A stretch of DNA of 64,000 nt from an uncultured Methylomirabilota bacterium (GTDB lineage Bacteria; Methylomirabilota; Methylomirabilia; Methylomirabilales; 2-02-FULL-66-22): the NCBI GenBank assembly GCA_963845565.1, contig CAWJSJ010000002.1:992001-1056000 (forward strand), read 5' to 3'. Below are positions 1 through 64,000 of the stretch, in pieces. The translations under genes were made by a program, and so were the position numbers. Within the stretch, counting starts at the first letter, position 1; each line of letters starts with the position of its first letter. The notes beneath the pieces are model-generated. The model made no database searches. It was given only the letters and a program-made list of their open reading frames with translations, and was not told the origin of the DNA.

Positions 1-1501
1 GAGCTGTACAAAGGATCCACGCTGCTTCAGACGATCGCGGCGAGCCAGACCTCCGGCGCCAGCAACACGATCACATGGACAGTGCCGAGCATTCCCGAAA
101 CGCTCGCCCGGAACTATCTGCGCATTCGCGTAACGAGCCTCGACTTCCCCGCCGCGAAGGACGAGACATCCTTCTACTGCCAGAAGCCCTGGATCGCCAT
201 CAAGACGCCCGACCCCCAGCAAAACCTCAATATGAACCAGACGTATCAGATCGCGTGGGAGTATCGCGGCGATCCCGGCCGGCACGTCCGGGTCGAGGTG
301 CTGTCCGCCAAGGCAGGCGGCTACGACATGAAGGCGTTCGAGACGCCGGCGCAAAGCGCGCCGATGCAGGCGAGCGGTGCCAAGTGGGGAGAGGGGCAAG
401 TCTCCTGGACCTTGACCAACAGGGGCCCGCACCAAAACTTGTACATCCAGCTGCAGAGCGTGGAAGACAAGACCGTCGGGGATCGCAAGCAGTACTACAT
501 CGCAGTACGCGGGCTCGGGCGGCACGAGTTTCGGTGGCGTGACCGTCGGATCCGGTTCCAGCGGCAGCGGGACGAGCACCACGAGCGGCACCTCGAGCAG
601 CGGCGCGACGAGCGGCAGCGGGACGAGCTCGGGCGCCGGCAGCGCGTTTCCGAGCAACTGCAGCGGCGGGCTGCAAAGCGGGAGGCTCGAGCTCACGGGC
701 GCGAGGACGCTGAAGTATAATCCGAGCGACTCCGCCACCTTCCGGTCGTCATCGTTCGTTACCCTGGATGCGAACTGCTACGCCCTCTTGGGGCTGCTCG
801 CCAGTGACCAGCAGCTGAAGTATCGAGCGGCCAATTCCGCGTCGGCCTTGTTCCGTCTGGGCTCGCCCGCCTACTTCAGCAACGGCTACGTGCAGCAGGG
901 CCAGCTCTACGGTGACCAGGTCGTGGAATATGGGCCGTCGCGCACCGTCAACCTCTACGGCAGCTCGGTGCCGAAGTTCGCCGGAGGATACCTGCAGACC
1001 GGCCGGGTCCTGGGAGATCAGGCGCTGGACTACCGGCCGGGTCGCTCCATCTACGTGCGCAGCGCCTCGGGGGCGGCCTTCGCCAACGGCTATGTCAAGA
1101 CCGGCCAGCTGGCGAGCGAGCACTCCCTGGAATACCGGGCGGGCCAGAGCACGTCGTTCAGAGCCTCTTCACTCGTCACCTTTCGCCCGGATGGCTACGT
1201 GCAGTCCGGGCAGCTAGACTCGGAGCCGACCCTCGAGTACAAACCCGGGGGATCGACCCGCTTCAAGTTCCGGGTGGAATTCCGATCCGGCGGGTACGTG
1301 AAGTCCGGATTCGTGGCGTATGAGACAACGCTGGAGACCGCGCAGGGGAGCCAGGCCGTCCCGGCGTACGCCTACGTCACCTTCGACGACGCCGGCCGCA
1401 TGGTGTCGTTCAACCCGCCGACTTTCTCCGCCTGCTACACATGCGATCCCGAGCAGGACCACGACTGCTCGCACAGCGGGGGGCTTCCGCCCTGCAAATA
1501 A
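1..1501 (+). CDS. 5'-truncated putative secreted/surface protein: Ig-like N-terminal domains, Ser/Gly/Thr linker, ~34-aa beta repeats and a Cys-rich tail; one frameshift near 517-520
   Basis: Frame 1 is open from base 1 (ELYKGSTLLQTIAAS...) through ORF 82..720. Removing one base near ctcgggcggc joins it to ORF 539..1501 (GGTSFGGVTVGSGSSG...). The repeat unit is F-x-x-G-Y-V-x-x-G-x-L...L-E-Y. Confidence 0.6.
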
Positions 1502-1697
1502 GGTGTGGGCGGTGAAGGCGCCTCGCCGAAGCGTACAGCCGGAGCGCGGCCGAGCGAGGTCCGCTCGGGAGCGTTCGCGGATCATTCCGGCGTGAAGATG
1601 GCCGATTTGACCTCTGGTGGCTGACTCCTCCGCTCTTCAAGAGCGAGATGCGAGAGACGCGCAGTCGCGGGCCATCAGTCGGGAAGGGAGAAGCTTC

Positions 1698-2753
1698 ATG
1701 CAACAAAACGACTCTCAGCTGGTGATCCGGGATGTCCCGATTTTCCAGTGGGTATTTGCATTTTTTTTCGCGGGCGTCGGCACTTTGGTCATCAATCAGG
1801 GAGGTCCGCCGGTTTTTGGGGGCATCTTTGCGGCTGTTGGTGTGGGTTTCCTGCTTTTCAGCGGCGTCCTGACCATCACCGCGGACCGGATTACACGAAC
1901 GTTGAAACTCGATTACCGCTCTGCATTGCGCCACACATTGAAGCAGGTGCATTTTGACGAGATCGCCGGCATCAATGTAGAACGCATCGTTAGCGGCGGC
2001 AAAAGAGGTTTTACGTACCGGCTGACTTTACTGCGGAAGGACGGACAGGTAGTCCCATTCCGGTCGTCCAGTTCAAGCGGCTGGAAGGGGAAGGAACGGT
2101 CTGCAGGCCAACTGCGCGAATTTCTCGGGATTCAGGATTCCAACCGCATCCCCGCCGGGATCCTGCCCGCGGAGCTGTCGCAGGCAGCCGAAATCCACGA
2201 GACGAACGGCGTACACTGGCGAATTCAGCCGATGTATACCGCCAGTTCTTCAGCCCCCACCGGAGTCCGCTGGCATTCGCCGGACTTCAAGACGCCGGGC
2301 ATTTTCCTGTTTGTGGCGCAGAAAGCCGAAGGGCAGCCGTCACGAGGTTTTCTGGCGTCTCTGGGTAGCATGTTTATCCGGCAGGCCCTCTCGCTCCACG
2401 GCTTTTCGCCGGAGGATACGCCCGCCCTGGAACAGGCCGTGACCTTGGCTCCGCTTGAACCGGCGCTCGAGCGCCACTTCATGGCGTACACCAATTCTCC
2501 ATCCTCGGCTCATCAGTTGCTGAATTCGAGGGTCACAACACATCTTACGGATTGGGCTGCGCGCTATCCGTTGAAACAGTTACAAGGAGGATCGGGTTCC
2601 GGTCAGCTAATGACCCTTTTCGGGCCGAATGGCGTCTACCTGGCCACGCTGAACCTGTTGCAGCGCAATCAGGCCCACGAACTAGTCTCACTGGGAGTGG
2701 AACTGGTCAAAAGTCAGAGCGCCGGTTTGGGGCAATTCTCTTCCGCCCATTAG
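1698..2753 (+). CDS. hypothetical membrane protein (two N-terminal TM segments, soluble C-terminal region)
   Basis: ATG at 1698 after GGGAG; hydrophobic segments IFQWVFAFFFAGVGTLVI and VFGGIFAAVGVGFLLF; visibly more AT-rich than its flanks. Confidence 0.7.
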   Translation: MQQNDSQLVIRDVPIFQWVFAFFFAGVGTLVINQGGPPVFGGIFAAVGVGFLLFSGVLTITADRITRTLKLDYRSALRHTLKQVHFDEIAGINVERIVSGGKRGFTYRLTLLRKDGQVVPFRSSSSSGWKGKERSAGQLREFLGIQDSNRIPAGILPAELSQAAEIHETNGVHWRIQPMYTASSSAPTGVRWHSPDFKTPGIFLFVAQKAEGQPSRGFLASLGSMFIRQALSLHGFSPEDTPALEQAVTLAPLEPALERHFMAYTNSPSSAHQLLNSRVTTHLTDWAARYPLKQLQGGSGSGQLMTLFGPNGVYLATLNLLQRNQAHELVSLGVELVKSQSAGLGQFSSAH

Positions 2754-3034
2754 CGCATTCTCTTTCGTGGTTGATCTGCGCAGAGCAAAAGTTCCAGTCT
2801 TTGTCGTCTTGCGATCGCCTCGGGGGCCGCATGCTCGGCCACGCGTTGTGATGCGCGACGTCGTCTGCCTCGTAGGGGGGGCGGTCTGCCACGCCCCGCC
2901 AGGCCGTGTGGAGGAGGGGAGGGGCAGCCGCGGCAAACGCGTGGCGACGTGCCTCGCGCGAGGGAGGCGGGTCGGTGCGGAAACGGGGTTAGTGGAAAAG
3001 AGTCGCAAGACGACGTAAACCGGAACGTCCCCAA

Positions 3035-3445
3035 TTACTTGAAGAGGTCGTCGAAGGCCTGCCGACCGGACCTGGGGGCGGCGGCCTGCGTTTCGCGCTC
3101 CACGGTCGTGCGAGGCTTCCAGAGCGTGCAGTCGTTGCGAGCATCCTTCACGGCAATCCTCGCCGCAATCGGCTGCAGGCACTGCAGACGGGCGCCCGGA
3201 TCGAAGAACGCGCACTGCGTGCACGCGTGGAGCTCCGCGCCGCACTTGCCGCACCGCGCGGTGCTCACGTCCGCGTTGGACAGCTCGCCTGCGCAGCGCG
3301 CGCAGCGGATGACCTCCCGCCACTTCATCAGGTTCAGGGCGCGCGGCCCCTCGGGTTGGTCGGCGGGAGGACGAGGACCGGGCGCCCGCGGCGTTTTTCG
3401 GTCGTCGTTCTGGTACCCGCGCTGTCGGTACTTGCGGTCGGACAT
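3035..3445 (-). CDS. small Cys-rich putative zinc-binding protein
   Basis: MSDRKYRQRGY... with CARC, CGKC, CTQC and two further Cys. Confidence 0.7.
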   Translation of the reverse strand: MSDRKYRQRGYQNDDRKTPRAPGPRPPADQPEGPRALNLMKWREVIRCARCAGELSNADVSTARCGKCGAELHACTQCAFFDPGARLQCLQPIAARIAVKDARNDCTLWKPRTTVERETQAAAPRSGRQAFDDLFK

Positions 3446-3780
3446 CGCCCAGTCTCGCCCTCGGTCACGCGCTCCGCTCCCGCCGGCGCCCGCCCCGCGG
3501 GCGGACGTCATCGGCGAAGCAGGGGATGGGATATTTACCGGATGTTATCCTGATGGCGCTGGCGACGCCAGTCCTGAATGGGTGCCGGTCCCCCAGCACC
3601 ATCCGTGAGATGCTCTCGACTGACCAGACATCGTCGCTGCGCGCGTTCGAGTCCGTGCCGCTTCCCCGGTAGGGGCGAAGGTGGGCACTGGCTCGCAACA
3701 TGTCCAGTGGGATGCGGCGTGCGAGGCTGGCGTCGGTGACGTGGGGGACAGATCTCAGCCCGCCGCCCGACTAGATGCAG

Positions 3781-3803
3781 AAAAGAGGTACCGGACACCT
3801 TTT
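3781..3803. repeat. short REP-like imperfect palindrome AAAAGAGGTACCGGACACCTTTT
   Basis: AAAAG-AGGT / ACCT-TTT arms in an intergenic region. Confidence 0.35.
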
Positions 3804-3985
3804 GGCTCGTAAGTGATGGATCTTGCGAGAGGCTGATTTCACTTTTGGGCCGCTACACAGGGGCCGGAGCTCCACGCAGGAGCACCCGGAGTGCGAATCA
3901 CACGGGCTGCCCCGACGGCGGCGACGGCTTCAGGTTTCACCCGCCTGATGGGCCGACCGCCAAGAATGGGATTCGCCCATTCAGC

Positions 3986-3998
3986 AAATCAACGGGTT
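3986..3998 (+). promoter_or_regulatory. IHF-binding consensus site
   Basis: AATCAACGGGTTA matches WATCAANNNNTTR exactly; lies in the gap before the ABC operon. Confidence 0.35.
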
Positions 3999-4209
3999 AG
4001 CTCTCGTTGTGTGGCGAATCGCCACCGTGTTAGAGGCGCGGACCAGTCGGGCCGCCGACGAGGGGTCCGGAAAGGAATCGCCAATTCTGCATGACGCAGA
4101 GTGTGGCGCTAGAAGGCGAGCGGGGCGGTCATCCGGGGCGGGCGTACCGTCGTCCACCGTCCCCCGCGTCTGGCGACCGTTTGACGCTCTCCGAGACGGG
4201 CGGACTGCA

Positions 4210-5234
<1,025 letters not shown>

Positions 5235-5238
<4 letters not shown>

Positions 5239-6278
5239 TCGGACACCTCGGCATCGTGGTACAGGAAGCAGCTCACCGCTGCCGGTCTCCCACCGCCTGG
5301 AGCGCGGGGGTTCGCGCGTCGCACCTGCCCGGCATGCGCTTGATCGCAGCGGGGATGGAAGGGACAGCCCCGGGGCCTGTTGAAGGGATGCGGGATCGAG
5401 CCGCTGATCGTCGGCAGGTCGACCCGCGGCTGCGAGCTGACGCTGGGGATGGAGCGCAGGAGCGCCTGGGTGTAGGGATGCTTGGGCGCGTGGAAGATGT
5501 CGTCCACCGGGCCCTGCTCCATGACCAGCCCCAGGTACATGACCATGACGTAGTCGGCCATCTGGGCGATGACGCCGAGGTCGTGGGTGATGAAGATGAT
5601 CGCCGACGTTGCGCTCCTGCTGCAGCTCGCGCAGCAGGCGCAGCACCTGCGCCTGGGTCGTCACGTCGACGGCGGTGGTCGGCTCGTCGGCGATGAGCAG
5701 GCGGGGGTTGCAGGAGAGGGCCATGGCGATGATGGCGCGCTGGCGCAGCCCGCCGCTGAGCTGCCAGGAGTATGCGTCCAGGCGCTGCTCGGGCATCGGG
5801 ATGCCCACGTCCCGCAGCAGGTCGATGGCGAGATCCGCGCGCCGCCTTCTTGCCGATCGGACTGGTGCAGCATGATCGTCTTCGACGATCTGGTTCCCGA
5901 TGGTGTGCACCGGGCTGAACGACGCCATCGGCTCCTGCGGGATGAGCGCGATCTGCGCCGCCGCGGATCGAGCGCATCTCCTCGCCGTTCGCGGATCCAG
6001 CTCGGCCAGGTCGACGACCTCCTCGCCGCCCGTCCCGTCCCGACGGGCCGGCGCAGCAGGATCTGGCCGCGGACGATCTTGCCCGGGGTCTCGACGATGC
6101 GGAGGACGGACTTCATGGTCACGCTCTTCCCGCAGCCGCTCTCGCCCACGATGCCGAAGACTCTGGCCGGCGTCGACGTCGAAGCTGACCCCGTCGACGG
6201 CCGGACGACCCCTTCGTCCAGCAGGAAGTGGGTCTTCAGGTCGCGCACCGACAGCAGCGGGCGGGCTCTGGTTGCCAT
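5235..6278 (-). CDS. oligopeptide/dipeptide ABC ATP-binding subunit (OppD/DppD-like), frameshifted
   Basis: [35 protein letters not shown] over several frames. Confidence 0.85.
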
Positions 6279-6288
6279 CGTGCCTCCC

Positions 6289-7445
6289 CTAGTGCCCGTA
6301 CGGGTCGGCGGCGTCGCGCAGGCCGTCGCCGACCAGGTTGAACGCCAGCACCGCGAGGATCACGACCAGGCCCGGGGATCATCAGCCACGGCGCCAGCGC
6401 CACCGTCTGGATGTTCTGCGCCTCCTGCAGCAGCACGCCCCAGCTGATCGCCGGCGGCCGGATGCCCAGGCCCAGGAAGCTCAGCGAGGTCTCGCTGATG
6501 ATCATGACCGGGATGGCCAGGGTGCTCGGCGGCGATGATGTGGCTGATGAACGCGGGAACCATGTGCCGCAGGATGATGCGCAGGCTGGCTGCACCCGGC
6601 CAGCTCCGCGGCCAGGACGAAGTCCTCCTCGCGCAGCGACAGGAAGCGGCCGCGCACCTCGCGCGCCAGCGTCGTCCAGCCGATGAAGGCCAGGATGATG
6701 GTGATGGCGAGGAAGACCTGCTCCGGGCGCCAGTCCTGCGGCAGGGCCGCGGTCATCACGAGCCAGATCGGGATCGTCGGCAGCGACTGCAGCAGCTCGA
6801 TCGAGGCGCTGGATGATCATGTCGATCCAGCCGCCGAAATACCCGGAGATGCCGCCGAGGAGGACGCCGAGGATCGACGCTCAGCGCGACGGCGACCAGG
6901 CCGACGGTCATCGAGGTGCGCGTGCCGAACATCATGCGCGACCACTGGTCGCGCCCCAGCCGGTCGGTGCCGAGGAAGTGCGGCCGCCCGCTCGGACGCC
7001 GGGATCCCTGGCGCCGATCAGGTGGATGTCGGTCTCGAACAGGCCCAGCACCTTGTACGTGTACCCGCGCACGAAGAAGCGCGATGGGGATGCGCGTCCG
7101 TCGGATCCGCCGCCCACTCCATCTTCAGCGTGACGGGGTTGCGCTTGCCGACGACGGCCGGCACCGACGGGCGGAATCCCGTCTGGTCGAAGAGGGAGAT
7201 CCGCTGCACGGGAATGAAGGCGCAGCGCGGCCTCGGTCTCCTCGGGATCCTGGGTGCGCGAAGAAGTCCGGCACCAGGACGACGACGTAGAACACGAGCA
7301 GCACGACGCGCGCTCGCGACGGCCAGGCGGTTCTTGCGGAATCGCCACCAGACCAGCTTCCAGTTCGACGCGACGGAGACGCGCTCCTCGGCCTTGGAGG
7401 ACAGCTCGGTCGCCGAGCGGGCTCGGCCTGCAGCTCGTCCGCCAT
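6289..7445 (-). CDS. oligopeptide ABC permease (OppC/DppC-like), frameshifted
   Basis: WKLVWWRFRKNRLAV, AREVRGRFLSLREEDFV, ETSLSFLGLGIRPPAISWG in different frames. Confidence 0.8.
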
Positions 7446-7448
7446 GAG

Positions 7449-8445
7449 CTACGTTCCCTCCATCCGGATGCGCGGATCGAACAGCGCGAGCAGGATGTCC
7501 GAGATCAGCGTGCCGACGATGGTGAGGAAGCAGTAGATCAGCAGGATGCTCCCGGCGAGGTACATGTCCTGCTGGATCAGCGCGCGCAGCAGCAGCGGCC
7601 CGATGTTCGGCAGGTTCATCACGGTGGCCACGATCAGGCTGCCCGAGAACAGCTGCGGCAGGTACCAGCCGATGGTGCTGATGAGCGGGTTGAACGCCAG
7701 GCGCACCGGGTACTTGAGCACCAGCCTCCACTCCGACATGCCCTTGGCGCGCGCCGTGACGACGTAGGGCTTGTTCAGCTCGTCGAGCAGGTTGGCGCGC
7801 ATGATGCGCGTCAGGCGCGCGGTGCCGGCCACGCCGAGCACGATGGCGGGCAGCCAGATGTGCTTGAGCAGGTCGACGAACCGCGCCGACGCTCCACGGC
7901 GCCTGCGCGTACTCGGGCGAGAACAGGCCCGGTGATCATCAGGCCGAAGTTGGAGAACGCAGATCCACATCAGGATGAGCGCCAGCATGAAGTTCGGCGT
8001 GGCCACGCCGACGTAGTTCAGGACCGCGAAGAGGTAGTCCAGCGATCGTGTTCTTGTGCATCGCCGAATAGATGCCGGCCGGGATGGCCACGACCCACGT
8101 GATGACGAAGGCGAACAGGGCCAGCAGCAGCGTGACCAGCAGCCGCTCGCCGATCAGCTCGGTGTTCGGCCGCTGGTACTCGAGCGACAGGCCGAGGTCG
8201 CCCCTGACGATGCTCTCCATCCAGCGCAGGTACTGGACGTAGACGGGCTGGTCCAGGCCGAACTGCTGCTTGAGCGCCTCGACCTGCGCGGCGTCCATCG
8301 AGGAGCCGGAGGAGGCGAGCATGGCCACGTAGCTGGTCAGGAAGTCGCCCGGGGGCGCCTGCACCAGGGCGAAGACGACGACCGTGAAGAGCGAGCATCA
8401 GCAGCGGGCAGCAGCAGCGAGGCGTTTGATGATGAAACGAAGCAT
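7449..8445 (-). CDS. oligopeptide ABC permease (OppB/DppB-like), frameshifted
   Basis: MLRFIIKRL, PPGDF...GLDQPVYVQY...GDLG, YVVTARAKG (EAA region), DPRIR C-terminus. Confidence 0.85.
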
Positions 8446-8463
8446 CGCGAGGTCTTCCCATAA

Positions 8464-8507
8464 AGACAGGAGACGGGGAGGCAGCAGAGCCTCCCCGCCT
8501 GCCTGTC
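8464..8507 (-). other. intergenic stem-loop between the substrate-binding gene and the first permease
   Basis: GACAGG..ACGGGGAGGC / GCCTCCCCG..CCTGTC inverted repeat. Confidence 0.5.
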
Positions 8508-8524
8508 GGTCCTTCGTCGGAACG

Positions 8525-10509
8525 CTACTTGCTTGAAGAACCACACCTCCGGACGGCCGTTGCCCGGCGTGCGCAGCGGCCAGTCCTTGGTCAGGTTGGC
8601 CGGAACGTTGTGCAGCTTCGCGTTGACCACGGCCACGCCCTGGTCGGTCGCGGTCAGGCCGACGGTGCCGATCTCGAACATGTTGTCCACCCAGATCCTG
8701 AAGAGCTCCTGGGCGATCTCGACCTTCTCGCGCCGGGCCGGCGGCCTTGGCCTTGTCCTGCAGCTCGATGATCCTCTTGGCCTCGGGCGGCGGCTCCACG
8801 CCCTCCTTGCCGTTGGTGTCGAACCACTGCTTCCACAGCGGTCCGTAGGTGAGGTTCCCGTACAGGTCCTTGCGGAAGTCGTACTTGGTCGAGCCGGTGA
8901 ACGGGAAGCCCGCGGTGTCCTGGTTCCAGAGCTCGGCCTGCAGGTCGTTGGCCTGGCGCATCTGGAAGTGCAGCGCGCGCTCGCGGATCTGCATGTTCAC
9001 CTTGATGCCGACCTTCTCGAAGTCCCTGGTGACCAGCGTGCCGATGTCGCGGTAGGGACCGAAGACCTCGACCACCGACAGCTCGATCAGCGACGCGCTT
9101 GCCGCTCGGGAACAGGCGGAAGCCTTCGGCGTCCTTCTTGTTCAGGCCGATCGAGTCGAGCAGTCTGGTTGGCCTCGGCCAGGTTCGTACTCGGTGTACT
9201 TGAAGGCGTACTCGTCGCCGGGGTAGTAGGGGTGGCCCTTCTTCGGGAACGGCCTGGCGCGGCTCGCCGGTGCCGAGGAACGCGGACTCGTTGATCTGCT
9301 TGCGGTTGATCGCGTAGGACATGGCGATGCGGAAGTCCTTGTTCGCGAAGAGCTTGCCCAGCTCCGGGTCCTTGGCGTAGGTCTGGTTGAAGACCACGCC
9401 GGCGTCATGCCCGCCGGGGCTCGACCACAGGAAGATCTTGTACTTGCCCAGCTTCTGCTCGTTCTCCTTGAGCACCGGGTAGTTCAGCAGGTTGATGTGG
9501 CGCTCCTGCTCGTCCAGCTCGCCGGCGATGGCGGCCAGGTTGAGCGCCTGCGCGTCGGCGAAGAACTTGAACTGGACCTCGTCGATGTACGGCAGCTGGT
9601 TGCCGGCCTTGTCCACGCCGATGTAGTAGGGGTTGCGCTTCAGGATGAAGATCTGGTCGCTGATGCGGTTCGAGGCGATCCAGGCGGCCATGCCCGGCCG
9701 CTCGGGGTTGTCGAAGGGGCTCTGCTTGTTGGCGAACAGCTCGACCCAGGTCTTGAACTTGGCGTCCGCCACCATCTTGTCCAGGTCTTCCTTCTTGGCG
9801 TACTGGCGTGGAACTGCTTCAGGTACTTGGACGGCAGGAAGATCGGGATACTGCCTGTCGCCGTAGTCCTTGGTGGTGAGCTCGAGCAGGAAGTTGGTGT
9901 TGGGCTCCTTGAAGGTCCAGCGTGACGCGTCAGGTCGTCGATCTTCTGCACCTGCGACCGGGAGCCGTCCTTGTTCAGCATCCAGGCCGGCATGGCGGGC
10001 ACGAGGTCCTTGTTCAGGAGCACGTCCTTGTACCAGAACATGATGTCGTCGGCGGTGAAGGGCGAGCCGTCCGACCACTTGATCCCCTTGCGCAGCTTGA
10101 CGGTCCAGGTCTTGAAATCCGCGGACGGGGTGACGCTCTCCGCCAGCTTCATCTCGATCGTGGCGCCGTCCGGGCCGAAGCGGACGAGCACGTCGTAGAT
10201 GACGCGGTTGACGCCGTTGAAGTCCGACGGCCCCAGGAAGCCGCGGCGCCAGACGCCGCCGTACTGGCCGATCTCGTCGGCCGGGACGACCAGCGGGTTC
10301 TCGGGCAGGCGCTTCTCGACCGGCGGCAGCTTGCCGGCCTTGACCAGCTCGGCCAGCTCGGGCGCTTCCTTGTACTTCATGGCGGGCGCGGCGGCCTTTG
10401 TGGGCGCCGCCTTGGAGTCCGGGGCCTTCTTGGCCTCGCCGGCAAATGCCGGCGGCAGCGCGATTGCCGCGCACAGGCAGGCGATGATGATGAGCGTCAG
10501 TCGCTTCAT
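8525..10509 (-). CDS. ABC peptide/oligosaccharide substrate-binding protein (family 5), frameshifted
   Basis: AGGAGG RBS, signal peptide MKRLTLIIIACL..., GKLPPVEKRLPENP, LRKGIKWSDGSPFTADD, RNPYY...GNQLPYID. Confidence 0.85.
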
Positions 10510-10930
10510 AACCGATCCTCCTTGAGAAGCCATCAACTGCATTCTGTCAGTGGGGCACTCTCTGCGCCGGGTCCAATAGCTAAACTCCACTCCTCCTTTG
10601 GCTGTGATCGCAACAGAGTAGCGAAAGGCTACACCCGCCAAAAGTGTCTGTCAATGCTGACGGGGGGCCCTGTTCTCCGGCTAGCGCGCGCAGGGAGAAC
10701 GGACGGCGTGTCGCGACCGCAGCCGGGGCGACCCGGCGCAAGGCCGGGCGGTTCCGGGTACCCACCCAACCGGGTGGGTGCAGGCGCCAGGCGGCCGGAG
10801 GGGCCGGTCCGGCCCCCGGCCGCGTCCACTCGCACGAAGGCCGCCCTGGCGTTAGCCGGAGATTTGGGGGGGTCGTCTACACCGAGAGATGTGCGGGGGT
10901 CGAGGTTCGCCATCGGCTCGACCGATTGCG

Positions 10931-12370
10931 CTACGCCGTGGGTGGTTCTCCGGCGAGTTCCCGGAGCAGGCCGAGGGCCGTCTCCGCGACCTTCTCGGCG
11001 GCCCCGGGCGCAACGGCCGCGGGGAGGCGGTATCCCTTGTAGGAGTGGTCCACCTCGTACCCGCCGTCGGGGTAGGCGTCGACGACCGGAAGGTAACCGA
11101 TGCAACCGTTGGAATACGCCGCCACCAGCGTCGAACCGAACGGCGACGCCTGCTTGATCGCCAGCTGAATCTCGACGAACAGTTCCCCCGCCACGCCGAC
11201 GATCGCCACGTCATTCAGGCGCATGGCCTGGACAGGAACGTCGACGCGCAACGGGCCAGGCGCCTGCTCGACGGTTCGGAGCAGCATCTCCGCCCACATC
11301 TTCTGATAACGGAACGGATTCAACTCGTCGGGATCCGTGGTCTGCCGTAACAGTGTGTCCAGCGCCGCGCCGCGCTCCTCCAGGATGCGCCGGGCCTCCC
11401 GGGCATCCGGCACGGGAGCCAGCGGGAGCGAGAGCACCGTCTCGCGTGCGGCGACACGGTCGGGCCCTGCGGGCTCCACGGGTTCCTGGCGCACCAGGTG
11501 AAATGTGGCCACGGAGGTGAGCCAGTACTCGCGCTCGACCGTGGTACGCGTGTCGATCTCCAGGAAGGCCTTGGCGGCCTCCAGCCCCAGGACGGTGCCG
11601 GCGCGCTCCGCCTCCCGGGTGTCCGGGTGCATCGGGTTGCGGGGGTTCATGTTCCCGGTGGCCCCCTGCAGGAACAGGCACGTGGCGCCCGTCTCGCGCT
11701 CCACCGTCCGCCGCATGGGGCCGGGATAGTCGGGGCTGATGAGACGACTGGCCGATCCGGCGAAGATCGGATGGCACGTGTAGTTGACCAGCGCCGCCAA
11801 CGGGCGGCCGTCCAGGCGGTCGACGCGCACGACACCGACGTCCTGATCCACCGGCCCACCACGATTGTCCCCAAGGACCACGCGGCCGTCCGGGAGCTTT
11901 TCGCGCCGGTTCACGGCAAGAGCGATCCGGCCCGTCCCGGCGCCGATCCGGGCCGGCTGCATGGTCGCCCCGGCCTGCTTGACGGCGGAGAGGAGCAGGT
12001 GGGGCAAAGACCGGATGTACGCCTCCTCCTCGGGGCGCACCCGGTCCTGTTCTCCCCCGATCTTCACCGGCGAGCTGGTCGGAGCCGAATGCGAGTGGGT
12101 GCAGTTGACGAGCACATGGGAGCGCCGGGTCCCCAGGAAGCCGGCGACGGCATCGCGGATCTCGTCCACCAGCGGCGGATGGAGGTAGATGAGATCGCAA
12201 TCGAGGATGGCGACGGTCGTATCATCGGCGGAGGCCACCAGCGCCGTCGCGTACATGTCCATGTGGATCCCGGTGGACGGCCGGCTCCGCCGGGAGTACC
12301 CCATGAGATCGACCCCAACGGGCGGAGTGATCGTCGCCCGCCCCACCCCGACCTGCAGTGTCGAATCCAT
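10931..12370 (-). CDS. neutral/alkaline ceramidase N-terminal-domain family hydrolase
   Basis: ITPP...LMGY, NCTHSHSAP, VNYTCHP, SPDYPG, LQGATGN, GELF, GYLP...GGYE motifs. Confidence 0.8.
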   Translation of the reverse strand: MDSTLQVGVGRATITPPVGVDLMGYSRRSRPSTGIHMDMYATALVASADDTTVAILDCDLIYLHPPLVDEIRDAVAGFLGTRRSHVLVNCTHSHSAPTSSPVKIGGEQDRVRPEEEAYIRSLPHLLLSAVKQAGATMQPARIGAGTGRIALAVNRREKLPDGRVVLGDNRGGPVDQDVGVVRVDRLDGRPLAALVNYTCHPIFAGSASRLISPDYPGPMRRTVERETGATCLFLQGATGNMNPRNPMHPDTREAERAGTVLGLEAAKAFLEIDTRTTVEREYWLTSVATFHLVRQEPVEPAGPDRVAARETVLSLPLAPVPDAREARRILEERGAALDTLLRQTTDPDELNPFRYQKMWAEMLLRTVEQAPGPLRVDVPVQAMRLNDVAIVGVAGELFVEIQLAIKQASPFGSTLVAAYSNGCIGYLPVVDAYPDGGYEVDHSYKGYRLPAAVAPGAAEKVAETALGLLRELAGEPPTA

Positions 12371-12449
12371 GGCGAGTGTTCCCTCCGCCGCCTCCGATGG
12401 CGCTGGCAGCCGGCGGAGCCGCCGGATGCGCCCTCCGGGGATTGATTGC

Positions 12450-12554
12450 TTAGGAGCCGTTACGAAATAGCCTATACATCTCTTTCTATTTCGTTACGGC
12501 TCCTTATGCCGTTTCGGAATGTCTCCGCTCAACTAATTCTTTGACAACGGCTTA
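12450..12554. mobile_element. TTA-flanked tandem mini inverted-repeat element (MITE/REP-like), copy 1
   Basis: TTA-GGAGCCGTTACGAAATAG..CTATTTCGTTACGGCTCC-TTA-TGCCGTTTCGGAAT..ATTCTTTGACAACGGC-TTA; differs from 16320-16424 at one base. Confidence 0.85.
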
Positions 12555-13538
12555 CTCCGCTGGTTGCTTCTTTGCGCGGGCCAGGCGGAACGCCAATGCC
12601 ATCGGCCCCTCTGCGGGCCGCGCCACCGCGCCGGCCGCGCCCCGCTTCTCGGGGGGCGTCCGGGGATCGGCCGCCCTCCGCATCGACAGCTCCACGCGAT
12701 GCGTGGTGTCGTTCATTCCGATCACCACCACCTGGACCGATTCGCCGTCGCGCAGCCCCGGCGATTCCCGCCCGGTCTGCCCGGCACGCATCTCGTGACT
12801 CCGCACCAGACCGTCGATGCCGCCCAGGTCGACGATGACGCCGAATGGTCGGCGGCTGCGGACCACCCCCGTCAGGACCGTGCGCTCTGCCATGGCCCGC
12901 CGCAGGCGCGCCCACGCCTCGGCCGCGGGGCTGATGGGCTTCGGCTCCGCCTCCGCTCCACGCCCCTCGCCGGCATCGGCCGGCCCGCGCGCAACGGATC
13001 CCCCGTCGGGCACGTTCGCAGACGGAGCCGGCGCGGCTTCCGCGGGGCGATCCATCCCACTCGGCGGCCGCCGCGTGGGTGGGGGCGAGGCGCCAACCGT
13101 GCGGCCGGACCACGCGCCGCCGGCCTGGGGCCCCTCGACGGCTTGCCGCCGCGCCCGCGCCTCCGCCTTTCGCTGGGCGGCCTCCGCCTCGCGCCGGGCG
13201 ATCTCCGCCGCGACGGCGGCCTGGCGCGCCGCTTCCTGTTCCCGGGCCTCGCGTTCGGCGTCGGTTTCTTGCTGGGGTTGGTCAGGGTGCGCCTCCGCGA
13301 GATGCACGGCCAGGTTTAACACCTCGAACCCGCAATGCGGACACCGGACCGGCTCAGGGGGGCCCGCGCTGGTTCCGACAGTCTCGCGCGGGACATAGGC
13401 GCGCCTCCGGGTCGTCACAGGGCCCGCCATGATCGGGCGAAATCCGGGGGTCTCGATCACGCCTGTCCCGCCGCACTGGAGGCACTGCGGATTGGCGCCG
13501 CCGCAGCGGCAAGCGCGTGGGGTGGGATGGTCGGGCAT
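12552..13538 (-). CDS. S1 RNA-binding-domain protein with N-terminal Zn-binding motifs
   Basis: LTGVVRSRRPFGVIVDLGGIDGLV...VQVVVIGMN...RVELSMR (S1 domain); CRC..CLQCGGTG; CPHC..H..H. Confidence 0.75.
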   Translation of the reverse strand: MPDHPTPRACRCGGANPQCLQCGGTGVIETPGFRPIMAGPVTTRRRAYVPRETVGTSAGPPEPVRCPHCGFEVLNLAVHLAEAHPDQPQQETDAEREAREQEAARQAAVAAEIARREAEAAQRKAEARARRQAVEGPQAGGAWSGRTVGASPPPTRRPPSGMDRPAEAAPAPSANVPDGGSVARGPADAGEGRGAEAEPKPISPAAEAWARLRRAMAERTVLTGVVRSRRPFGVIVDLGGIDGLVRSHEMRAGQTGRESPGLRDGESVQVVVIGMNDTTHRVELSMRRAADPRTPPEKRGAAGAVARPAEGPMALAFRLARAKKQPAE

Positions 13539-13944
13539 ATTGGTCTCAGCCTTTCCTGTAGGCGGCCCTGCCGGTCAGCCCGGGCCGGATCGATGCGCGC
13601 CGAGGCGGATGACGACCGGGCGACGATGACCTGCACACAATCACAACAGCGTCGGACGCCAGCGCGTATTGTACGCGAAGCTCCGCCTCCTTGTCACGCC
13701 CCGACGCCAGACGACGCCTCAGGCCTTGTCCTCCGGAACACCTCACCCCGCCGTCCATTCTGCGCCGGGGAACTCTCCCGCCTGGTGTGAGAATCGCGGG
13801 CCGCGGAGTGATTGACTTCTCGTGCCTTCATCCATACACTTCTCGCCGCCTCAATCGATCAGGCAAGCGCGCTGAACAACAGAATGCCCGTTGCCTATCA
13901 GGGGGCTTTCTGCGATAACCCGCCAAGAGACTTTAGGAGGTTCC

Positions 13945-15261
13945 ATGCACATCGTGGCGCTGACTCCGAAGGTGAAAGAGGCGCTTGCTCGCAAGGGGAA
14001 CGCGTACGTGGAAATGATCCGCGAGCTTGTCCGGGCCTCGGCCAACGGTGACGAGGCGGCGGGGGAGCGCGTGGCGGCCGTCATGACGCAGGTCGGTGGG
14101 AGCGTGACCGTCATTCGGCGGAGCTTCGAAGAGGCGACGGCCGGGAAAGAGCCGCCGGAGCCGGTTGGTCCCGCGAGCCAGGAGCCTCCGCGCGGCAATG
14201 TGGTCGGCACATGGAAGGGGGCGGGGCGAGGACGATCCATGATCCTGTTTGCGCACCACGACAGTCCGGCCCCGAGCGGTCTCGATCGGTGGCGGTACCC
14301 CGCCTTCGACCCCCAGATCGTGGACGGGCGGCTGTACGGCTGGGGCGCGGCGGACGACAAGTCCGGCGTCGCGGCCATGATCGCCGCGGTGGATGTCCTG
14401 CGCGAAGCGGGTCTCTCCCTCGCCGGAGACGTCACGTTGGTGAGCTGCGTGAGTAAGAACCGGGCGCGCGGCATGGCGGTGGTCCTGGCACAGGGTCTCC
14501 AGGCCGATGGTTGCGTGTACCTCCACCCGGCGGAGAGCCGGCGCGGCCTGCGCGAGGTCAAGAACCTGACCCCCGGCCTCCTGGAGTTCCGCGTCACGGT
14601 AGGGGGCAGGGTTCCTGCCACGTCCGAGCCGCAGCACACCCCCTTCGCGCACCAAGGCGAGAACGCCATCGTCACGATGACCAGGATCGTGTCGGCCCTT
14701 CGGGAACTCGACGCGGTGCGAGCGGGGAGGATCAGTGAGCCTTCCTTGCAGGGAATGCTTGGACGCGCGACGAACCTGCTGATCGGCACCGTCACCGGCG
14801 GTGAGGGCGCGAGAAGGGTGCCCGTCCGCTGCAGCATCGATTGCAGCGCCACCTTCCCGACGCCGGAAACCGTCGAGAGCGTTCTGGCGGAGATCCAGGG
14901 CGCAGTAGATGCCGCCGCCACGAGCGACCCGTGGCTGTGCGAGCACCCGCCGGTCATCGACTGCTTGGAGGGAACACAGCCGGCGGGAATCGCGCCCGAA
15001 CACCCACTGTTCCAGATCGTGAGCCAATCCATCGCGGCCGTGACCGGTCACTCGCCTGCGCCCTACTGCGGCCACTCCGCGAGCGACATCCGGATCCCGA
15101 TGATCTACGCCGGCATCCCGGCCGTCGGCTACGGACCGCGCTGCACCGAGATTGCCGCGGCCGGAGCCGCCGACGAATCCATCGAGATCGCGGAGTTCCT
15201 CAGCACGGTGACGGTCACCGCCCTTGCTCTCGCCGCCTGGTGCGGGATCGAAGAGGGGTGA
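13945..15261 (+). CDS. M20/ArgE-DapE family metallohydrolase with a non-canonical active site
   Basis: AGGAGG RBS; LFAHHD, GRLYGWGAADDKSG; VSKNR replaces the EE motif. Confidence 0.8.
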   Translation: MHIVALTPKVKEALARKGNAYVEMIRELVRASANGDEAAGERVAAVMTQVGGSVTVIRRSFEEATAGKEPPEPVGPASQEPPRGNVVGTWKGAGRGRSMILFAHHDSPAPSGLDRWRYPAFDPQIVDGRLYGWGAADDKSGVAAMIAAVDVLREAGLSLAGDVTLVSCVSKNRARGMAVVLAQGLQADGCVYLHPAESRRGLREVKNLTPGLLEFRVTVGGRVPATSEPQHTPFAHQGENAIVTMTRIVSALRELDAVRAGRISEPSLQGMLGRATNLLIGTVTGGEGARRVPVRCSIDCSATFPTPETVESVLAEIQGAVDAAATSDPWLCEHPPVIDCLEGTQPAGIAPEHPLFQIVSQSIAAVTGHSPAPYCGHSASDIRIPMIYAGIPAVGYGPRCTEIAAAGAADESIEIAEFLSTVTVTALALAAWCGIEEG

Positions 15262-15263
15262 CA

Positions 15264-15290
15264 CCGCGGATTTCACAGATTGCGCAGATT
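15264..15290. repeat. short 9-nt-period repeat (CGCGGATTT-CACAGATTG-CGCAGATT) after a stop codon
   Basis: Three imperfect C(A/G)C(A/G)GATT units in the intergenic region. Confidence 0.45.
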
Positions 15291-15388
15291 GGGAAGGCTG
15301 TGGACAAACGTTGCGGGGGTGCCCGGGCCGGAGGGCCGCTCTCCAGCCAACCGGAGAGCGGGATTCCTCGCTCAGCGTCGAGGGGCCC

Positions 15389-16309
15389 TTACCATGCCAG
15401 GACGCGCCGAGGGTTCTCAATCGTCATGACATCCAGCTCCGCCTGCGAGACGCCGCGCGCCCTGAGCAGGTCGAAAAACCGAGTGAACACCACGTCGTAG
15501 CCGACCCCGCCGAAGGCGTGCATGTCGGAGCGATGGCACCGGTCGCTGGAAAGGAGCAACCGCTCCGCCCACCCCGCCCGCACAAGGGCGACCAGTGCAT
15601 CGGCGCGCCGCTCATCCGGATTCATGTGAACGCGACCCACGGTATCGAACTGCGCGTAGGCTCCCGCCTGCAGGACGGCCAGGTGGTATTCGCGGTCCAG
15701 GAACGTGTCGCAGTGGCCAACGATCACGCGGGACGGGTCCACCCCCTCGTCCCGTAGGATGGCGAGCTGGGCCGTGCCGACGGGATACATCGAGGCATGC
15801 GTGGTGAGCGGGGCCCCCGTGGCGCGTTGGGCCCGCGCCGCAGCGCGAAGGACCCGCTCTTCTTGCGCCGTCAGGTAGCTCCCGTGGGCGCCGATCTCGC
15901 CGATGATGCCGGCGCGGATCCCGGTGCCGCCCACCCCCCGGGTTAGCTCGGCGATCATCTGGCCAGCCAACGCCTCGGTGGGCGTCCGGTCGATGGACTC
16001 CGGGTAGTACGGCTGACGGTACCAGCCGGTGCCCATGACGATGCGCAGGCCCGTCCGCTCCGCCACGCGCCGTAGCCGTTCGGGGTCTCGGCCAAAGTCC
16101 GGCGTCGTCACCTCGACCAGCGCCGTTCCGCCGGCGCGCACCAGCATCCCCAGCTCTTCGACGGCCAGTTCCTCGTCGTTGAGGAGTTGGTTCAGGTTCC
16201 CCGTGATCCGGTAGAAATCGCAGAAGACGTGCTCGTGAGGTAGGGTGCGTCCCAGAGCCGCCGGCTCCACGGGACCCTGCACGGTGTGGATCGTGCCTGC
16301 CTGCGCCAT
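15389..16309 (-). CDS. phosphotriesterase-family (Php-like) amidohydrolase
   Basis: TLPHEH, GTGWY, GIIGEIG, TTH, GHCD, LLSSD. Confidence 0.9.
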   Translation of the reverse strand: MAQAGTIHTVQGPVEPAALGRTLPHEHVFCDFYRITGNLNQLLNDEELAVEELGMLVRAGGTALVEVTTPDFGRDPERLRRVAERTGLRIVMGTGWYRQPYYPESIDRTPTEALAGQMIAELTRGVGGTGIRAGIIGEIGAHGSYLTAQEERVLRAAARAQRATGAPLTTHASMYPVGTAQLAILRDEGVDPSRVIVGHCDTFLDREYHLAVLQAGAYAQFDTVGRVHMNPDERRADALVALVRAGWAERLLLSSDRCHRSDMHAFGGVGYDVVFTRFFDLLRARGVSQAELDVMTIENPRRVLAW

Positions 16310-16319
16310 GCCCGTGTCC

Positions 16320-16424
16320 TTAGGAGCCGTTACGAAATAACCTATACATCTCTTTCTATTTCGTTACGGCTCCTTATGCCGTTTCGGAATGTCTCCGCTC
16401 AACTAATTCTTTGACAACGGCTTA
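16320..16424. mobile_element. TTA-flanked tandem mini inverted-repeat element, copy 2
   Basis: Near-identical to 12450-12554. The right TTA is the stop codon of 16422..17213; the left TTA overlaps the RBS of the next gene. Confidence 0.85.
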
Positions 16425-17213
16425 ATGGAGGATCTTGCCGAGGAACTGCCTGGTGCGCTCGTGCTGAGGCGCGGTGAAGAAGCGGTCTGCGGCGGCCTCC
16501 TCCATGATCCGCCCCTCGTCCATGAAGATGATGCGATCCGCCGCGGCCTTGGCGAAGCCCATCTCGTGCGTGACCACGATCATGGTCATACCCTGCTCCG
16601 AGAGCTTCAACATGACATCCAGGACCTCGGTGATCATCTCGGGGTCCAGGGCGGACGTCGGCTCGTCGAAGAGCATGAGCGCGGGCCGCATGGCCAGCGC
16701 CCGGGCAATGGCGATGCGCTGCTGCTGGCCACCGGACAGCTGCCCGGGGTAGGCGTCGGCCTTGTTGGGGAGTCCCACCATCTCCAGAAGCTGCCGCGCG
16801 TTGCGCTCCGCGTCCTCTTTCTTCTGCCGCAGGACGTGGAGGGGGCCGGCGGTGATATTCTCCAGGGCCGTGAGATGAGGGAACAGGTTGAACTGCTGGA
16901 ACACCATCCCCACGTCCTGCCGTTGCTTGGCCACCTCACGTTCCCGCAGCTCGACCGGCCGGCCGGCCGCCTCGCGGTAGCCCATGGGATGGCCATTCAA
17001 GCGGATCCGCCCCTCATCGATCTTCTCCAGGTGATTGATGCAGCGGAGCAGCGTGCTCTTCCCCGAGCCGCTGGGCCCGATCAGCACGATCACCTCGCCC
17101 CGCTGGACCGTCATCCCGACGCCCTTCAGGACGTGGAGCGACCCGAAGTACTTGTGGACGTTCTCGACCTCGACGATCGGCTGGCCGGATGTGGTTCCGG
17201 AAGGTCCTGACAC
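16422..17213 (-). CDS. polar amino acid ABC ATP-binding protein (GlnQ-like)
   Basis: [37 protein letters not shown]. Confidence 0.95.
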
Positions 17214-17224
17214 GGGACTCCTCG

Positions 17225-17986
17225 CTAGCGCAGGTCGTGTTCCATTTCGCGGCGGTCCAGACGGGCCGAGCCGCCATTGGCAGTGCCCGCCCCGTTGGTG
17301 CGCTTCCGCTCCGCCGTCGGCGTCACAGAGCGGCCGAAGTGGGCCTCAAGCCGCCGTTGCACTACCCCCCAGGCGGTAATCATCACCAGGTAGTAGAGCG
17401 CGGCCACGGTGAAGATCTCCAACACGCGGAAGTCGACCTGGATCAGCATCTGTCCGCGGCGCAGCAACTCCTCCATCGAAATCACCGAGGTGATCGAGGT
17501 GGTCTTGAGCAGGCCGTTGAAGTTGTTGCCCAGGGGCGGAATGATGACCCGCGCCGCCTGGGGCAGCACGATCACCCGCATCAACGTGGAATAGTCCATG
17601 CCCAAAGCGCGGGCGGCGTCGAACTGCCCCCTGGGCACCGAGAGGATGCCGGCGCGGATGATCTCGGATAAATATGCCCCCTCGTTCAGGCTGAGTCCCA
17701 GGAGCGCGGACTGGACGACATTCAGCTTAATCCCGACTTGCGGAAGGCCTGTGTAGATGATGATGAGCTGGACAAGGAGCGGGGTGCCCCGCATGATCCA
17801 CAGATAGAAGCCGGCAATGGATTGGAGCGCCCGGTTCTTGGACATGTTCATGACGGCCGCCAGCAGGCCCAATAGCAGCCCGAACGTCATCACGACCGCC
17901 GATAGCCAGATTGTGGTCCAAGCCCCTTCGAGCAGGTACGGGCTGACAAGGTACCGGAAGAACGCGCCCCAATCCCATCCAGGCAT
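17225..17986 (-). CDS. polar amino acid ABC permease
   Basis: [35 protein letters not shown]. Confidence 0.95.
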
Positions 17987-18110
17987 CGAATTCGCCCCCG
18001 CGATGCTCCCCCAAGAAACCCCGCGGCGTCCCGGAAATTTCCGGTGCGCCGCGGGGGCCCATCCAGATTCCGGCCAGTCCAGCGAAATACCGAAAAGGCC
18101 TAGTTCCCAT

Positions 18111-18235
18111 CAGGCTGCGCAAAATGGTCCAGATGCAAGGCGACACACCGCAGGCGGAGCGAGGCGTACCGGAGGTACGTCGCAGCGAGTGCCAAGGTGG
18201 GTCAACGCCGCAGATGGGCCGTTTTCAGCAGCCGG
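18111..18235. mobile_element. ~125-bp MITE-like element with terminal inverted repeats, copy 1
   Basis: CAGGCTGCGCAAAATGGTCCAGATGC...GCAGATGGGCCGTTTTCAGCAGCCGG; homologous to 29876-30001. Confidence 0.75.
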
Positions 18236-18236
18236 G

Positions 18237-19070
18237 CTATGGCATGTCGGGGCCCTTCAACTCCAGCGGCTTGTCCGCCGGCATCTTGGCGGCGCCCCAC
18301 TTGTCCATGAGCTTGTCGTAGGTGCCATCCTTGCGCATGTCGTTGAGCGCCTTCAATACCGCCATCCCGACCTCCTTGTTCCGGAAAGCCAGGGTGGCCG
18401 GCGATCCCCGCAGGCCGGAGACCGCCCGCTCGAAATCGCCGCGGTCTTGATAGTATTTCGCGTTCACGTCCACGCTGACGACCGCGTCCACCTGGCCCGC
18501 CCGCAGCGCCTGGAAAGCGTCCGCGAAGGTACTGAAGGTCCGGATATCGATCGGCTTCTCGCCGGCCTTGACCTGCTCCTCGTTGATGCTGGTGATCTGG
18601 CGGAATTCGTAGCCGCCGATCTCCACGGCGACCCGCTTCCCGGCGACGTCCTTGGTCGAGGCGATCTTCTGGGGGTTCCCCTTGGGGACCGCGATGCTGA
18701 CAGCCTGGTACTCGTAGGGGATCAGGTACAGGATCTTGGCCCGCTCCGGGGTGAAGAACATACCCGTGATACTGGCATCCCAGCGGCCGCTCTGCAGGCC
18801 CGGGATGTGGGTCTCAAAGCCCACGTTGATCCACGTCATCTTGAGACCCATCCGCTTGGCGATCTCCTCGCCCATCTCGATCCGCATCCCCTGGAGCTTC
18901 CCGCTGGCGTCCACAAACTGATAGGGGGGAATGGTCGCGTTCGTGGCCGCAGTGAGCGCGCCCGCCGTGACGACAGGCAGCGTCTGGGCCTGAACCACGC
19001 CCGGCAGGATGGCGACCGCCAGCACCATCAACCCGATGACCACGCAGAGATACCGTGTGCTCGTCTTCAT
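18237..19070 (-). CDS. polar amino acid ABC substrate-binding protein (family 3)
   Basis: Signal peptide; PPYQF, LQSGRWD, ALRAGQVDA, DGTYDKLMDKW. Confidence 0.9.
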   Translation of the reverse strand: MKTSTRYLCVVIGLMVLAVAILPGVVQAQTLPVVTAGALTAATNATIPPYQFVDASGKLQGMRIEMGEEIAKRMGLKMTWINVGFETHIPGLQSGRWDASITGMFFTPERAKILYLIPYEYQAVSIAVPKGNPQKIASTKDVAGKRVAVEIGGYEFRQITSINEEQVKAGEKPIDIRTFSTFADAFQALRAGQVDAVVSVDVNAKYYQDRGDFERAVSGLRGSPATLAFRNKEVGMAVLKALNDMRKDGTYDKLMDKWGAAKMPADKPLELKGPDMP

Positions 19071-19334
19071 AGCTCCTCCTCCGTCGATGCCAACTGTTTC
19101 GGACGTCTTTCCCTTCCTGCCGATGGCCTCGGCCAGTCTTCTGCAACGCCTATACCGAGAACACGGAATTGGCCCGCGCCGAGGAACCGCCCTATCCGCA
19201 AGCCCTTTACCCTCTCCGTCGCCGGAATCCGAGCCGGCATCACGCTTCCGGTGCCCACGCCGTGCGCATCGCCGGCCGTCGCTGATGGTTTTTGCGCCAG
19301 CCGGGTTCTCCAGCGACGCGTGGCTTCGCCGCCG

Positions 19335-20714
19335 CTACCGGACCGCGCCGCCCGGAGCCACGAATCGTCCGAAGCCCGGCTCTTGCCGGATTTCGTGGTC
19401 GGCGTAGACTGTCTGTCCACGCACCATCGTCTCTTTCACCCGGCCGCGGAAGGTCCGCCCCTCATAGGGGCCGCGCTGCGTCTTCGCCTTGATGTATGAC
19501 GACGTGAACGAATAGGTCCAGGTCTCATCCGGGTCCACCAGCACTAGGTCGGCATCGGCCCCCAGCCGGATGGCGCCCTTTTGCGGATAGAGGCCGTGGA
19601 TCTTTGCCGGATTGGTGCTGGCGAGCTGGGCCAGCCTTTCCCAGCTCAGGCCCTGGCGGTGGATCCCCTCGTCGACGAGGGAGGGGAGCAGGGTATCGAA
19701 GCCAGGCATGCCGGAGGGGATGGCGAAGATGTTCGTGCCGTGCTTGAGGCGATCGTCGTCGGTGAAGGGGAAATGATCCGAGGCCAGCGTATCGATGCGC
19801 CCATCCTTGACCATCTGCCACAGACCCCGGCGGCATGCCTCGCTCCGGATGGGCGGGGCGCACTTGGCGAAACCGTGCAGGCGGTCCAGGTCGTCGGTGT
19901 TCATGGTCAGATAGTGGGCGCATGTCTCGACCCAGACCTGCACGCCGTCCCGCCGCGCCTCTGCGATGACCGGCCAGGCGTTGGGCGTGGCCAGATGCAG
20001 GATGAGCACGCGGCAGCGGGTGTGGCGGGCGAAGAGCAGCACGCGGGAGATGGCCTCGATCTCGGCGATCTCGGGCCGTGCCTGCTCGTGGGCGCTGCCC
20101 TTGAAGTTGCCCTCGGCGGCGAGCCGCTTTTCGAAGCCGTCGGTGAGCGCGCTGTTCTCGCAGTGAATGCCCATCACGCCGCCCACGGCGGCGACCTTCT
20201 CCATGGCGGTGAGCAGCTCGTAGTCCGTCAGGCTGGCATAGTCCTTCCCGAACCAGGCCGTGAACACCTTGTAGGCGGTGCAGCCCGCCGCCTTCAGCCC
20301 CGCGATGTCGTCGGGTGTGTTGCTGACGCAGCCGCCCCAGAGTGCGAAGTCGATGACGCTCTTCCGCTCCGCGATGCGCCGCTTGTTGGTGAAGCCCGCG
20401 ACGTCGATGGCGGGCGGCACGCCCTGGGCCATCTCGATGATGGTGGTGATTCCGCCGCTGGCCGCCGTCATGGTGCCCGTGGTCCAGTCCTCGCGATGGG
20501 CGTTCGGTCCGGGCTCCCACACGTGGGCGTGCTCATCGACGAGGCCCGGCAGAACCACCCGGTGCCCGGCGTCCAGGACGGTCGTGGCGTCAAAGCGCTC
20601 CGGTCTGTCCGCGATACCGGTGATCCTTCCATCGGTGATGGCGATGGCGCAGGCGGTGAGGCCGTGTTCCAGGACGATGCGCGTGCCGTGGATGACTCGA
20701 TCCGCTCTCTGCAT
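19335..20714 (-). CDS. cyclic amidohydrolase (allantoinase/dihydroorotase/hydantoinase family)
   Basis: PGLVDEHAH, GGITTIIEM, YKVF, HCEN, LHL, KCAPPIR, ASDH. Confidence 0.9.
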   Translation of the reverse strand: MQRADRVIHGTRIVLEHGLTACAIAITDGRITGIADRPERFDATTVLDAGHRVVLPGLVDEHAHVWEPGPNAHREDWTTGTMTAASGGITTIIEMAQGVPPAIDVAGFTNKRRIAERKSVIDFALWGGCVSNTPDDIAGLKAAGCTAYKVFTAWFGKDYASLTDYELLTAMEKVAAVGGVMGIHCENSALTDGFEKRLAAEGNFKGSAHEQARPEIAEIEAISRVLLFARHTRCRVLILHLATPNAWPVIAEARRDGVQVWVETCAHYLTMNTDDLDRLHGFAKCAPPIRSEACRRGLWQMVKDGRIDTLASDHFPFTDDDRLKHGTNIFAIPSGMPGFDTLLPSLVDEGIHRQGLSWERLAQLASTNPAKIHGLYPQKGAIRLGADADLVLVDPDETWTYSFTSSYIKAKTQRGPYEGRTFRGRVKETMVRGQTVYADHEIRQEPGFGRFVAPGGAVR

Positions 20715-20771
20715 AGCCTTCTGCGCTCCCTGGGTTCGAGGCGGGGGCTGCCGGGAGATACCGGTTCGCCC

Positions 20772-23702
20772 TCAGAACCGCGCAAGGGTAAAGTCGCTGA
20801 TATCCCACCCCGTCTTGCCCCGGGTGATGAGATCGCTGGTGATGCGCCCCATGATGGGGCCGAGGGTGTACCCGTTGGAGGTCACGGTGTTGTAGAAGCC
20901 GGGGACGCCCGGCATCTCGCCCACGATGGGCGCCCCGTCGATGTTGATGTTCATCGCCGCCCAGGATCGCAGAATGTGCACGCCGTCCAGGGAGGGGACC
21001 ACCCGCCGCGCCACCCAGGCGTTGCCTTCCAGGCTGTCGCGCAGGCAGGTAGGGTATCCGGTGACGGCATCGTACCCTGCGGTCCACGCGCCGCCAAGGA
21101 TGAAATTGCCGTGCTGCATCTGCTTCATCGTCAGGTGGCGGTCGACGTGCGCCAGCAGGTGGTGCACCGCGGGGGCCACCGGTTCGGTCACGATCATCTG
21201 GAGCGGCGCGCCGTGCACCGGCACGGGTGTGCCCACCATGCCCGAGATCTGCGAGGCCCAGGCGCCGGCGGCGTTGACCACGATGCGCGCGCGGTACCAT
21301 CCCCGGGGCGTCTCGATCCGGAATCCCGTGGTCTCGCGGATGACGTTGAGCACCTCGACATTGACCGCAAAGCGCTGCTCGAGGGCGACGGCCCCGCGGT
21401 AGATGCCGTGCGTGCCCTTGAGCGGGTTGATCTTGCCCTCTTCGGGACAAAAGGACGCGCCCAGCATCGTGGGGGAGACCGCGGGGGCGATCCGCTGCAG
21501 CTCCTCCCGGTCGATGACCTCCACGTCGATGCCCATCTCGCGCTCGCGGGCGGCCTTCTCCCGCAGGATGCCCAGCTCGCGCTCGGTCTCGGCCATCATC
21601 AGGCCGCCGACGGTCTTGATCTCGAAGTCGCCCTTCAGCTCTCGCTCCAGCTCCGCCCACATGCGCGCGGATTCCCGCTGGAGCAGGAGCGTCTTCAGGG
21701 CGGGCGTGCCGCCCGATTCGGCCTTGCTGCCGAAGTCGAACGAGAGCAGCTGCACGTGCATGCTGCCGGCGTTGCCGCCGGACGCCTGCCCGTTGACCGG
21801 ACCGCGGTCGAGGATGAGGGCGCGCCTGCCCGCGCGACCCAGCCAGTACGCCGTGCTGCACCCGGCGATGCCGGCGCCGATGATGAGGATCTCCTCGTCC
21901 CCCAGGAAGTCCGATCCCGCCCGGGTGCGCGAGATGGGTTGCAGGGCGGAGCGCCTGTGCCCGCCCCATTCCGGTTTCTCCACGGCAAGGGCGCGCAGCG
22001 GGAGGGGCTTGAGCGGGGGTTGCGGCATGAAGAGCTGGTCGGCCCGGACGGGCACGTGCCGTTCCGTTTCCATCAGGCGGGACAGGCAATCCTGGCAATA
22101 GCGTCCCTGGCACCGACCCATGCCGGCTCGGGTGAGGCGCTTGAGGCTTCCCAGGTCGGTCGCACCCTCGGCGATGGCGGTTCGGAGCGCGCCGAGACTC
22201 ACCTCTTCGCACCGGCAAATATGGGTGTCGTCCGTGGCGACGTGGAGCGGGTCGGGGTCGGCGGCAAAGAGACCGCCCAGGGCGTCCTGGAAGGCCTGGT
22301 GTCGCGCTAACGCCCGGACATCGCGGCCCACCCGCTTCCGGTCGGCCGGAGTCCCCGTGAGCTTCTCGGCCACGCGGATGCCTGCCAGGCGGCCCTGGCA
22401 CGCGGCAACCCGGCCCCCGCCGATGCCACCCGCCTCGCCCACGATGTGCACCGTGGGGAGCGTGCTCTGCCCGTCCGCGCCGCGCTGCGCCCGGAGGGCC
22501 GATCCGCCGCCGGCGGGGGCGGCATGCGCGCAGCCGAGCTGCCGGGCCAACTCGCTGGAAGGGAGGAACCCGTAGCCGAGGCACACGGTGGCGGCCGGGA
22601 TCTCGCGCCCTCGCGTCCGGTCGGGCCGTCCGGCGGCGTCGCACGGGGCGATGCGCACCGCCTGAGGAGCGTCCGTCCCGATCACGCGGGTGATCACGTG
22701 GCCTGCGATGAGCGGCACGCGATGCCGGGCGAGCGTGGCGAGATAGCGCACGCCTTCGGCGGCCAGGTCGGGGCTGTGCCGGACCATGCGCAGGAGATCG
22801 GGCAGCCTCGTGAGGGACACGGCGGACGCCGAGACGACCGCCGAGACTTCGACCCCGGCCTGCACCAGCTGGCTGGCCAGCTGCAAGAGCAGCGGGCCGT
22901 TGCCGCACAAAGCCACGGGCCCATTCGGAACCACGCCATAGCCCCGCAGCAGGCTCGAGGCGCCGCCCACGGTGAGCACGCCGGGGAGGGTCCATCCCGG
23001 CACCGGGAAGGGGGCGTCGTAGGCGCCCGTGGCGATGACCAACTGCTCCGGCTGGAGGTAGAAGACACTCCCCTGGTGCAAGACGGCCAGCTCGAGGATT
23101 CCGTCGGCGCCGCTTCCGCGCCACACGAGGGCCCCGCTCAGGATCTCGCAGCCCAGCGCGCGGGCCCTGGCGATGAGGGTCGCCCCCGTGGCGGCGCGAC
23201 GATCCCGGCGCCCCCGGATCGATTCGGCAGGCTGCTCGTAGTATTGCCCGCCGGGCTCCGGGCGCTCGTCGAGAACGATCACGCGCACGCCGCCCTCGGC
23301 GGCGGCGATGGCCGCCTCCAGCCCGCCGGGGCCGGCGCCCACCACGGCCAGTTGGCAGCGGCGGCGGGGGAGCGGCCCGTCGGGGAGCGGCCCGAGTGGC
23401 GGCAGATCGGACATGGCGGGGAGCCCGTTCGCGGGCCAGCTTCTGACCACCATGCCGTCCGCCACGTGGGTCAGGCAGGCACGGACGGTTCCCATCCCCT
23501 CGACGATGGTCAGGCAATCGAAGCACGCGCCCATGGCGCAGAAGACATGGCGAGGGTGCCCGCCCTGCGTGTGGCGACCGATGCGCAGGCCGGCGGCGAC
23601 GAGGGCCGCGGCCAGCGTATCGCCGCGATGGGCGGTGACGGCCCGTCCGTCAACCTGTAGGGTGACGACCGGGCTGTCCGGGGTGGTGGGGCGGCTTCGC
23701 AT
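20772..23702 (-). CDS. fused 2Fe-2S + FAD/NAD(P) oxidoreductase + BFD-like 2Fe-2S + DAO-family flavoprotein (opine / D-hydroxyproline dehydrogenase-like)
   Basis: CAMGACFDC..AC; VVGAGPGG; CRCEEV..GMGRCQGRYC; second Rossmann motif IIGAGIAG; ASGGNAG; GYTLGP. Confidence 0.85.
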   Translation of the reverse strand: MRSRPTTPDSPVVTLQVDGRAVTAHRGDTLAAALVAAGLRIGRHTQGGHPRHVFCAMGACFDCLTIVEGMGTVRACLTHVADGMVVRSWPANGLPAMSDLPPLGPLPDGPLPRRRCQLAVVGAGPGGLEAAIAAAEGGVRVIVLDERPEPGGQYYEQPAESIRGRRDRRAATGATLIARARALGCEILSGALVWRGSGADGILELAVLHQGSVFYLQPEQLVIATGAYDAPFPVPGWTLPGVLTVGGASSLLRGYGVVPNGPVALCGNGPLLLQLASQLVQAGVEVSAVVSASAVSLTRLPDLLRMVRHSPDLAAEGVRYLATLARHRVPLIAGHVITRVIGTDAPQAVRIAPCDAAGRPDRTRGREIPAATVCLGYGFLPSSELARQLGCAHAAPAGGGSALRAQRGADGQSTLPTVHIVGEAGGIGGGRVAACQGRLAGIRVAEKLTGTPADRKRVGRDVRALARHQAFQDALGGLFAADPDPLHVATDDTHICRCEEVSLGALRTAIAEGATDLGSLKRLTRAGMGRCQGRYCQDCLSRLMETERHVPVRADQLFMPQPPLKPLPLRALAVEKPEWGGHRRSALQPISRTRAGSDFLGDEEILIIGAGIAGCSTAYWLGRAGRRALILDRGPVNGQASGGNAGSMHVQLLSFDFGSKAESGGTPALKTLLLQRESARMWAELERELKGDFEIKTVGGLMMAETERELGILREKAAREREMGIDVEVIDREELQRIAPAVSPTMLGASFCPEEGKINPLKGTHGIYRGAVALEQRFAVNVEVLNVIRETTGFRIETPRGWYRARIVVNAAGAWASQISGMVGTPVPVHGAPLQMIVTEPVAPAVHHLLAHVDRHLTMKQMQHGNFILGGAWTAGYDAVTGYPTCLRDSLEGNAWVARRVVPSLDGVHILRSWAAMNINIDGAPIVGEMPGVPGFYNTVTSNGYTLGPIMGRITSDLITRGKTGWDISDFTLARF

Positions 23703-23718
23703 GTGAACGTCTCGGGCG

Positions 23719-23769
23719 TTAGGAGCCGTTACGAAATAACTTGTCCATTTATTCTTTGACAACGGCTTA
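23719..23769. mobile_element. short hybrid TTA-flanked mini inverted-repeat element, copy 3
   Basis: TTA-GGAGCCGTTACGAAATAA...ATTCTTTGACAACGGC-TTA; the right TTA is the stop codon of the gene ending at 23767. Confidence 0.8.
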
Positions 23770-24933
23770 CGCCGGCCGGTTCAAGCCGAGCAGGTTCTCG
23801 ACCATGCGCAGTTGGATTCGTGCACTGACTGCGAGCTGATCGGCGGGCAGCGACTCGTTGCTCTTGTGGCCTTCGCTGCCTTCGCCGGGACCGAAGTTGA
23901 CGATCTCGATGCCGTCATCGGCAAAGAAGCGGCCGTCGAAGGCCCCCACGGAATCGGCGAAGGACGCGGCCTTGCCGGTCACGGTCTCGATGGCCGCGGA
24001 GAAGGCGGACACGAGCGGCCCGTCCTGGGGCGCCGAGAAGCCGTTGGTGCCGGTCAGTCGGCGGACGGCGAAACTGCCCTCCGGCTCCCCGGCCCCTACA
24101 AGGACGGCTCGAATCTCCTGGAGCGCGGTGTCGATGCTCTCGCGGAGGGGCAACAGGCGGCGGTCAATGGCGGCCACGCAGCTCGACGGCACCACGTTGA
24201 TGTTGGTGCCGCCACGGATGGTACCCACGCTGATGGTGGATTGGAGACCGTCGGCGGTGCGGGCGGATACGACCGGGAAGAGTGTCGTCTCCAGATGGCC
24301 CAGCAGCCGTGCCATGCGCATCACGGCGTTGTCTCCGTTGGCCGGTTGCCCCGCGTGGGCGGCTGTGCCGTGCGCCACCACTTCGATCCAGGTAACGCCG
24401 CGCTCCCGCGTGATCAGACCATTTTCGGTCTGCGCGCCCACCACCAGCATGTCGGGCGCCAGATGCCTCTCCTGGCGCAGGAAGGCGGTCCCGTCCGATC
24501 CCAGCGCTTCTTCGTCCCCCACGAAGGTGAAGGCCACGGAACCCCTGGCCGGTCCTCCCTGTCGAGCGACCTGCTCCGCCACCCACAGATGGGCGGCCGC
24601 CGGCCCCTTGCAGTTGTTGGCCCCGAGGCCGTACACGCGGCCGTCCCGCACGGCGACGGTGAAGGGGTCGCTCTGCCAGGCCGTGCCGCCGTCCACCCCC
24701 ACGGTGTCGATGTGGCAGTTGAAGGCCAGTTGCGGTCTGCCGCGACCCAGGACGGCCACCACGTTGACAATCTTCGGGTCGCGGCTCAGGCGCTCTGCGG
24801 TGTAGCCCCAACCCGAGAGCGTGTCCGCGATATAGGCGCACACCTCTCGGGTGTCGCCCGGGGGATAGACCGAGGGGATCGCCACCAGGCGGGACAAGAA
24901 GCCCATGACCTGTGCAAGCACGGGATCGTTCAT
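23767..24933 (-). CDS. M20/ArgE-DapE family metallohydrolase
   Basis: LVAIPS, NCHIDTV, GDEE, GTAAHAG, GGTNINVVP, FGPG..H..NE. Confidence 0.85.
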   Translation of the reverse strand: MNDPVLAQVMGFLSRLVAIPSVYPPGDTREVCAYIADTLSGWGYTAERLSRDPKIVNVVAVLGRGRPQLAFNCHIDTVGVDGGTAWQSDPFTVAVRDGRVYGLGANNCKGPAAAHLWVAEQVARQGGPARGSVAFTFVGDEEALGSDGTAFLRQERHLAPDMLVVGAQTENGLITRERGVTWIEVVAHGTAAHAGQPANGDNAVMRMARLLGHLETTLFPVVSARTADGLQSTISVGTIRGGTNINVVPSSCVAAIDRRLLPLRESIDTALQEIRAVLVGAGEPEGSFAVRRLTGTNGFSAPQDGPLVSAFSAAIETVTGKAASFADSVGAFDGRFFADDGIEIVNFGPGEGSEGHKSNESLPADQLAVSARIQLRMVENLLGLNRPA

Positions 24934-25000
24934 GTGGCGCATCCTGGTCGGGAGCGCACGGCGGGGGTCGGGCGCTCCGTCGCGCATGGTCGGTGTTCGG

Positions 25001-25888
25001 CTAGAACGCACACGTGAGATTGAACTCCCGCACCAAGGCTTTGGCTTGTTCCTGCATGGGGGCCGGGGAAGCCAGGCGGGGCGGACGGGGGTTGCCCACG
25101 GGCAGGCCCATGGCGTTCAAGAGGGCCTTCGTGCCGCCCACATACCAGATGCCCGCGACAAAACGGATGATGGGCAGGATGCGCATGTAGAGGTCCCACG
25201 CGCCCCGGATGTCTCCGGCCTTGACGAGGGTGTAAATGTCGGCGGTCTCGCGAGGCATCACGTTGGACGCCACGGACACCCAGCCCTTCGCCCCCTCCAG
25301 GAACGATTCGAAGCCCATGATGCCGCCGAACACGGTGAGTTTTCCGCCGGAGAGCAGGGTGATGTCCCGGACGCGGGTCACATCCATGGTGGATTCCTTC
25401 ACGTACCGCACGTTCTCGATCTCGGCCAGGCGCGCGAGCAGGGGCGGAAGCAGGTCGACGTTGGCCGTGGCGGGGTTGTTGTACACCATGATGGGAATGG
25501 AGACGGCGTCGGAGATGGTCTTGTAGTGGTGGTAGAGTTCGTCGTCCGTGGGGGAGGAGTAGTAGGGCGGGATGATCATGAGGCCGTCCGCGCCCAGCGC
25601 TTCGGCCTGGCGGCTCAGCCGAACGGCTTCGCGGGTGTCCTCGGCCGCGGTGCCCATCAGAATGGGGATGCGCCCGGCCGCGGTCTTCACCGCCGTTTCG
25701 GTGATCCCGATCCGTTCCTCTTCGGAAACGGACAGAAACTCCCCGGTGCTGCCGAGAAAGATCAGCCCAGGACTGCCGCTGGCGATTTGCCAGTTGATGT
25801 AATGTTTGAGGCCGGCGTAGTTGATGTCACTGCCGTCCTCGGTGAACGGTGTGACGCAGACCGCATAGGAGCCTTCAAACCGTTTCAT
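25001..25888 (-). CDS. dihydrodipicolinate synthase (DapA) family aldolase/deaminase
   Basis: VTPF, GSTGE, PPYY, YNNP, Schiff-base Lys in YVKES. Confidence 0.9.
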   Translation of the reverse strand: MKRFEGSYAVCVTPFTEDGSDINYAGLKHYINWQIASGSPGLIFLGSTGEFLSVSEEERIGITETAVKTAAGRIPILMGTAAEDTREAVRLSRQAEALGADGLMIIPPYYSSPTDDELYHHYKTISDAVSIPIMVYNNPATANVDLLPPLLARLAEIENVRYVKESTMDVTRVRDITLLSGGKLTVFGGIMGFESFLEGAKGWVSVASNVMPRETADIYTLVKAGDIRGAWDLYMRILPIIRFVAGIWYVGGTKALLNAMGLPVGNPRPPRLASPAPMQEQAKALVREFNLTCAF

Positions 25889-26249
25889 GGGATCGCCCTT
25901 TCCTCGAATCGAAGCCTGATCCGCTCCCGGTCCGGATCCGATGGGGAGAACGAGACGCACGGCGACGAGCACCCTACTACCTTTGCGTCGGCGGAGTCAA
26001 GATGGGAGAAAGAAAAGGGATGCGAAAAAAGGAAGAAAAAGGCCCCGGGCTAGCGATACGGAGTGATGCCGTCGCTGGGCTATCTAAAACCTCGCCATGC
26101 GTGCCCGGTCTCCCGCGGGCGCGGCGAATCGGCGTTGCAGGGTGGATCGGGGTTGGTTCTTTCTTGACAAGCATGGGCGGACCGCGACATCCTCTCGTGC
26201 GCTCTTGCGTGTTGAGGATCGCCGCCGGAAACCACCCCTGGAGGCCGCC

Positions 26250-27311
26250 ATGCGTGCAGCGACTCGCGAGTACCGTTTCGGCATCATCGGATTGGGCATG
26301 ATCTCCCACTTTCACGCCAAGGCCATCCAGGCGATGAAGGGGGCGCGGCTGGTGGCCGTGGCCAGCCGCAGCCAGGCGAAGGCGGACGAGTTCGCCGCGC
26401 AGTACGGGGTCGAGGGGCTCGGGTCGTACCGAGCGCTGATCGAGCGGGACGACATCGACATCGTCACGATCTGCACCCCGTCCGGCGCGCACGTGGAGCC
26501 GGCCGTCCTGGCGGCGCAGCACGGCAAGCACGTCTTGTGCGAGAAGCCGCTGGAGGTCACGCTGCCTCGGCTGGACCGGATGGTCGAGGTCTGCCGCCGG
26601 CACCGGGTGCTCCTGGGCGGGATCTTCCCGTCGCGGACGAGCGAGGTGTACCAGCAGATCAAGCGGGCAGTGGACGCCGGGCGCCTCGGCCGCATCACAC
26701 TGGGTTCGGCTTACGTCAAGTGGTGGCGGACCCAGGCGTATTACGACTCCGCGGCCTGGCGCGGGACGCGGAAGCTGGACGGCGGCGGTTGCCTGATGAA
26801 TCAGGGCATCCACACCATCGACCTGCTCCAGTGGTTCATGGGGCCGGCCGTCGAGGTCCGTGCGTTCACCGCCTGTCTGGCCCACACGCGGATCGAGGTC
26901 GAGGATGTGGCGGCGGCGGCGATCCGATTCAAGAACGGGGCTCTGGGGGTCATCGAGGGGGCGACGAGCGCCTGGCCGGGCCACGCCAAGAAGATCGAGC
27001 TGTGCGGAGACCAGGGCGGCGTGGCCACGCGGGAGGACGATCTGGCCACATGGACGTTCGCGAAGCCCGCCAAGGGGGATACGGCGCTGCTCGCCCGCCT
27101 GGGGGCGCGCGATACGGGCAAGGGGGGCGCGGCGGACCCCAAGGCGATTTCCTTCGTGGGGCACCAGCGCCAGTTCGAGGACTTCGTGGCCGCTCTGCGG
27201 ACCGGCCGCGCCCCGATGGTGGACGGGGCGGAGGGCCGCAAGGCGGTGGAGCTGATTCTGGCCATCTATCGCAGCGCGCGGACCGGAAGGACGGTCCGGC
27301 TGCCGCTGTAG
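26250..27311 (+). CDS. Gfo/Idh/MocA family oxidoreductase
   Basis: GIIGLGMI, ICTPSGAH, HVLCEKP, DGGGCLMNQGIHTID. Confidence 0.92.
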   Translation: MRAATREYRFGIIGLGMISHFHAKAIQAMKGARLVAVASRSQAKADEFAAQYGVEGLGSYRALIERDDIDIVTICTPSGAHVEPAVLAAQHGKHVLCEKPLEVTLPRLDRMVEVCRRHRVLLGGIFPSRTSEVYQQIKRAVDAGRLGRITLGSAYVKWWRTQAYYDSAAWRGTRKLDGGGCLMNQGIHTIDLLQWFMGPAVEVRAFTACLAHTRIEVEDVAAAAIRFKNGALGVIEGATSAWPGHAKKIELCGDQGGVATREDDLATWTFAKPAKGDTALLARLGARDTGKGGAADPKAISFVGHQRQFEDFVAALRTGRAPMVDGAEGRKAVELILAIYRSARTGRTVRLPL

Positions 27312-27364
27312 AGGCCACAGATGGTCGGGCCTCGTGACGTTGGACCCGACAGGAGAAGTGCTAC

Positions 27365-28213
27365 ATGCGATGTGCGGGATTTGCCGATGAAGTGTCCGTG
27401 GACATCGACCAGCAGATTTCGGCCCTTCAGGCCCTTGGCTGGTCCGGGATCGAGATTCGCCTGGTGGGGAAGGGGCGGCATTTCGACGACGTGACAGATT
27501 CGGAGTTCGAGGCCATCCGCGAGAAACTCGATCGGGCCGGCGTCCAGATCGTCGCCTATGGCAGCCAGATCGCGAACTGGTCCCGGAAGATCAGCGCGTC
27601 GTTCGACGCGGACGTGGCCGAGCTTGCGCGGATCATGCCGCGGATGCAGAAGACGGGGACGCAGATCGTCCGGATCATGAGCTACCCCAACGACGGCTGG
27701 ACCGAACGCGATTGGCGCGCGGAAGTCGTCCGCCGCCTGCGGGAGCTGAGCCGGATGGCGGAGGCGAACGGCATCATCCTGGGACACGAGAATTGCGACG
27801 GGTGGGCGGGGAAAGGGCCGGAAGCGACCCTGGCCTGCCTCGCCGACGTCGGAAGCCCGGCCCTGAAGCTGATCTTTGACACCGGCAATCCCGTGACCTA
27901 CGGCCAAGATGTCTGGGCATACTACCAGGCGGTCCGCGAGCACATCGTCCACGTGCACATCAAGGACTACGTCAAGGACACCTCGGCGCCCGGCGGGTAC
28001 CGGGCGGTCTTCCCGGGTCAGGGGAACGGCTGCGTGCGGGACATCGTGGCGGATCTAAAACGGACGGGCTACGACGCCTGGTACAGCATGGAGCCCCACA
28101 TCGTCTCCGTGGTCCACGAAGGCCGCGACGCCTCGGGGAACGAAGACCGAGCCCGCGAGGTGTTTCTGCAATACGGGAAGACGTTCGAAGACCTCTACCG
28201 AAACGCCGGGTAA
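27365..28213 (+). CDS. sugar phosphate isomerase/epimerase (xylose isomerase-like TIM barrel)
   Basis: GFADE, HEN, FDTGN, HVHIKD, SMEPH. Confidence 0.85.
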   Translation: MRCAGFADEVSVDIDQQISALQALGWSGIEIRLVGKGRHFDDVTDSEFEAIREKLDRAGVQIVAYGSQIANWSRKISASFDADVAELARIMPRMQKTGTQIVRIMSYPNDGWTERDWRAEVVRRLRELSRMAEANGIILGHENCDGWAGKGPEATLACLADVGSPALKLIFDTGNPVTYGQDVWAYYQAVREHIVHVHIKDYVKDTSAPGGYRAVFPGQGNGCVRDIVADLKRTGYDAWYSMEPHIVSVVHEGRDASGNEDRAREVFLQYGKTFEDLYRNAG

Positions 28214-28216
28214 CGT

Positions 28217-28310
28217 TTGCCACAACAGGCACAGGCAATTCAGGAATCCAGGGACCATTGAGCGTGTGGCCCTGAGCAATTCTTGTGCGTCTTGTGCTTC
28301 TTGTGGCCAA
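28217..28310. repeat. REP-like inverted repeat with 9-nt sub-units (GCCACAACAGGCACA ... TCTTGTGCGTCTTGTGCTTCTTGTGGC)
   Basis: The arms pair across the intergenic region; three TCTTGTG units. Confidence 0.55.
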
Positions 28311-28375
28311 TCCGGGCCCTGGGATGTCCTAGCAGCTATCGTTTTCGTGGTATCAGGCCAAGAGGAGTCGAGAGT

Positions 28376-29782
28376 ATGAGCAAGACCACGGATGTTCACG
28401 TTGTCGGGACCTGGCTGCATTTCCTGGAGGTGAAGAATCGGATCCCTCTCAAGTTTGGGCCGGAGACGACGACCGAGGTGACGTGCGCCCGGGTCCGGGT
28501 CCGCGTCGCGGACCGGAACGGGCGGACGGCGGAGGGCTGGGGAGAGACACCGCTCAATGTCCAGTGGGTCTGGCCCAGCAGTCTGCCCTACCCCGTGCGC
28601 CATGAGCGGCTGAAGGCCTTCTGTTGCCGCCTCGCGGAGGCCTGGGCTGGGTTTCCCGAGACGGGCCACCCGGTCGAGGTGGGATACGACTTCAAGGAGC
28701 ACCGTCTGGCCGCCCTGCGCGCCGAGGCGGATCGGGCCGCCGCGGGGGGGGAGGCCATGCCGACGCTGGCCGCCCTGGTGTGCTGCTCCCTCTTCGACAT
28801 CGCCCTGCACGACGCCTACGGCCAGCTCCTCGGCCGGCCGGTGTACGAGACGTACACGGCCGAGTACATGAACCGGGATCTGGCGGCCTTCCTCACGCCG
28901 GCGCCCGGAACCCGCGTCTCCTTTGCGGGGAAATACCCGCGCGACTTCCTCGTCGCCGCGCCCCCCGCGCAGGTTCGGGCCTGGCATCTGGTGGGGGGAC
29001 TGGACCTCCTGGATGCCTCGGAGCGGACCGGCGCGGAGCCGGACGACGGCTACCCGGTGGTACTGCCGGACTGGATTCGCCGCGACGGGCTGCGCTGCTT
29101 GAAGATCAAGCTGCGGGGCGTGGATGCCGCCTGGGACTACGAGCGTATCCTGAAGGTCGGCCGGATCGCCATCGCCCACGAGGTGGAGTGGCTCAGCGCC
29201 GACTTCAACTGCACGGTCCGGGAGCCGGAGTACGTCACCAGTCTCCTGGATCGGCTGCGGGACGAGGCGCCGCGGATCTCCGGGATGCTCCTCTATGTGG
29301 AGCAGCCATTCCCCTATGACCTGGAGGCGCACCAGATCGATGTCCACGCCATCTCGGCCCGGAAGCCCCTCTTCCTGGACGAGAGCGCGCACGACTGGCG
29401 GGTCATCCGGCTGGGGCGGGAGCTGGGCTGGTCCGGGGTGGCCCTGAAGACCTGCAAGACCCAGAGCGAGGCGCTGTTGAGCTGCGCCTGGGCCCGGGCG
29501 CACGGCATGACCCTGATGGTCCAGGACCTCAGCAACCCGATGCTGGCCCAGATTCCGCACGTGCTCCTGGCCGCCAATGCCGGCACCATCATGGGGGTGG
29601 AGACCAACGGGATGCAGTTCTACCCGGAGGCCTCCCGGATCGAAGCCGCCATCCACCCCGGCCTGTACGCCCGGCGGAACGGGGTGGTGGATCTCTCGAC
29701 CCTGCGGGGCCCGGGCTTCGGATACCGGCTGGAGGAGATCGCCCGTCCCCTGCCGCCCCCCGCGGCGACGTTCGGCGGCTGA
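28376..29782 (+). CDS. mandelate racemase/muconate lactonizing enzyme (enolase superfamily) protein
   Basis: LKIKL (KxK), ADFN, YVEQP, LDES, ALKTCK. Confidence 0.85.
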   Translation: MSKTTDVHVVGTWLHFLEVKNRIPLKFGPETTTEVTCARVRVRVADRNGRTAEGWGETPLNVQWVWPSSLPYPVRHERLKAFCCRLAEAWAGFPETGHPVEVGYDFKEHRLAALRAEADRAAAGGEAMPTLAALVCCSLFDIALHDAYGQLLGRPVYETYTAEYMNRDLAAFLTPAPGTRVSFAGKYPRDFLVAAPPAQVRAWHLVGGLDLLDASERTGAEPDDGYPVVLPDWIRRDGLRCLKIKLRGVDAAWDYERILKVGRIAIAHEVEWLSADFNCTVREPEYVTSLLDRLRDEAPRISGMLLYVEQPFPYDLEAHQIDVHAISARKPLFLDESAHDWRVIRLGRELGWSGVALKTCKTQSEALLSCAWARAHGMTLMVQDLSNPMLAQIPHVLLAANAGTIMGVETNGMQFYPEASRIEAAIHPGLYARRNGVVDLSTLRGPGFGYRLEEIARPLPPPAATFGG

Positions 29783-29810
29783 GGCGAAAGCGGCGTTCTC
29801 GCGATGCCCG

Positions 29811-29850
29811 AAACACCACGGGGCCCCGATGGGGCCCCGTGGTGTTTTCG
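29811..29850. terminator. bidirectional intrinsic terminator-like hairpin between convergent genes
   Basis: Perfect 17-bp stem AAACACCACGGGGCCCC-GAT-GGGGCCCCGTGGTGTTT. Confidence 0.7.
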
Positions 29851-29875
29851 TGAATAGCCTGCCGCCCGTTTCGCC

Positions 29876-30001
29876 CAGGCTGCTCAAAACGGTCCAGATG
29901 CAAGGCGGCGACTGATCCGGGGCGCGAGGCGTACTTGGTACGTACGCCGCAGCGCCACGGGAGGGAGCCAACGCTGCAGATGGGCCGTTTTGAGCAGCCG
30001 G
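29876..30001. mobile_element. ~125-bp MITE-like element with terminal inverted repeats, copy 2
   Basis: CAGGCTGCTCAAAACGGTCCAGATGC...GCAGATGGGCCGTTTTGAGCAGCCGG; abuts the stop codon at 30002. Confidence 0.75.
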
Positions 30002-30799
30002 TCAGTGGTCGACGGTGCCCTGGGTGAAGAAGTGCCCGCGAATGGCCTGGGCGAGCGCGGAGAATTCCGGCGTTCCCATGTTCTGGAGCGATCGGGGCCG
30101 GGGCAGGGGGATGTCGTAGATCTTGTCCACGGTGCCCGGACGCTCGGTCATGACCAGGACGCGATCGGAAAGGAACACGGCCTCCGGGATGCTGTGCGTG
30201 ACAAACAGCACGGTCTTTTTCGTGGCCAGCCAGATGCGTTGAAGCTCGAGGTTCATGGTCTCCCGGGTCATGGCGTCCAGGGCGCCGAACGGCTCGTCCA
30301 TGAGCAGGAGGCTGGGGTCGTGGACCAGGGCGCGGCAGATGGCCACCCGCTGCTGCATGCCGCCGGACAGTTCCCAGGGGCGCTTCCGCTCGAAGCCGGC
30401 CAGGCCGACGACCTGGAGGAGCTCCAGGGCGCGTCGCCGGTGCGACTCCCAGTCGAGGCCGCGGATCTCGATCTGGAGCATGATGTTGCTGAGGACGTCC
30501 CGCCAGGCGAGCAGGACCGGGCTCTGGAAGACCATCCCCACCCCGTCCTGGGGGCCGTCCACCCGCCGGTCGTTGATCCGGGCCTCCCCTCCGGTCAAGG
30601 GCAGCAGCCCGGCCAGGATCTTGAGCAGGGTACTCTTCCCGCAGCCGCTGGGCCCCACGATGGAGAGGAACTCGCGCTCGCGCACGTCAAAGGAGACGGC
30701 CCGCAGAGAGGTCAGCGGGCCGTCCGCCGTCTGATAGGTCTTCTCGACGCCCGTCAGGTCGATCAGCACCGGGGTGTCGAGACGGGAAGGCAACGTCAC
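30002..30799 (-). CDS. NitT/TauT-family ABC ATP-binding protein
   Basis: GPSGCGKSTLL, LSGGMQQR, LMDEPFGALD, VTHSIPEAVFLSDRV. Confidence 0.95.
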   Translation of the reverse strand: MTLPSRLDTPVLIDLTGVEKTYQTADGPLTSLRAVSFDVREREFLSIVGPSGCGKSTLLKILAGLLPLTGGEARINDRRVDGPQDGVGMVFQSPVLLAWRDVLSNIMLQIEIRGLDWESHRRRALELLQVVGLAGFERKRPWELSGGMQQRVAICRALVHDPSLLLMDEPFGALDAMTRETMNLELQRIWLATKKTVLFVTHSIPEAVFLSDRVLVMTERPGTVDKIYDIPLPRPRSLQNMGTPEFSALAQAIRGHFFTQGTVDH

Positions 30800-31791
30800 G
30801 GCAGAAACTCGTTGGTGTAGTAGTTCTCGGGCCTCCCCTTGGTGGCCGGATCCACGCCACCGTACTCCACCATCAGGTCCAGCGTCATCTTCATGTCCTC
30901 GGCCGACACCCGCCAGGGTCGCTGCCCCTGGGTGTACTTGCTGTGAAACAGCGGGAGGGTGCGGGCCAGCCCCTCCTTCAGGATCTCGGGCTTCCCGGCC
31001 TTGGGGTTCGCCTTGAGCAGGGCGTCCAGCGCCTGGGCCGGCTCCTTCTCTGCCGCCTCGATGGTCCGGGTCGCGGCCCGCATGAAACGCTTGATGAGGT
31101 CCGGCTTCGAGGTCAACAAATCCTTGCGCGCGATGATCCCGTTGTTGACGGGATTCACGCCGTAGTCGGCGAACTTGAGCGAGTGCACCTTCTTCCCCGT
31201 CGCGTCCTCGATGGTGATCGACTGGTCGTTCACGTGCCCCGTCAACAGATCGGCGCGGCCCATGATGACGGCATTCCGCTTGGTCGCGGCATCCCCCGTG
31301 ACGGACTTGATCTGATCCTCCTTGATCCCCGTGGCCTTGAGGAAGGCCAGGAAGATCTGACCGACCGCGTCGCCTGGGGTCAGGGCGACCGTTTTCCCGA
31401 TGATGTCCTTGGGCTCGCGGATGTTCTTCTCGGCCAGGCCCATGACGGCCATGGGGCTGGTCTGGATCAGCACGCCGACCGCCTTGATGGGGGTTTCCTT
31501 CGCCGCCGCCTTGATCATGGTGCCGAGGTCGGCGTAGCCGAAGGTCGCCGAGCCGGCCGCCACCGCCTGGATCGTGGTTCCCGAGCCGCGGCCCTCCTGG
31601 ATCTCCAGGTCAATGCCCTCCTCGGCGTAGATGCCGCGCGCCAGGCCGAGGTAGAGCGGCGCATGCTCGCCGTAGTTGTACCAGTTGAGCATCAGGATAA
31701 CCTTGTCGCGCTGCTGAGCCCAGGCGCCTGGCGTCAGGAGCAGCGTGACCGCCACCGCCAATCCCACCCACCACGTCAATCGCCTTCCCAT
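30796..31791 (-). CDS. NitT/TauT-family (NMT1/THI5-like) substrate-binding protein
   Basis: Signal peptide; LNW, GIYAEEGIDL, EGRGS, YTNEFLP. Confidence 0.9.
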   Translation of the reverse strand: MGRRLTWWVGLAVAVTLLLTPGAWAQQRDKVILMLNWYNYGEHAPLYLGLARGIYAEEGIDLEIQEGRGSGTTIQAVAAGSATFGYADLGTMIKAAAKETPIKAVGVLIQTSPMAVMGLAEKNIREPKDIIGKTVALTPGDAVGQIFLAFLKATGIKEDQIKSVTGDAATKRNAVIMGRADLLTGHVNDQSITIEDATGKKVHSLKFADYGVNPVNNGIIARKDLLTSKPDLIKRFMRAATRTIEAAEKEPAQALDALLKANPKAGKPEILKEGLARTLPLFHSKYTQGQRPWRVSAEDMKMTLDLMVEYGGVDPATKGRPENYYTNEFLP

Positions 31792-31837
31792 GGTCTCCTC
31801 CTTCTCGTGCGACGATGTTGCGACTGCTTCGGACAAC

Positions 31838-32638
31838 TCAGGGGGTCGCCGCGTAGCCGCTGCGCTGCGACACGTGCCAGGGAATCACCCACTTCTCGAC
31901 CAGCTCCAGGGCCACGAAGAGAATCACGCCGACGATCGACAGCACAAACAGGCCGGCGAACATGAGGGGTAGATCGAAGTTTCCGTTCGCCAGCTGCAAC
32001 AGATAGCCGATGCCCGAGTTGGCGCCCACGAACTCCCCCACCACCGCCCCGACCACGGCCAGGGTGATGGAAACCTTCAGACCGCTGAAGATGTGGGGCA
32101 GGGCGTGGGGGAAGCTGATCTTCAGGAACATCTGGAGTCGCGTGGCCTTCATGGAGCGCACGAGGTCGAGCATGTCCGACTCCACGGATTTGAAGCCGGT
32201 CACGGTGGAGACGACCACGGGGAAGAAGCCCAGGAGGAAGGCCACGATCACCTTGGGCAGGACGCCGAAGCCGAACCAGACGATGAAGAGCGGGGCGATG
32301 GCGATCTTCGGGATGGTCTGCGAGAAGACCAGGATGGGGTACAGGAAGCTCTCGACGGATCGCGAGTAGGCGATGGCCACGGCACAGGGGATCCCCACCA
32401 GGACGCTGAGCAGGAATCCGCCCATCGAGGCGTAGGTGGTCACCAGGCTTTCGCGGAGCAAGCGCGGCCAGTCGCTGAATTGCTGCAGGACCGCACCGGG
32501 AGCAGGGATGAGGTACTTGGGAATGCGAAAGACCGTCACGGCCACCTGCCAGAGGACCAGCACGGCCAGGATCAGGATGATCGGGCGGACCACGTCGGAT
32601 TGGAGGACGCGGCGAGCCCCTCGCCACAGCGGCTTCAT
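31838..32638 (-). CDS. NitT/TauT-family ABC permease
   Basis: QTIPKIAIAPLFIVWFG, ALPHIFSGLK, GAVVGEF. Confidence 0.92.
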   Translation of the reverse strand: MKPLWRGARRVLQSDVVRPIILILAVLVLWQVAVTVFRIPKYLIPAPGAVLQQFSDWPRLLRESLVTTYASMGGFLLSVLVGIPCAVAIAYSRSVESFLYPILVFSQTIPKIAIAPLFIVWFGFGVLPKVIVAFLLGFFPVVVSTVTGFKSVESDMLDLVRSMKATRLQMFLKISFPHALPHIFSGLKVSITLAVVGAVVGEFVGANSGIGYLLQLANGNFDLPLMFAGLFVLSIVGVILFVALELVEKWVIPWHVSQRSGYAATP

Positions 32639-32915
32639 GGGCAACCTCTCTTCTTCTTCGCGCGTGCCACACCCTGCCGCCGCCGAGCGCACGCGGGGCC
32701 GGTGCGCGGCGGGGAGCAGTGCGGCGTGGGAACGGGCCGGATGATATGCACAGCCGCGGGAAATGTCCAGTCAGGATATGGAAACATCCCAGACCGCAAC
32801 CATCCACTTCCCCCCCCACTGATCTGATTGCGTGCGACGCCATCCTTGGGTATAGTCAGCCCTTCAATCCTCACCGAAGTATCCGGTATGACGTGGACCC
32901 GAGAGGGGAGATCGC

Positions 32916-34577
32916 ATGAAGAGCAAGAAGGTCACGGGGGCGCGAGCCGTCGTCAAGGCCCTCGAAGGCCACGGGGTCGAGCTGATCTTCGGGTATCCGG
33001 GCGGCGCCAACCTGCCCTTCTACGACGAGTTGGCGCGCTCGTCCATCCGTCACATCCTGGCCCGCCACGAACAGGGGGCGGCCCACATGGCCGACGCCTA
33101 TGCCCGGGCCACCGGCAAGGTGGGCGTGTGCACCGCCACCAGCGGCCCCGGCGCGACCAACCTCGTCACCGGCATCGCCACCGCCTACATGGACAGCTCG
33201 GCGTTGGTGGCGATCACCGGGCAGGTGTCCCGCCACCTCATCGGCAATGACGCCTTTCAGGAAGTGGACACGACGGGGATCACCATCCCCATCACCAAGC
33301 ACAACTACCTGATCCAGGACGGCGACGAGCTCTCCCGGACCGTCGCCGAGGCGTTCTACCTGGCGGGGAGCGCCCGGCCCGGCCCGGTCCTGATCGATGT
33401 CCCCAAGGACATCCTGCTGGACCAGTGCACGCCGGGCGACGCCGGGCCGCCCCAGATGGAGGGGTACCGCCCCACCCTCAAGGGGCACCCCGGCCAGATC
33501 AAGCGGGCCGCGGCGGCCATCAAGGCGGCAGAGCGGCCGGTCATCATCGTCGGGGGCGGCATCCGGACCGCGGCGTCCTACCAGGCGCTGGTCGCCCTGG
33601 CGGAAGGCCAGGAGATCCCCGTGGTCTCGACCCTCATGGGGAAGGGCTCGTTCCCGAACTCGCACCGTCTGTACCTGGGGCTGTACGGCTACCACGGCCG
33701 CATCGCCGCCAACACCGCCATCACCGAGGCGGACGTGATCATCGGGGTGGCGACGCGCTTCGGCGACCGCTCCACGGGGAGCGCGCTGCACTTCGCCCCC
33801 CAGGCCAAGATCGTCCACATCGACATCGACCCGGCCGAGGTCGGGAAGAACATCCCGGCGCTGATCCCCATCGTGGGCGACGCGGATCACATCCTCGGGG
33901 AGCTGGTGGCCCAGCTGAAGGGCGCGTCCCATCCCGACTGGCTGGCTCGCCTCCACCGGAAAGCGGAGAAGCACCCCCTGGCGGATCTCAGCGGCGATGT
34001 CACGATCCCCAAGGTGCTCCGCGCTCTCAAGGCGCTCTGTCCGGATCCCATCCTCGTCACCGACGTCGGCCGCCACCAGATTTTTGCCGCCCACTATTTC
34101 CCGGTCGATTCCTGCCGCTCGTTCCTGACGTCCGGCGGGCTCGGCACCATGGGGTTCGGACTGCCCGCGGCCATCGGGGCGAAGCTCGGATGCCCGGACC
34201 GCCCGGTGGTGGCCGTCTGCGGGGACGGGGGCTTCCTCATGACGTGCCAAGAGCTGGTCACGGCCGCGGTGGAGAATGTGCCGGTGGTGGCGCTGGTGAT
34301 GCACGACAATTGTCTGGGCATGATCCGCCAGTTGCAGCACGCCTTCTACGACAAGCGGTTCACGTCATGCGACCTGGGGGATGCGGTGGATTTCGCGCGG
34401 CTGGCGGAGAGTATGGGCGTCGTGGGGATCACGGTGGCCCGCGAGGCGGACATCGTGCCTGCTTTGACGCGGGCGCTCGAGGCGGGGCGCCCCTGCGTCC
34501 TGGACTGCCGGATCGACGCGCCTGCCAACGTCTACCCCATGGTCACGGGTGCCACCCTGATGGACTACATCGAGTAG
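32916..34577 (+). CDS. ilvB: acetolactate synthase large subunit
   Basis: IFGYPGG, RHEQGA, ATSGPGATN, DAFQE, SGGLGTMGFGLPAAIGAK, GDGGF ThDP motif. Confidence 0.93.
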   Translation: MKSKKVTGARAVVKALEGHGVELIFGYPGGANLPFYDELARSSIRHILARHEQGAAHMADAYARATGKVGVCTATSGPGATNLVTGIATAYMDSSALVAITGQVSRHLIGNDAFQEVDTTGITIPITKHNYLIQDGDELSRTVAEAFYLAGSARPGPVLIDVPKDILLDQCTPGDAGPPQMEGYRPTLKGHPGQIKRAAAAIKAAERPVIIVGGGIRTAASYQALVALAEGQEIPVVSTLMGKGSFPNSHRLYLGLYGYHGRIAANTAITEADVIIGVATRFGDRSTGSALHFAPQAKIVHIDIDPAEVGKNIPALIPIVGDADHILGELVAQLKGASHPDWLARLHRKAEKHPLADLSGDVTIPKVLRALKALCPDPILVTDVGRHQIFAAHYFPVDSCRSFLTSGGLGTMGFGLPAAIGAKLGCPDRPVVAVCGDGGFLMTCQELVTAAVENVPVVALVMHDNCLGMIRQLQHAFYDKRFTSCDLGDAVDFARLAESMGVVGITVAREADIVPALTRALEAGRPCVLDCRIDAPANVYPMVTGATLMDYIE

Positions 34578-34585
34578 GGGGACGG

Positions 34586-35062
34586 ATGAGCCAGAAGCAT
34601 ACCATCTCGATCCTGTGCAACGACACCCCCGGGGTGCTGACCCGGATCTCGGGCCTCTTCTCTCGGCGGGGCTTCAACATCGAGAGTCTGAGCGTCGGCA
34701 ACACGGAGACCAAAGGGAAGAGCCGCTTCACCATCGTCGTGCACGGGGACGACCGGGTCCTCGAGCAGGTGCGCAAGCAGCTCCAGAAGCTGATCCACGT
34801 CATCAAGGTCTGGGACATCACGCCGGAGCACGCCATCGAGCGCGAACATGCCCTGATCAAGGTGGACCTGGAGCGCGGCAAGAAGGGCGAGCTGCTCCAG
34901 ATCATCACCGCCGTGGAGGGCCGGATCATCAGCTCCTCCGGCACCCTGTGGACGCTGGAGGTGACCGGAGACCCGGGGCAGGTGGACAACGCGCTCAACC
35001 TGTTCAAGGACTACAACATCGTCGAGACCATCCGCACCGGCCGCATCGCGCTGGAGCGTTAA
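34586..35062 (+). CDS. ilvN: acetolactate synthase small (regulatory) subunit
   Basis: MSQKHTISIL..PGVLTRISGLFSRRGFNIESLSVG (ACT domain)...RTGRIAL. Confidence 0.93.
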   Translation: MSQKHTISILCNDTPGVLTRISGLFSRRGFNIESLSVGNTETKGKSRFTIVVHGDDRVLEQVRKQLQKLIHVIKVWDITPEHAIEREHALIKVDLERGKKGELLQIITAVEGRIISSSGTLWTLEVTGDPGQVDNALNLFKDYNIVETIRTGRIALER

Positions 35063-35185
35063 CACGGCGCCGTGCCGGCCCCGGCGACCCGCCATTCCGC
35101 CGTTCGGCCGCCGCTGCAGCGACGCGGCCCACCCCAACCTCGCAGGCCGCCCGCGAACCACGGGCGGGGATTCGACGGATCGTTC

Positions 35186-36181
35186 ATGGACACGCCACAG
35201 GTGCCATCGTACGCCGGCCTCACGCCCGATACCGTCCTGGATGCCCTCGACAGCGTGGGGCTCCGCGGCGACGGGCGGCTGCTGGCCCTCAATAGCTACG
35301 AGAACCGGGTGTACCAGGTCTGGATGGAGGACGGGCCACCCCTGGTGACGAAATTCTATCGGCCGGCGCGCTGGTCGGACGCCGCCATCCTCGAAGAGCA
35401 TGCTTTCACGCGGGAGCTCTTCGAGCGGGAACTCCCGGTGGTCACGGCCGCCGCGGTCGGCGGGCGAGTGCTCCACGAGTTCCGCGGCTTCCGGTTCACC
35501 GTGTTCCCCAAGCGGGGCGGGCGGGCGCCGGAGCTGGAGGACCCCAAGACGCTCGAGTGGATGGGTCGTTTCCTGGGGCGGATTCACGCCATCGGGGCGC
35601 TCGCGCCGTTCGCGGACCGGCCCAGCATCGGGATCCCGAGCTTCGGCGAGGAGCCGCGCGATTACCTCCTGGCCCACGGATTCCTCCCGGCCGATCTCGT
35701 CGACACGTGGACGCGCGTGGTGGAGCTGGCGCTCGAAGGCATCCGGCGCTGCTACGATCGGGCGGGCGCCGTCCGGATGCTGCGCCTTCACGGCGACTGC
35801 CACGCGGGCAACGTGCTCTGGACCGACGACGGCCCCCATTTCGTGGATTTCGACGACAGCCGGATGGGGCCGGCGGTGCAGGACCTGTGGATGCTCCTCT
35901 CGGGCGACCGTGCGGCCATGAACGGCCAGCTCACCGACCTGTTGGCGGGCTACGAGGACTTCTTCGAGTTCGACGCGCGCGAGTTGAACCTCGTCGAGGC
36001 CCTGCGGACGCTCCGCATGATCCACTATTCCGCCTGGCTCGCCCGGCGCTGGGACGATCCCGCCTTCCCCGCCGCGTTTCCGTGGTTCAACACGCCGCGC
36101 TACTGGCAGAACCAGATCCTCGAGTTGCGAGAGCAGGTTGGCCTGCTGGACGAGGCCCCCCTCGCTCCCGCCAAAGCATAG
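35186..36181 (+). CDS. srkA: stress response Ser/Thr kinase (SrkA/RdoA/YihE family)
   Basis: LNSYENRVY, KFYRPARWS, LRLHGDCH, VDFDD, AWLARRWDDPAFP. Confidence 0.9.
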   Translation: MDTPQVPSYAGLTPDTVLDALDSVGLRGDGRLLALNSYENRVYQVWMEDGPPLVTKFYRPARWSDAAILEEHAFTRELFERELPVVTAAAVGGRVLHEFRGFRFTVFPKRGGRAPELEDPKTLEWMGRFLGRIHAIGALAPFADRPSIGIPSFGEEPRDYLLAHGFLPADLVDTWTRVVELALEGIRRCYDRAGAVRMLRLHGDCHAGNVLWTDDGPHFVDFDDSRMGPAVQDLWMLLSGDRAAMNGQLTDLLAGYEDFFEFDARELNLVEALRTLRMIHYSAWLARRWDDPAFPAAFPWFNTPRYWQNQILELREQVGLLDEAPLAPAKA

Positions 36182-36435
36182 CCTACCGATCCTCCAAGAC
36201 CCCGCAAAAGAACGCGTTCCCGTCCAGCCCGTCGCCAATCCCCCGTCGATTTCGTCACGCCGCGAGGGACGTTGAATAAAGCGACGGGTGATCAGCGTCT
36301 CATATTGCAAATCAATAAGTGAGCACTTACTTGTCATTAATATTACTCGTAACATACTGAAAAATATCCGCTTGAAGCTAAATAGAAAATGTTCTTCGAT
36401 GGAACGTTGAGCCTGAACCCTGAAAGGAGCGAGCC

Positions 36436-36792
36436 ATGAAAAAGCTTCTTGGCCTGACACTGGTGATCCTGCTGTTGGTGACGTTCGTGGCACCACCGGT
36501 TGACGCGGGATGGGAACGCGGCGGGCATGGCCGATGGGAAAGGGCCCCTCGCCAAGAATATCGCGGGAATGCCGGCTGTCCGGCCTGCGGGTTCCTGGGT
36601 GGACTCATCCTGGGTGGCGCGCTGATTGGGGCACTGGCCACCCCGGCTTTTGGCCCGCCGCCGGTCTATGCCCCCCCGCCACCGATCTGTCACACCCGGC
36701 CGGGTTACTGGACGCAGGTCCCGTACGCCAGTTCGCGCGAATTCACCACTTATCGGAACGTTTGGGTGGCGCCGCAGACGGTGTGCCAATAA
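36436..36792 (+). CDS. small secreted Gly/Pro-rich hypothetical protein
   Basis: AAGGAG RBS, signal peptide, glycine-zipper-like segment, Pro-rich tail. Confidence 0.7.
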   Translation: MKKLLGLTLVILLLVTFVAPPVDAGWERGGHGRWERAPRQEYRGNAGCPACGFLGGLILGGALIGALATPAFGPPPVYAPPPPICHTRPGYWTQVPYASSREFTTYRNVWVAPQTVCQ

Positions 36793-36803
36793 AGGGGGGT
36801 ATC

Positions 36804-36950
36804 ATGACGCGCGTGGGATTGCTGTTCGCGGTTGCATTGCTGACGGTGTCGCTACTTTCCGGTTGTGTCATCGTTCCGTTGGGCGGGTGGCACGGGGGCG
36901 GAGGGCATCATCGCCACTCGGGACCCTATCCGTATTACCGCGGGCGTTAG
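36804..36950 (+). CDS. 48-aa putative lipoprotein
   Basis: MTRVGLLFAVALLTVSLLSG-C lipobox; GGGGG RBS. Confidence 0.65.
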   Translation: MTRVGLLFAVALLTVSLLSGCVIVPLGGWHGGGGHHRHSGPYPYYRGR

Positions 36951-36965
36951 GAGCCGTAAGGAAGG
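36947..36965. repeat. half-site of the TTA-flanked mini element, overlapping a TAG stop codon
   Basis: TTAGGAGCCGTAAGGAA resembles the element arm T(T/A)AGGAGCCGT(T/A)ACGAA. Confidence 0.45.
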
Positions 36966-37009
36966 GAGTTCGGTCGCCGGTACTTTCTGCGCAACTCGCC
37001 CGAATGCGC

Positions 37010-37039
37010 TTGACACCCGCGCGGCCCAATCCATATACT
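37010..37039 (+). promoter_or_regulatory. sigma70-type promoter
   Basis: TTGACA-18 nt-TATACT directly upstream of the riboswitch. Confidence 0.7.
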
Positions 37040-37048
37040 CCCGCCACA

Positions 37049-37158
37049 TTGAAGGGGGAGTAGATCGCCCCGCGGTCCGGAGAGGTCGTCAGCACGGTCG
37101 CCGTTACGGCGACCCGGCCCCTCCGAGAGGGATGAGAACCTCGGATCGAGACCCTTCG
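37049..37158 (+). ncRNA. yybP-ykoY (Mn2+) riboswitch
   Basis: GAAGGGGGAGTAG ... GTCGTCAGCACGG ... CCGG ... GAGACCCTTC landmarks, upstream of a TerC-family gene. Confidence 0.85.
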
Positions 37159-37188
37159 TGGTTAATCGCCACGAGGGGTCTTTTTATT
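37149..37188 (+). terminator. riboswitch-controlled intrinsic terminator
   Basis: AGACCCTTCGTGG..CCACGAGGGGTCT followed by TTTTATTT; overlaps the 3' strand of P1. Confidence 0.8.
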
Positions 37189-37219
37189 TGGTGCGCCCGT
37201 ACTGAAAGGGGCCCTGAGC

Positions 37220-37471
37220 ATGGACTGTCCGCGATGCGGCGGGCTGCTCCAGGAACGGACACGCGTCGGCGTCATCGTGGACACCTGCGACCGGTGTCGC
37301 GGGATATGGCTGGACCGGGGGGAGCTCGAGAAGATCGTCGCCGTACTCCACGCCCACGAACAGGAACGGGCGTCGGCGCGGGCGAGCCAGGCAGAACCTG
37401 GCGGTGCGCAGACCGACCGCGGCCCCCTGCGGAAGAGCACGCGGAATCGGTTGATGCAATTATTCGACTGA
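37220..37471 (+). CDS. zf-TFIIB-type zinc-ribbon protein
   Basis: CPRC...VDTCDRCRGIWLDRGELEKI. Confidence 0.85.
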   Translation: MDCPRCGGLLQERTRVGVIVDTCDRCRGIWLDRGELEKIVAVLHAHEQERASARASQAEPGGAQTDRGPLRKSTRNRLMQLFD

Positions 37472-37481
37472 GGAAGTGGCG

Positions 37482-37727
37482 ATGCAGTGCCCGCGCTGTG
37501 TGGTTCGGCTGGTTCAGGCGCGACAGGCCGGAATCCCGGTCGATCGTTGCCCGAGATGCGGCGGCACGTGGCTCGACCGCGGCGAACTGGCGCGGATCTC
37601 GGCCCGGCAATGGCAGTTGCGGCACGAGTGGATCCCCGAAGGGGAGCGGTCTCGGCCGTCCATCCGATGGGGGCGGCCGGTGCGCTCCCCCCGCCGCCGA
37701 CCCGGACGGGCCGAGACTCCGCGTTGA
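37482..37727 (+). CDS. zf-TFIIB-type zinc-ribbon protein (second paralog)
   Basis: CPRC...VDRCPRCGGTWLDRGEL. Confidence 0.75.
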   Translation: MQCPRCVVRLVQARQAGIPVDRCPRCGGTWLDRGELARISARQWQLRHEWIPEGERSRPSIRWGRPVRSPRRRPGRAETPR

Positions 37728-37850
37728 CGAGAACGGCCGAAATCAGGATGTGTACCCACGGCCGGACAATGATGCCGACACGACCGTGGTCCTCCGGGCA
37801 TGGCGCCTCTGGAGCGACCGCACACTCATCATTCATCAGACGGAGGGGAT

Positions 37851-38597
37851 ATGATTGACCTGGGCTGGCTCGGACAGATCGAGTTCACGTGGGCATTCTT
37901 TTCGGCCGTTATGAGCATCGTGCTCATCGACCTCGTACTGGCGGGGGACAACGCCGTGGTGATCGCCATGGCGGTCAAGAACCTGCCGACGCGCCAGCGC
38001 CTGTGGGGGATTGCCCTCGGGGCCGGCGGCGCAGTCGTCATTCGCGTGATCTGCACCTTCGCGGTCGCGCAGCTCTTGGTGATGCCGTACGTCAAGCTGG
38101 TCGGCGGGGCGGTGATCCTCTGGATCGCGGTCAAGCTCTTGACGCAGGGGGCGGAGGAGGAGGAGTCCCACGCTCACAAGGAGGCCGCCGGCCTCTGGCA
38201 GGCCCTCTGGATCATCGTCGTGGCGGACATCAGCATGGGGATCGACAACATGCTGGCCGTGGGCGCCGCCAGCCACGGCAGTCTGTTCCTGCTTCTCTTC
38301 GGTTTGGGACTCTCGATTCCCTTCGTCGTCTTCATGAGCAACATGCTGTCCAAGCTGATGGACCGCTACCCGATCATCCTGTGGGTCGGGGCGGGGATTC
38401 TCGGAAAGGTCGGGGGGCAGATGATGATCACCGACCCCTGGATTCAGGGGTTGTTTCCCGTGCCGGTGTGGACGGTCCACGTCATCGAGGCGATCGGCAT
38501 TGCCTTCGTCTGCGGCCTGGCCAAGTTCCTGCTGTGGAAGCGTCAATCGGCCGGCAGCCTCCTCGCCGCGCCCGCCGGGAGCCAGGCAGAAGTCTGA
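37851..38597 (+). CDS. TerC/YjbE-family membrane protein (putative Mn2+ export/homeostasis)
   Basis: IDLVLAGDNAVVIAMA, IIVVADISMGIDNMLAV. Confidence 0.92.
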   Translation: MIDLGWLGQIEFTWAFFSAVMSIVLIDLVLAGDNAVVIAMAVKNLPTRQRLWGIALGAGGAVVIRVICTFAVAQLLVMPYVKLVGGAVILWIAVKLLTQGAEEEESHAHKEAAGLWQALWIIVVADISMGIDNMLAVGAASHGSLFLLLFGLGLSIPFVVFMSNMLSKLMDRYPIILWVGAGILGKVGGQMMITDPWIQGLFPVPVWTVHVIEAIGIAFVCGLAKFLLWKRQSAGSLLAAPAGSQAEV

Positions 38598-38900
38598 GGG
38601 TTGCGCCCGCGGTTCAAGGTCATCGGCGGCCGCGGTGCCGGGCACGAGGCGCCGCGGCCGCACCGCCCTGCCTGGCGGCATGGCGGGCATGCGTGATCGC
38701 GATCCGATCGCGCTGACCGAAAAGTCTGGCCAGCCATCAGTGCCGCATCTTGCTCTTGACAAAACCGGCACGCCGGACGACTGTACTTTCGGGCAGGCCG
38801 AGCCGAGCACCGACCGCGGTGCCGGTGGCAGCGTCCCGCGATGGCGGTCTCCAGCCACACGTCCGGATCGGGAGGGATCCGGCCCCCTGCGAGGTCGATC

Positions 38901-39512
38901 ATGCCAAAGCGTTCACCGGATAACCCGGAAAGCTCGTTCCGCGTTTCCCGACGTACGTTCCTCAAGACGGTCGGTGTCGGCGCTGCTGCCACAGGACTGG
39001 TCGCGCAGGGCGAGCGTCCGGCCGAGGCCGCCATCCTGGGGCCCGATGCCGTTCCGCTCAGGCTCACGATCAACGGCGCGACCCACACGGTCACCGTCGA
39101 GCCTCGCGTCACCCTCCTGCGGGCCCTCCGGAACCACCTCGGCCTCACCGGGGCCAAAGAGGTCTGCGAGCGAGGGGCGTGCGGCGGCTGCACCGTGCTC
39201 TTCGACGGGGAGCCGGTCTGCGCCTGCCTGATGCTGGCGGTGGATGCGGTCGGTCACGAGATCACGACGGTGGAAGGCCTGGGAACCCCGGAAAAGATGA
39301 GTCCGGTCCAGGCGGCCTTCGTGGAGTGCGACGCCTTCCAGTGCGGCTTTTGCACGCCGGGTTTCGTGGTGGCGTCCACGGCGCTCCTTCAGAAGCAACC
39401 GAATCCCAGCCTGGCCGAGGTCAAGGCCGGGCTCTCCGGCAATCTGTGTCGATGCGGCACCTACTCCCGAATCTTCGAGGCCGTCCAAAAGGCGGCCGGA
39501 CGGAGGGGGTGA
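38901..39512 (+). CDS. molybdo-flavoenzyme 2x[2Fe-2S] small subunit with a Tat signal (PaoA/CoxS-like)
   Basis: SRRTFLK twin-arginine motif; CERGACGGC..C; QCGFCTPG..NLCRC. Confidence 0.9.
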   Translation: MPKRSPDNPESSFRVSRRTFLKTVGVGAAATGLVAQGERPAEAAILGPDAVPLRLTINGATHTVTVEPRVTLLRALRNHLGLTGAKEVCERGACGGCTVLFDGEPVCACLMLAVDAVGHEITTVEGLGTPEKMSPVQAAFVECDAFQCGFCTPGFVVASTALLQKQPNPSLAEVKAGLSGNLCRCGTYSRIFEAVQKAAGRRG

Positions 39513-39515
39513 GCC

Positions 39516-41831
39516 ATGGCGGCCCAAGATTCCTCCGGCGCCAATACGTTCCAGGTCAAGGTCGGACCCGCCGAGAGCCCGGTGACGCTGGAGGTCCACA
39601 CGGCCCCTGGCGATCTGAAACCGTGGGATCTCGACTCCCGCCTCCAGAGCGTGAAGGGACGCCACCCTCGTCTGGAGGCGCCACTGAAGGTGACCGGCCA
39701 GGCCAAGTATACCTATGACGTGAACCTCCCGGGGATGCTCTGGGCCAAGATGGTCCGGGCGCCGGTCCCCGCCGGGAAGATCGTCCGGATCGACACCACC
39801 AAGGCCGAGCGGCTCGCCGGCGTGAAGGCGGTCTGGACGACGGATGCCAAGCAGGTCCGCTTTGCCGGACAGGACATCGCGGCGGTCGCTGCGGTGTCCC
39901 AGGAGATCGCGGAAGATGCGGCGCGGATGGTGGACGTGCAGTACGAGGCGGCGCCCTTCGTGACGGACCTGGAGGCGGCCATGGCGCCCACGGCCCCGCC
40001 CGTTTTCGGGGAGGGGCAGGTCCCTGCGCTCCCGAACACCCCACGGAAGGGGAACGTGACCGGGCCGCTGCCGCCCCCGACGACCGGCACGCGCGGGGGC
40101 ACCCGGGGGGACATCGGGAAGGGCTTCGCCGAGGCCGATACCGTCCACGAGGCGACGTACCGCCTTGCCGTCCACACGCATGCCGTCCTCGAAACCCACG
40201 GGGTGGTCGCTCACTGGGAGGGGGACCGGCTCACGGTCTACGCCTCCACGCAGGGCGTCTTCATGGTCCGGGCCGCCCTGGCCGAGGCGTTCAGCCTCGA
40301 CCGGAAGAAGGTCCGGGTGGTCTCGGAGCACATGGGCGGCGGCTTTGGAAACAAGCTGTACCCCTCTGCCGTCGGGAGCGCGTTTGCCATCGTCGCCTGC
40401 CGGCTGGCCAAGAAGGCGGGCGCGCCCGTCAAGCTGATGCTGGACCGTCACGAGGAGCAGATCTGCACCGGGAACGCCCCGGGGGCCTTGATGACGGTGC
40501 GGCTCGGCGCCAAGGCCGACGGGACGCTCACGGCCATCCACTTCCGCGCCTACACGGAGGGGGGGATCGGCCAGAGCGCCCGGACCGGTGGGCCGGCGGG
40601 GAACATCTACCCGCAGTGCCCGAACGTGACGCTTGAGGAGTACGAAGTCGCCACCAACGCGGGCCCGACCTGCGCCCTCCGGGCGCCCGGCCACCCGCAG
40701 GGCGCGTTCGGCTTCGAGAGCGCCATGGACGAGCTGGCGCACCGCCTGCGCATGGATCCGCTGGAGTTCCGACGGAAGAACGATGCACACCCGTTCCGAC
40801 GGTTCTACTACGATGTCGGCGCCAAGGCGATCGGCTGGGAGCGCCGGAACACGGTTCCGGGGAATCCCCCCGGGGTCAAGAAACGCGGGATCGGCGTGGC
40901 CAACGGCAACTGGTACGTCCTGGTCCGCGAAGCCGTCGCCGCGGAGGTGCGGGTGCACCGGGACGGCAGCGTCGAGCTGTTCCACGGCGCCCAGGACATC
41001 GGAACGGGGATCCGGACGGCGCTGGCCGTCATCGCGGCCGAGGAATTGGGCCTTCGACCCGCCGACATCACGGTCCACGTCGGCGACACGCGCTTTCCGC
41101 CGGGGCCGACCTCGGGCGGGAGTGTGACCACCAACTCCTCGGGGCCCGCCGCACGGCTTGCCGCCCACGAGGCCCGGATGCGGATCGCGGCCCTGGCCGG
41201 CCCGCTCCTGAAGGCGAAACCGGAGGAGCTGGAATTCGCAGGCGGACATATCATCGTCGCCGCCGAACCGGCGCGGAGGGTCTCGTTCCGCGAGGCGGCG
41301 CAGAAGATGCCGGGCGAGGTCATCGGCTGCCTCGCCGACCGCAAGCGGCAGTTCGAGACCGTCCGCCAGGACCTCGCCGCCACGCAGTTCGCGGAGGTCG
41401 AGGTGGATGTGGAGACCGGCGTGATCCGCGTCCTCAAGATGGTCGGGGTGAACAACTGCGGGATCCCGATCAACCCCCTCACGGCGGAAAACCAGCTCAT
41501 CGGAGCGCAGATCCAGGGGGCCTCGTGGGCCCTGTTCGAGCACCGTACCTTGGATCGCAACGTGGGCACCATGGTGAACCCCAATCTGGAGGCCTACAAG
41601 CTCCTCGGACCGGCGGACATGTTCGAGGCCGTGGCGATCTTCACCGACGGGGCCAACGCGGGGAACAACACCTCTGCGACCGGCATGGCCGAGCCGGTGT
41701 TCGTGCCGACCCTGGCCGCCATCGCCAACGCCGTCTTCAACGCCACGGGGGTCCGCCTGCGGCAACTCCCGATGACGCCGGACCGGGTGTTGGCTGCCCT
41801 GGCGGAAGCGCGGAAGGGGGGCAAGCCATGA
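39516..41831 (+). CDS. xanthine dehydrogenase-family molybdopterin-binding subunit (PaoC/CoxL-like)
   Basis: KVTGQAKY, MGGGFG, LRAPG, QDIGTG, GMAEP, NAVFNATGVR. Confidence 0.92.
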   Translation: MAAQDSSGANTFQVKVGPAESPVTLEVHTAPGDLKPWDLDSRLQSVKGRHPRLEAPLKVTGQAKYTYDVNLPGMLWAKMVRAPVPAGKIVRIDTTKAERLAGVKAVWTTDAKQVRFAGQDIAAVAAVSQEIAEDAARMVDVQYEAAPFVTDLEAAMAPTAPPVFGEGQVPALPNTPRKGNVTGPLPPPTTGTRGGTRGDIGKGFAEADTVHEATYRLAVHTHAVLETHGVVAHWEGDRLTVYASTQGVFMVRAALAEAFSLDRKKVRVVSEHMGGGFGNKLYPSAVGSAFAIVACRLAKKAGAPVKLMLDRHEEQICTGNAPGALMTVRLGAKADGTLTAIHFRAYTEGGIGQSARTGGPAGNIYPQCPNVTLEEYEVATNAGPTCALRAPGHPQGAFGFESAMDELAHRLRMDPLEFRRKNDAHPFRRFYYDVGAKAIGWERRNTVPGNPPGVKKRGIGVANGNWYVLVREAVAAEVRVHRDGSVELFHGAQDIGTGIRTALAVIAAEELGLRPADITVHVGDTRFPPGPTSGGSVTTNSSGPAARLAAHEARMRIAALAGPLLKAKPEELEFAGGHIIVAAEPARRVSFREAAQKMPGEVIGCLADRKRQFETVRQDLAATQFAEVEVDVETGVIRVLKMVGVNNCGIPINPLTAENQLIGAQIQGASWALFEHRTLDRNVGTMVNPNLEAYKLLGPADMFEAVAIFTDGANAGNNTSATGMAEPVFVPTLAAIANAVFNATGVRLRQLPMTPDRVLAALAEARKGGKP

Positions 41832-42799
41832 ACCGGTTCGAGTTCGCGCGGGCCACGAGCGTTGCCGAAGCGCTGAGCCTCGTCGCGGAGAAGCCGGGCA
41901 GCGTCTGGAAGGCGGGCGGGATCGACCTCCTCGACCACCTGAAAGAGCACCTGATCGAGCCCCCTCGGCTGGTGGACCTGAAGTCGATTCCGGGATTGGA
42001 TGGCATCCACAGCGATCCGGACGGGAGCCTCCGGATCGGACCGCTCGTCACCATGGCCCGCATCGCCGCGCATCCTGGTATCCGCACCACGCATGCCGGC
42101 CTGGCGCAGGCCTGCGGTGAAGCGGCCTCGCCGCAGATCCGGAACGTGGCGACGATCGGCGGCAATCTCCTCCAGCGACCACGCTGCTGGTATTACCGGC
42201 TCGCGTCCTACCGCTGCCTCAAGAAGGGCGGCGATACCTGCTTTGCGATCGCGGGAGAGAACCGGTACCACACGATCCTCGCCGACGGCGCCTGCCAGGC
42301 CCCGCATCCGTCGAATGCCGCCATGGGGCTCTCGGCGCTGGGGGCCTCGCTCGTGTTCCAGAGTAGCCGCGGCACACGCACGCTGCCGGCGGAGCAGTTC
42401 TTCGCGATCCCCGGAAAGGACCCCCGGCGGGAGAACGCCAAGGAACCCGACGAGATCCTCACGGCCATCCATGTGCCGGCGGCCCAGGGGGTGCGCTCCG
42501 TCTACGCCAGCGTCAAGGAGAAGGCCGCGTTCGACTGGCCGCTGGTCTCGACGGCCGTGGCGCTTCGGGCGGATGGGGGCGTCGTTCGCGAGGCCCGGAT
42601 CATGCTGGGTGCGGTGGCAACCGTGCCGCTCCGTTCCGCGGCCGCCGAGCAGGCGCTGCTCGGTAGGCGCCTGGACGATGCGACGGCCGAGGCCGTCGCC
42701 AATGCGGCCGCCGCCGCGGCCCAACCGCTCTCGGATAATGGCTACAAGGTCGAGCTGCTGAAGACCTTGCTTCGCCGGACCCTGCGGTCGCTGGCGTGA
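41828..42799 (+). CDS. FAD-binding medium subunit (PaoB/YagS-like, with a four-Cys insert)
   Basis: AGGIDL, ASPQIRNVATIGGNLLQRPRC..C..C..C..HPS. Confidence 0.92.
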   Translation: MNRFEFARATSVAEALSLVAEKPGSVWKAGGIDLLDHLKEHLIEPPRLVDLKSIPGLDGIHSDPDGSLRIGPLVTMARIAAHPGIRTTHAGLAQACGEAASPQIRNVATIGGNLLQRPRCWYYRLASYRCLKKGGDTCFAIAGENRYHTILADGACQAPHPSNAAMGLSALGASLVFQSSRGTRTLPAEQFFAIPGKDPRRENAKEPDEILTAIHVPAAQGVRSVYASVKEKAAFDWPLVSTAVALRADGGVVREARIMLGAVATVPLRSAAAEQALLGRRLDDATAEAVANAAAAAAQPLSDNGYKVELLKTLLRRTLRSLA

Positions 42800-42807
42800 G
42801 GTGAGGG

Positions 42808-43011
42808 ATGAACGACAGTAACGCGCCTGTCTGCAAGCGTCTCCGCAGCCGAGGCTTTTACGCCGCAGAGCCCGAGGAGGTGGAGCACTTCGAGTTCTCG
42901 CCCGAGAGCGCATGCTGGTGCGCCCGGACGGTGACCGTCCTCGGCCCCGACGACGTCCTCTGCTCTCTCGACATGTGCCAGCCCGGCCGGACCTGCTTCG
43001 AGACGAGGTAG
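42808..43011 (+). CDS. 67-aa six-Cys hypothetical protein
   Basis: GAGG RBS right after the FAD subunit; C..CWC..C..C..C. Confidence 0.7.
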   Translation: MNDSNAPVCKRLRSRGFYAAEPEEVEHFEFSPESACWCARTVTVLGPDDVLCSLDMCQPGRTCFETR

Positions 43012-43206
43012 GCATTCGCAGGTTGCATGGACCGCCAGGAGTGCCCTGACGAACGCCGCACCGCGACCTCCTTCGGCGGGGCAACCGCCGCGTTATCAAG
43101 AGAACGCGAGGATACTCCGGAAATCACGGGTCCCCGTGTTGAGACCGAAGCGCCTGTCCTCGATCACGAAACGAGCAACCATGGGCGATGGGGAGACGGT
43201 CGGGAC

Positions 43207-44631
43207 ATGGAACGGCTGAGTCAGGAGCAAGGGCGAGCGCTTCGCGCGGCCGGAGCCGCGCCCGCGGCAGTCACGAAGTTTTCGCGCGCCCTCGACGCTC
43301 TGCGTCTGGCGGCGCGGTTGACCGGGAAGAGCCTGGCGGCTGACGCGCGGAAGGCCGGTGCGGTGTATGCGGGAGGCGCCGCGCTCCTGGCGGCCTGGCC
43401 GGCGAAGCCCCGGAGGGATGCCGTCCAGGCAGCGGGCGCGGAAATCGTGCACGGTCTCCTGCGGGCGGTGCGGAACCGATTCGCCCGGGCCTACGTGGGT
43501 CCGATCTACGACCGTGTGACCGAGCAGCGTCGGAGGTTTCTCCGCGCCGACGAGTTGGTCTACGCGGTGGCCGATCTCTGCCCCGGCCTCTGCCCGAGCC
43601 AGAAAGAGGTGGCGGCCGAACGCGGGCTGCTCCTTGCCGAGAAAGATGGGGTCGAGATCGCGCAGGGCGACTTCCTCTCGCACGTCTTCGTTCGCAAGGA
43701 GGCGGGAGACCACTTGCTGCATGCGATGCTCCAGCCGCTGCCGGCGTCGCAGGAGCTTCTGGCAAAGTTCCGGCGAGAGGGGCGGGTGGATCTCGGGACG
43801 GCCCACGTGGAGCGGCGCGGCGCGCTCGGGTGCGTGTTCTTCAATAACCTGCGCTACCTGAACGCCGAGGACGATACCACGGTCGGCCCCCTGGAGACCG
43901 CGATCGATCTGGTGCTGCTCGATTCCGACATCCAGGCGGGCCTGCTGCGGGGAAATCCGGTCACGCACTCCAAATACCGCGGTCGGCGAATCTTTTCCTC
44001 CGGGCTCAACCTGACTCACCTCTATCAAGGGAAGCTCCCGCTGCTTTTCTTTGCGACCAGGGATTTGGGGTTCGTCGGCAAGCTCTACCGGGGGCTGGCC
44101 GGCGACGAGTACGACCCCGACGGGCCCGAGGCCACCCTGGAGAAGCCCTGGATTGCGGCCGTGGAGGGGTTCGCCATCGGTGGCGGCTGCCAACTGCTCC
44201 TGGTCGTGGACTACGTGATCGCGGAAGCGGGGTCCTTCTTCAACCTCCCGGCCCGGAAAGAGGGGATCGTCCCTGGCGTGGCGCCCATTCGACTCCCGCG
44301 CTTCGTGGGGGAGCGGGCGACCCGGGAAGGGATCCTGTTCGACAAGACCTTCACCGCCGAGTCCCCGGAAGGGCGATCCCTTGCCAATGAGGTGGTCCCG
44401 GCCGGGCAAATGGACGAGGCCATCGCCCGCGCCGCGGCCGCCGTCACGGGCGGCGGCGTGATCAGCGCGGGGGCGAACCGCAAGGCCATCCGCCTCGGCC
44501 ATGAGCCCCGGGACCTCTTCCGGCAGTATATGGCCCTGTACTGTCGGGAACAGGCCACCTGCCAATTCAGCCCCACGCTGATCCGGAACCTCGAGCGCAA
44601 CTGGCGCGCAGCAGAACGGCCTCGGGAGTAG
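43207..44631 (+). CDS. dpgC: DpgC-like crotonase-fold (3,5-dihydroxyphenyl)acetyl-CoA 1,2-dioxygenase homolog
   Basis: Extended N-terminus (AEKDGVEIAQG), LNAEDD, LRG..THSKYRGRRIFSSGLNL, EKPWIAAVEGFAIGGGCQLLLV, EGIVPG. Confidence 0.75.
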   Translation: MERLSQEQGRALRAAGAAPAAVTKFSRALDALRLAARLTGKSLAADARKAGAVYAGGAALLAAWPAKPRRDAVQAAGAEIVHGLLRAVRNRFARAYVGPIYDRVTEQRRRFLRADELVYAVADLCPGLCPSQKEVAAERGLLLAEKDGVEIAQGDFLSHVFVRKEAGDHLLHAMLQPLPASQELLAKFRREGRVDLGTAHVERRGALGCVFFNNLRYLNAEDDTTVGPLETAIDLVLLDSDIQAGLLRGNPVTHSKYRGRRIFSSGLNLTHLYQGKLPLLFFATRDLGFVGKLYRGLAGDEYDPDGPEATLEKPWIAAVEGFAIGGGCQLLLVVDYVIAEAGSFFNLPARKEGIVPGVAPIRLPRFVGERATREGILFDKTFTAESPEGRSLANEVVPAGQMDEAIARAAAAVTGGGVISAGANRKAIRLGHEPRDLFRQYMALYCREQATCQFSPTLIRNLERNWRAAERPRE

Positions 44632-44672
44632 CGCCCACCCGACCCCGCGTCTTCCCGCCCCCCGCCACTATC

Positions 44673-44907
44673 TTGACAGCTACCAAGGGCCGGCGTAGAG
44701 TCCCTGCCAACGGCTCCGGCTCTCCCAGCTTTCAGCCGGGCCCACCCTCCTCCTCCTCGACTACGCACCCGACGGGCGAACCAGCCCGGCGTCGGTCCCT
44801 ACCAGGCATGGGTGCCGGGAGCGCGTGCCGCTTCTGGCGAGGCGTATTCCTTCGTCGTGATTGCGGCAGGAGGTACCGGCGGAAACGTTGTCTCCACACC
44901 GACGTTC
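44673..44907 (+). ncRNA. candidate structured ncRNA/leader with sigma70 promoter (motif A, copy 1)
   Basis: TTGACA-17 nt-TAGAGT followed by ~200 nt of stems alignable with 54316-54552. Confidence 0.55.
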
Positions 44908-44961
44908 CCCACCACGTATGATTTTGCACGGGCGGCGGTACGTGCTCTCGAGGGGGTCCCT

Positions 44962-45549
44962 ATGGATCAATATTTGGTCTATCTTGTCACGGTGCTCGGG
45001 GTCGTGCTGTGCATGTTTTCGTTTGCCGTGATCTTCCGCGGCCAGCGCGTTCCGGGAGACGAAGGCAACCCGCAGGAACTGGAGTTCAAGGGCCTGAAAG
45101 TCAGAACGAACGTGGTCGTGTCGCTGCTCCTCGTGTCGGTCGTCGTGGCGGTGCTGCCGCTGGTTCTTCAGGCGTGGCCGCGGATTGTCGAGGCCCGCAG
45201 CCGAAGCTGTCCCGACCAGGTCGCGACGCCGGCGAAGCCGCAGGATCTCGCCCTATTCCTCACCGGACAGGTGCTGGACAACCAGGGGCCAGTGGAGGGC
45301 GCATCGGTGACCGTGGTCAACTTGAAGGACTCAAAACCCGGCGACCAGCAGGAGCCGGTGGCCAAGGTGGTGACAGACGGCAGCGGCAGCTTCGATTTCG
45401 CGCCCCTCCCCCTCAGTGACAGGGACCGCTACAAAGTGGTTGCGGCCAAAGACGGCTATATCGAGCAATACGTATACATGGGCCCAGCGGGGGCCGTCAC
45501 CGTGCGAACCGTGTTGGTGGCAAAGAAGAAGGGCGGAGGAAACCAATGA
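44962..45549 (+). CDS. two-TM membrane protein with a carboxypeptidase-regulatory-like (transthyretin-like) domain
   Basis: GAGGGG RBS; LTGQVLD..GPVEGASVTV...TDGSGSF...YKVVAAKDGY. Confidence 0.75.
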   Translation: MDQYLVYLVTVLGVVLCMFSFAVIFRGQRVPGDEGNPQELEFKGLKVRTNVVVSLLLVSVVVAVLPLVLQAWPRIVEARSRSCPDQVATPAKPQDLALFLTGQVLDNQGPVEGASVTVVNLKDSKPGDQQEPVAKVVTDGSGSFDFAPLPLSDRDRYKVVAAKDGYIEQYVYMGPAGAVTVRTVLVAKKKGGGNQ

Positions 45550-46379
45550 ACACGACGTCGTGGATGGGCGCCGCCGTGGTTGCGCTGGTGCTGATCGGCG
45601 GAGTGGCAGACGCGCAGCCGCTGGCGTCCCGCGTCGTATCGCAGCCTGACGGCGCCGAAATGGTTGTGGTGCCGGAAGGGTCGTTCACGTTCGGCGCAAA
45701 GCAGGAGGAGATCAAAGCGCTGCTCAAAAAGTTGAAGGCCGGCTGGGCCGACATCTACGCCGGTGAGCACAAGAAACAAACCGTGACGCTCCCGGCCTTC
45801 TACATCGATCGGCTCGAGGTCACCAACGAGCAGTACAACCGTTTCGTCGGCGCCGCCAAGGGCAAGCCCTCGCGCTTCGCTCGCTATCCCCAACTCAACG
45901 CACCGAAGCAGCCCGTCGTCGGCATCGGCTGGAAGGACGCCGAGGCGTATTGCCGTTGGTCGGGCAAGCGGTTGCCGACCGAGGAGGAGTGGGAAAAGGC
46001 GGCGCGCGGGACCGACGCCCGCACTTGGCCGTGGGGGAACGAGTCTGACGAGAAGGCGTTCAACGGGAAGGCCGCCGAGTATTCCGCCCCGGTCGCAGTC
46101 GGCAGCTTCCCGAGGGGCGACAGCACGTACGGCGCGGCGGACATGGCCGGAAACGTGTGGGAGATGACCTCCAGCACGTGGCAAGGCGACGCGAAAACGA
46201 TGCGCGGAGGGTCGTTCCTGAACCGTCTGGCCGACGTGCGCGTGACGGTGCGTTGGGCACCCGACGACCCGAGCCGAGGCACCAACTGGCTGGGCTTCCG
46301 CTGCGCCGTGGACGCGGGGATGGCACAAACGCTTTACGGAAAACCATCCCCCGCCGAACCGGCGAAGAAAGGGCCGTAG
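45546..46379 (+). CDS. secreted FGE-sulfatase (SUMF1-like) domain protein lacking the FGE Cys pair
   Basis: Signal peptide; EVTNEQY, PVVGIGW..A..YC, RLPTEEEWEKAARG, DMAGNVWE, RGGSF, GFRC; ATGA overlap with the upstream gene. Confidence 0.9.
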   Translation: MNTTSWMGAAVVALVLIGGVADAQPLASRVVSQPDGAEMVVVPEGSFTFGAKQEEIKALLKKLKAGWADIYAGEHKKQTVTLPAFYIDRLEVTNEQYNRFVGAAKGKPSRFARYPQLNAPKQPVVGIGWKDAEAYCRWSGKRLPTEEEWEKAARGTDARTWPWGNESDEKAFNGKAAEYSAPVAVGSFPRGDSTYGAADMAGNVWEMTSSTWQGDAKTMRGGSFLNRLADVRVTVRWAPDDPSRGTNWLGFRCAVDAGMAQTLYGKPSPAEPAKKGP

Positions 46380-46632
46380 GGGTGCGGGGGTGCCCTCTCG
46401 ACTGTGGGAGCCCAAGGGACCGCGGAATGCACATCAGAATCCATGGCCGCCTTTCATCAGAGTGTCCGGGATGATCCAGGGGCAACAGAAGCACTCGGAG
46501 ATGCGGGCCAGTGTGGGGCGGCGGCGCGGCTGCGAGTATTGAGCTGACGCCCGCCTGACCTTCTCGGCCGTAGGTTCTTTGTCGTCAAAGCGTTTTAGAA
46601 CCAACGTCCCCCGTGATGGAAAGGGGTAGGTG

Positions 46633-49600
46633 ATGGGATCGGCGGCGAATGTCGAAGGTTCGCTCGGCGAGGCACCGCGACGGCGAGAGGATCTGCCCGA
46701 GGTCTCCGACGAGGCCGCTCAGGCCGCGCGAGAACAGGTTGCGCAGCGCACGTTCGTGCCGTCCACGCACCGGCCACCTGAGGAGGTGCTGCCCAATCCG
46801 GAATTCATCCGCATCCTCGACCAGGGGCAGGAAGGCGTCAGCGTCGGCGTCGCGTTGGCAGCGGTGCTCAACTATCTGCGCGCCGAGCAGGGCGAACGCG
46901 AGCCGGTCAGCCCGCGAATGCTGTACGAGTACGCGCGACTGTACGACGAATGGCGCGACGCCGATCACGAAGGCAGTTCGCTGGTCGGCGGCCTCGCCGG
47001 CCTGGTCCGCCACGGCGTATGCCTCGATACCGAATGGCCGCTGTATGACCCCAACCTCCGGCCCGACGCGGCTGCACTGAAGGCGGCGCTGACGAACCGG
47101 CCGGCCGCCGTGCTGCGAGTCGACAAACGCATTGAGCACCTGCGGGCCGCTGTGTTCGAGGACCACGCGGTCGTGGTGGCGGCGGAACTTCACGACGGTT
47201 GGCGGGAGCCGCTGCGCGGCGTGATCCCGTTTCGCGCCAAGCGCCGGGGGAAGGCTGCGACGCAGGGAAGCCACGCCTTCGCCCTGCTGGGCTATACCGC
47301 AGAGGGCTTCATCGTCCAGAATTCATGGGGCATGAACTGGGGCGGTGTCGAGCTGCGAGATCACCACCTGCCCGGGACCGCGATCTGGACCTACGACGAC
47401 GCGACGGCTCATCTTGTGGATGCCTGGGCGATCCAGCTGTCGCGCCGTCCCTACCACGCGCCGCTGGTTGGCTACGACGCCGATAGTCTGGAGGGGGACG
47501 ACCTGCTTGAGATCAAGGCCGAGGTGAACGCCTTCAGCTACGTGCTGGCGTCGCGCGCGATCAAGCCGCCGATGGCGTTGGGCCTGTTCGGCGACTGGGG
47601 CAGCGGGAAGTCGTTCTTCATGCAGGAGATGAAGAAGAAGATCGCGTCGCTCGCCGTGCTACCGGCCAAGCGCCCCGACAGCGGCGAGACGCGGTCGCCG
47701 TTCTGCCGCCAGATCGTACAGATCCGTTTCAACGCCTGGCACTACCTCGATACCGACTTGTGGGCAAGCCTGGTGACCGAAATCTTCGACGGCCTGTTCG
47801 CGGGCATCGGCGGCAAGACCGGTAAACCGGAGGAGAAGCTGCCCGAACTGGCGGTAGAACTGCAAAATGCCAACGGCGTGTACCAGCAGGCACGGCAGCA
47901 GTTGGAGGATGCGAAGACGGCGCGCGCGCGAGCGGAGGCCACGTTGCGGGACGCCGTCAAGGAGCGCGAGGACCGGGAGGTCGCGCTACGCACCCAGCTC
48001 AACGATCTGACGCAGTTGTTGAAGGACACGCCTGCCGTGAAAGCGCAGGTGGATCGGCTCGCCGCGGACCTCGGCATGCCCGAGATGAGAACGTCGTACC
48101 AGGCGCTCGATGCGCGGGCCACCGAGCTCAAGAGCATAACCCACGGGTTCACGGCATTGTTGCAGACGATGTTCTCGACGCCATGGGGCTGGCCACGACT
48201 GTTGTGGCTGATAGCAGCGATGTGCGCGCCAGTCCTGGTCGTGATGGGCATCGAGCTGCTGCGGTGGTGGTTTTCCGTGCCGATCGAACGCTTTCACGCG
48301 TTCGCAGTCCAGCTGAGCACGCTGCTGGCGGCCGTCACCGCCTGGCTGGGCGTGCAGGCCAAGCGCGGTGCGGGCGTGCTGGCCTCGTTGCGGGATGCGC
48401 ACCAGAAGCTGGAAGTGATCCGCGCCACGCGGCGAGCGGAGGCGGTGGCCAACCAGGAAGGCGCATTGCAGGCGCTGCGGGAGAAGGAAGACGCGGCCCG
48501 CAAGAGCATGCAGGATGCCGAGCAGCGCGTGCAGGCACTGCAACGCGAGATCGACGACCTGCAACCGGGACGATTGATCATGCGCTTCATCGAGGAGCGC
48601 ACCAAGTCGAGCGACTATCGCTCGCGGCTGGGGATCGTCAGCCTGGTGCGGCGCGACTTCGAGCGGCTGAGCGAGCTGGCCGACCCGGACTCCGACAAGC
48701 GCAACGCCGACGTGATGCCGGTGGAGCGGATCATCCTGTACATCGACGATCTGGACCGCTGCAAACCGGACCGCGTGATCGAGGTGCTGGAGGCGGTGCA
48801 CCTGCTGCTCGCCTTCCGGCTGTTCATGGTGGTGGTAGCTGTCGATCCGCGCTGGCTGCGCCGCTGCCTGGAAAAGCACTATCCCGACCTCCTGGCCCTC
48901 CGCACCCAGGAGGTGGCCACCGTGGCGCACGTGGTTCCGTCGCGTCCGGCCACGGCGCAGGACTATCTGGAGAAGATCTTCCAGATCCCGTTCACGCTGC
49001 AACCCCTGAAGGACGACGGCTACCGCCGGCTGATCCGCGGCCTGACCGAACAGAACCGCATGCCGGATACGCTCGTGCCGCTGGCAGGCCGTACGAGTGC
49101 GACCGGCGCTGCGCTATCCGCCACCGGGCAGGCAACGGCGGGCACCGAGAGCGGTCAGGCGCAAGGTATGCCGTTGTCTGCGGTGACGGATGTGATCAAG
49201 GCGCAGGCCAAGCAGGCATTGCGCGACCAGGCCACCGCGGAAGACACAGCCGAAAGCGAGGAAAGCGCCATCGAACGGCTGCGTATCCGCGCGTGGGAAC
49301 TGGACGATATGGAGCGCCTGGCGCCACTCTTCCACACGCCGCGTGCGGTCAAGCGCTTCGTCAACACCTATCGTTTCCTGCGTGCCGGGGTGCGGCAACA
49401 ATACCTCGGCCGCTTCGAAGGCGAACGGGACGAGCCGGGCACCTACCGCGCCGCGCTGACCTTGCTGGCAATCATCGTCAGCTACTCCAACGTCGCACCC
49501 CGCTTTCTGCGACGGATCCTCGATACCGCCGAGCGCGGCGCCTCGAAGCAGGGCTGGCTCGACTTCCTGCGAGACGCGCGGGCCGATGCCGTCAGCCTGG

Positions 49601-49887
49601 TGCACGACGCCGAAGACGGTGGGCCGGCGAGCGTGACTGTGCGCAGTACGAGCGGACGCTCGACCCGGAAAACGCCGGCCACACGGCCGCGCGAGGCGGG
49701 AGCGGGTCCGCTGCCGCGCAACTGGGAAGAGGTCGAGTGGCTTCAGTTGTGCGATGCGCTGCTCGGCGTGTCGAAGGATGAGTTCCCGGTGCGCGAGATC
49801 GGGGAGCTCGAAGAATGGGCTCACACCGTGGCGCGCTATTCATTCTCGCTGGGGCCCGTGCCGACGGTCGCTCACCCCGGCCGCTGA
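46633..49887 (+). CDS. papain-like (C1) peptidase domain fused to a KAP-family P-loop NTPase with TM hairpin and coiled coils
   Basis: DQGQEG-V-S, SPRMLY, HAFALLGY, IVQNSWG; GLFGDWGSGKSFFM (Walker A), FNAWHY, IILYIDDLDRC (Walker B), YLEKIFQIPF, PRAVKRFVN. Confidence 0.9.
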   Translation: MGSAANVEGSLGEAPRRREDLPEVSDEAAQAAREQVAQRTFVPSTHRPPEEVLPNPEFIRILDQGQEGVSVGVALAAVLNYLRAEQGEREPVSPRMLYEYARLYDEWRDADHEGSSLVGGLAGLVRHGVCLDTEWPLYDPNLRPDAAALKAALTNRPAAVLRVDKRIEHLRAAVFEDHAVVVAAELHDGWREPLRGVIPFRAKRRGKAATQGSHAFALLGYTAEGFIVQNSWGMNWGGVELRDHHLPGTAIWTYDDATAHLVDAWAIQLSRRPYHAPLVGYDADSLEGDDLLEIKAEVNAFSYVLASRAIKPPMALGLFGDWGSGKSFFMQEMKKKIASLAVLPAKRPDSGETRSPFCRQIVQIRFNAWHYLDTDLWASLVTEIFDGLFAGIGGKTGKPEEKLPELAVELQNANGVYQQARQQLEDAKTARARAEATLRDAVKEREDREVALRTQLNDLTQLLKDTPAVKAQVDRLAADLGMPEMRTSYQALDARATELKSITHGFTALLQTMFSTPWGWPRLLWLIAAMCAPVLVVMGIELLRWWFSVPIERFHAFAVQLSTLLAAVTAWLGVQAKRGAGVLASLRDAHQKLEVIRATRRAEAVANQEGALQALREKEDAARKSMQDAEQRVQALQREIDDLQPGRLIMRFIEERTKSSDYRSRLGIVSLVRRDFERLSELADPDSDKRNADVMPVERIILYIDDLDRCKPDRVIEVLEAVHLLLAFRLFMVVVAVDPRWLRRCLEKHYPDLLALRTQEVATVAHVVPSRPATAQDYLEKIFQIPFTLQPLKDDGYRRLIRGLTEQNRMPDTLVPLAGRTSATGAALSATGQATAGTESGQAQGMPLSAVTDVIKAQAKQALRDQATAEDTAESEESAIERLRIRAWELDDMERLAPLFHTPRAVKRFVNTYRFLRAGVRQQYLGRFEGERDEPGTYRAALTLLAIIVSYSNVAPRFLRRILDTAERGASKQGWLDFLRDARADAVSLVHDAEDGGPASVTVRSTSGRSTRKTPATRPREAGAGPLPRNWEEVEWLQLCDALLGVSKDEFPVREIGELEEWAHTVARYSFSLGPVPTVAHPGR

Positions 49888-49966
49888 CCCGGTGGGCAGC
49901 GCTGGCGCAGCCTGGGCGTTTCAGGGTGGGATCCTTAGGGTGACGGAGATTCTCGGAGGGAGAACA

Positions 49967-51134
49967 GTGACGCAAGCGGAGATGACGCCACGGGAGCGCG
50001 TGAAGGCGGCCCTCAACCACCAGGAGCCCGATCGGGTGCCTCTGGATCTCGGCCAGGCGGTCGGCGACGGGATCACCCTGACCGCCTACCGGAACCTCCT
50101 TGCCCATCTGGGGATGAGCGATAAGATGGTCCAGGTCAAGGACAAGCGCGGGCAGACGGCCCGCGTGGACGAGGAGATCCTGCGACGATTCCACATCGAC
50201 TTCCGGGGGGTCGGGTTGGGCGCCCCGGAGCGCTGGAAGGATCGCTGGCTCGACGAGCGTACCTTCGAGGACGAGTGGGGCGTGGTGCGGACCATGCCCA
50301 AGGACTCCTACTATTTCGACCTGGTCGGCTCCCCGCTGGCGGAAGACGGAAGCCTCTCGGCGCTCGAGACGTACCGCTGGCCGGACCCGATGGATCCCGG
50401 GCGCTTTCGCGGCCTGCGTGAACGGGCGCAACACCTTCATCGGGAGACGGACTACGCCGTCGTGGTGGATCTGAACTGCGCCTTCTTTCTCCGCTGCTGC
50501 GAATTGCGCGGCTGGGAGAACTTCTACATGGACATCGTGGCGAACGTTCCGTTCGCCGAGGCCTTGATGGACCGCTTCCTGGAGATCCGCCTCGCCATCG
50601 CCGAGCGCGCGCTGCAGGAGGTGGGGGAGGACGTGGACATCGTCATGGTGACCAGCGACGACCTCGGGGGCACGGATAGTCCACTCATCTCGCCGGCGCT
50701 CTACCGGTCATTGATCAAGCCCCGGCAGCAGCGCACCTTCGATTTCTTCCGGGCCCGCACCGGGGCCAAGCTCTACTACCACACCGACGGCGCCATCTAC
50801 CCGCTGCTCCCCGATTTCGTCGATTTGGGGGTGGACATCCTGAACCCGGTCCAGGTGTCCGCGGACGGGATGGGCGACACGCAGAAGCTGAAGCGAGAGT
50901 TCGGCGACAAGTTGACCTTCTGGGGCGCCATAGACACCCACCAGGCTCTCCCGTACGGCACCCCCGAGCGACGTTCGCGAGGAGGTCCGCCGCCGGATCC
51001 GGGACCTGGGCCCGGGTGGCGGGTACGTCGTCTGCCCGGTCCACAACATCCAGCCCGAAGTGCCCCCCGCGAACGTCGTCGCAATGTACGAGAGCGCCTA
51101 CGAGCTGGGCCGGTATCCGCTCCGACTCGAATAG
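49967..51134 (+). CDS. uroporphyrinogen decarboxylase/MtaA-CmuA family protein; one frameshift near 50970
   Basis: MTPRERV..ALNHQEPDRVPLD, DDLG, HTDG, NPVQ, FWGAIDT; the C-terminus GPGGGYVVCPVHNIQPEVPP..* is in a shifted frame. Confidence 0.85.
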
Positions 51135-51219
51135 CCGGATCCCCGAGCACTGCGGTCATGGTGGGATTCCGAGATTTCCGCCGAAATAGGGAATGCCGAA
51201 TGAGCGAGGCGAGGCGCGG

Positions 51220-51633
51220 TTAGGTGCGAACGGGGGCGATGATCGCTACGGAAGGAAAGTAGGTCCGGTAGCGCCGGGTATCCCGCGTGAGCAATTGCAG
51301 TCCGGCCACCGCGGCGTGGGCGCCGATGAAGAAGTCGGGCAAGGGCGTGATTTTGCTTCCCTTTCGCTTTCGGTATCGCAGGAAGGCCTTCCCAGCCAGG
51401 AACGCCGCTTCGAGCGGGATCGGGAGCCGAGGAAACGACTCTGCAGGAAGCACCCCTTCCATCTCCTCGATGGTCGCGACCGCGATCGAGACCTCCGCAT
51501 AGATGATCGGATTGATGTAGAGGGGCCCCTCATCGGCGCACTGCGCCAGCGCGGTGGACGACCACGCGTACCACCGGGCGTCCTCGGTGAGCACGTCCAG
51601 GATGACGTTGCTGTCCACCAGGGTCCCCGCCAT
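51220..51633 (-). CDS. vapC: VapC (PIN domain) toxin
   Basis: LVDSNVILD, IIYAEV, PDFFIGAHA, LLTRD. Confidence 0.9.
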   Translation of the reverse strand: MAGTLVDSNVILDVLTEDARWYAWSSTALAQCADEGPLYINPIIYAEVSIAVATIEEMEGVLPAESFPRLPIPLEAAFLAGKAFLRYRKRKGSKITPLPDFFIGAHAAVAGLQLLTRDTRRYRTYFPSVAIIAPVRT

Positions 51634-51860
51634 CACCGACCCCGTGTGAGCGCCATGATCTCATCGGTCGTCATGCGGACCGTGGCCCGCCCGCGCAGGC
51701 GCTCCACAACTCGCTTCCCCCGCACTTGACTTCGTTTCGTGGGGACGAGCGTCACCACATTGCCTTCCACCGCGAACTCCACGTCGGTACCGGGGTGAAT
51801 GGAGAGCCGCTCGCGGATCTCCAGGGGAATGGTGACCTGCCCTTTCGTCGTGACTCTCAT
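51633..51860 (-). CDS. vapB: AbrB/MazE-type antitoxin
   Basis: MRVTTKGQVTIP..IRE; overlaps vapC; GGAGAA RBS. Confidence 0.88.
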   Translation of the reverse strand: MRVTTKGQVTIPLEIRERLSIHPGTDVEFAVEGNVVTLVPTKRSQVRGKRVVERLRGRATVRMTTDEIMALTRGR

Positions 51861-51870
51861 ATTCTTCTCC

Positions 51871-51915
51871 ATTCTTACCGGTAAGAATAATACTCCACAA
51901 GGAACAACTCGTCAA
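51871..51915 (-). promoter_or_regulatory. vapBC promoter with palindromic operator
   Basis: TTGACG-17 nt-TATTAT on the minus strand; perfect palindrome ATTCTTACCGGTAAGAAT at 51871-51888. Confidence 0.75.
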
Positions 51916-51944
51916 ACCACACTCCGTCAGGGGGGACGGCGTTT

Positions 51945-51978
51945 CCTATGACTCTCAGTTACCGGCGGAGAGTCTGCG
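51945..51978 (+). repeat. repeat R, copy 1 (truncated)
   Basis: CCTATGACTCTCAGTTACCGGCGGAGAGTCTGCG; 28/34 identical to 55187-55220. Confidence 0.7.
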
Positions 51979-51995
51979 CCTTGCCTTATCAAGGC

Positions 51996-52030
51996 TTGCC
52001 AAGATCGGACCGCGTGATTACAATGTAATC
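51996..52030 (+). promoter_or_regulatory. mazEF promoter with palindromic operator
   Basis: TTGCCA-17 nt-TACAAT; palindrome GATTACA-A-TGTAATC at 52016-52030 covers the -10 element. Confidence 0.75.
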
Positions 52031-52049
52031 CCTGAAGGGAGGATGAGCC

Positions 52050-52307
52050 ATGCGAGCACGCGTTGTGCGGATCGGGAATTCACGGGGAGTACGCATCCCC
52101 AAGCCGCTCATCGAACAGGTTGGCCTACAGGACGAGGTCGAGATTGCCGTGGAAGGCAGCAGCCTGATCATCCGCGCCGCTGCGCGCCCCCGCGCGGGCT
52201 GGGCGACGGCGTTCCGGATGATGGCCGAGCGGGGAGACGATCGGCTACTGGACGTTGCCGGAGGCTCGACGACCAAGTGGGACGAGGACGAATGGGAATG
52301 GAAGTGA
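52050..52307 (+). CDS. mazE: AbrB/MazE antitoxin
   Basis: RIGNSRGVRIPK; acidic C-terminus. Confidence 0.9.
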   Translation: MRARVVRIGNSRGVRIPKPLIEQVGLQDEVEIAVEGSSLIIRAAARPRAGWATAFRMMAERGDDRLLDVAGGSTTKWDEDEWEWK

Positions 52308-52621
52308 ACCGATTCGAGGTCTACCTGGTCACCCTCGACCCGACCCTGGGAAGCGAGATCCAGAAGACCCGCCCGTGCCTGGTGGTGTCGCCCGACGAAA
52401 TGAACCACCACATCCGGACGGTCATCGTCGCCCCCATGACCACAAAAGGGCAACCCTATCCCACCCGCGTCCCCTGCCGGTTCAAGGGCAGGGCGGGCCA
52501 GATCGTCCTCGACCAGATCCGGACCGTGGACAAAACCCGGCTCGTCCGCCGTCTCGGCCGCCTCGACCCCAAGACCGGGATGAAGGTCCTCGCCGTCCTC
52601 GCTGAACTCTTCGCCCCGTAG
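52292..52621 (+). CDS. mazF: PemK/MazF endoribonuclease toxin
   Basis: LDPTLGSEIQKTRPCLVVS, VAPMT, DQIRTVDKTRL. Confidence 0.92.
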   Translation: MGMEVNRFEVYLVTLDPTLGSEIQKTRPCLVVSPDEMNHHIRTVIVAPMTTKGQPYPTRVPCRFKGRAGQIVLDQIRTVDKTRLVRRLGRLDPKTGMKVLAVLAELFAP

Positions 52622-52625
52622 TTTC

Positions 52626-52643
52626 TTCTTTGACAACGGCTTA
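52626..52643. repeat. right end of the TTA-flanked mini element
   Basis: TTCTTTGACAACGGCTTA, identical to the right ends of the full copies. Confidence 0.7.
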
Positions 52644-52738
52644 CTACGACTACGCGCCTGATGGGCCGATGAGCCCGTGATCGTTTTCCACCACGCATGA
52701 TCTCGTGGAGTACGCACCGCTCCTGGCTGGGCGGATTC
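52644..52738 (+). ncRNA. truncated, decayed copy of structured motif A (copy 2)
   Basis: CTACGACTACGCGCCTGATGGGCCGATGAGCCCGTGATCGTTTTCCACC... closely matches 54400-54495. Confidence 0.6.
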
Positions 52739-52794
52739 TCGCCGTCTGAAGGGCGCTTGCTAAATACGGAAACTTCGGCCATGGTCGTTCTGAT

Positions 52795-52926
52795 ATGAAG
52801 AGACGCCGACGTTACAAGATGCATCTCGTGGTCAATGGGCGCTCGATCGAGGAAGTGGTGACTGACCCCCACTACGAGGTCAAACACTCCGAAATCGACG
52901 ACGAGCCCATCTGCTTTCGGAGGTAG
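52795..52926 (+). pseudogene. 43-aa ORF, possibly an internally deleted small toxin-like gene
   Basis: MKRRRRYKMHLVVNGRSIEEVVTDPHYEVKHSEIDDEPICFRR*. The protein-like N-terminus jumps abruptly to CFRR*. The family resemblance is from memory and untested. Confidence 0.35.
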
Positions 52927-53026
52927 TGTGCAGGAAGGCCCCTCGGAAGAAGACCGCGATCAGCACCGGCACGCCGTTAGGTTCACAGCGCTTTGGAACA
53001 TGCGCTTCCCCTGATATGCATTGAAA

Positions 53027-53115
53027 CGTCTGACTCCTGGTTACACGCGGAGAGCCTGTTGCTGATAAGAGGTGAAGGGAGGCAACGAGTCATGGGACGC
53101 AAGGTCCCCCATGAC
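53027..53115 (+). repeat. repeat R, copy 2
   Basis: TGACTCCTGGTTACACGCGGAGAG...GTCATGGGACGCAAGGTCCCCCATGAC; aligns with 55187-55293. Confidence 0.75.
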
Positions 53116-53158
53116 AGCATAATGGACAAAGAGACGACCATATGCTAAATACAGTCCC

Positions 53159-54319
53159 ATGATAAGACGACCGTACTGGATCGAGCGGATTCATGCCGCC
53201 TGGAAGAAGCGGCCCATCGTCTGGCTCGCGGGCGTGCGCAGAGCCGGCAAGACCACGCTGGCCAGGATGCTTCCTGAGGCCGTCTACCTGAACTGCGACC
53301 TGCCGTCCGTGCTCCATCGGCTCGAAGACCCGGAGCTGTTCTATCGCTCCCTCTCGAAAGGAGCCACGGTCGTCTTCGACGAGGCGCACCGGCTGCCCGA
53401 CCCGGCACAGGTCCTCAAGATCGGCGCTGATGCGTTCCCTCGACTCCGTCTTTTGGCGACGGGCTCGTCCACCCTCTCGGCAACCCGCAAGTTTCGCGAC
53501 ACCCTGGCAGGCCGCAAAACGCTCTTGCCCTTGCCGCCGATTCTCTGGCCGGAGTGCGAGGCCGAATTCGCAGTGAGGGACCTAGACCGCCGCCTCTTTC
53601 GCGGTGGGCTTCCCGAGGCCCTTCTCGCGGACGAGCCAGATGCCGCCTCTTACGCGGAATGGCTGGACAGTTTCTACGCCCGCGACATCCAGGAGTTGTT
53701 TGGCATCCGGGAGCGCACGGGCTTTCTCAATCTCCTCCGCCTGATGCTTCGGCAAAGCGGCGGTCTTGTCGACTACTCGGCCCTGTCGCGCGAATGCGAT
53801 CTCAGCCGGGCGACCGTGAAATCCCACCTCGAAGCCATGACCGTCGCCTGCGCCCTGATCCCGGTTCCGCCTTTCCACGGGGGTGGCCGGCGAGAGTTGG
53901 TCCGTCGCCCGAAGGTCTACGCCTTCGACACGGGGTTCGTGGCCTACGCCCGCGGCTGGCAAGACCTGCGCGCCGAGGACCGCGGGCCGCTCTGGGAGCA
54001 CCTGGTCCTGGACGTGTTGCGCACGGCCCACGAAGGCCAAGAGGTGGCGTACTGGCGGGACAAATCGGGGCGGGAGGTGGATTTCGTCATCCCGCGGGGC
54101 CGACGGGTGGACACCTACGAGTGCAAGATGACTCCTGGGCGGTTCGACCCTGAATCCCTCAAGGTTTTCCGGTCCCACTATCCCGACGGGGAGAACTTCC
54201 TGGTTACACCCGGAATCGAGAGCCCTTACGACCACACATTCGAGGGCCTCGTCGTCCGCGTCACCGGCTGCCGCGACCTGCTGCTCCGAACGATACGACC
54301 GACCGCGGCTCATTCTTGA
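53159..54319 (+). CDS. AAA_14 ATPase with C-terminal DUF4143 (PD-(D/E)xK-like) domain
   Basis: GVRRAGKTT, VFDEAH, ATGSS, GGLPE, PKVYAFDTG, YWRDKSGREVDFV..ECK. Confidence 0.9.
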   Translation: MIRRPYWIERIHAAWKKRPIVWLAGVRRAGKTTLARMLPEAVYLNCDLPSVLHRLEDPELFYRSLSKGATVVFDEAHRLPDPAQVLKIGADAFPRLRLLATGSSTLSATRKFRDTLAGRKTLLPLPPILWPECEAEFAVRDLDRRLFRGGLPEALLADEPDAASYAEWLDSFYARDIQELFGIRERTGFLNLLRLMLRQSGGLVDYSALSRECDLSRATVKSHLEAMTVACALIPVPPFHGGGRRELVRRPKVYAFDTGFVAYARGWQDLRAEDRGPLWEHLVLDVLRTAHEGQEVAYWRDKSGREVDFVIPRGRRVDTYECKMTPGRFDPESLKVFRSHYPDGENFLVTPGIESPYDHTFEGLVVRVTGCRDLLLRTIRPTAAHS

Positions 54320-54552
54320 CAGCCCCGAAGGGCCGGCGTAGAGTCCCTCGCAACGGTTCCGGCCATCCCATCTCTTTGCCGGGCCGCCCTTCAGCCCTCC
54401 TACGACTACGCGCCTGACGGGCCGATGAGCCCGTGATCGTTTTCCACCAGGCATGATCTCACGGAGTGCGTGCCGCTCCTGGCTGGGCAAATTCCTACGT
54501 AGCCATCGTGGTAGGGGTTGTCGGCAGAACCGATGTCTGCACGCCACCGTTC
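54316..54552 (+). ncRNA. candidate structured ncRNA/leader with sigma70 promoter (motif A, copy 3)
   Basis: TTGACA-17 nt-TAGAGT, with the TGA of TTGACA serving as the upstream stop codon; multi-stem fold closed by AACGG/CCGTT. Confidence 0.55.
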
Positions 54553-54590
54553 GCCAACGCACGGAAACGACAGAGGCTCGGTCCCCCACG

Positions 54591-55101
54591 ATGAAGACCA
54601 AGTCCTTGCTCGGCGGTTTCGTGCGACGCGCTTGTGATCTGGGAGCCATCGAGGCGAAGGTCATCCGGGCGGACTCGGTCGTCACGGCGCCCTGGGTGCG
54701 GCTGAAGTGCCAGTTCGGCTGCGGCGGTTGGGGCTCCAATCTGTGCTGCCCGCCACATACGCCGACACCCGAGGAGACCGCCAAAGTGATCGCCTGCTAC
54801 ACGCAGGCCCTCCTGATTCACTGCCGGGGGAATAAACGGCCGACGAAGATCGTGGCGGCGCTGGAGCGCGAGATCTTCCTGTCCGGTTTCTACAAGGCCC
54901 TGGGCTTCGGCGCGGGACCGTGCCGGCTGTGCAAGGACTGTAACCTCGCGGGGTGCATGCGACCCGACGACGCCCGACCAGCCATGGAGGCCTGCGGCAT
55001 CGACGTCTTCGCCACCGCCCGCGCCAACGGCTTCCCGATCGAGGTGGTCACAGGACGCGTCGTGCGAGGACAACTACTACGGCCTCGTCCTGATCGAATA
55101 G
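54591..55101 (+). CDS. DUF2284 Cys-rich predicted metal-binding protein; one frameshift near 55055
   Basis: WVRLKCQFGC..LCCPP, GAGPCRLC..C..C..ARPAMEACGIDVFAT; C-terminus CEDNYYGLVLIE* in a shifted frame. Confidence 0.85.
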
Positions 55102-55186
55102 ACCCCGCCGTCAGTCGGGTTCGAATCCGTGGTGGGGAAGCAGAAGGGACTCGAACGCATGCGCCAGCCACGCCATGGGGTTGTAT

Positions 55187-55293
55187 CCTATGACGCCTGG
55201 TTACGAGCGGAGAGTCTGCGGCTGCTGAGAGGAGAAAGGAGAAAGGTAGTCGTGGGACGCAACGGCCGGGTCCCCCATGACGTCCCCCATGAC
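55187..55293 (+). repeat. repeat R, copy 3, ending in a tandem 12-mer GTCCCCCATGAC x2
   Basis: Aligns with 51945-51978 and 53027-53115; direct repeats at 55270-55281 and 55282-55293. Confidence 0.75.
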
Positions 55294-55570
55294 GGGCCAC
55301 TCCTTCGGTGAGGGGAGGCACCCAGTGTACCCGGAAATTGAAATAGATCTTCCTCATGACGAGGAGTAACTCGCAATAAGTTGGGCAGTTACAGCTTTGG
55401 TCTGACGCAATAACCGGGCATTAGTGGGTTCAGATATTCAAGTTGTTTGGAGGTCCTAGATCCAAGATTCAATTGACACAAAAGATCGTTCTAGTATATT
55501 TCACCCGCCAGAATTGGTTGTGGCTGTAACGTCATAACAACAACCAGGAACGATGAAAGAGGAGGAGTGT

Positions 55571-56704
55571 ATGATGCAGAAACTTTTCAAATCATTCTCG
55601 TTTATGGTGTGTCTGGTGCTGGTATGGATGTTCGCGGTTGGCGTTGACCAAGCGTTTTCGGCCAGCAAGGCAGCCGACACGGTTGACAAACAGGCGCCGC
55701 GCAACGTGGATCTGAATCCCGTGCTCGCGGCACCCGTCAGCTTACGATTGGGTTACGAAGACAGGGCGACCTGGCCCGGCGTTGCGAATACACCGGACCC
55801 GGAGCACGCCTTCGCTCTGATTTTCAAGCAGTTCGTCGAAGAACGAACGAACGGCACGGTCAAAATTCAACTGTTCGCGCAAAGCCAGATCGGCGGCTCG
55901 AAACAGATGACCGAAATGGTGCAGGCCGGCACATTGGACCTTTGCATAGGGACGGGTGTCATGGGTGGGTTCTACCCCAAGTTTGAAGTCATTTACCTAC
56001 CCTATGCCTTCCAGTCCGAGGAAATCGCCTGGTGGGTTTTTGACAACAGCAAATTCTGGAAGAATCTCATGGCCGATATGGAGAAAACCGTCGGCATTAC
56101 CTATCTGGGGATGGGACAGAACGGCGTCCGAAACTTTACCAACAACAAACGAGAAATCCGTCAACCGTCCGACTTGAAAGGGCTTAAATTACGGGTCATG
56201 CAGTCTCCCATATATGTAAAGATGGTAGAGGCGCTGGGAGGCAATGCCGTCCCGATCGCCTGGGCGGAACTTTACACCGCACTTCAAACTGGTGTCGTGG
56301 ATGGTCAGGAAAACCCCATCTCCATCATTGAGTTGGGTAAGATTCATGAAGTGCAGAAGTATCTGACCCTCGACGGTCACACCTGGAGCGAGGACATGCT
56401 GGTGATCAATACGGCGAAATTCAACAGTTTCCCCGAGGGGGTGAAACATGTCCTGAAGATGGGCGGATTGCACGGGGCAAGGGCCGACCGGGCTGCCGAG
56501 GCATTCAAAACAAGGGTGACAGATCTTGCCAAAGTGGCCGCCAAGTTGAAAATATACAAACCGACGCCGGCCGAGCTCAAGAAGTTCCAGGATACGGCCA
56601 AACCGCCGGTGGTTGCATACCTCAAGGAAAAGATCGGTCCGGAAACGGTTGACTCTTTCTTCAGCGCGGTTGAAGAAGCGGAAATCGCTTTAGGATATAA
56701 ATAA
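55571..56704 (+). CDS. dctP: TRAP transporter substrate-binding protein
   Basis: GAGGAGG RBS, signal peptide, DLKGLKLRVM, ELYTALQTGVVDGQENP. Confidence 0.93.
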   Translation: MMQKLFKSFSFMVCLVLVWMFAVGVDQAFSASKAADTVDKQAPRNVDLNPVLAAPVSLRLGYEDRATWPGVANTPDPEHAFALIFKQFVEERTNGTVKIQLFAQSQIGGSKQMTEMVQAGTLDLCIGTGVMGGFYPKFEVIYLPYAFQSEEIAWWVFDNSKFWKNLMADMEKTVGITYLGMGQNGVRNFTNNKREIRQPSDLKGLKLRVMQSPIYVKMVEALGGNAVPIAWAELYTALQTGVVDGQENPISIIELGKIHEVQKYLTLDGHTWSEDMLVINTAKFNSFPEGVKHVLKMGGLHGARADRAAEAFKTRVTDLAKVAAKLKIYKPTPAELKKFQDTAKPPVVAYLKEKIGPETVDSFFSAVEEAEIALGYK

Positions 56705-56725
56705 TCCAGCGCCGTAATTTGTACA

Positions 56726-56764
56726 ACCCAATCCCCCTCGCCATCGCCTAGAGGGGGATTGGGT
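56726..56764 (+). other. 14-bp stem-loop after dctP
   Basis: ACCCAATCCCCCTC / GAGGGGGATTGGGT. Confidence 0.6.
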
Positions 56765-56803
56765 GCAATTCGAAAGATGCATCATGCGAAGGGCCAAAGC
56801 AAA

Positions 56804-57343
56804 ATGGGTGCGAATCATCTCAACCCTGTCGTCGATTTCTTGAGAAAAGCCAGCGATGTTGCCGACAGGATCGCGCTGGTGCTGGTGACAGTATATATAT
56901 CCATTGTAACCTTCCTGGCCTTGCTCGGAATCACTTATCGATTGCTGGGGAACTCCCTCTCCTGGGCGGAGGAACTGTCCCGCTGGTTTCTCATCGGGAT
57001 TGCCTTCGTCGGCGCCAGCGTGGTGCTTAAAAGGGGCGCGCATGTCGGCGTGGTCTTTTTTCTGAAATGCCTGAAAAGCACGGCATTGATCAAATATATT
57101 ACGGTCATCGCCAATGTGCTTGTGCTGGTGTCGCTGGCGTACTTCTTCTGGTTCGGATTGCTGGCGGCCCTCGGCTCTTTCAGGCAGATGGGAGGCATCA
57201 TCCAGGTTCCCATGGCGTATGTGAAATTCAACCTGCCGCTGGGTTGTTTTTTCATGATCGTTCACATGCTTTACTATATCGTCGGCGCCGCGACCGCGAA
57301 AAACGGCGTTGAGGAGTATATCCTGAGCAGAAGCGAAGAGTAG
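56804..57343 (+). CDS. dctQ: TRAP transporter small permease
   Basis: SWAEELSRW..FVGAS...HVGV; four TM segments. Confidence 0.9.
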   Translation: MGANHLNPVVDFLRKASDVADRIALVLVTVYISIVTFLALLGITYRLLGNSLSWAEELSRWFLIGIAFVGASVVLKRGAHVGVVFFLKCLKSTALIKYITVIANVLVLVSLAYFFWFGLLAALGSFRQMGGIIQVPMAYVKFNLPLGCFFMIVHMLYYIVGAATAKNGVEEYILSRSEE

Positions 57344-57351
57344 GAGAAAAG

Positions 57352-58642
57352 ATGGTATTGACCTATATTGGAATCACCTTTGTAGTAACGATGCTCATGG
57401 GCGTGCCGATCGCCTTCATACTGGGACTCATCCCACTGGGCTACCTGGTTTTCTTCAGCAACATTCCGTTGACCGTAATCGGCCAGACGCTGTTTAACGG
57501 GGCCGACAGCTACATTCTGCTGGCGATCCCGTTTTTCATATCTGCTTCGATTTTGATGAACCGTACCGGCATTACCCGGGACCTGATCAATTTTGCCAAT
57601 CTGATCGTCGGCAGACTCCCGGGAAGCCTGTCCCAGGTCAATATCATATCCAGCATGATCTTCGCCGGTATCACCGGGGCCGCGGTGGCGGATGCGGCTG
57701 CAATCGGCGGCATTCTCATCCCGGCCATGAAGGAAGAAGGATATACGCCTTCGTACAGCGCCGCGTTGACGGTTGCCGCTTCCATCATGGGACCGATTAT
57801 CCCGCCCAGTATCATCATGGTGATTTACGGGTCCATCACGGGAGACTCGATCGGGGCGCTCTTCATGGCGGGTTTCATGCCGGGCATCATGATCGCCGTC
57901 TCGCTGATGATCGTGGCAATCTATTATGCGATTAAAGACAAGCATCCCCGACGTACGACAGGCTACACGCTGAAGGAGTCCGTCAGCATCATCCGAAACG
58001 CGCTGTTGGCCCTGATGATGCCGGTGATCATTGTCGGGGGGATTCTCAGCGGACAATTCACGCCGACCGAGGCGGCCGCCATCGCCTGTGCGTATGCGTT
58101 CATTGTCGGCTTCTTCATTTACAAGCAGCTTACCCTAAGGGACCTGATCGACAGTCTCAAGGAGGGCGCCATCACTTCCGGAGCAATTCTGTTGATTATT
58201 GCTGCGGCGAGAGCTGTTCGGTCTCATGATGTCGATCGAAGCCCTGCCGCAGCAGATCGCGGAAGTGTTCATGACCATTTCCACCGATAAATACGTTTTT
58301 CTGCTGATCGTGAACATTTTCCTGCTGTTTATGGGAATGATCATGGAAACAGGCGCCAATGTCATTCTGCTTGCGCCGATTCTGATTCCCATCGCCATTC
58401 AATATGGGATTCATCCCCTGCATTTTGCGCTGGTTGTATTGGTGAACGTAAACATCGGACTCGCGACCCCGCCCTTGGGCGTCTGTCTCTTCGTGGTTGC
58501 GCCCATTGCCAAGACCTCTTTTGAAAATGTTGTTTCCAAGATATTTCCTTTCTTGGTGGCGGAGATAACCGTACTGTTCTTAATAACGTATATTCCGGAG
58601 CTGATTCTGTTTGTGCCGCGGATGTTCGGCTTCGCGGTATAG
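57352..58642 (+). CDS. dctM: TRAP transporter large permease; one frameshift near 58210
   Basis: LLAIPFF, GITGAAVAD, IIPPSI, FTPTEAA; continues in ORF 58199..58642 (GIHPLHF, TPPLG). Confidence 0.9.
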
Positions 58643-59045
58643 CCCTAATTGACAGATGCCAAGTGATCCGTGACACCCAGATGTTGTTCTGCCCACGATC
58701 CTTCGAGACAAACGAGCTCAGAAATGAACGAGTGCCTCCATGGGTGGGAAGAAAACTAGGGGACGTTGGCAATTACAGCAAACAGTGATCCGCGATCAAG
58801 TCCCCGCCCCAGTTGCCATGCTTTCCGCGGTTTGTCCTGTGTCGCATACCGAGCGAATTTGTAATCGTAATAGGGGACGCTCCCACCTTCGTCACCTTGT
58901 TGCTTGGTGGTTGTCACCTCGGACGTTGCCATGTTCATCACCTTAAGTGAGATTCTATCGAACAGACCGCACCCGCACGTCGAAACACCTTTCAAGCGAT
59001 TCCTGACGCGGAGCCAAGGAGAATCGGCGCTCTGTGCCCACATTG

Positions 59046-60683
59046 CTACCGCCTTGAAAAGAAGTCCGCGCTGTTCTTCCGCAGGAGGACGATTGCGAAC
59101 GACACGTAGAGAAGCAAGCCCAGGACGACGTAGCCTCGAGGATAATACTGCGCGTGAAACGCGGTCAGAATGCCGAATGCGCCCCAGCCAAGGTAGAACC
59201 ATCTGGCCCATCCGACCCCGCGGAGCAAGAGCACGCCAGTCACAAAAGCCACGAAGATTGATGCATATGCAAATACGATCATGCCAAACACATTGAACGG
59301 CCATACGTTCATGACGGAGCGCATCCACTGCGCATCCATCATTCCGGAGAAGGTGACCGGCATCACACTGGTGCTCACCATGGAAAGGGCATAGTTCCTG
59401 AAGATGCCACGCGTCAGAATGAGCGCGAGCCGGATCGCCGACGATACAATCAGGGCCCACCCGAGAACCGTCACCCCGATCGGTCTCGTTCTGATGACGG
59501 GCGGAGCGACCGTATCGGCGTTCACGGCCCGCCTGTCTTCCGCACCGAGGGCAAAGAAGAAGCCGATCGGCATCGTGAGCAAGGCGAGGATCCCGATGCC
59601 CGGCCGCCGCTTCTGGATACCCGTTGCCAGTCCGGCGAGCCCAATGAGGACGGGAAGCCCATAAAGCAGCGCGTGCCCCACCAGTTCGCTGGTGTCCGTC
59701 CCCACGGCGTGATGAAAAGCCACCCACATCGAGTGGCCAAAGAGGATCGACCCGAGAAAGGCCACATACAGACAGATCAGCGCCAAGCCGACCTTCGCGC
59801 CGCCAACCATGCGCCGCCTGCCCGCGCGAGCCCCGTCGGACACCGTGTGTGTCCCCAACTCGCCGTTACCAATGGCGGTCGCGTCCGTTCCGTGCGCTCC
59901 CTCCGATGCCGCACCGGCCACGACTCCCTCGGACTGGATTCCGCGAGGCACCACAGCCCGCGGCCTGCGCTTCAGGCCCCCGAGTCCGGCGACCACCACG
60001 GACACCCCGAGAATCGCCCAGAGCACGGTGTAGTCCTGATGGTACGTGATGTCGGCCAGTACTTTCGACCGGAGCGCAAAATACCCCCCTCCCGCACTCG
60101 CACATCCCCACATGAGACCCCGTACAACACTCCACGTCCACTGGCGCGCGCGGACCTTGCGACTGACGTAATGGAGCCCACATCCAAGAATGGACAAGGG
60201 GACAACCAGGATGCCAGTCAAGAGTCCGAGTATGGCCAGGTGGCTGAGGCCGGATCGTGGATCGAAGCCGGACAGATTACGTAAGGGATTATGCGGCCCT
60301 GACACGTTGGGCAAGAAGTCGCAGGCAAGTGGAATGAGGAAGAGCAGCCACGGAGTCCCCATCGCCTCGACGAAGGACCTGCCGAACAGGGCCACGAGCA
60401 TGACGCAGAGGGGGATGACCATCAACATGGACACCACCGCGACGACGTGCCGCTCGACCGTCCGCACGTCCTGCAGGACCGCAAGACCCCCGAGAGCTAG
60501 CGTCATGAACGCCAGCCCCGCCGGGGAGACTGTGCGGATCACCCGCCCCACCCAGGTCGTCGGAGGCGCGAAACGGGCGACGACAATCCTCCCCACGAAA
60601 AGCATCAACCCCGTGCCCAAGACGAAATACGCCGTTGGCATGTTGGCTCCCATGAGATTGTGCAGTTTGAGGGGACGCTGCAT
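59046..60683 (-). CDS. polytopic membrane protein of unknown function
   Basis: 545-aa ORF with many hydrophobic segments; C-terminal RPIGVTVLG...LLRGVGWAR module. Confidence 0.65.
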   Translation of the reverse strand: MQRPLKLHNLMGANMPTAYFVLGTGLMLFVGRIVVARFAPPTTWVGRVIRTVSPAGLAFMTLALGGLAVLQDVRTVERHVVAVVSMLMVIPLCVMLVALFGRSFVEAMGTPWLLFLIPLACDFLPNVSGPHNPLRNLSGFDPRSGLSHLAILGLLTGILVVPLSILGCGLHYVSRKVRARQWTWSVVRGLMWGCASAGGGYFALRSKVLADITYHQDYTVLWAILGVSVVVAGLGGLKRRPRAVVPRGIQSEGVVAGAASEGAHGTDATAIGNGELGTHTVSDGARAGRRRMVGGAKVGLALICLYVAFLGSILFGHSMWVAFHHAVGTDTSELVGHALLYGLPVLIGLAGLATGIQKRRPGIGILALLTMPIGFFFALGAEDRRAVNADTVAPPVIRTRPIGVTVLGWALIVSSAIRLALILTRGIFRNYALSMVSTSVMPVTFSGMMDAQWMRSVMNVWPFNVFGMIVFAYASIFVAFVTGVLLLRGVGWARWFYLGWGAFGILTAFHAQYYPRGYVVLGLLLYVSFAIVLLRKNSADFFSRR

Positions 60684-60749
60684 TATTCGAATAACAGTCG
60701 CCCTCCTGGCCGGCGCTTGGCTGGCCTACGCTGTGGCCCCGGGATGGGA

Positions 60750-63582
60750 TCATCCGGTGGAGCGCATGGCGGTGGCGATGCCGTTGATGGTGAGGTGGAG
60801 CGGCCGGCGCAGGGCGGCCATGGTCTCGGCGTTCGCCTCCGCCCCGTCCGGTCCCTGCAGCGCGCGCATCCGCCGGAGCAGGCTCACCTGGATGTAGGAG
60901 AGCGGGTCCACGTAGGGATTCCGCAGGCGCAGCGACCGCTGGAGGCCCGGGTCGTTGTCCAGGAGCTCCACCTGTTCGGTGATGCCCAGGAGCACCTCGC
61001 GGCAGGTCTCGTACTCGGACCGGATGCGCTCGAAGATCCGGGCGCCCACGGCGGGATCCTGTACCAGGGACGCGTACCGGTGGGCGATCCCCATGTCCGC
61101 CTTTTCCATGGTCATCTGGGCATTCTCGATCACCCGGGTGAAGAACGGCCATTGGCGGTACATGGTGCGCAAGAGCGACAGGTGTTCCGCGGGATTCTCC
61201 GACAGGAAGCTCTTGAGGGCCGTGCCCATGCCGTACCAGCCGGGGAGGTAGTGGCGACTCTGGACCCAGGCGAACACCCACGGAATCGCCCGCAGGTCCT
61301 CGAAGCCGCTTGTACCATGCCGCCGAGCGGGCCGCGACGCGATATTCAGCCGACTGATCTCCTGGACCGGGGTCGCCTCCTCGAAGTACTGGAACGCGTC
61401 GGGGTCCTCGACCACCAGCGCCCGGTAGGCCCGGTGCGCCCGGTCGGAGATATCGGCCATCACGGCGGGCCAGGCGGGAGCGACGGCGGACGCCTCGTAC
61501 GCGCCGGTGCTGGTCTCCAGGACCGATGACGCGACCAGCTCCAGATTGCGCATCGCCACCTGGGCATCCCCGTACTTGTAGTGGATCATCTCCCCCTGTT
61601 CGGTGATCTTGATCTTCCCGCCCACGCTCCCGCGCGGCTGGGCGTGGATCGCCTCGTGCATGGGTCCGCCGCCGCGGCCCACCGTCCCGCCCCGGCCGTG
61701 GAAGATCCGGAGCTTCACGCCCTGCGACTGGGCCGACGCCGCCAGCCCCTGCTGTGCCACGTACAGCTCCCAGTTCGAGGTGAGGTAGCCGCCGTCCTTG
61801 CTGCTGTCGGAGTATCCCAGCATCACCTCCTGAATCCCCCCGCGGCCTGCGAGATGCGCCCGATACGCCCGATTGGCGTACAGCGCGTCCATGATGTGCG
61901 GGGCGGCGCGGAGGACGTGGATCTTCTCGAAGAGGGGCACCAGATCCAGCCGACTTTCGACCCCGCCGGTCTCCCGTGTGACGAGGCCGGCCTCCTTGGC
62001 CAGCAGCAGGGCCGCCAGGACGTCGCTGGGCTGCTCGGTCATGCTGATGATGAAGGCGGTGACTGCCGCGGGCGCCACCTCGGTCTGGGCACGTCGGATG
62101 ATCCGAAAGAGCTCGATGGTGTCCGTGGTGGTCGCGCTCCACCGGGCAAACGGCGGAATCAAGGGGCGCGGCGTCTCCAGCTCGCGCGTGAGGAGCGCTT
62201 GCCGTTCCGATTCGTCGAGCGAGCGGAGATCCCGGTCCGTCAGGCCGACCGCCAGCGCAATCTCCGCGACGGTCGCGCGGAGCGCCGCGGCATCCTGCCG
62301 GATGTCGAGGGGCGCCAGATGGAAGCCGAAGACGCTGACCTGGTCCATCATGGCCTGGACGATCCCCTCCGCGAGGCGTGCGCCGCGGTTGGCGGCGAGG
62401 CTCCCATGGATCAGGGCCAGGTCGGCCAGGAGTTCCGCGGCCTGGGCGTACGGCCACGCGTCCCCGGCAGGGCCGGGCGTTCCGGCGAGCCGCGCGTTGG
62501 CGAGCCGCGACGCGTCCAGCCGCCGGCCCATGCAGCGCAGCTTGCGCCGATACCACTCGGACTCGTTCCGCGAGTCCGCCCGCGCCTCCATCAGGCCGAG
62601 TCGCGCCTCGTCGGCTTCCACCGACGCACGCAAGTCTTCCTCCACCCCGACCTGTCCTTGCGACTGGCTGAGCGCCGCACCGAGGCGCTCGACCCCGGCT
62701 CGGTGCTTCCGCAACGCGAGATCCTTGTGCAGCCGCAGCGTCTCCCAGGTGGTCTCCAGCGTGACGTGGGGATTCCCGTCCCGATCGCCCCCGATCCACG
62801 AGCCGAGCCGGAAGAAGGGGGGGATGCGAAACGTCGTCTCGGGGTAATGTCTCCGCAGGGCATGTCGCAGATCGCGATAGATCCGGGGCAGCACCTCCCA
62901 CAGGACTTCGTCGAAGTAGAACAGGCCGTTGCGGACCTCGTCCTGGACCGTCGGCGGCCGGCGCCGGACTTCATCGCTCTGCCAGATGGCGGTGATGTCC
63001 GCGAGGATGTCGTCCTCCAGCCATCTCCTGCTCCCGAACCGTCAGGAGCTGCTGGTCCAGGGCGGCCAGGTGTCCGGAGATCCGCTGGGTCTTCTCCAGA
63101 ATGCTCCGCCGCTTGGCTTCCGTCGGATGCGCGGTGAGGACCAGCGTGATGTCCAAGGTGTGAAGCAGCGCCTGGAGATCCTGGGCGGCGACGCCGGCGC
63201 GGCGGCAGTGCGCCACCGCATGGTCGAGCGACCCGGGCCGGGAACCAGCCGGAGCCGCGAGCTCGTCCTGCCGGAGCTTTCGGGTCTCGTGAATCTGCTC
63301 GGCCACGTTGACGAGCTGCAGGAAGGTGGTAAATGCCCGGATGATCTGGCTGGAGGTCGGCAGGTCGAGACCCTCGGTCAGGCAGGCCATCTCCGCCTCC
63401 CGTTCCAGGGAAAAGGTCTGCCGGAGGTCCTTGCTCAGATTCCGGATCCGTTCTTCCGTCTCGAACAGCGCGCTGCCCGCTTGCTCCCGGATGACGTTCC
63501 CCAGGAGATTCCCAAGGCGGCGAATGTCGCCGCGCAGTGGGGCATCCCCGGCGGAAGGGTCTCGCAACGTATTCTCAGACAT
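60750..63582 (-). CDS. ppc: phosphoenolpyruvate carboxylase (bacterial type); one frameshift near 63020
   Basis: VLTAHPTE, GSWIGGDRDGNP, QEVMLGYSDSSKDGG, FHGRGGTVGRGGGP, LRAIPW, RNPY. Confidence 0.93.
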
Positions 63583-63762
63583 GGTGCTCCCCGTGTTCCG
63601 GAGTCATTCGGGATGAGACGAGTCGTGCGCGTCGTGCAGGACGGTCATGCGGGGCGTTGAAAGAGTCTCACTTATGCGCCTTCTCACCGGTGACGCCGGT
63701 GGCAGGTCCACAATGCGCCACGGTCTCCCTTCCTGACTCGCGTTTCTCCGCCCTGTCGCGCT

Positions 63763-64000
63763 TCACCGGAACCGGTACATGTTGCGCGCAACGTCGTAAT
63801 GCAGCCGCCGCTCGGCGGCCGCGCCGTTGAACGCCTCGTCGAAGAACCGGCGGATGCGCTCGTTCTTCAGGACTGCGCCCTCGAAATAGGCATGCGAGTC
63901 GCCTACGTGTGCTTCTGTTGTGAAGTCAACGTACACCGCGCGCTGGGAGGTGAGTAGATACGGGTAGTGCCCAAGGCGCACCTTCTGTTCTTCGCCCATT
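63763..64000 (-). CDS. C-terminal end of a hypothetical protein running off the window
   Basis: Open frame ...HYPYLLTSQRAVYVDF...NMYRFR*. Confidence 0.5.
   Translation of the reverse strand, partial: MGEEQKVRLGHYPYLLTSQRAVYVDFTTEAHVGDSHAYFEGAVLKNERIRRFFDEAFNGAAAERRLHYDVARNMYRFR

What the first reader, a model, noticed from the sequence alone, without database searches (positions are those of the whole stretch)
44673..55293. Alternating array of two non-coding repeats (A-R-A-R-A-R) bracketing defence-like cargo
Seen in sequence: motif A (44673, 52644, 54316) and repeat R (51945, 53027, 55187) alternate strictly and all face the same way. The segments between them carry [membrane protein, FGE protein, peptidase-KAP, UroD-like, vapBC], [mazEF], [43-aa remnant], [AAA-DUF4143] and [DUF2284]. 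No integrase or transposase lies in the window. Inference: A and R are the left and right ends of a small non-autonomous integrative element, or cassette joints, that accumulated in tandem and captured toxin-antitoxin and defence-type genes. This would be an integron-like gene-capture platform that uses a promoter-bearing structured RNA instead of attC sites.
Basis: partly seen in the sequence, partly recalled or inferred. Interest (0 to 1): 0.8.

Follow-up and report, generated by a model that had tools for sequence, protein, structure and literature searches.

The report
Promoter-carrying mini-transposon remnants between toxin-antitoxin genes
The two repeats are real, but they are separate, decaying gene-less copies of a little-studied tyrosine-transposase element rather than the two ends of one unit; one carries a strong conserved promoter and keeps turning up as the joint between reshuffled toxin-antitoxin and other genes in these uncultured bacteria.

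Summary
The repeats are real and co-oriented, three each, and occur only here in this genome. The alternation has P=0.1 by chance. A is found in 8 of 20 same-genus genomes; R in 0 of 20, so they are not paired ends.

A is the promoter-bearing middle of a ~560-bp gene-less element with GGGACG-type terminal inverted repeats, matching those of tyrosine-transposase (TIRYT/TIRtron) elements in this genus. R is a separate ~95-bp element with both ends of the same type.

The locus is variable. Modules are reshuffled by crossover inside A and by end-to-end deletion. Toxin genes are enriched beside A: 18 in 143 kb versus 1 in 125 kb, loci not independent. The promoter boxes are A's best-conserved part; RNA-structure support is weak. 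No attC was found here and the integron integrase lies ~600 kb away.

Verdict: a new variant of a known, barely studied class. The scan had noted TIRtron mini-elements on other DNA before. A transposase-driven gene-capture platform remains possible but unproven.

The parts
44664..44912 (+). A1: positions ~205-451 of the ~560-bp non-autonomous TIR element; -35 TTGACA 44673-44678, 17-nt spacer, -10 TAGAGT 44696-44701; decayed inner right end
44962..46379 (+). Membrane protein with CarboxypepD_reg-like domain and FGE-sulfatase-domain protein; strain-variable block
   Evidence: a joint skipping 44637-49940 in run X4
46588..46612 (+). J: right terminal repeat, 20 of 20 compared bases identical to the TIR of the intact TIRYT element at G000 C2:326.7-327.8 kb (L179)
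46630..49887 (+). 1085-aa KAP-family NTPase fusion (weak QatA/PifA/PDC-S20 hits, far below cut-off); candidate defence cargo
49970..51136 (+). UroD-like gene with a one-base frameshift near 50969; conserved anchor of the locus, not captured cargo
51220..51872 (-). VapBC pair (AbrB/MazE-type antitoxin plus PIN toxin)
51930..51981 (+). R1: left TIR plus core of the R mini-element; right end lost
52050..52621 (+). MazEF pair
52626..52643 (+). Lone right end of the genome-wide ~105-bp MITE, abutting A2 where its promoter half is missing
52642..52747 (+). A2: positions ~292-398 of the element; no promoter
52795..52926 (+). 43-aa remnant of a 96-aa gene that in G009 precedes an HTH_37 gene (probable TA pair; inference)
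53021..53115 (+). R2: mini-element with decayed left and intact right TIR
53159..54319 (+). AAA_14-DUF4143 ATPase (PADLOC PDC-S01 models, E 1e-52)
54306..54556 (+). A3: positions ~200-446 of the element; -35 at 54316-54321, -10 at 54339-54344; mosaic (first 134 nt identical to L116's A, rest closer to L124's A)
54590..55102 (+). DUF2284 gene with a one-base frameshift near 55051
55174..55293 (+). R3: mini-element; left end matches a TIRYT TIR at G000 C2:1263.6 kb at 18 of 19 bases; right end carries a duplicated terminal 12-mer

Best explanation
The array is a hot spot of gene-less derivatives of TIRYT/TIRtron elements (Y1/HUH tyrosine transposases with a C-terminal HTH, flanked by GGGACG-type terminal inverted repeats). 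A is the middle of a ~560-bp nested element (outer TIR pair at 1 and 560, inner TIR-like ends at ~60 and ~450) whose interior is captured DNA with a consensus sigma70 promoter. R is an independent ~95-bp mini-element. SHOWN: ends, family membership of the ends, variable gene content, a mosaic A, junctions at ends. INFERRED: transposases encoded elsewhere place these elements, often beside existing ends. The repeated A copies then serve as homology for crossover (duplication, excision, permutation of modules); end-to-end deletions and other IS/MITE insertions trim them; the promoter is kept because it transcribes the next gene; TA pairs accumulate and stabilise the array. The A-R alternation is a local by-product of duplication and shuffling.
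For: A complete element with both TIRs in L100. 16 of 62 non-redundant promoter-bearing copies start at the left TIR; TIR-like words at 19 of 87 copy 3' ends versus 155 of 5000 random 100-mers. TIRYT homologues in 21 of 21 genus genomes; 20 of 30 fetched are flanked by GGGAC-containing inverted repeats; the A element's left TIR matches L159 at 18/20, its inner right end matches L179 at 17/20 and L159 at 24/29. R1 left end versus reverse complement of R2 right end 18/24; the same TIR type sits beside a TIRYT N-terminal remnant in G000. L116 holds AAA-A-43aa-R2-AAA', a permutation of the window unit with the crossover inside A. L124 holds UroD-A-DUF2284-ends-vapC. A contig of run X1 joins R2's right end to the DUF2284 leader, skipping 1459 bp. 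Copies average 77% identity to consensus and 64% to each other, as expected for independent decay.
Against: No empty-site/filled-site pair and no transposition was seen. The window's A copies lack the outer TIRs. 30 of 62 copies begin at positions 190-208, where there is no TIR; this boundary is unexplained (promoter retention or a real junction). Only 19 of 87 copy ends carry a TIR-like word. A's interior has no homology to TIRYT genes, so its origin is unknown. The ends read GGGGACG, not the published GGGGWSAS. L116 and the joints are single assembled contigs and could be assembly chimeras. A has only 1-5 blast matches per genome, unlike a freely moving MITE. Co-orientation of the downstream gene (37 of 42) is not clearly above this genome's baseline (118 of 146).
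Confidence: 0.7

Rival explanations
1. A is an active, site-specific cassette joint: a TIRYT (or other) enzyme cuts at a fixed point just upstream of the -35 box or at the ends and adds promoterless or TA modules, giving an integron-like capture and expression platform without attC or IntI.
For: Sharp boundary at positions 190-208 in 30 of 62 copies. Promoter boxes are the best-conserved part, -35 at 97% and -10 at 92% versus 77% downstream. Arrays of co-oriented copies between TA modules in L098, L036, L037, L028. Toxin enrichment 18 in 143 kb versus 1 in 125 kb and 1 in 81 kb beside TIRYT genes. One junction at TGAC microhomology between R2's end and the AAA module.
Against: The one mapped crossover lies in a 31-bp identical stretch 100 nt downstream of that boundary, as ordinary homologous recombination would give. 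Copies decay evenly and are cut at many places by IS605, IS110 and MITE insertions. No clean case of cargo inserted between the two halves of one element was seen. TA loci are related and several are the same chromosomal site, so the enrichment is overstated.
Confidence: 0.2
2. A encodes a functional structured small RNA or regulatory leader (for example an antitoxin-like RNA) that was picked up by a TIR element and is kept next to TA genes for its RNA function.
For: Conserved promoter followed by ~220 nt without a coding signal; three short hairpins pair in 86% of cells, with covariation reached by 4 of 500 shuffles.
Against: No Rfam match; folding z-scores -0.10 and -0.68; consensus fold only -3.4 kcal/mol and different from my hairpins 1 and 2; the tool notes that 5-25% of neutral alignments reach such shuffle ranks; most copies are truncated inside the putative RNA.
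Confidence: 0.07
3. One reading: A and R are left and right ends of one small integrative element that piled up in tandem.
For: Strict alternation and common orientation in the window; L116 also has A before R2.
Against: Alternation P=0.1; R core in 0 of 20 same-genus genomes and no credible GTDB pattern hit; many A arrays without R; R and the A element each have two ends of their own; L124 has A-DUF2284 with no R core.
Confidence: 0.03

Closest known systems
TIRtrons / TIRYT and their TIR repeat families (Di Nocera et al. 2013, PMC3733652, passages and section 16 read; TnpA-Y1 subclass 2.1 of Quentin et al. 2018, PMC6006769, abstract and passages read)
   Same: Y1/HUH transposase genes with a C-terminal HTH flanked by G-rich terminal inverted repeats; gene-less TIR copies, singly or clustered, elsewhere in the genome.
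   Different: Ends here read GGGGACG rather than GGGGWSAS. The passages read describe short TIR repeats, not a ~560-bp nested element with an internal promoter, TA neighbours or module shuffling. Supplements (TIR lists, alignment) were not opened and may bear on this.
Integrons and CALINs (established knowledge)
   Same: Tandem variable modules rich in TA pairs, a repeated joint, a promoter reading into cargo, enzyme possibly in trans.
   Different: No attC found in the array, no adjacent IntI (the genome's own integron with attC is ~600 kb away); the joint is 250-560 bp, decays evenly and carries its own promoter.
TIMEs, Tn3-derived inverted-repeat miniature elements forming mosaic non-autonomous transposons (PMC4133298; search listing and start of abstract only)
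   Same: Miniature elements flanking passenger genes and moved by a transposase in trans.
   Different: TIMEs depend on DDE Tn3 transposases; here the ends belong to Y1/HUH elements and mobility is untested.
ISEcp1/ISCR-type elements with outward promoters and one-ended capture (recalled)
   Same: One fixed end, variable other end, promoter driving the neighbouring gene.
   Different: Those elements encode their own transposase next to the cargo; no such gene lies in this array.

Membership tests
Non-autonomous TIRtron (TIRYT) derivative | Element bounded by terminal inverted repeats | tested here: met
   L100 699-1259 has both ends; R1 left versus R2 right 18/24. Window A copies themselves are truncated.
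Non-autonomous TIRtron (TIRYT) derivative | Ends match those flanking a Y1 tyrosine-transposase gene in the same lineage | tested here: met
   18/20 with L159, 17/20 and 20/20 (J) with L179 in G000; R end beside a TIRYT remnant; best match of R ends to the fetched intact elements only 13/20.
Non-autonomous TIRtron (TIRYT) derivative | Partner protein has Y1_Tnp core plus C-terminal HTH | tested here: met
   PF01797 in 3 of 3 G000 proteins scanned, HTH_23 weakly in 1; NF047646 hits below cut-off.
Non-autonomous TIRtron (TIRYT) derivative | Published TIR consensus GGGGWSAS | tested here: not met
   Ends read GGGGACG(T/C): first six positions fit, the seventh does not. The paper says only some TIRs fit the consensus.
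Non-autonomous TIRtron (TIRYT) derivative | Mobilisation in trans by the transposase | not testable with these tools
   No empty/filled site pair found; needs experiment.
Integron / CALIN | Adjacent integron integrase and attI | tested here: not met
   Full intI at C2:1646488, ~600 kb away.
Integron / CALIN | attC sites after each cassette | tested here: not met
   0 in 44-56 kb by a home-made scan that found 1 site at the intI locus but none at two other loci with attC-like sites visible by eye, so sensitivity is low; none seen by reading the sequence; no Rfam hit. IntegronFinder was not available.
Integron / CALIN | Promoter reading into the variable modules | tested here: inconclusive
   Conserved TTGACA-N17-TAGAGT; activity not measured; co-orientation near baseline.
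Integrative element with A = left end, R = right end | Fixed A-R pairing around variable cargo in relatives | tested here: not met
Known structured RNA family | Rfam match or supported conserved structure | tested here: inconclusive
   No Rfam hit; marginal covariation.

The most novel reading that the evidence does not exclude
In Methylomirabilota, a promoter-carrying TIRYT mini-element acts as a reusable joint: a Y1/HUH transposase in trans adds new modules next to existing ends or at the fixed boundary just upstream of the -35 box, and crossover inside the element excises and reorders them. This would be an integron-like platform for capturing, expressing and shuffling toxin-antitoxin and defence genes that runs on a single-strand HUH enzyme, and the first concrete function for the TIRYT subclass.
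Probability: 0.22. Interest if true: 0.75.

Novelty: new variant of a known kind. Interest (0 to 1): 0.45.

Why it matters
TIRYT-type genes are the second largest Y1-transposase subclass (14.9% of strains in PMC6006769), and the passages read report no experimental test of their activity. This locus gives cognate transposase-end pairs in one genome (J and A ends with L179) and natural rearrangement junctions, which makes their activity directly testable. If they build TA/defence arrays, that is a route to defence islands outside integrons. If not, the finding is a useful warning: alternating repeats in such islands can be a palimpsest of decayed mini-elements.

Tried and rejected
tRNA/att-site origin of the motif upstream of R3: no matching tRNA 3' end in G000; it is a separate hairpin on the DUF2284 flank. 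Protein-coding origin of A: stops in 20-24 of 27 copies in every frame and no codon periodicity; no hit to a TIRYT profile, best E 0.88 among 510 translations. A as decayed TIRYT DNA: scores within the shuffled range outside the TIR. Rfam: nothing at gathering level. Phage and plasmid collections: no match; viral contigs: 0. GTDB pattern for R: 1 hit, apparently in coding DNA of an unrelated phylum, judged chance. An intI fragment beside A in L104 was a single case in 47 loci and was not pursued. Pattern scan for the A element's left TIR: 10 loci, none with a Y1 gene within 1.6 kb, so no autonomous element with exactly these ends was found. Co-orientation as evidence for promoter use: rejected against the genome baseline. 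RNA run X15 covers parts of the region, but contigs cannot show transcription. The joint 51155-54299 has only 23 letters on its short side and is used only as a hint. Literature searches listed no paper on TIRYT-built TA arrays or on this element; the library is incomplete.
Full report
OBSERVATION. The repeats exist as described. A occurs at 44664-44912, 52642-52747 and 54306-54556, R at about 51930, 53021 and 55174, all on the + strand. Profile searches of the whole genome (G000, 5.36 Mb, 98.7% complete) return only these three copies of each, so the similarity is far above chance. The order is not: three and three items alternate with probability 0.1. A1 and A3 begin with TTGACA-N17-TAGAGT. 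A2 lacks that half and abuts the lone right end of a ~105-bp MITE with 198 copies in the genome. Pfam confirms the cargo labels. PADLOC gives the AAA-DUF4143 protein a PDC-S01 hit and the KAP protein weak QatA/PifA hits. Named records carrying A are Candidatus Methylomirabilota.

A IS WIDESPREAD, R IS NOT. A matched 8 of 20 same-genus genomes, often in clusters, and 50 metagenome loci by exact pattern; none in viral contigs, phages or plasmids. The R core matched 0 of 20 same-genus genomes. Only sub-motifs of R3's flanks matched, in 7 of 20. Among all fetched loci, R was found only in window-derived loci and in L116, a close strain. A GTDB-wide pattern gave one hit that I judge chance. A and R are therefore not paired ends.

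WHAT A IS. Extending copies on both sides showed shared sequence ~200 nt upstream and ~110 nt downstream of A. L100 holds a complete ~560-bp element with inverted ends beginning GGGACGTTGCTTCC. A profile from 73 fragments places the window copies at positions ~200-450 and 292-398. Of 62 non-redundant promoter-bearing copies, 16 start at the left end, 16 between positions 13 and 189, and 30 at 190-208; the last cluster is unexplained. End-like words occur at 19 of 87 3' ends and 19 of 90 5' ends, versus 155 and 194 of 5000 random 100-mers from the same loci. The interior is non-coding and unrelated to transposase genes. Copies are 77% identical to consensus and 64% to each other (26 copies). 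Many are cut by other elements, such as IS605 at position 271 and IS110.

THE PARTNER ENZYME. G000 encodes Y1 (PF01797) proteins of 320-350 aa flanked by inverted repeats of the same type. Homologues are in 21 of 21 genus genomes; 20 of the 30 loci fetched have GGGAC-containing inverted repeats. The element's left end matches the L159 repeat at 18 of 20 bases. Its inner right end matches L179 (in G000) at 17 of 20 and L159 at 24 of 29. The end at window 46588-46612 matches L179 at 20 of 20. These genes fit TIRYT/TIRtrons (PMC3733652, passages and section 16) and subclass 2.1 of PMC6006769 (abstract and passages), although the ends depart from the published GGGGWSAS at position 7. No autonomous element with exactly A's outer ends was found (10 loci).

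WHAT R IS. R1's left end is the inverted complement of R2's right end at 18 of 24 bases. R3's left end matches, at 18 of 19, a repeat beside a TIRYT N-terminal remnant at C2:1263.6 kb. R3's tail is an end type seen directly beside a TIRYT gene start in L054. Each R is thus a small element with its own two ends, variously decayed.

THE LOCUS IS SHUFFLED. G009 keeps the anchors (xanthine-dehydrogenase genes, DpgC-like, UroD-like, PEP carboxylase) with four A copies, HicAB and different cargo (patatin, caspase, TPR-CHAT). L124 reads UroD-A-DUF2284-ends-vapC, a different order. L116 reads AAA-A-43aa-R2-AAA'. Its A is identical to A3 for 134 nt and then to A2 (1 mismatch in 157), so a crossover fell in a 31-bp identical stretch inside A. 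In 4 of the 24 listed runs laid on the region, one contig skips 44637-49940 (depth 15.8) and one joins R2's right end to the DUF2284 leader (1459 bp skipped, depth 2.4). These are single assembled contigs and could be chimeras.

TA ASSOCIATION AND PROMOTER. After dropping 19 near-duplicate or A-less loci, 47 remained. Among small ORFs (79 of 80 near, 38 far, 46 beside TIRYT genes), Pfam toxin families numbered 18 in 143 kb within 1.5 kb of the element, 1 in 125 kb beyond 3 kb, and 1 in 81 kb beside TIRYT genes; 20 of 47 loci had a TA-type Pfam hit near the element. Related modules and the same chromosomal site recur, so the counts are not independent. In 32 copies not selected by the promoter pattern, the -35 box was 97% and the -10 box 92% conserved, versus 77% downstream, and TTGACA was the top hexamer; some ascertainment remains. 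Downstream genes were co-oriented in 37 of 42 cases, not clearly above the genome's 118 of 146.

RNA STRUCTURE. No Rfam family; z-scores -0.10 and -0.68; consensus fold -3.4 kcal/mol. Three hairpins I named pair in 86% of cells, with 4-6 of 500 shuffles as high, a level neutral alignments can reach. A structured RNA is not established.

INTEGRON TEST. The genome has a full integron integrase with attC-type sites about 600 kb away. A low-sensitivity scan found none in 44-56 kb.

MECHANISM AND VERDICT. Shown: two independent TIR-bounded element families of TIRYT type, a conserved promoter, variable content, a mosaic A and junctions at ends. Inferred: insertion in trans, crossover between A copies, trimming by deletions, promoter retention and stabilisation by TA pairs (confidence 0.7). 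A site-specific capture platform (0.2), a functional RNA (0.07) and the paired-ends model (0.03) are the rivals. The class is known, and the scan's index holds 81 earlier notes matching the TIR/tyrosine-transposase words on other genomes, none on this sequence. A ~560-bp promoter-bearing form tied to TA arrays was not listed in my five literature searches. Novelty: new variant of a known kind; interest 0.45.

Noticed in passing
window 12449-12554, 16319-16424, 23719-23774: Copies of a ~105-bp MITE with 198 matches in the genome, 186 of them at least 95 nt long; no partner transposase found beside lone right ends.
   Followed up: partly
window 18203-18242 and 29969-30008: A second high-copy intergenic repeat with many matches genome-wide; family not determined.
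   Followed up: no
window 50969, 54583, 55051; also split DctM (57352-58642) and PEP carboxylase (60750-63582): One-base indels that frameshift UroD-like and DUF2284 are absent in contigs of other runs; several split genes suggest indel errors in this assembly or recent pseudogenes.
   Followed up: partly
window 42808-43011: A 67-aa Cys-rich ORF without Pfam hit closes the xanthine-dehydrogenase operon and marks the left edge of this hot spot in several relatives.
   Followed up: partly
window 43027-44631: DpgC-like dioxygenase (NF042432, below cut-off) without neighbouring dpg genes seen; preceded by an A copy in G009, L096, L101 and L117.
   Followed up: partly
window 46630-47450: The N-terminal part of the KAP protein looks like a papain-type peptidase (recalled motif, no Pfam hit) whose expected catalytic Cys position reads Ser.
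   Followed up: no
G000 C2:1643400-1647432 (L135), C2:2007315, C4:88488: A complete integron with attC-type sites and two further intI fragments with cassette-like genes.
   Followed up: partly
L040:10150, L041, L084, L095, L111, L123 (element position 271): The element is repeatedly cut after TTGAA by an IS605/TnpB element or its remnant, often followed by a BrnT/BrnA-type pair.
   Followed up: partly
L029:604-11466 (G009): At the orthologous site the cargo is patatin, caspase and two TPR-CHAT genes, a possible protease-based defence or conflict module.
   Followed up: no
window 55110-55165; L051, L056, L062, L063, L071: A hairpin motif resembling a reversed tRNA T-arm recurs in relatives but matches no tRNA of G000.
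   Followed up: partly
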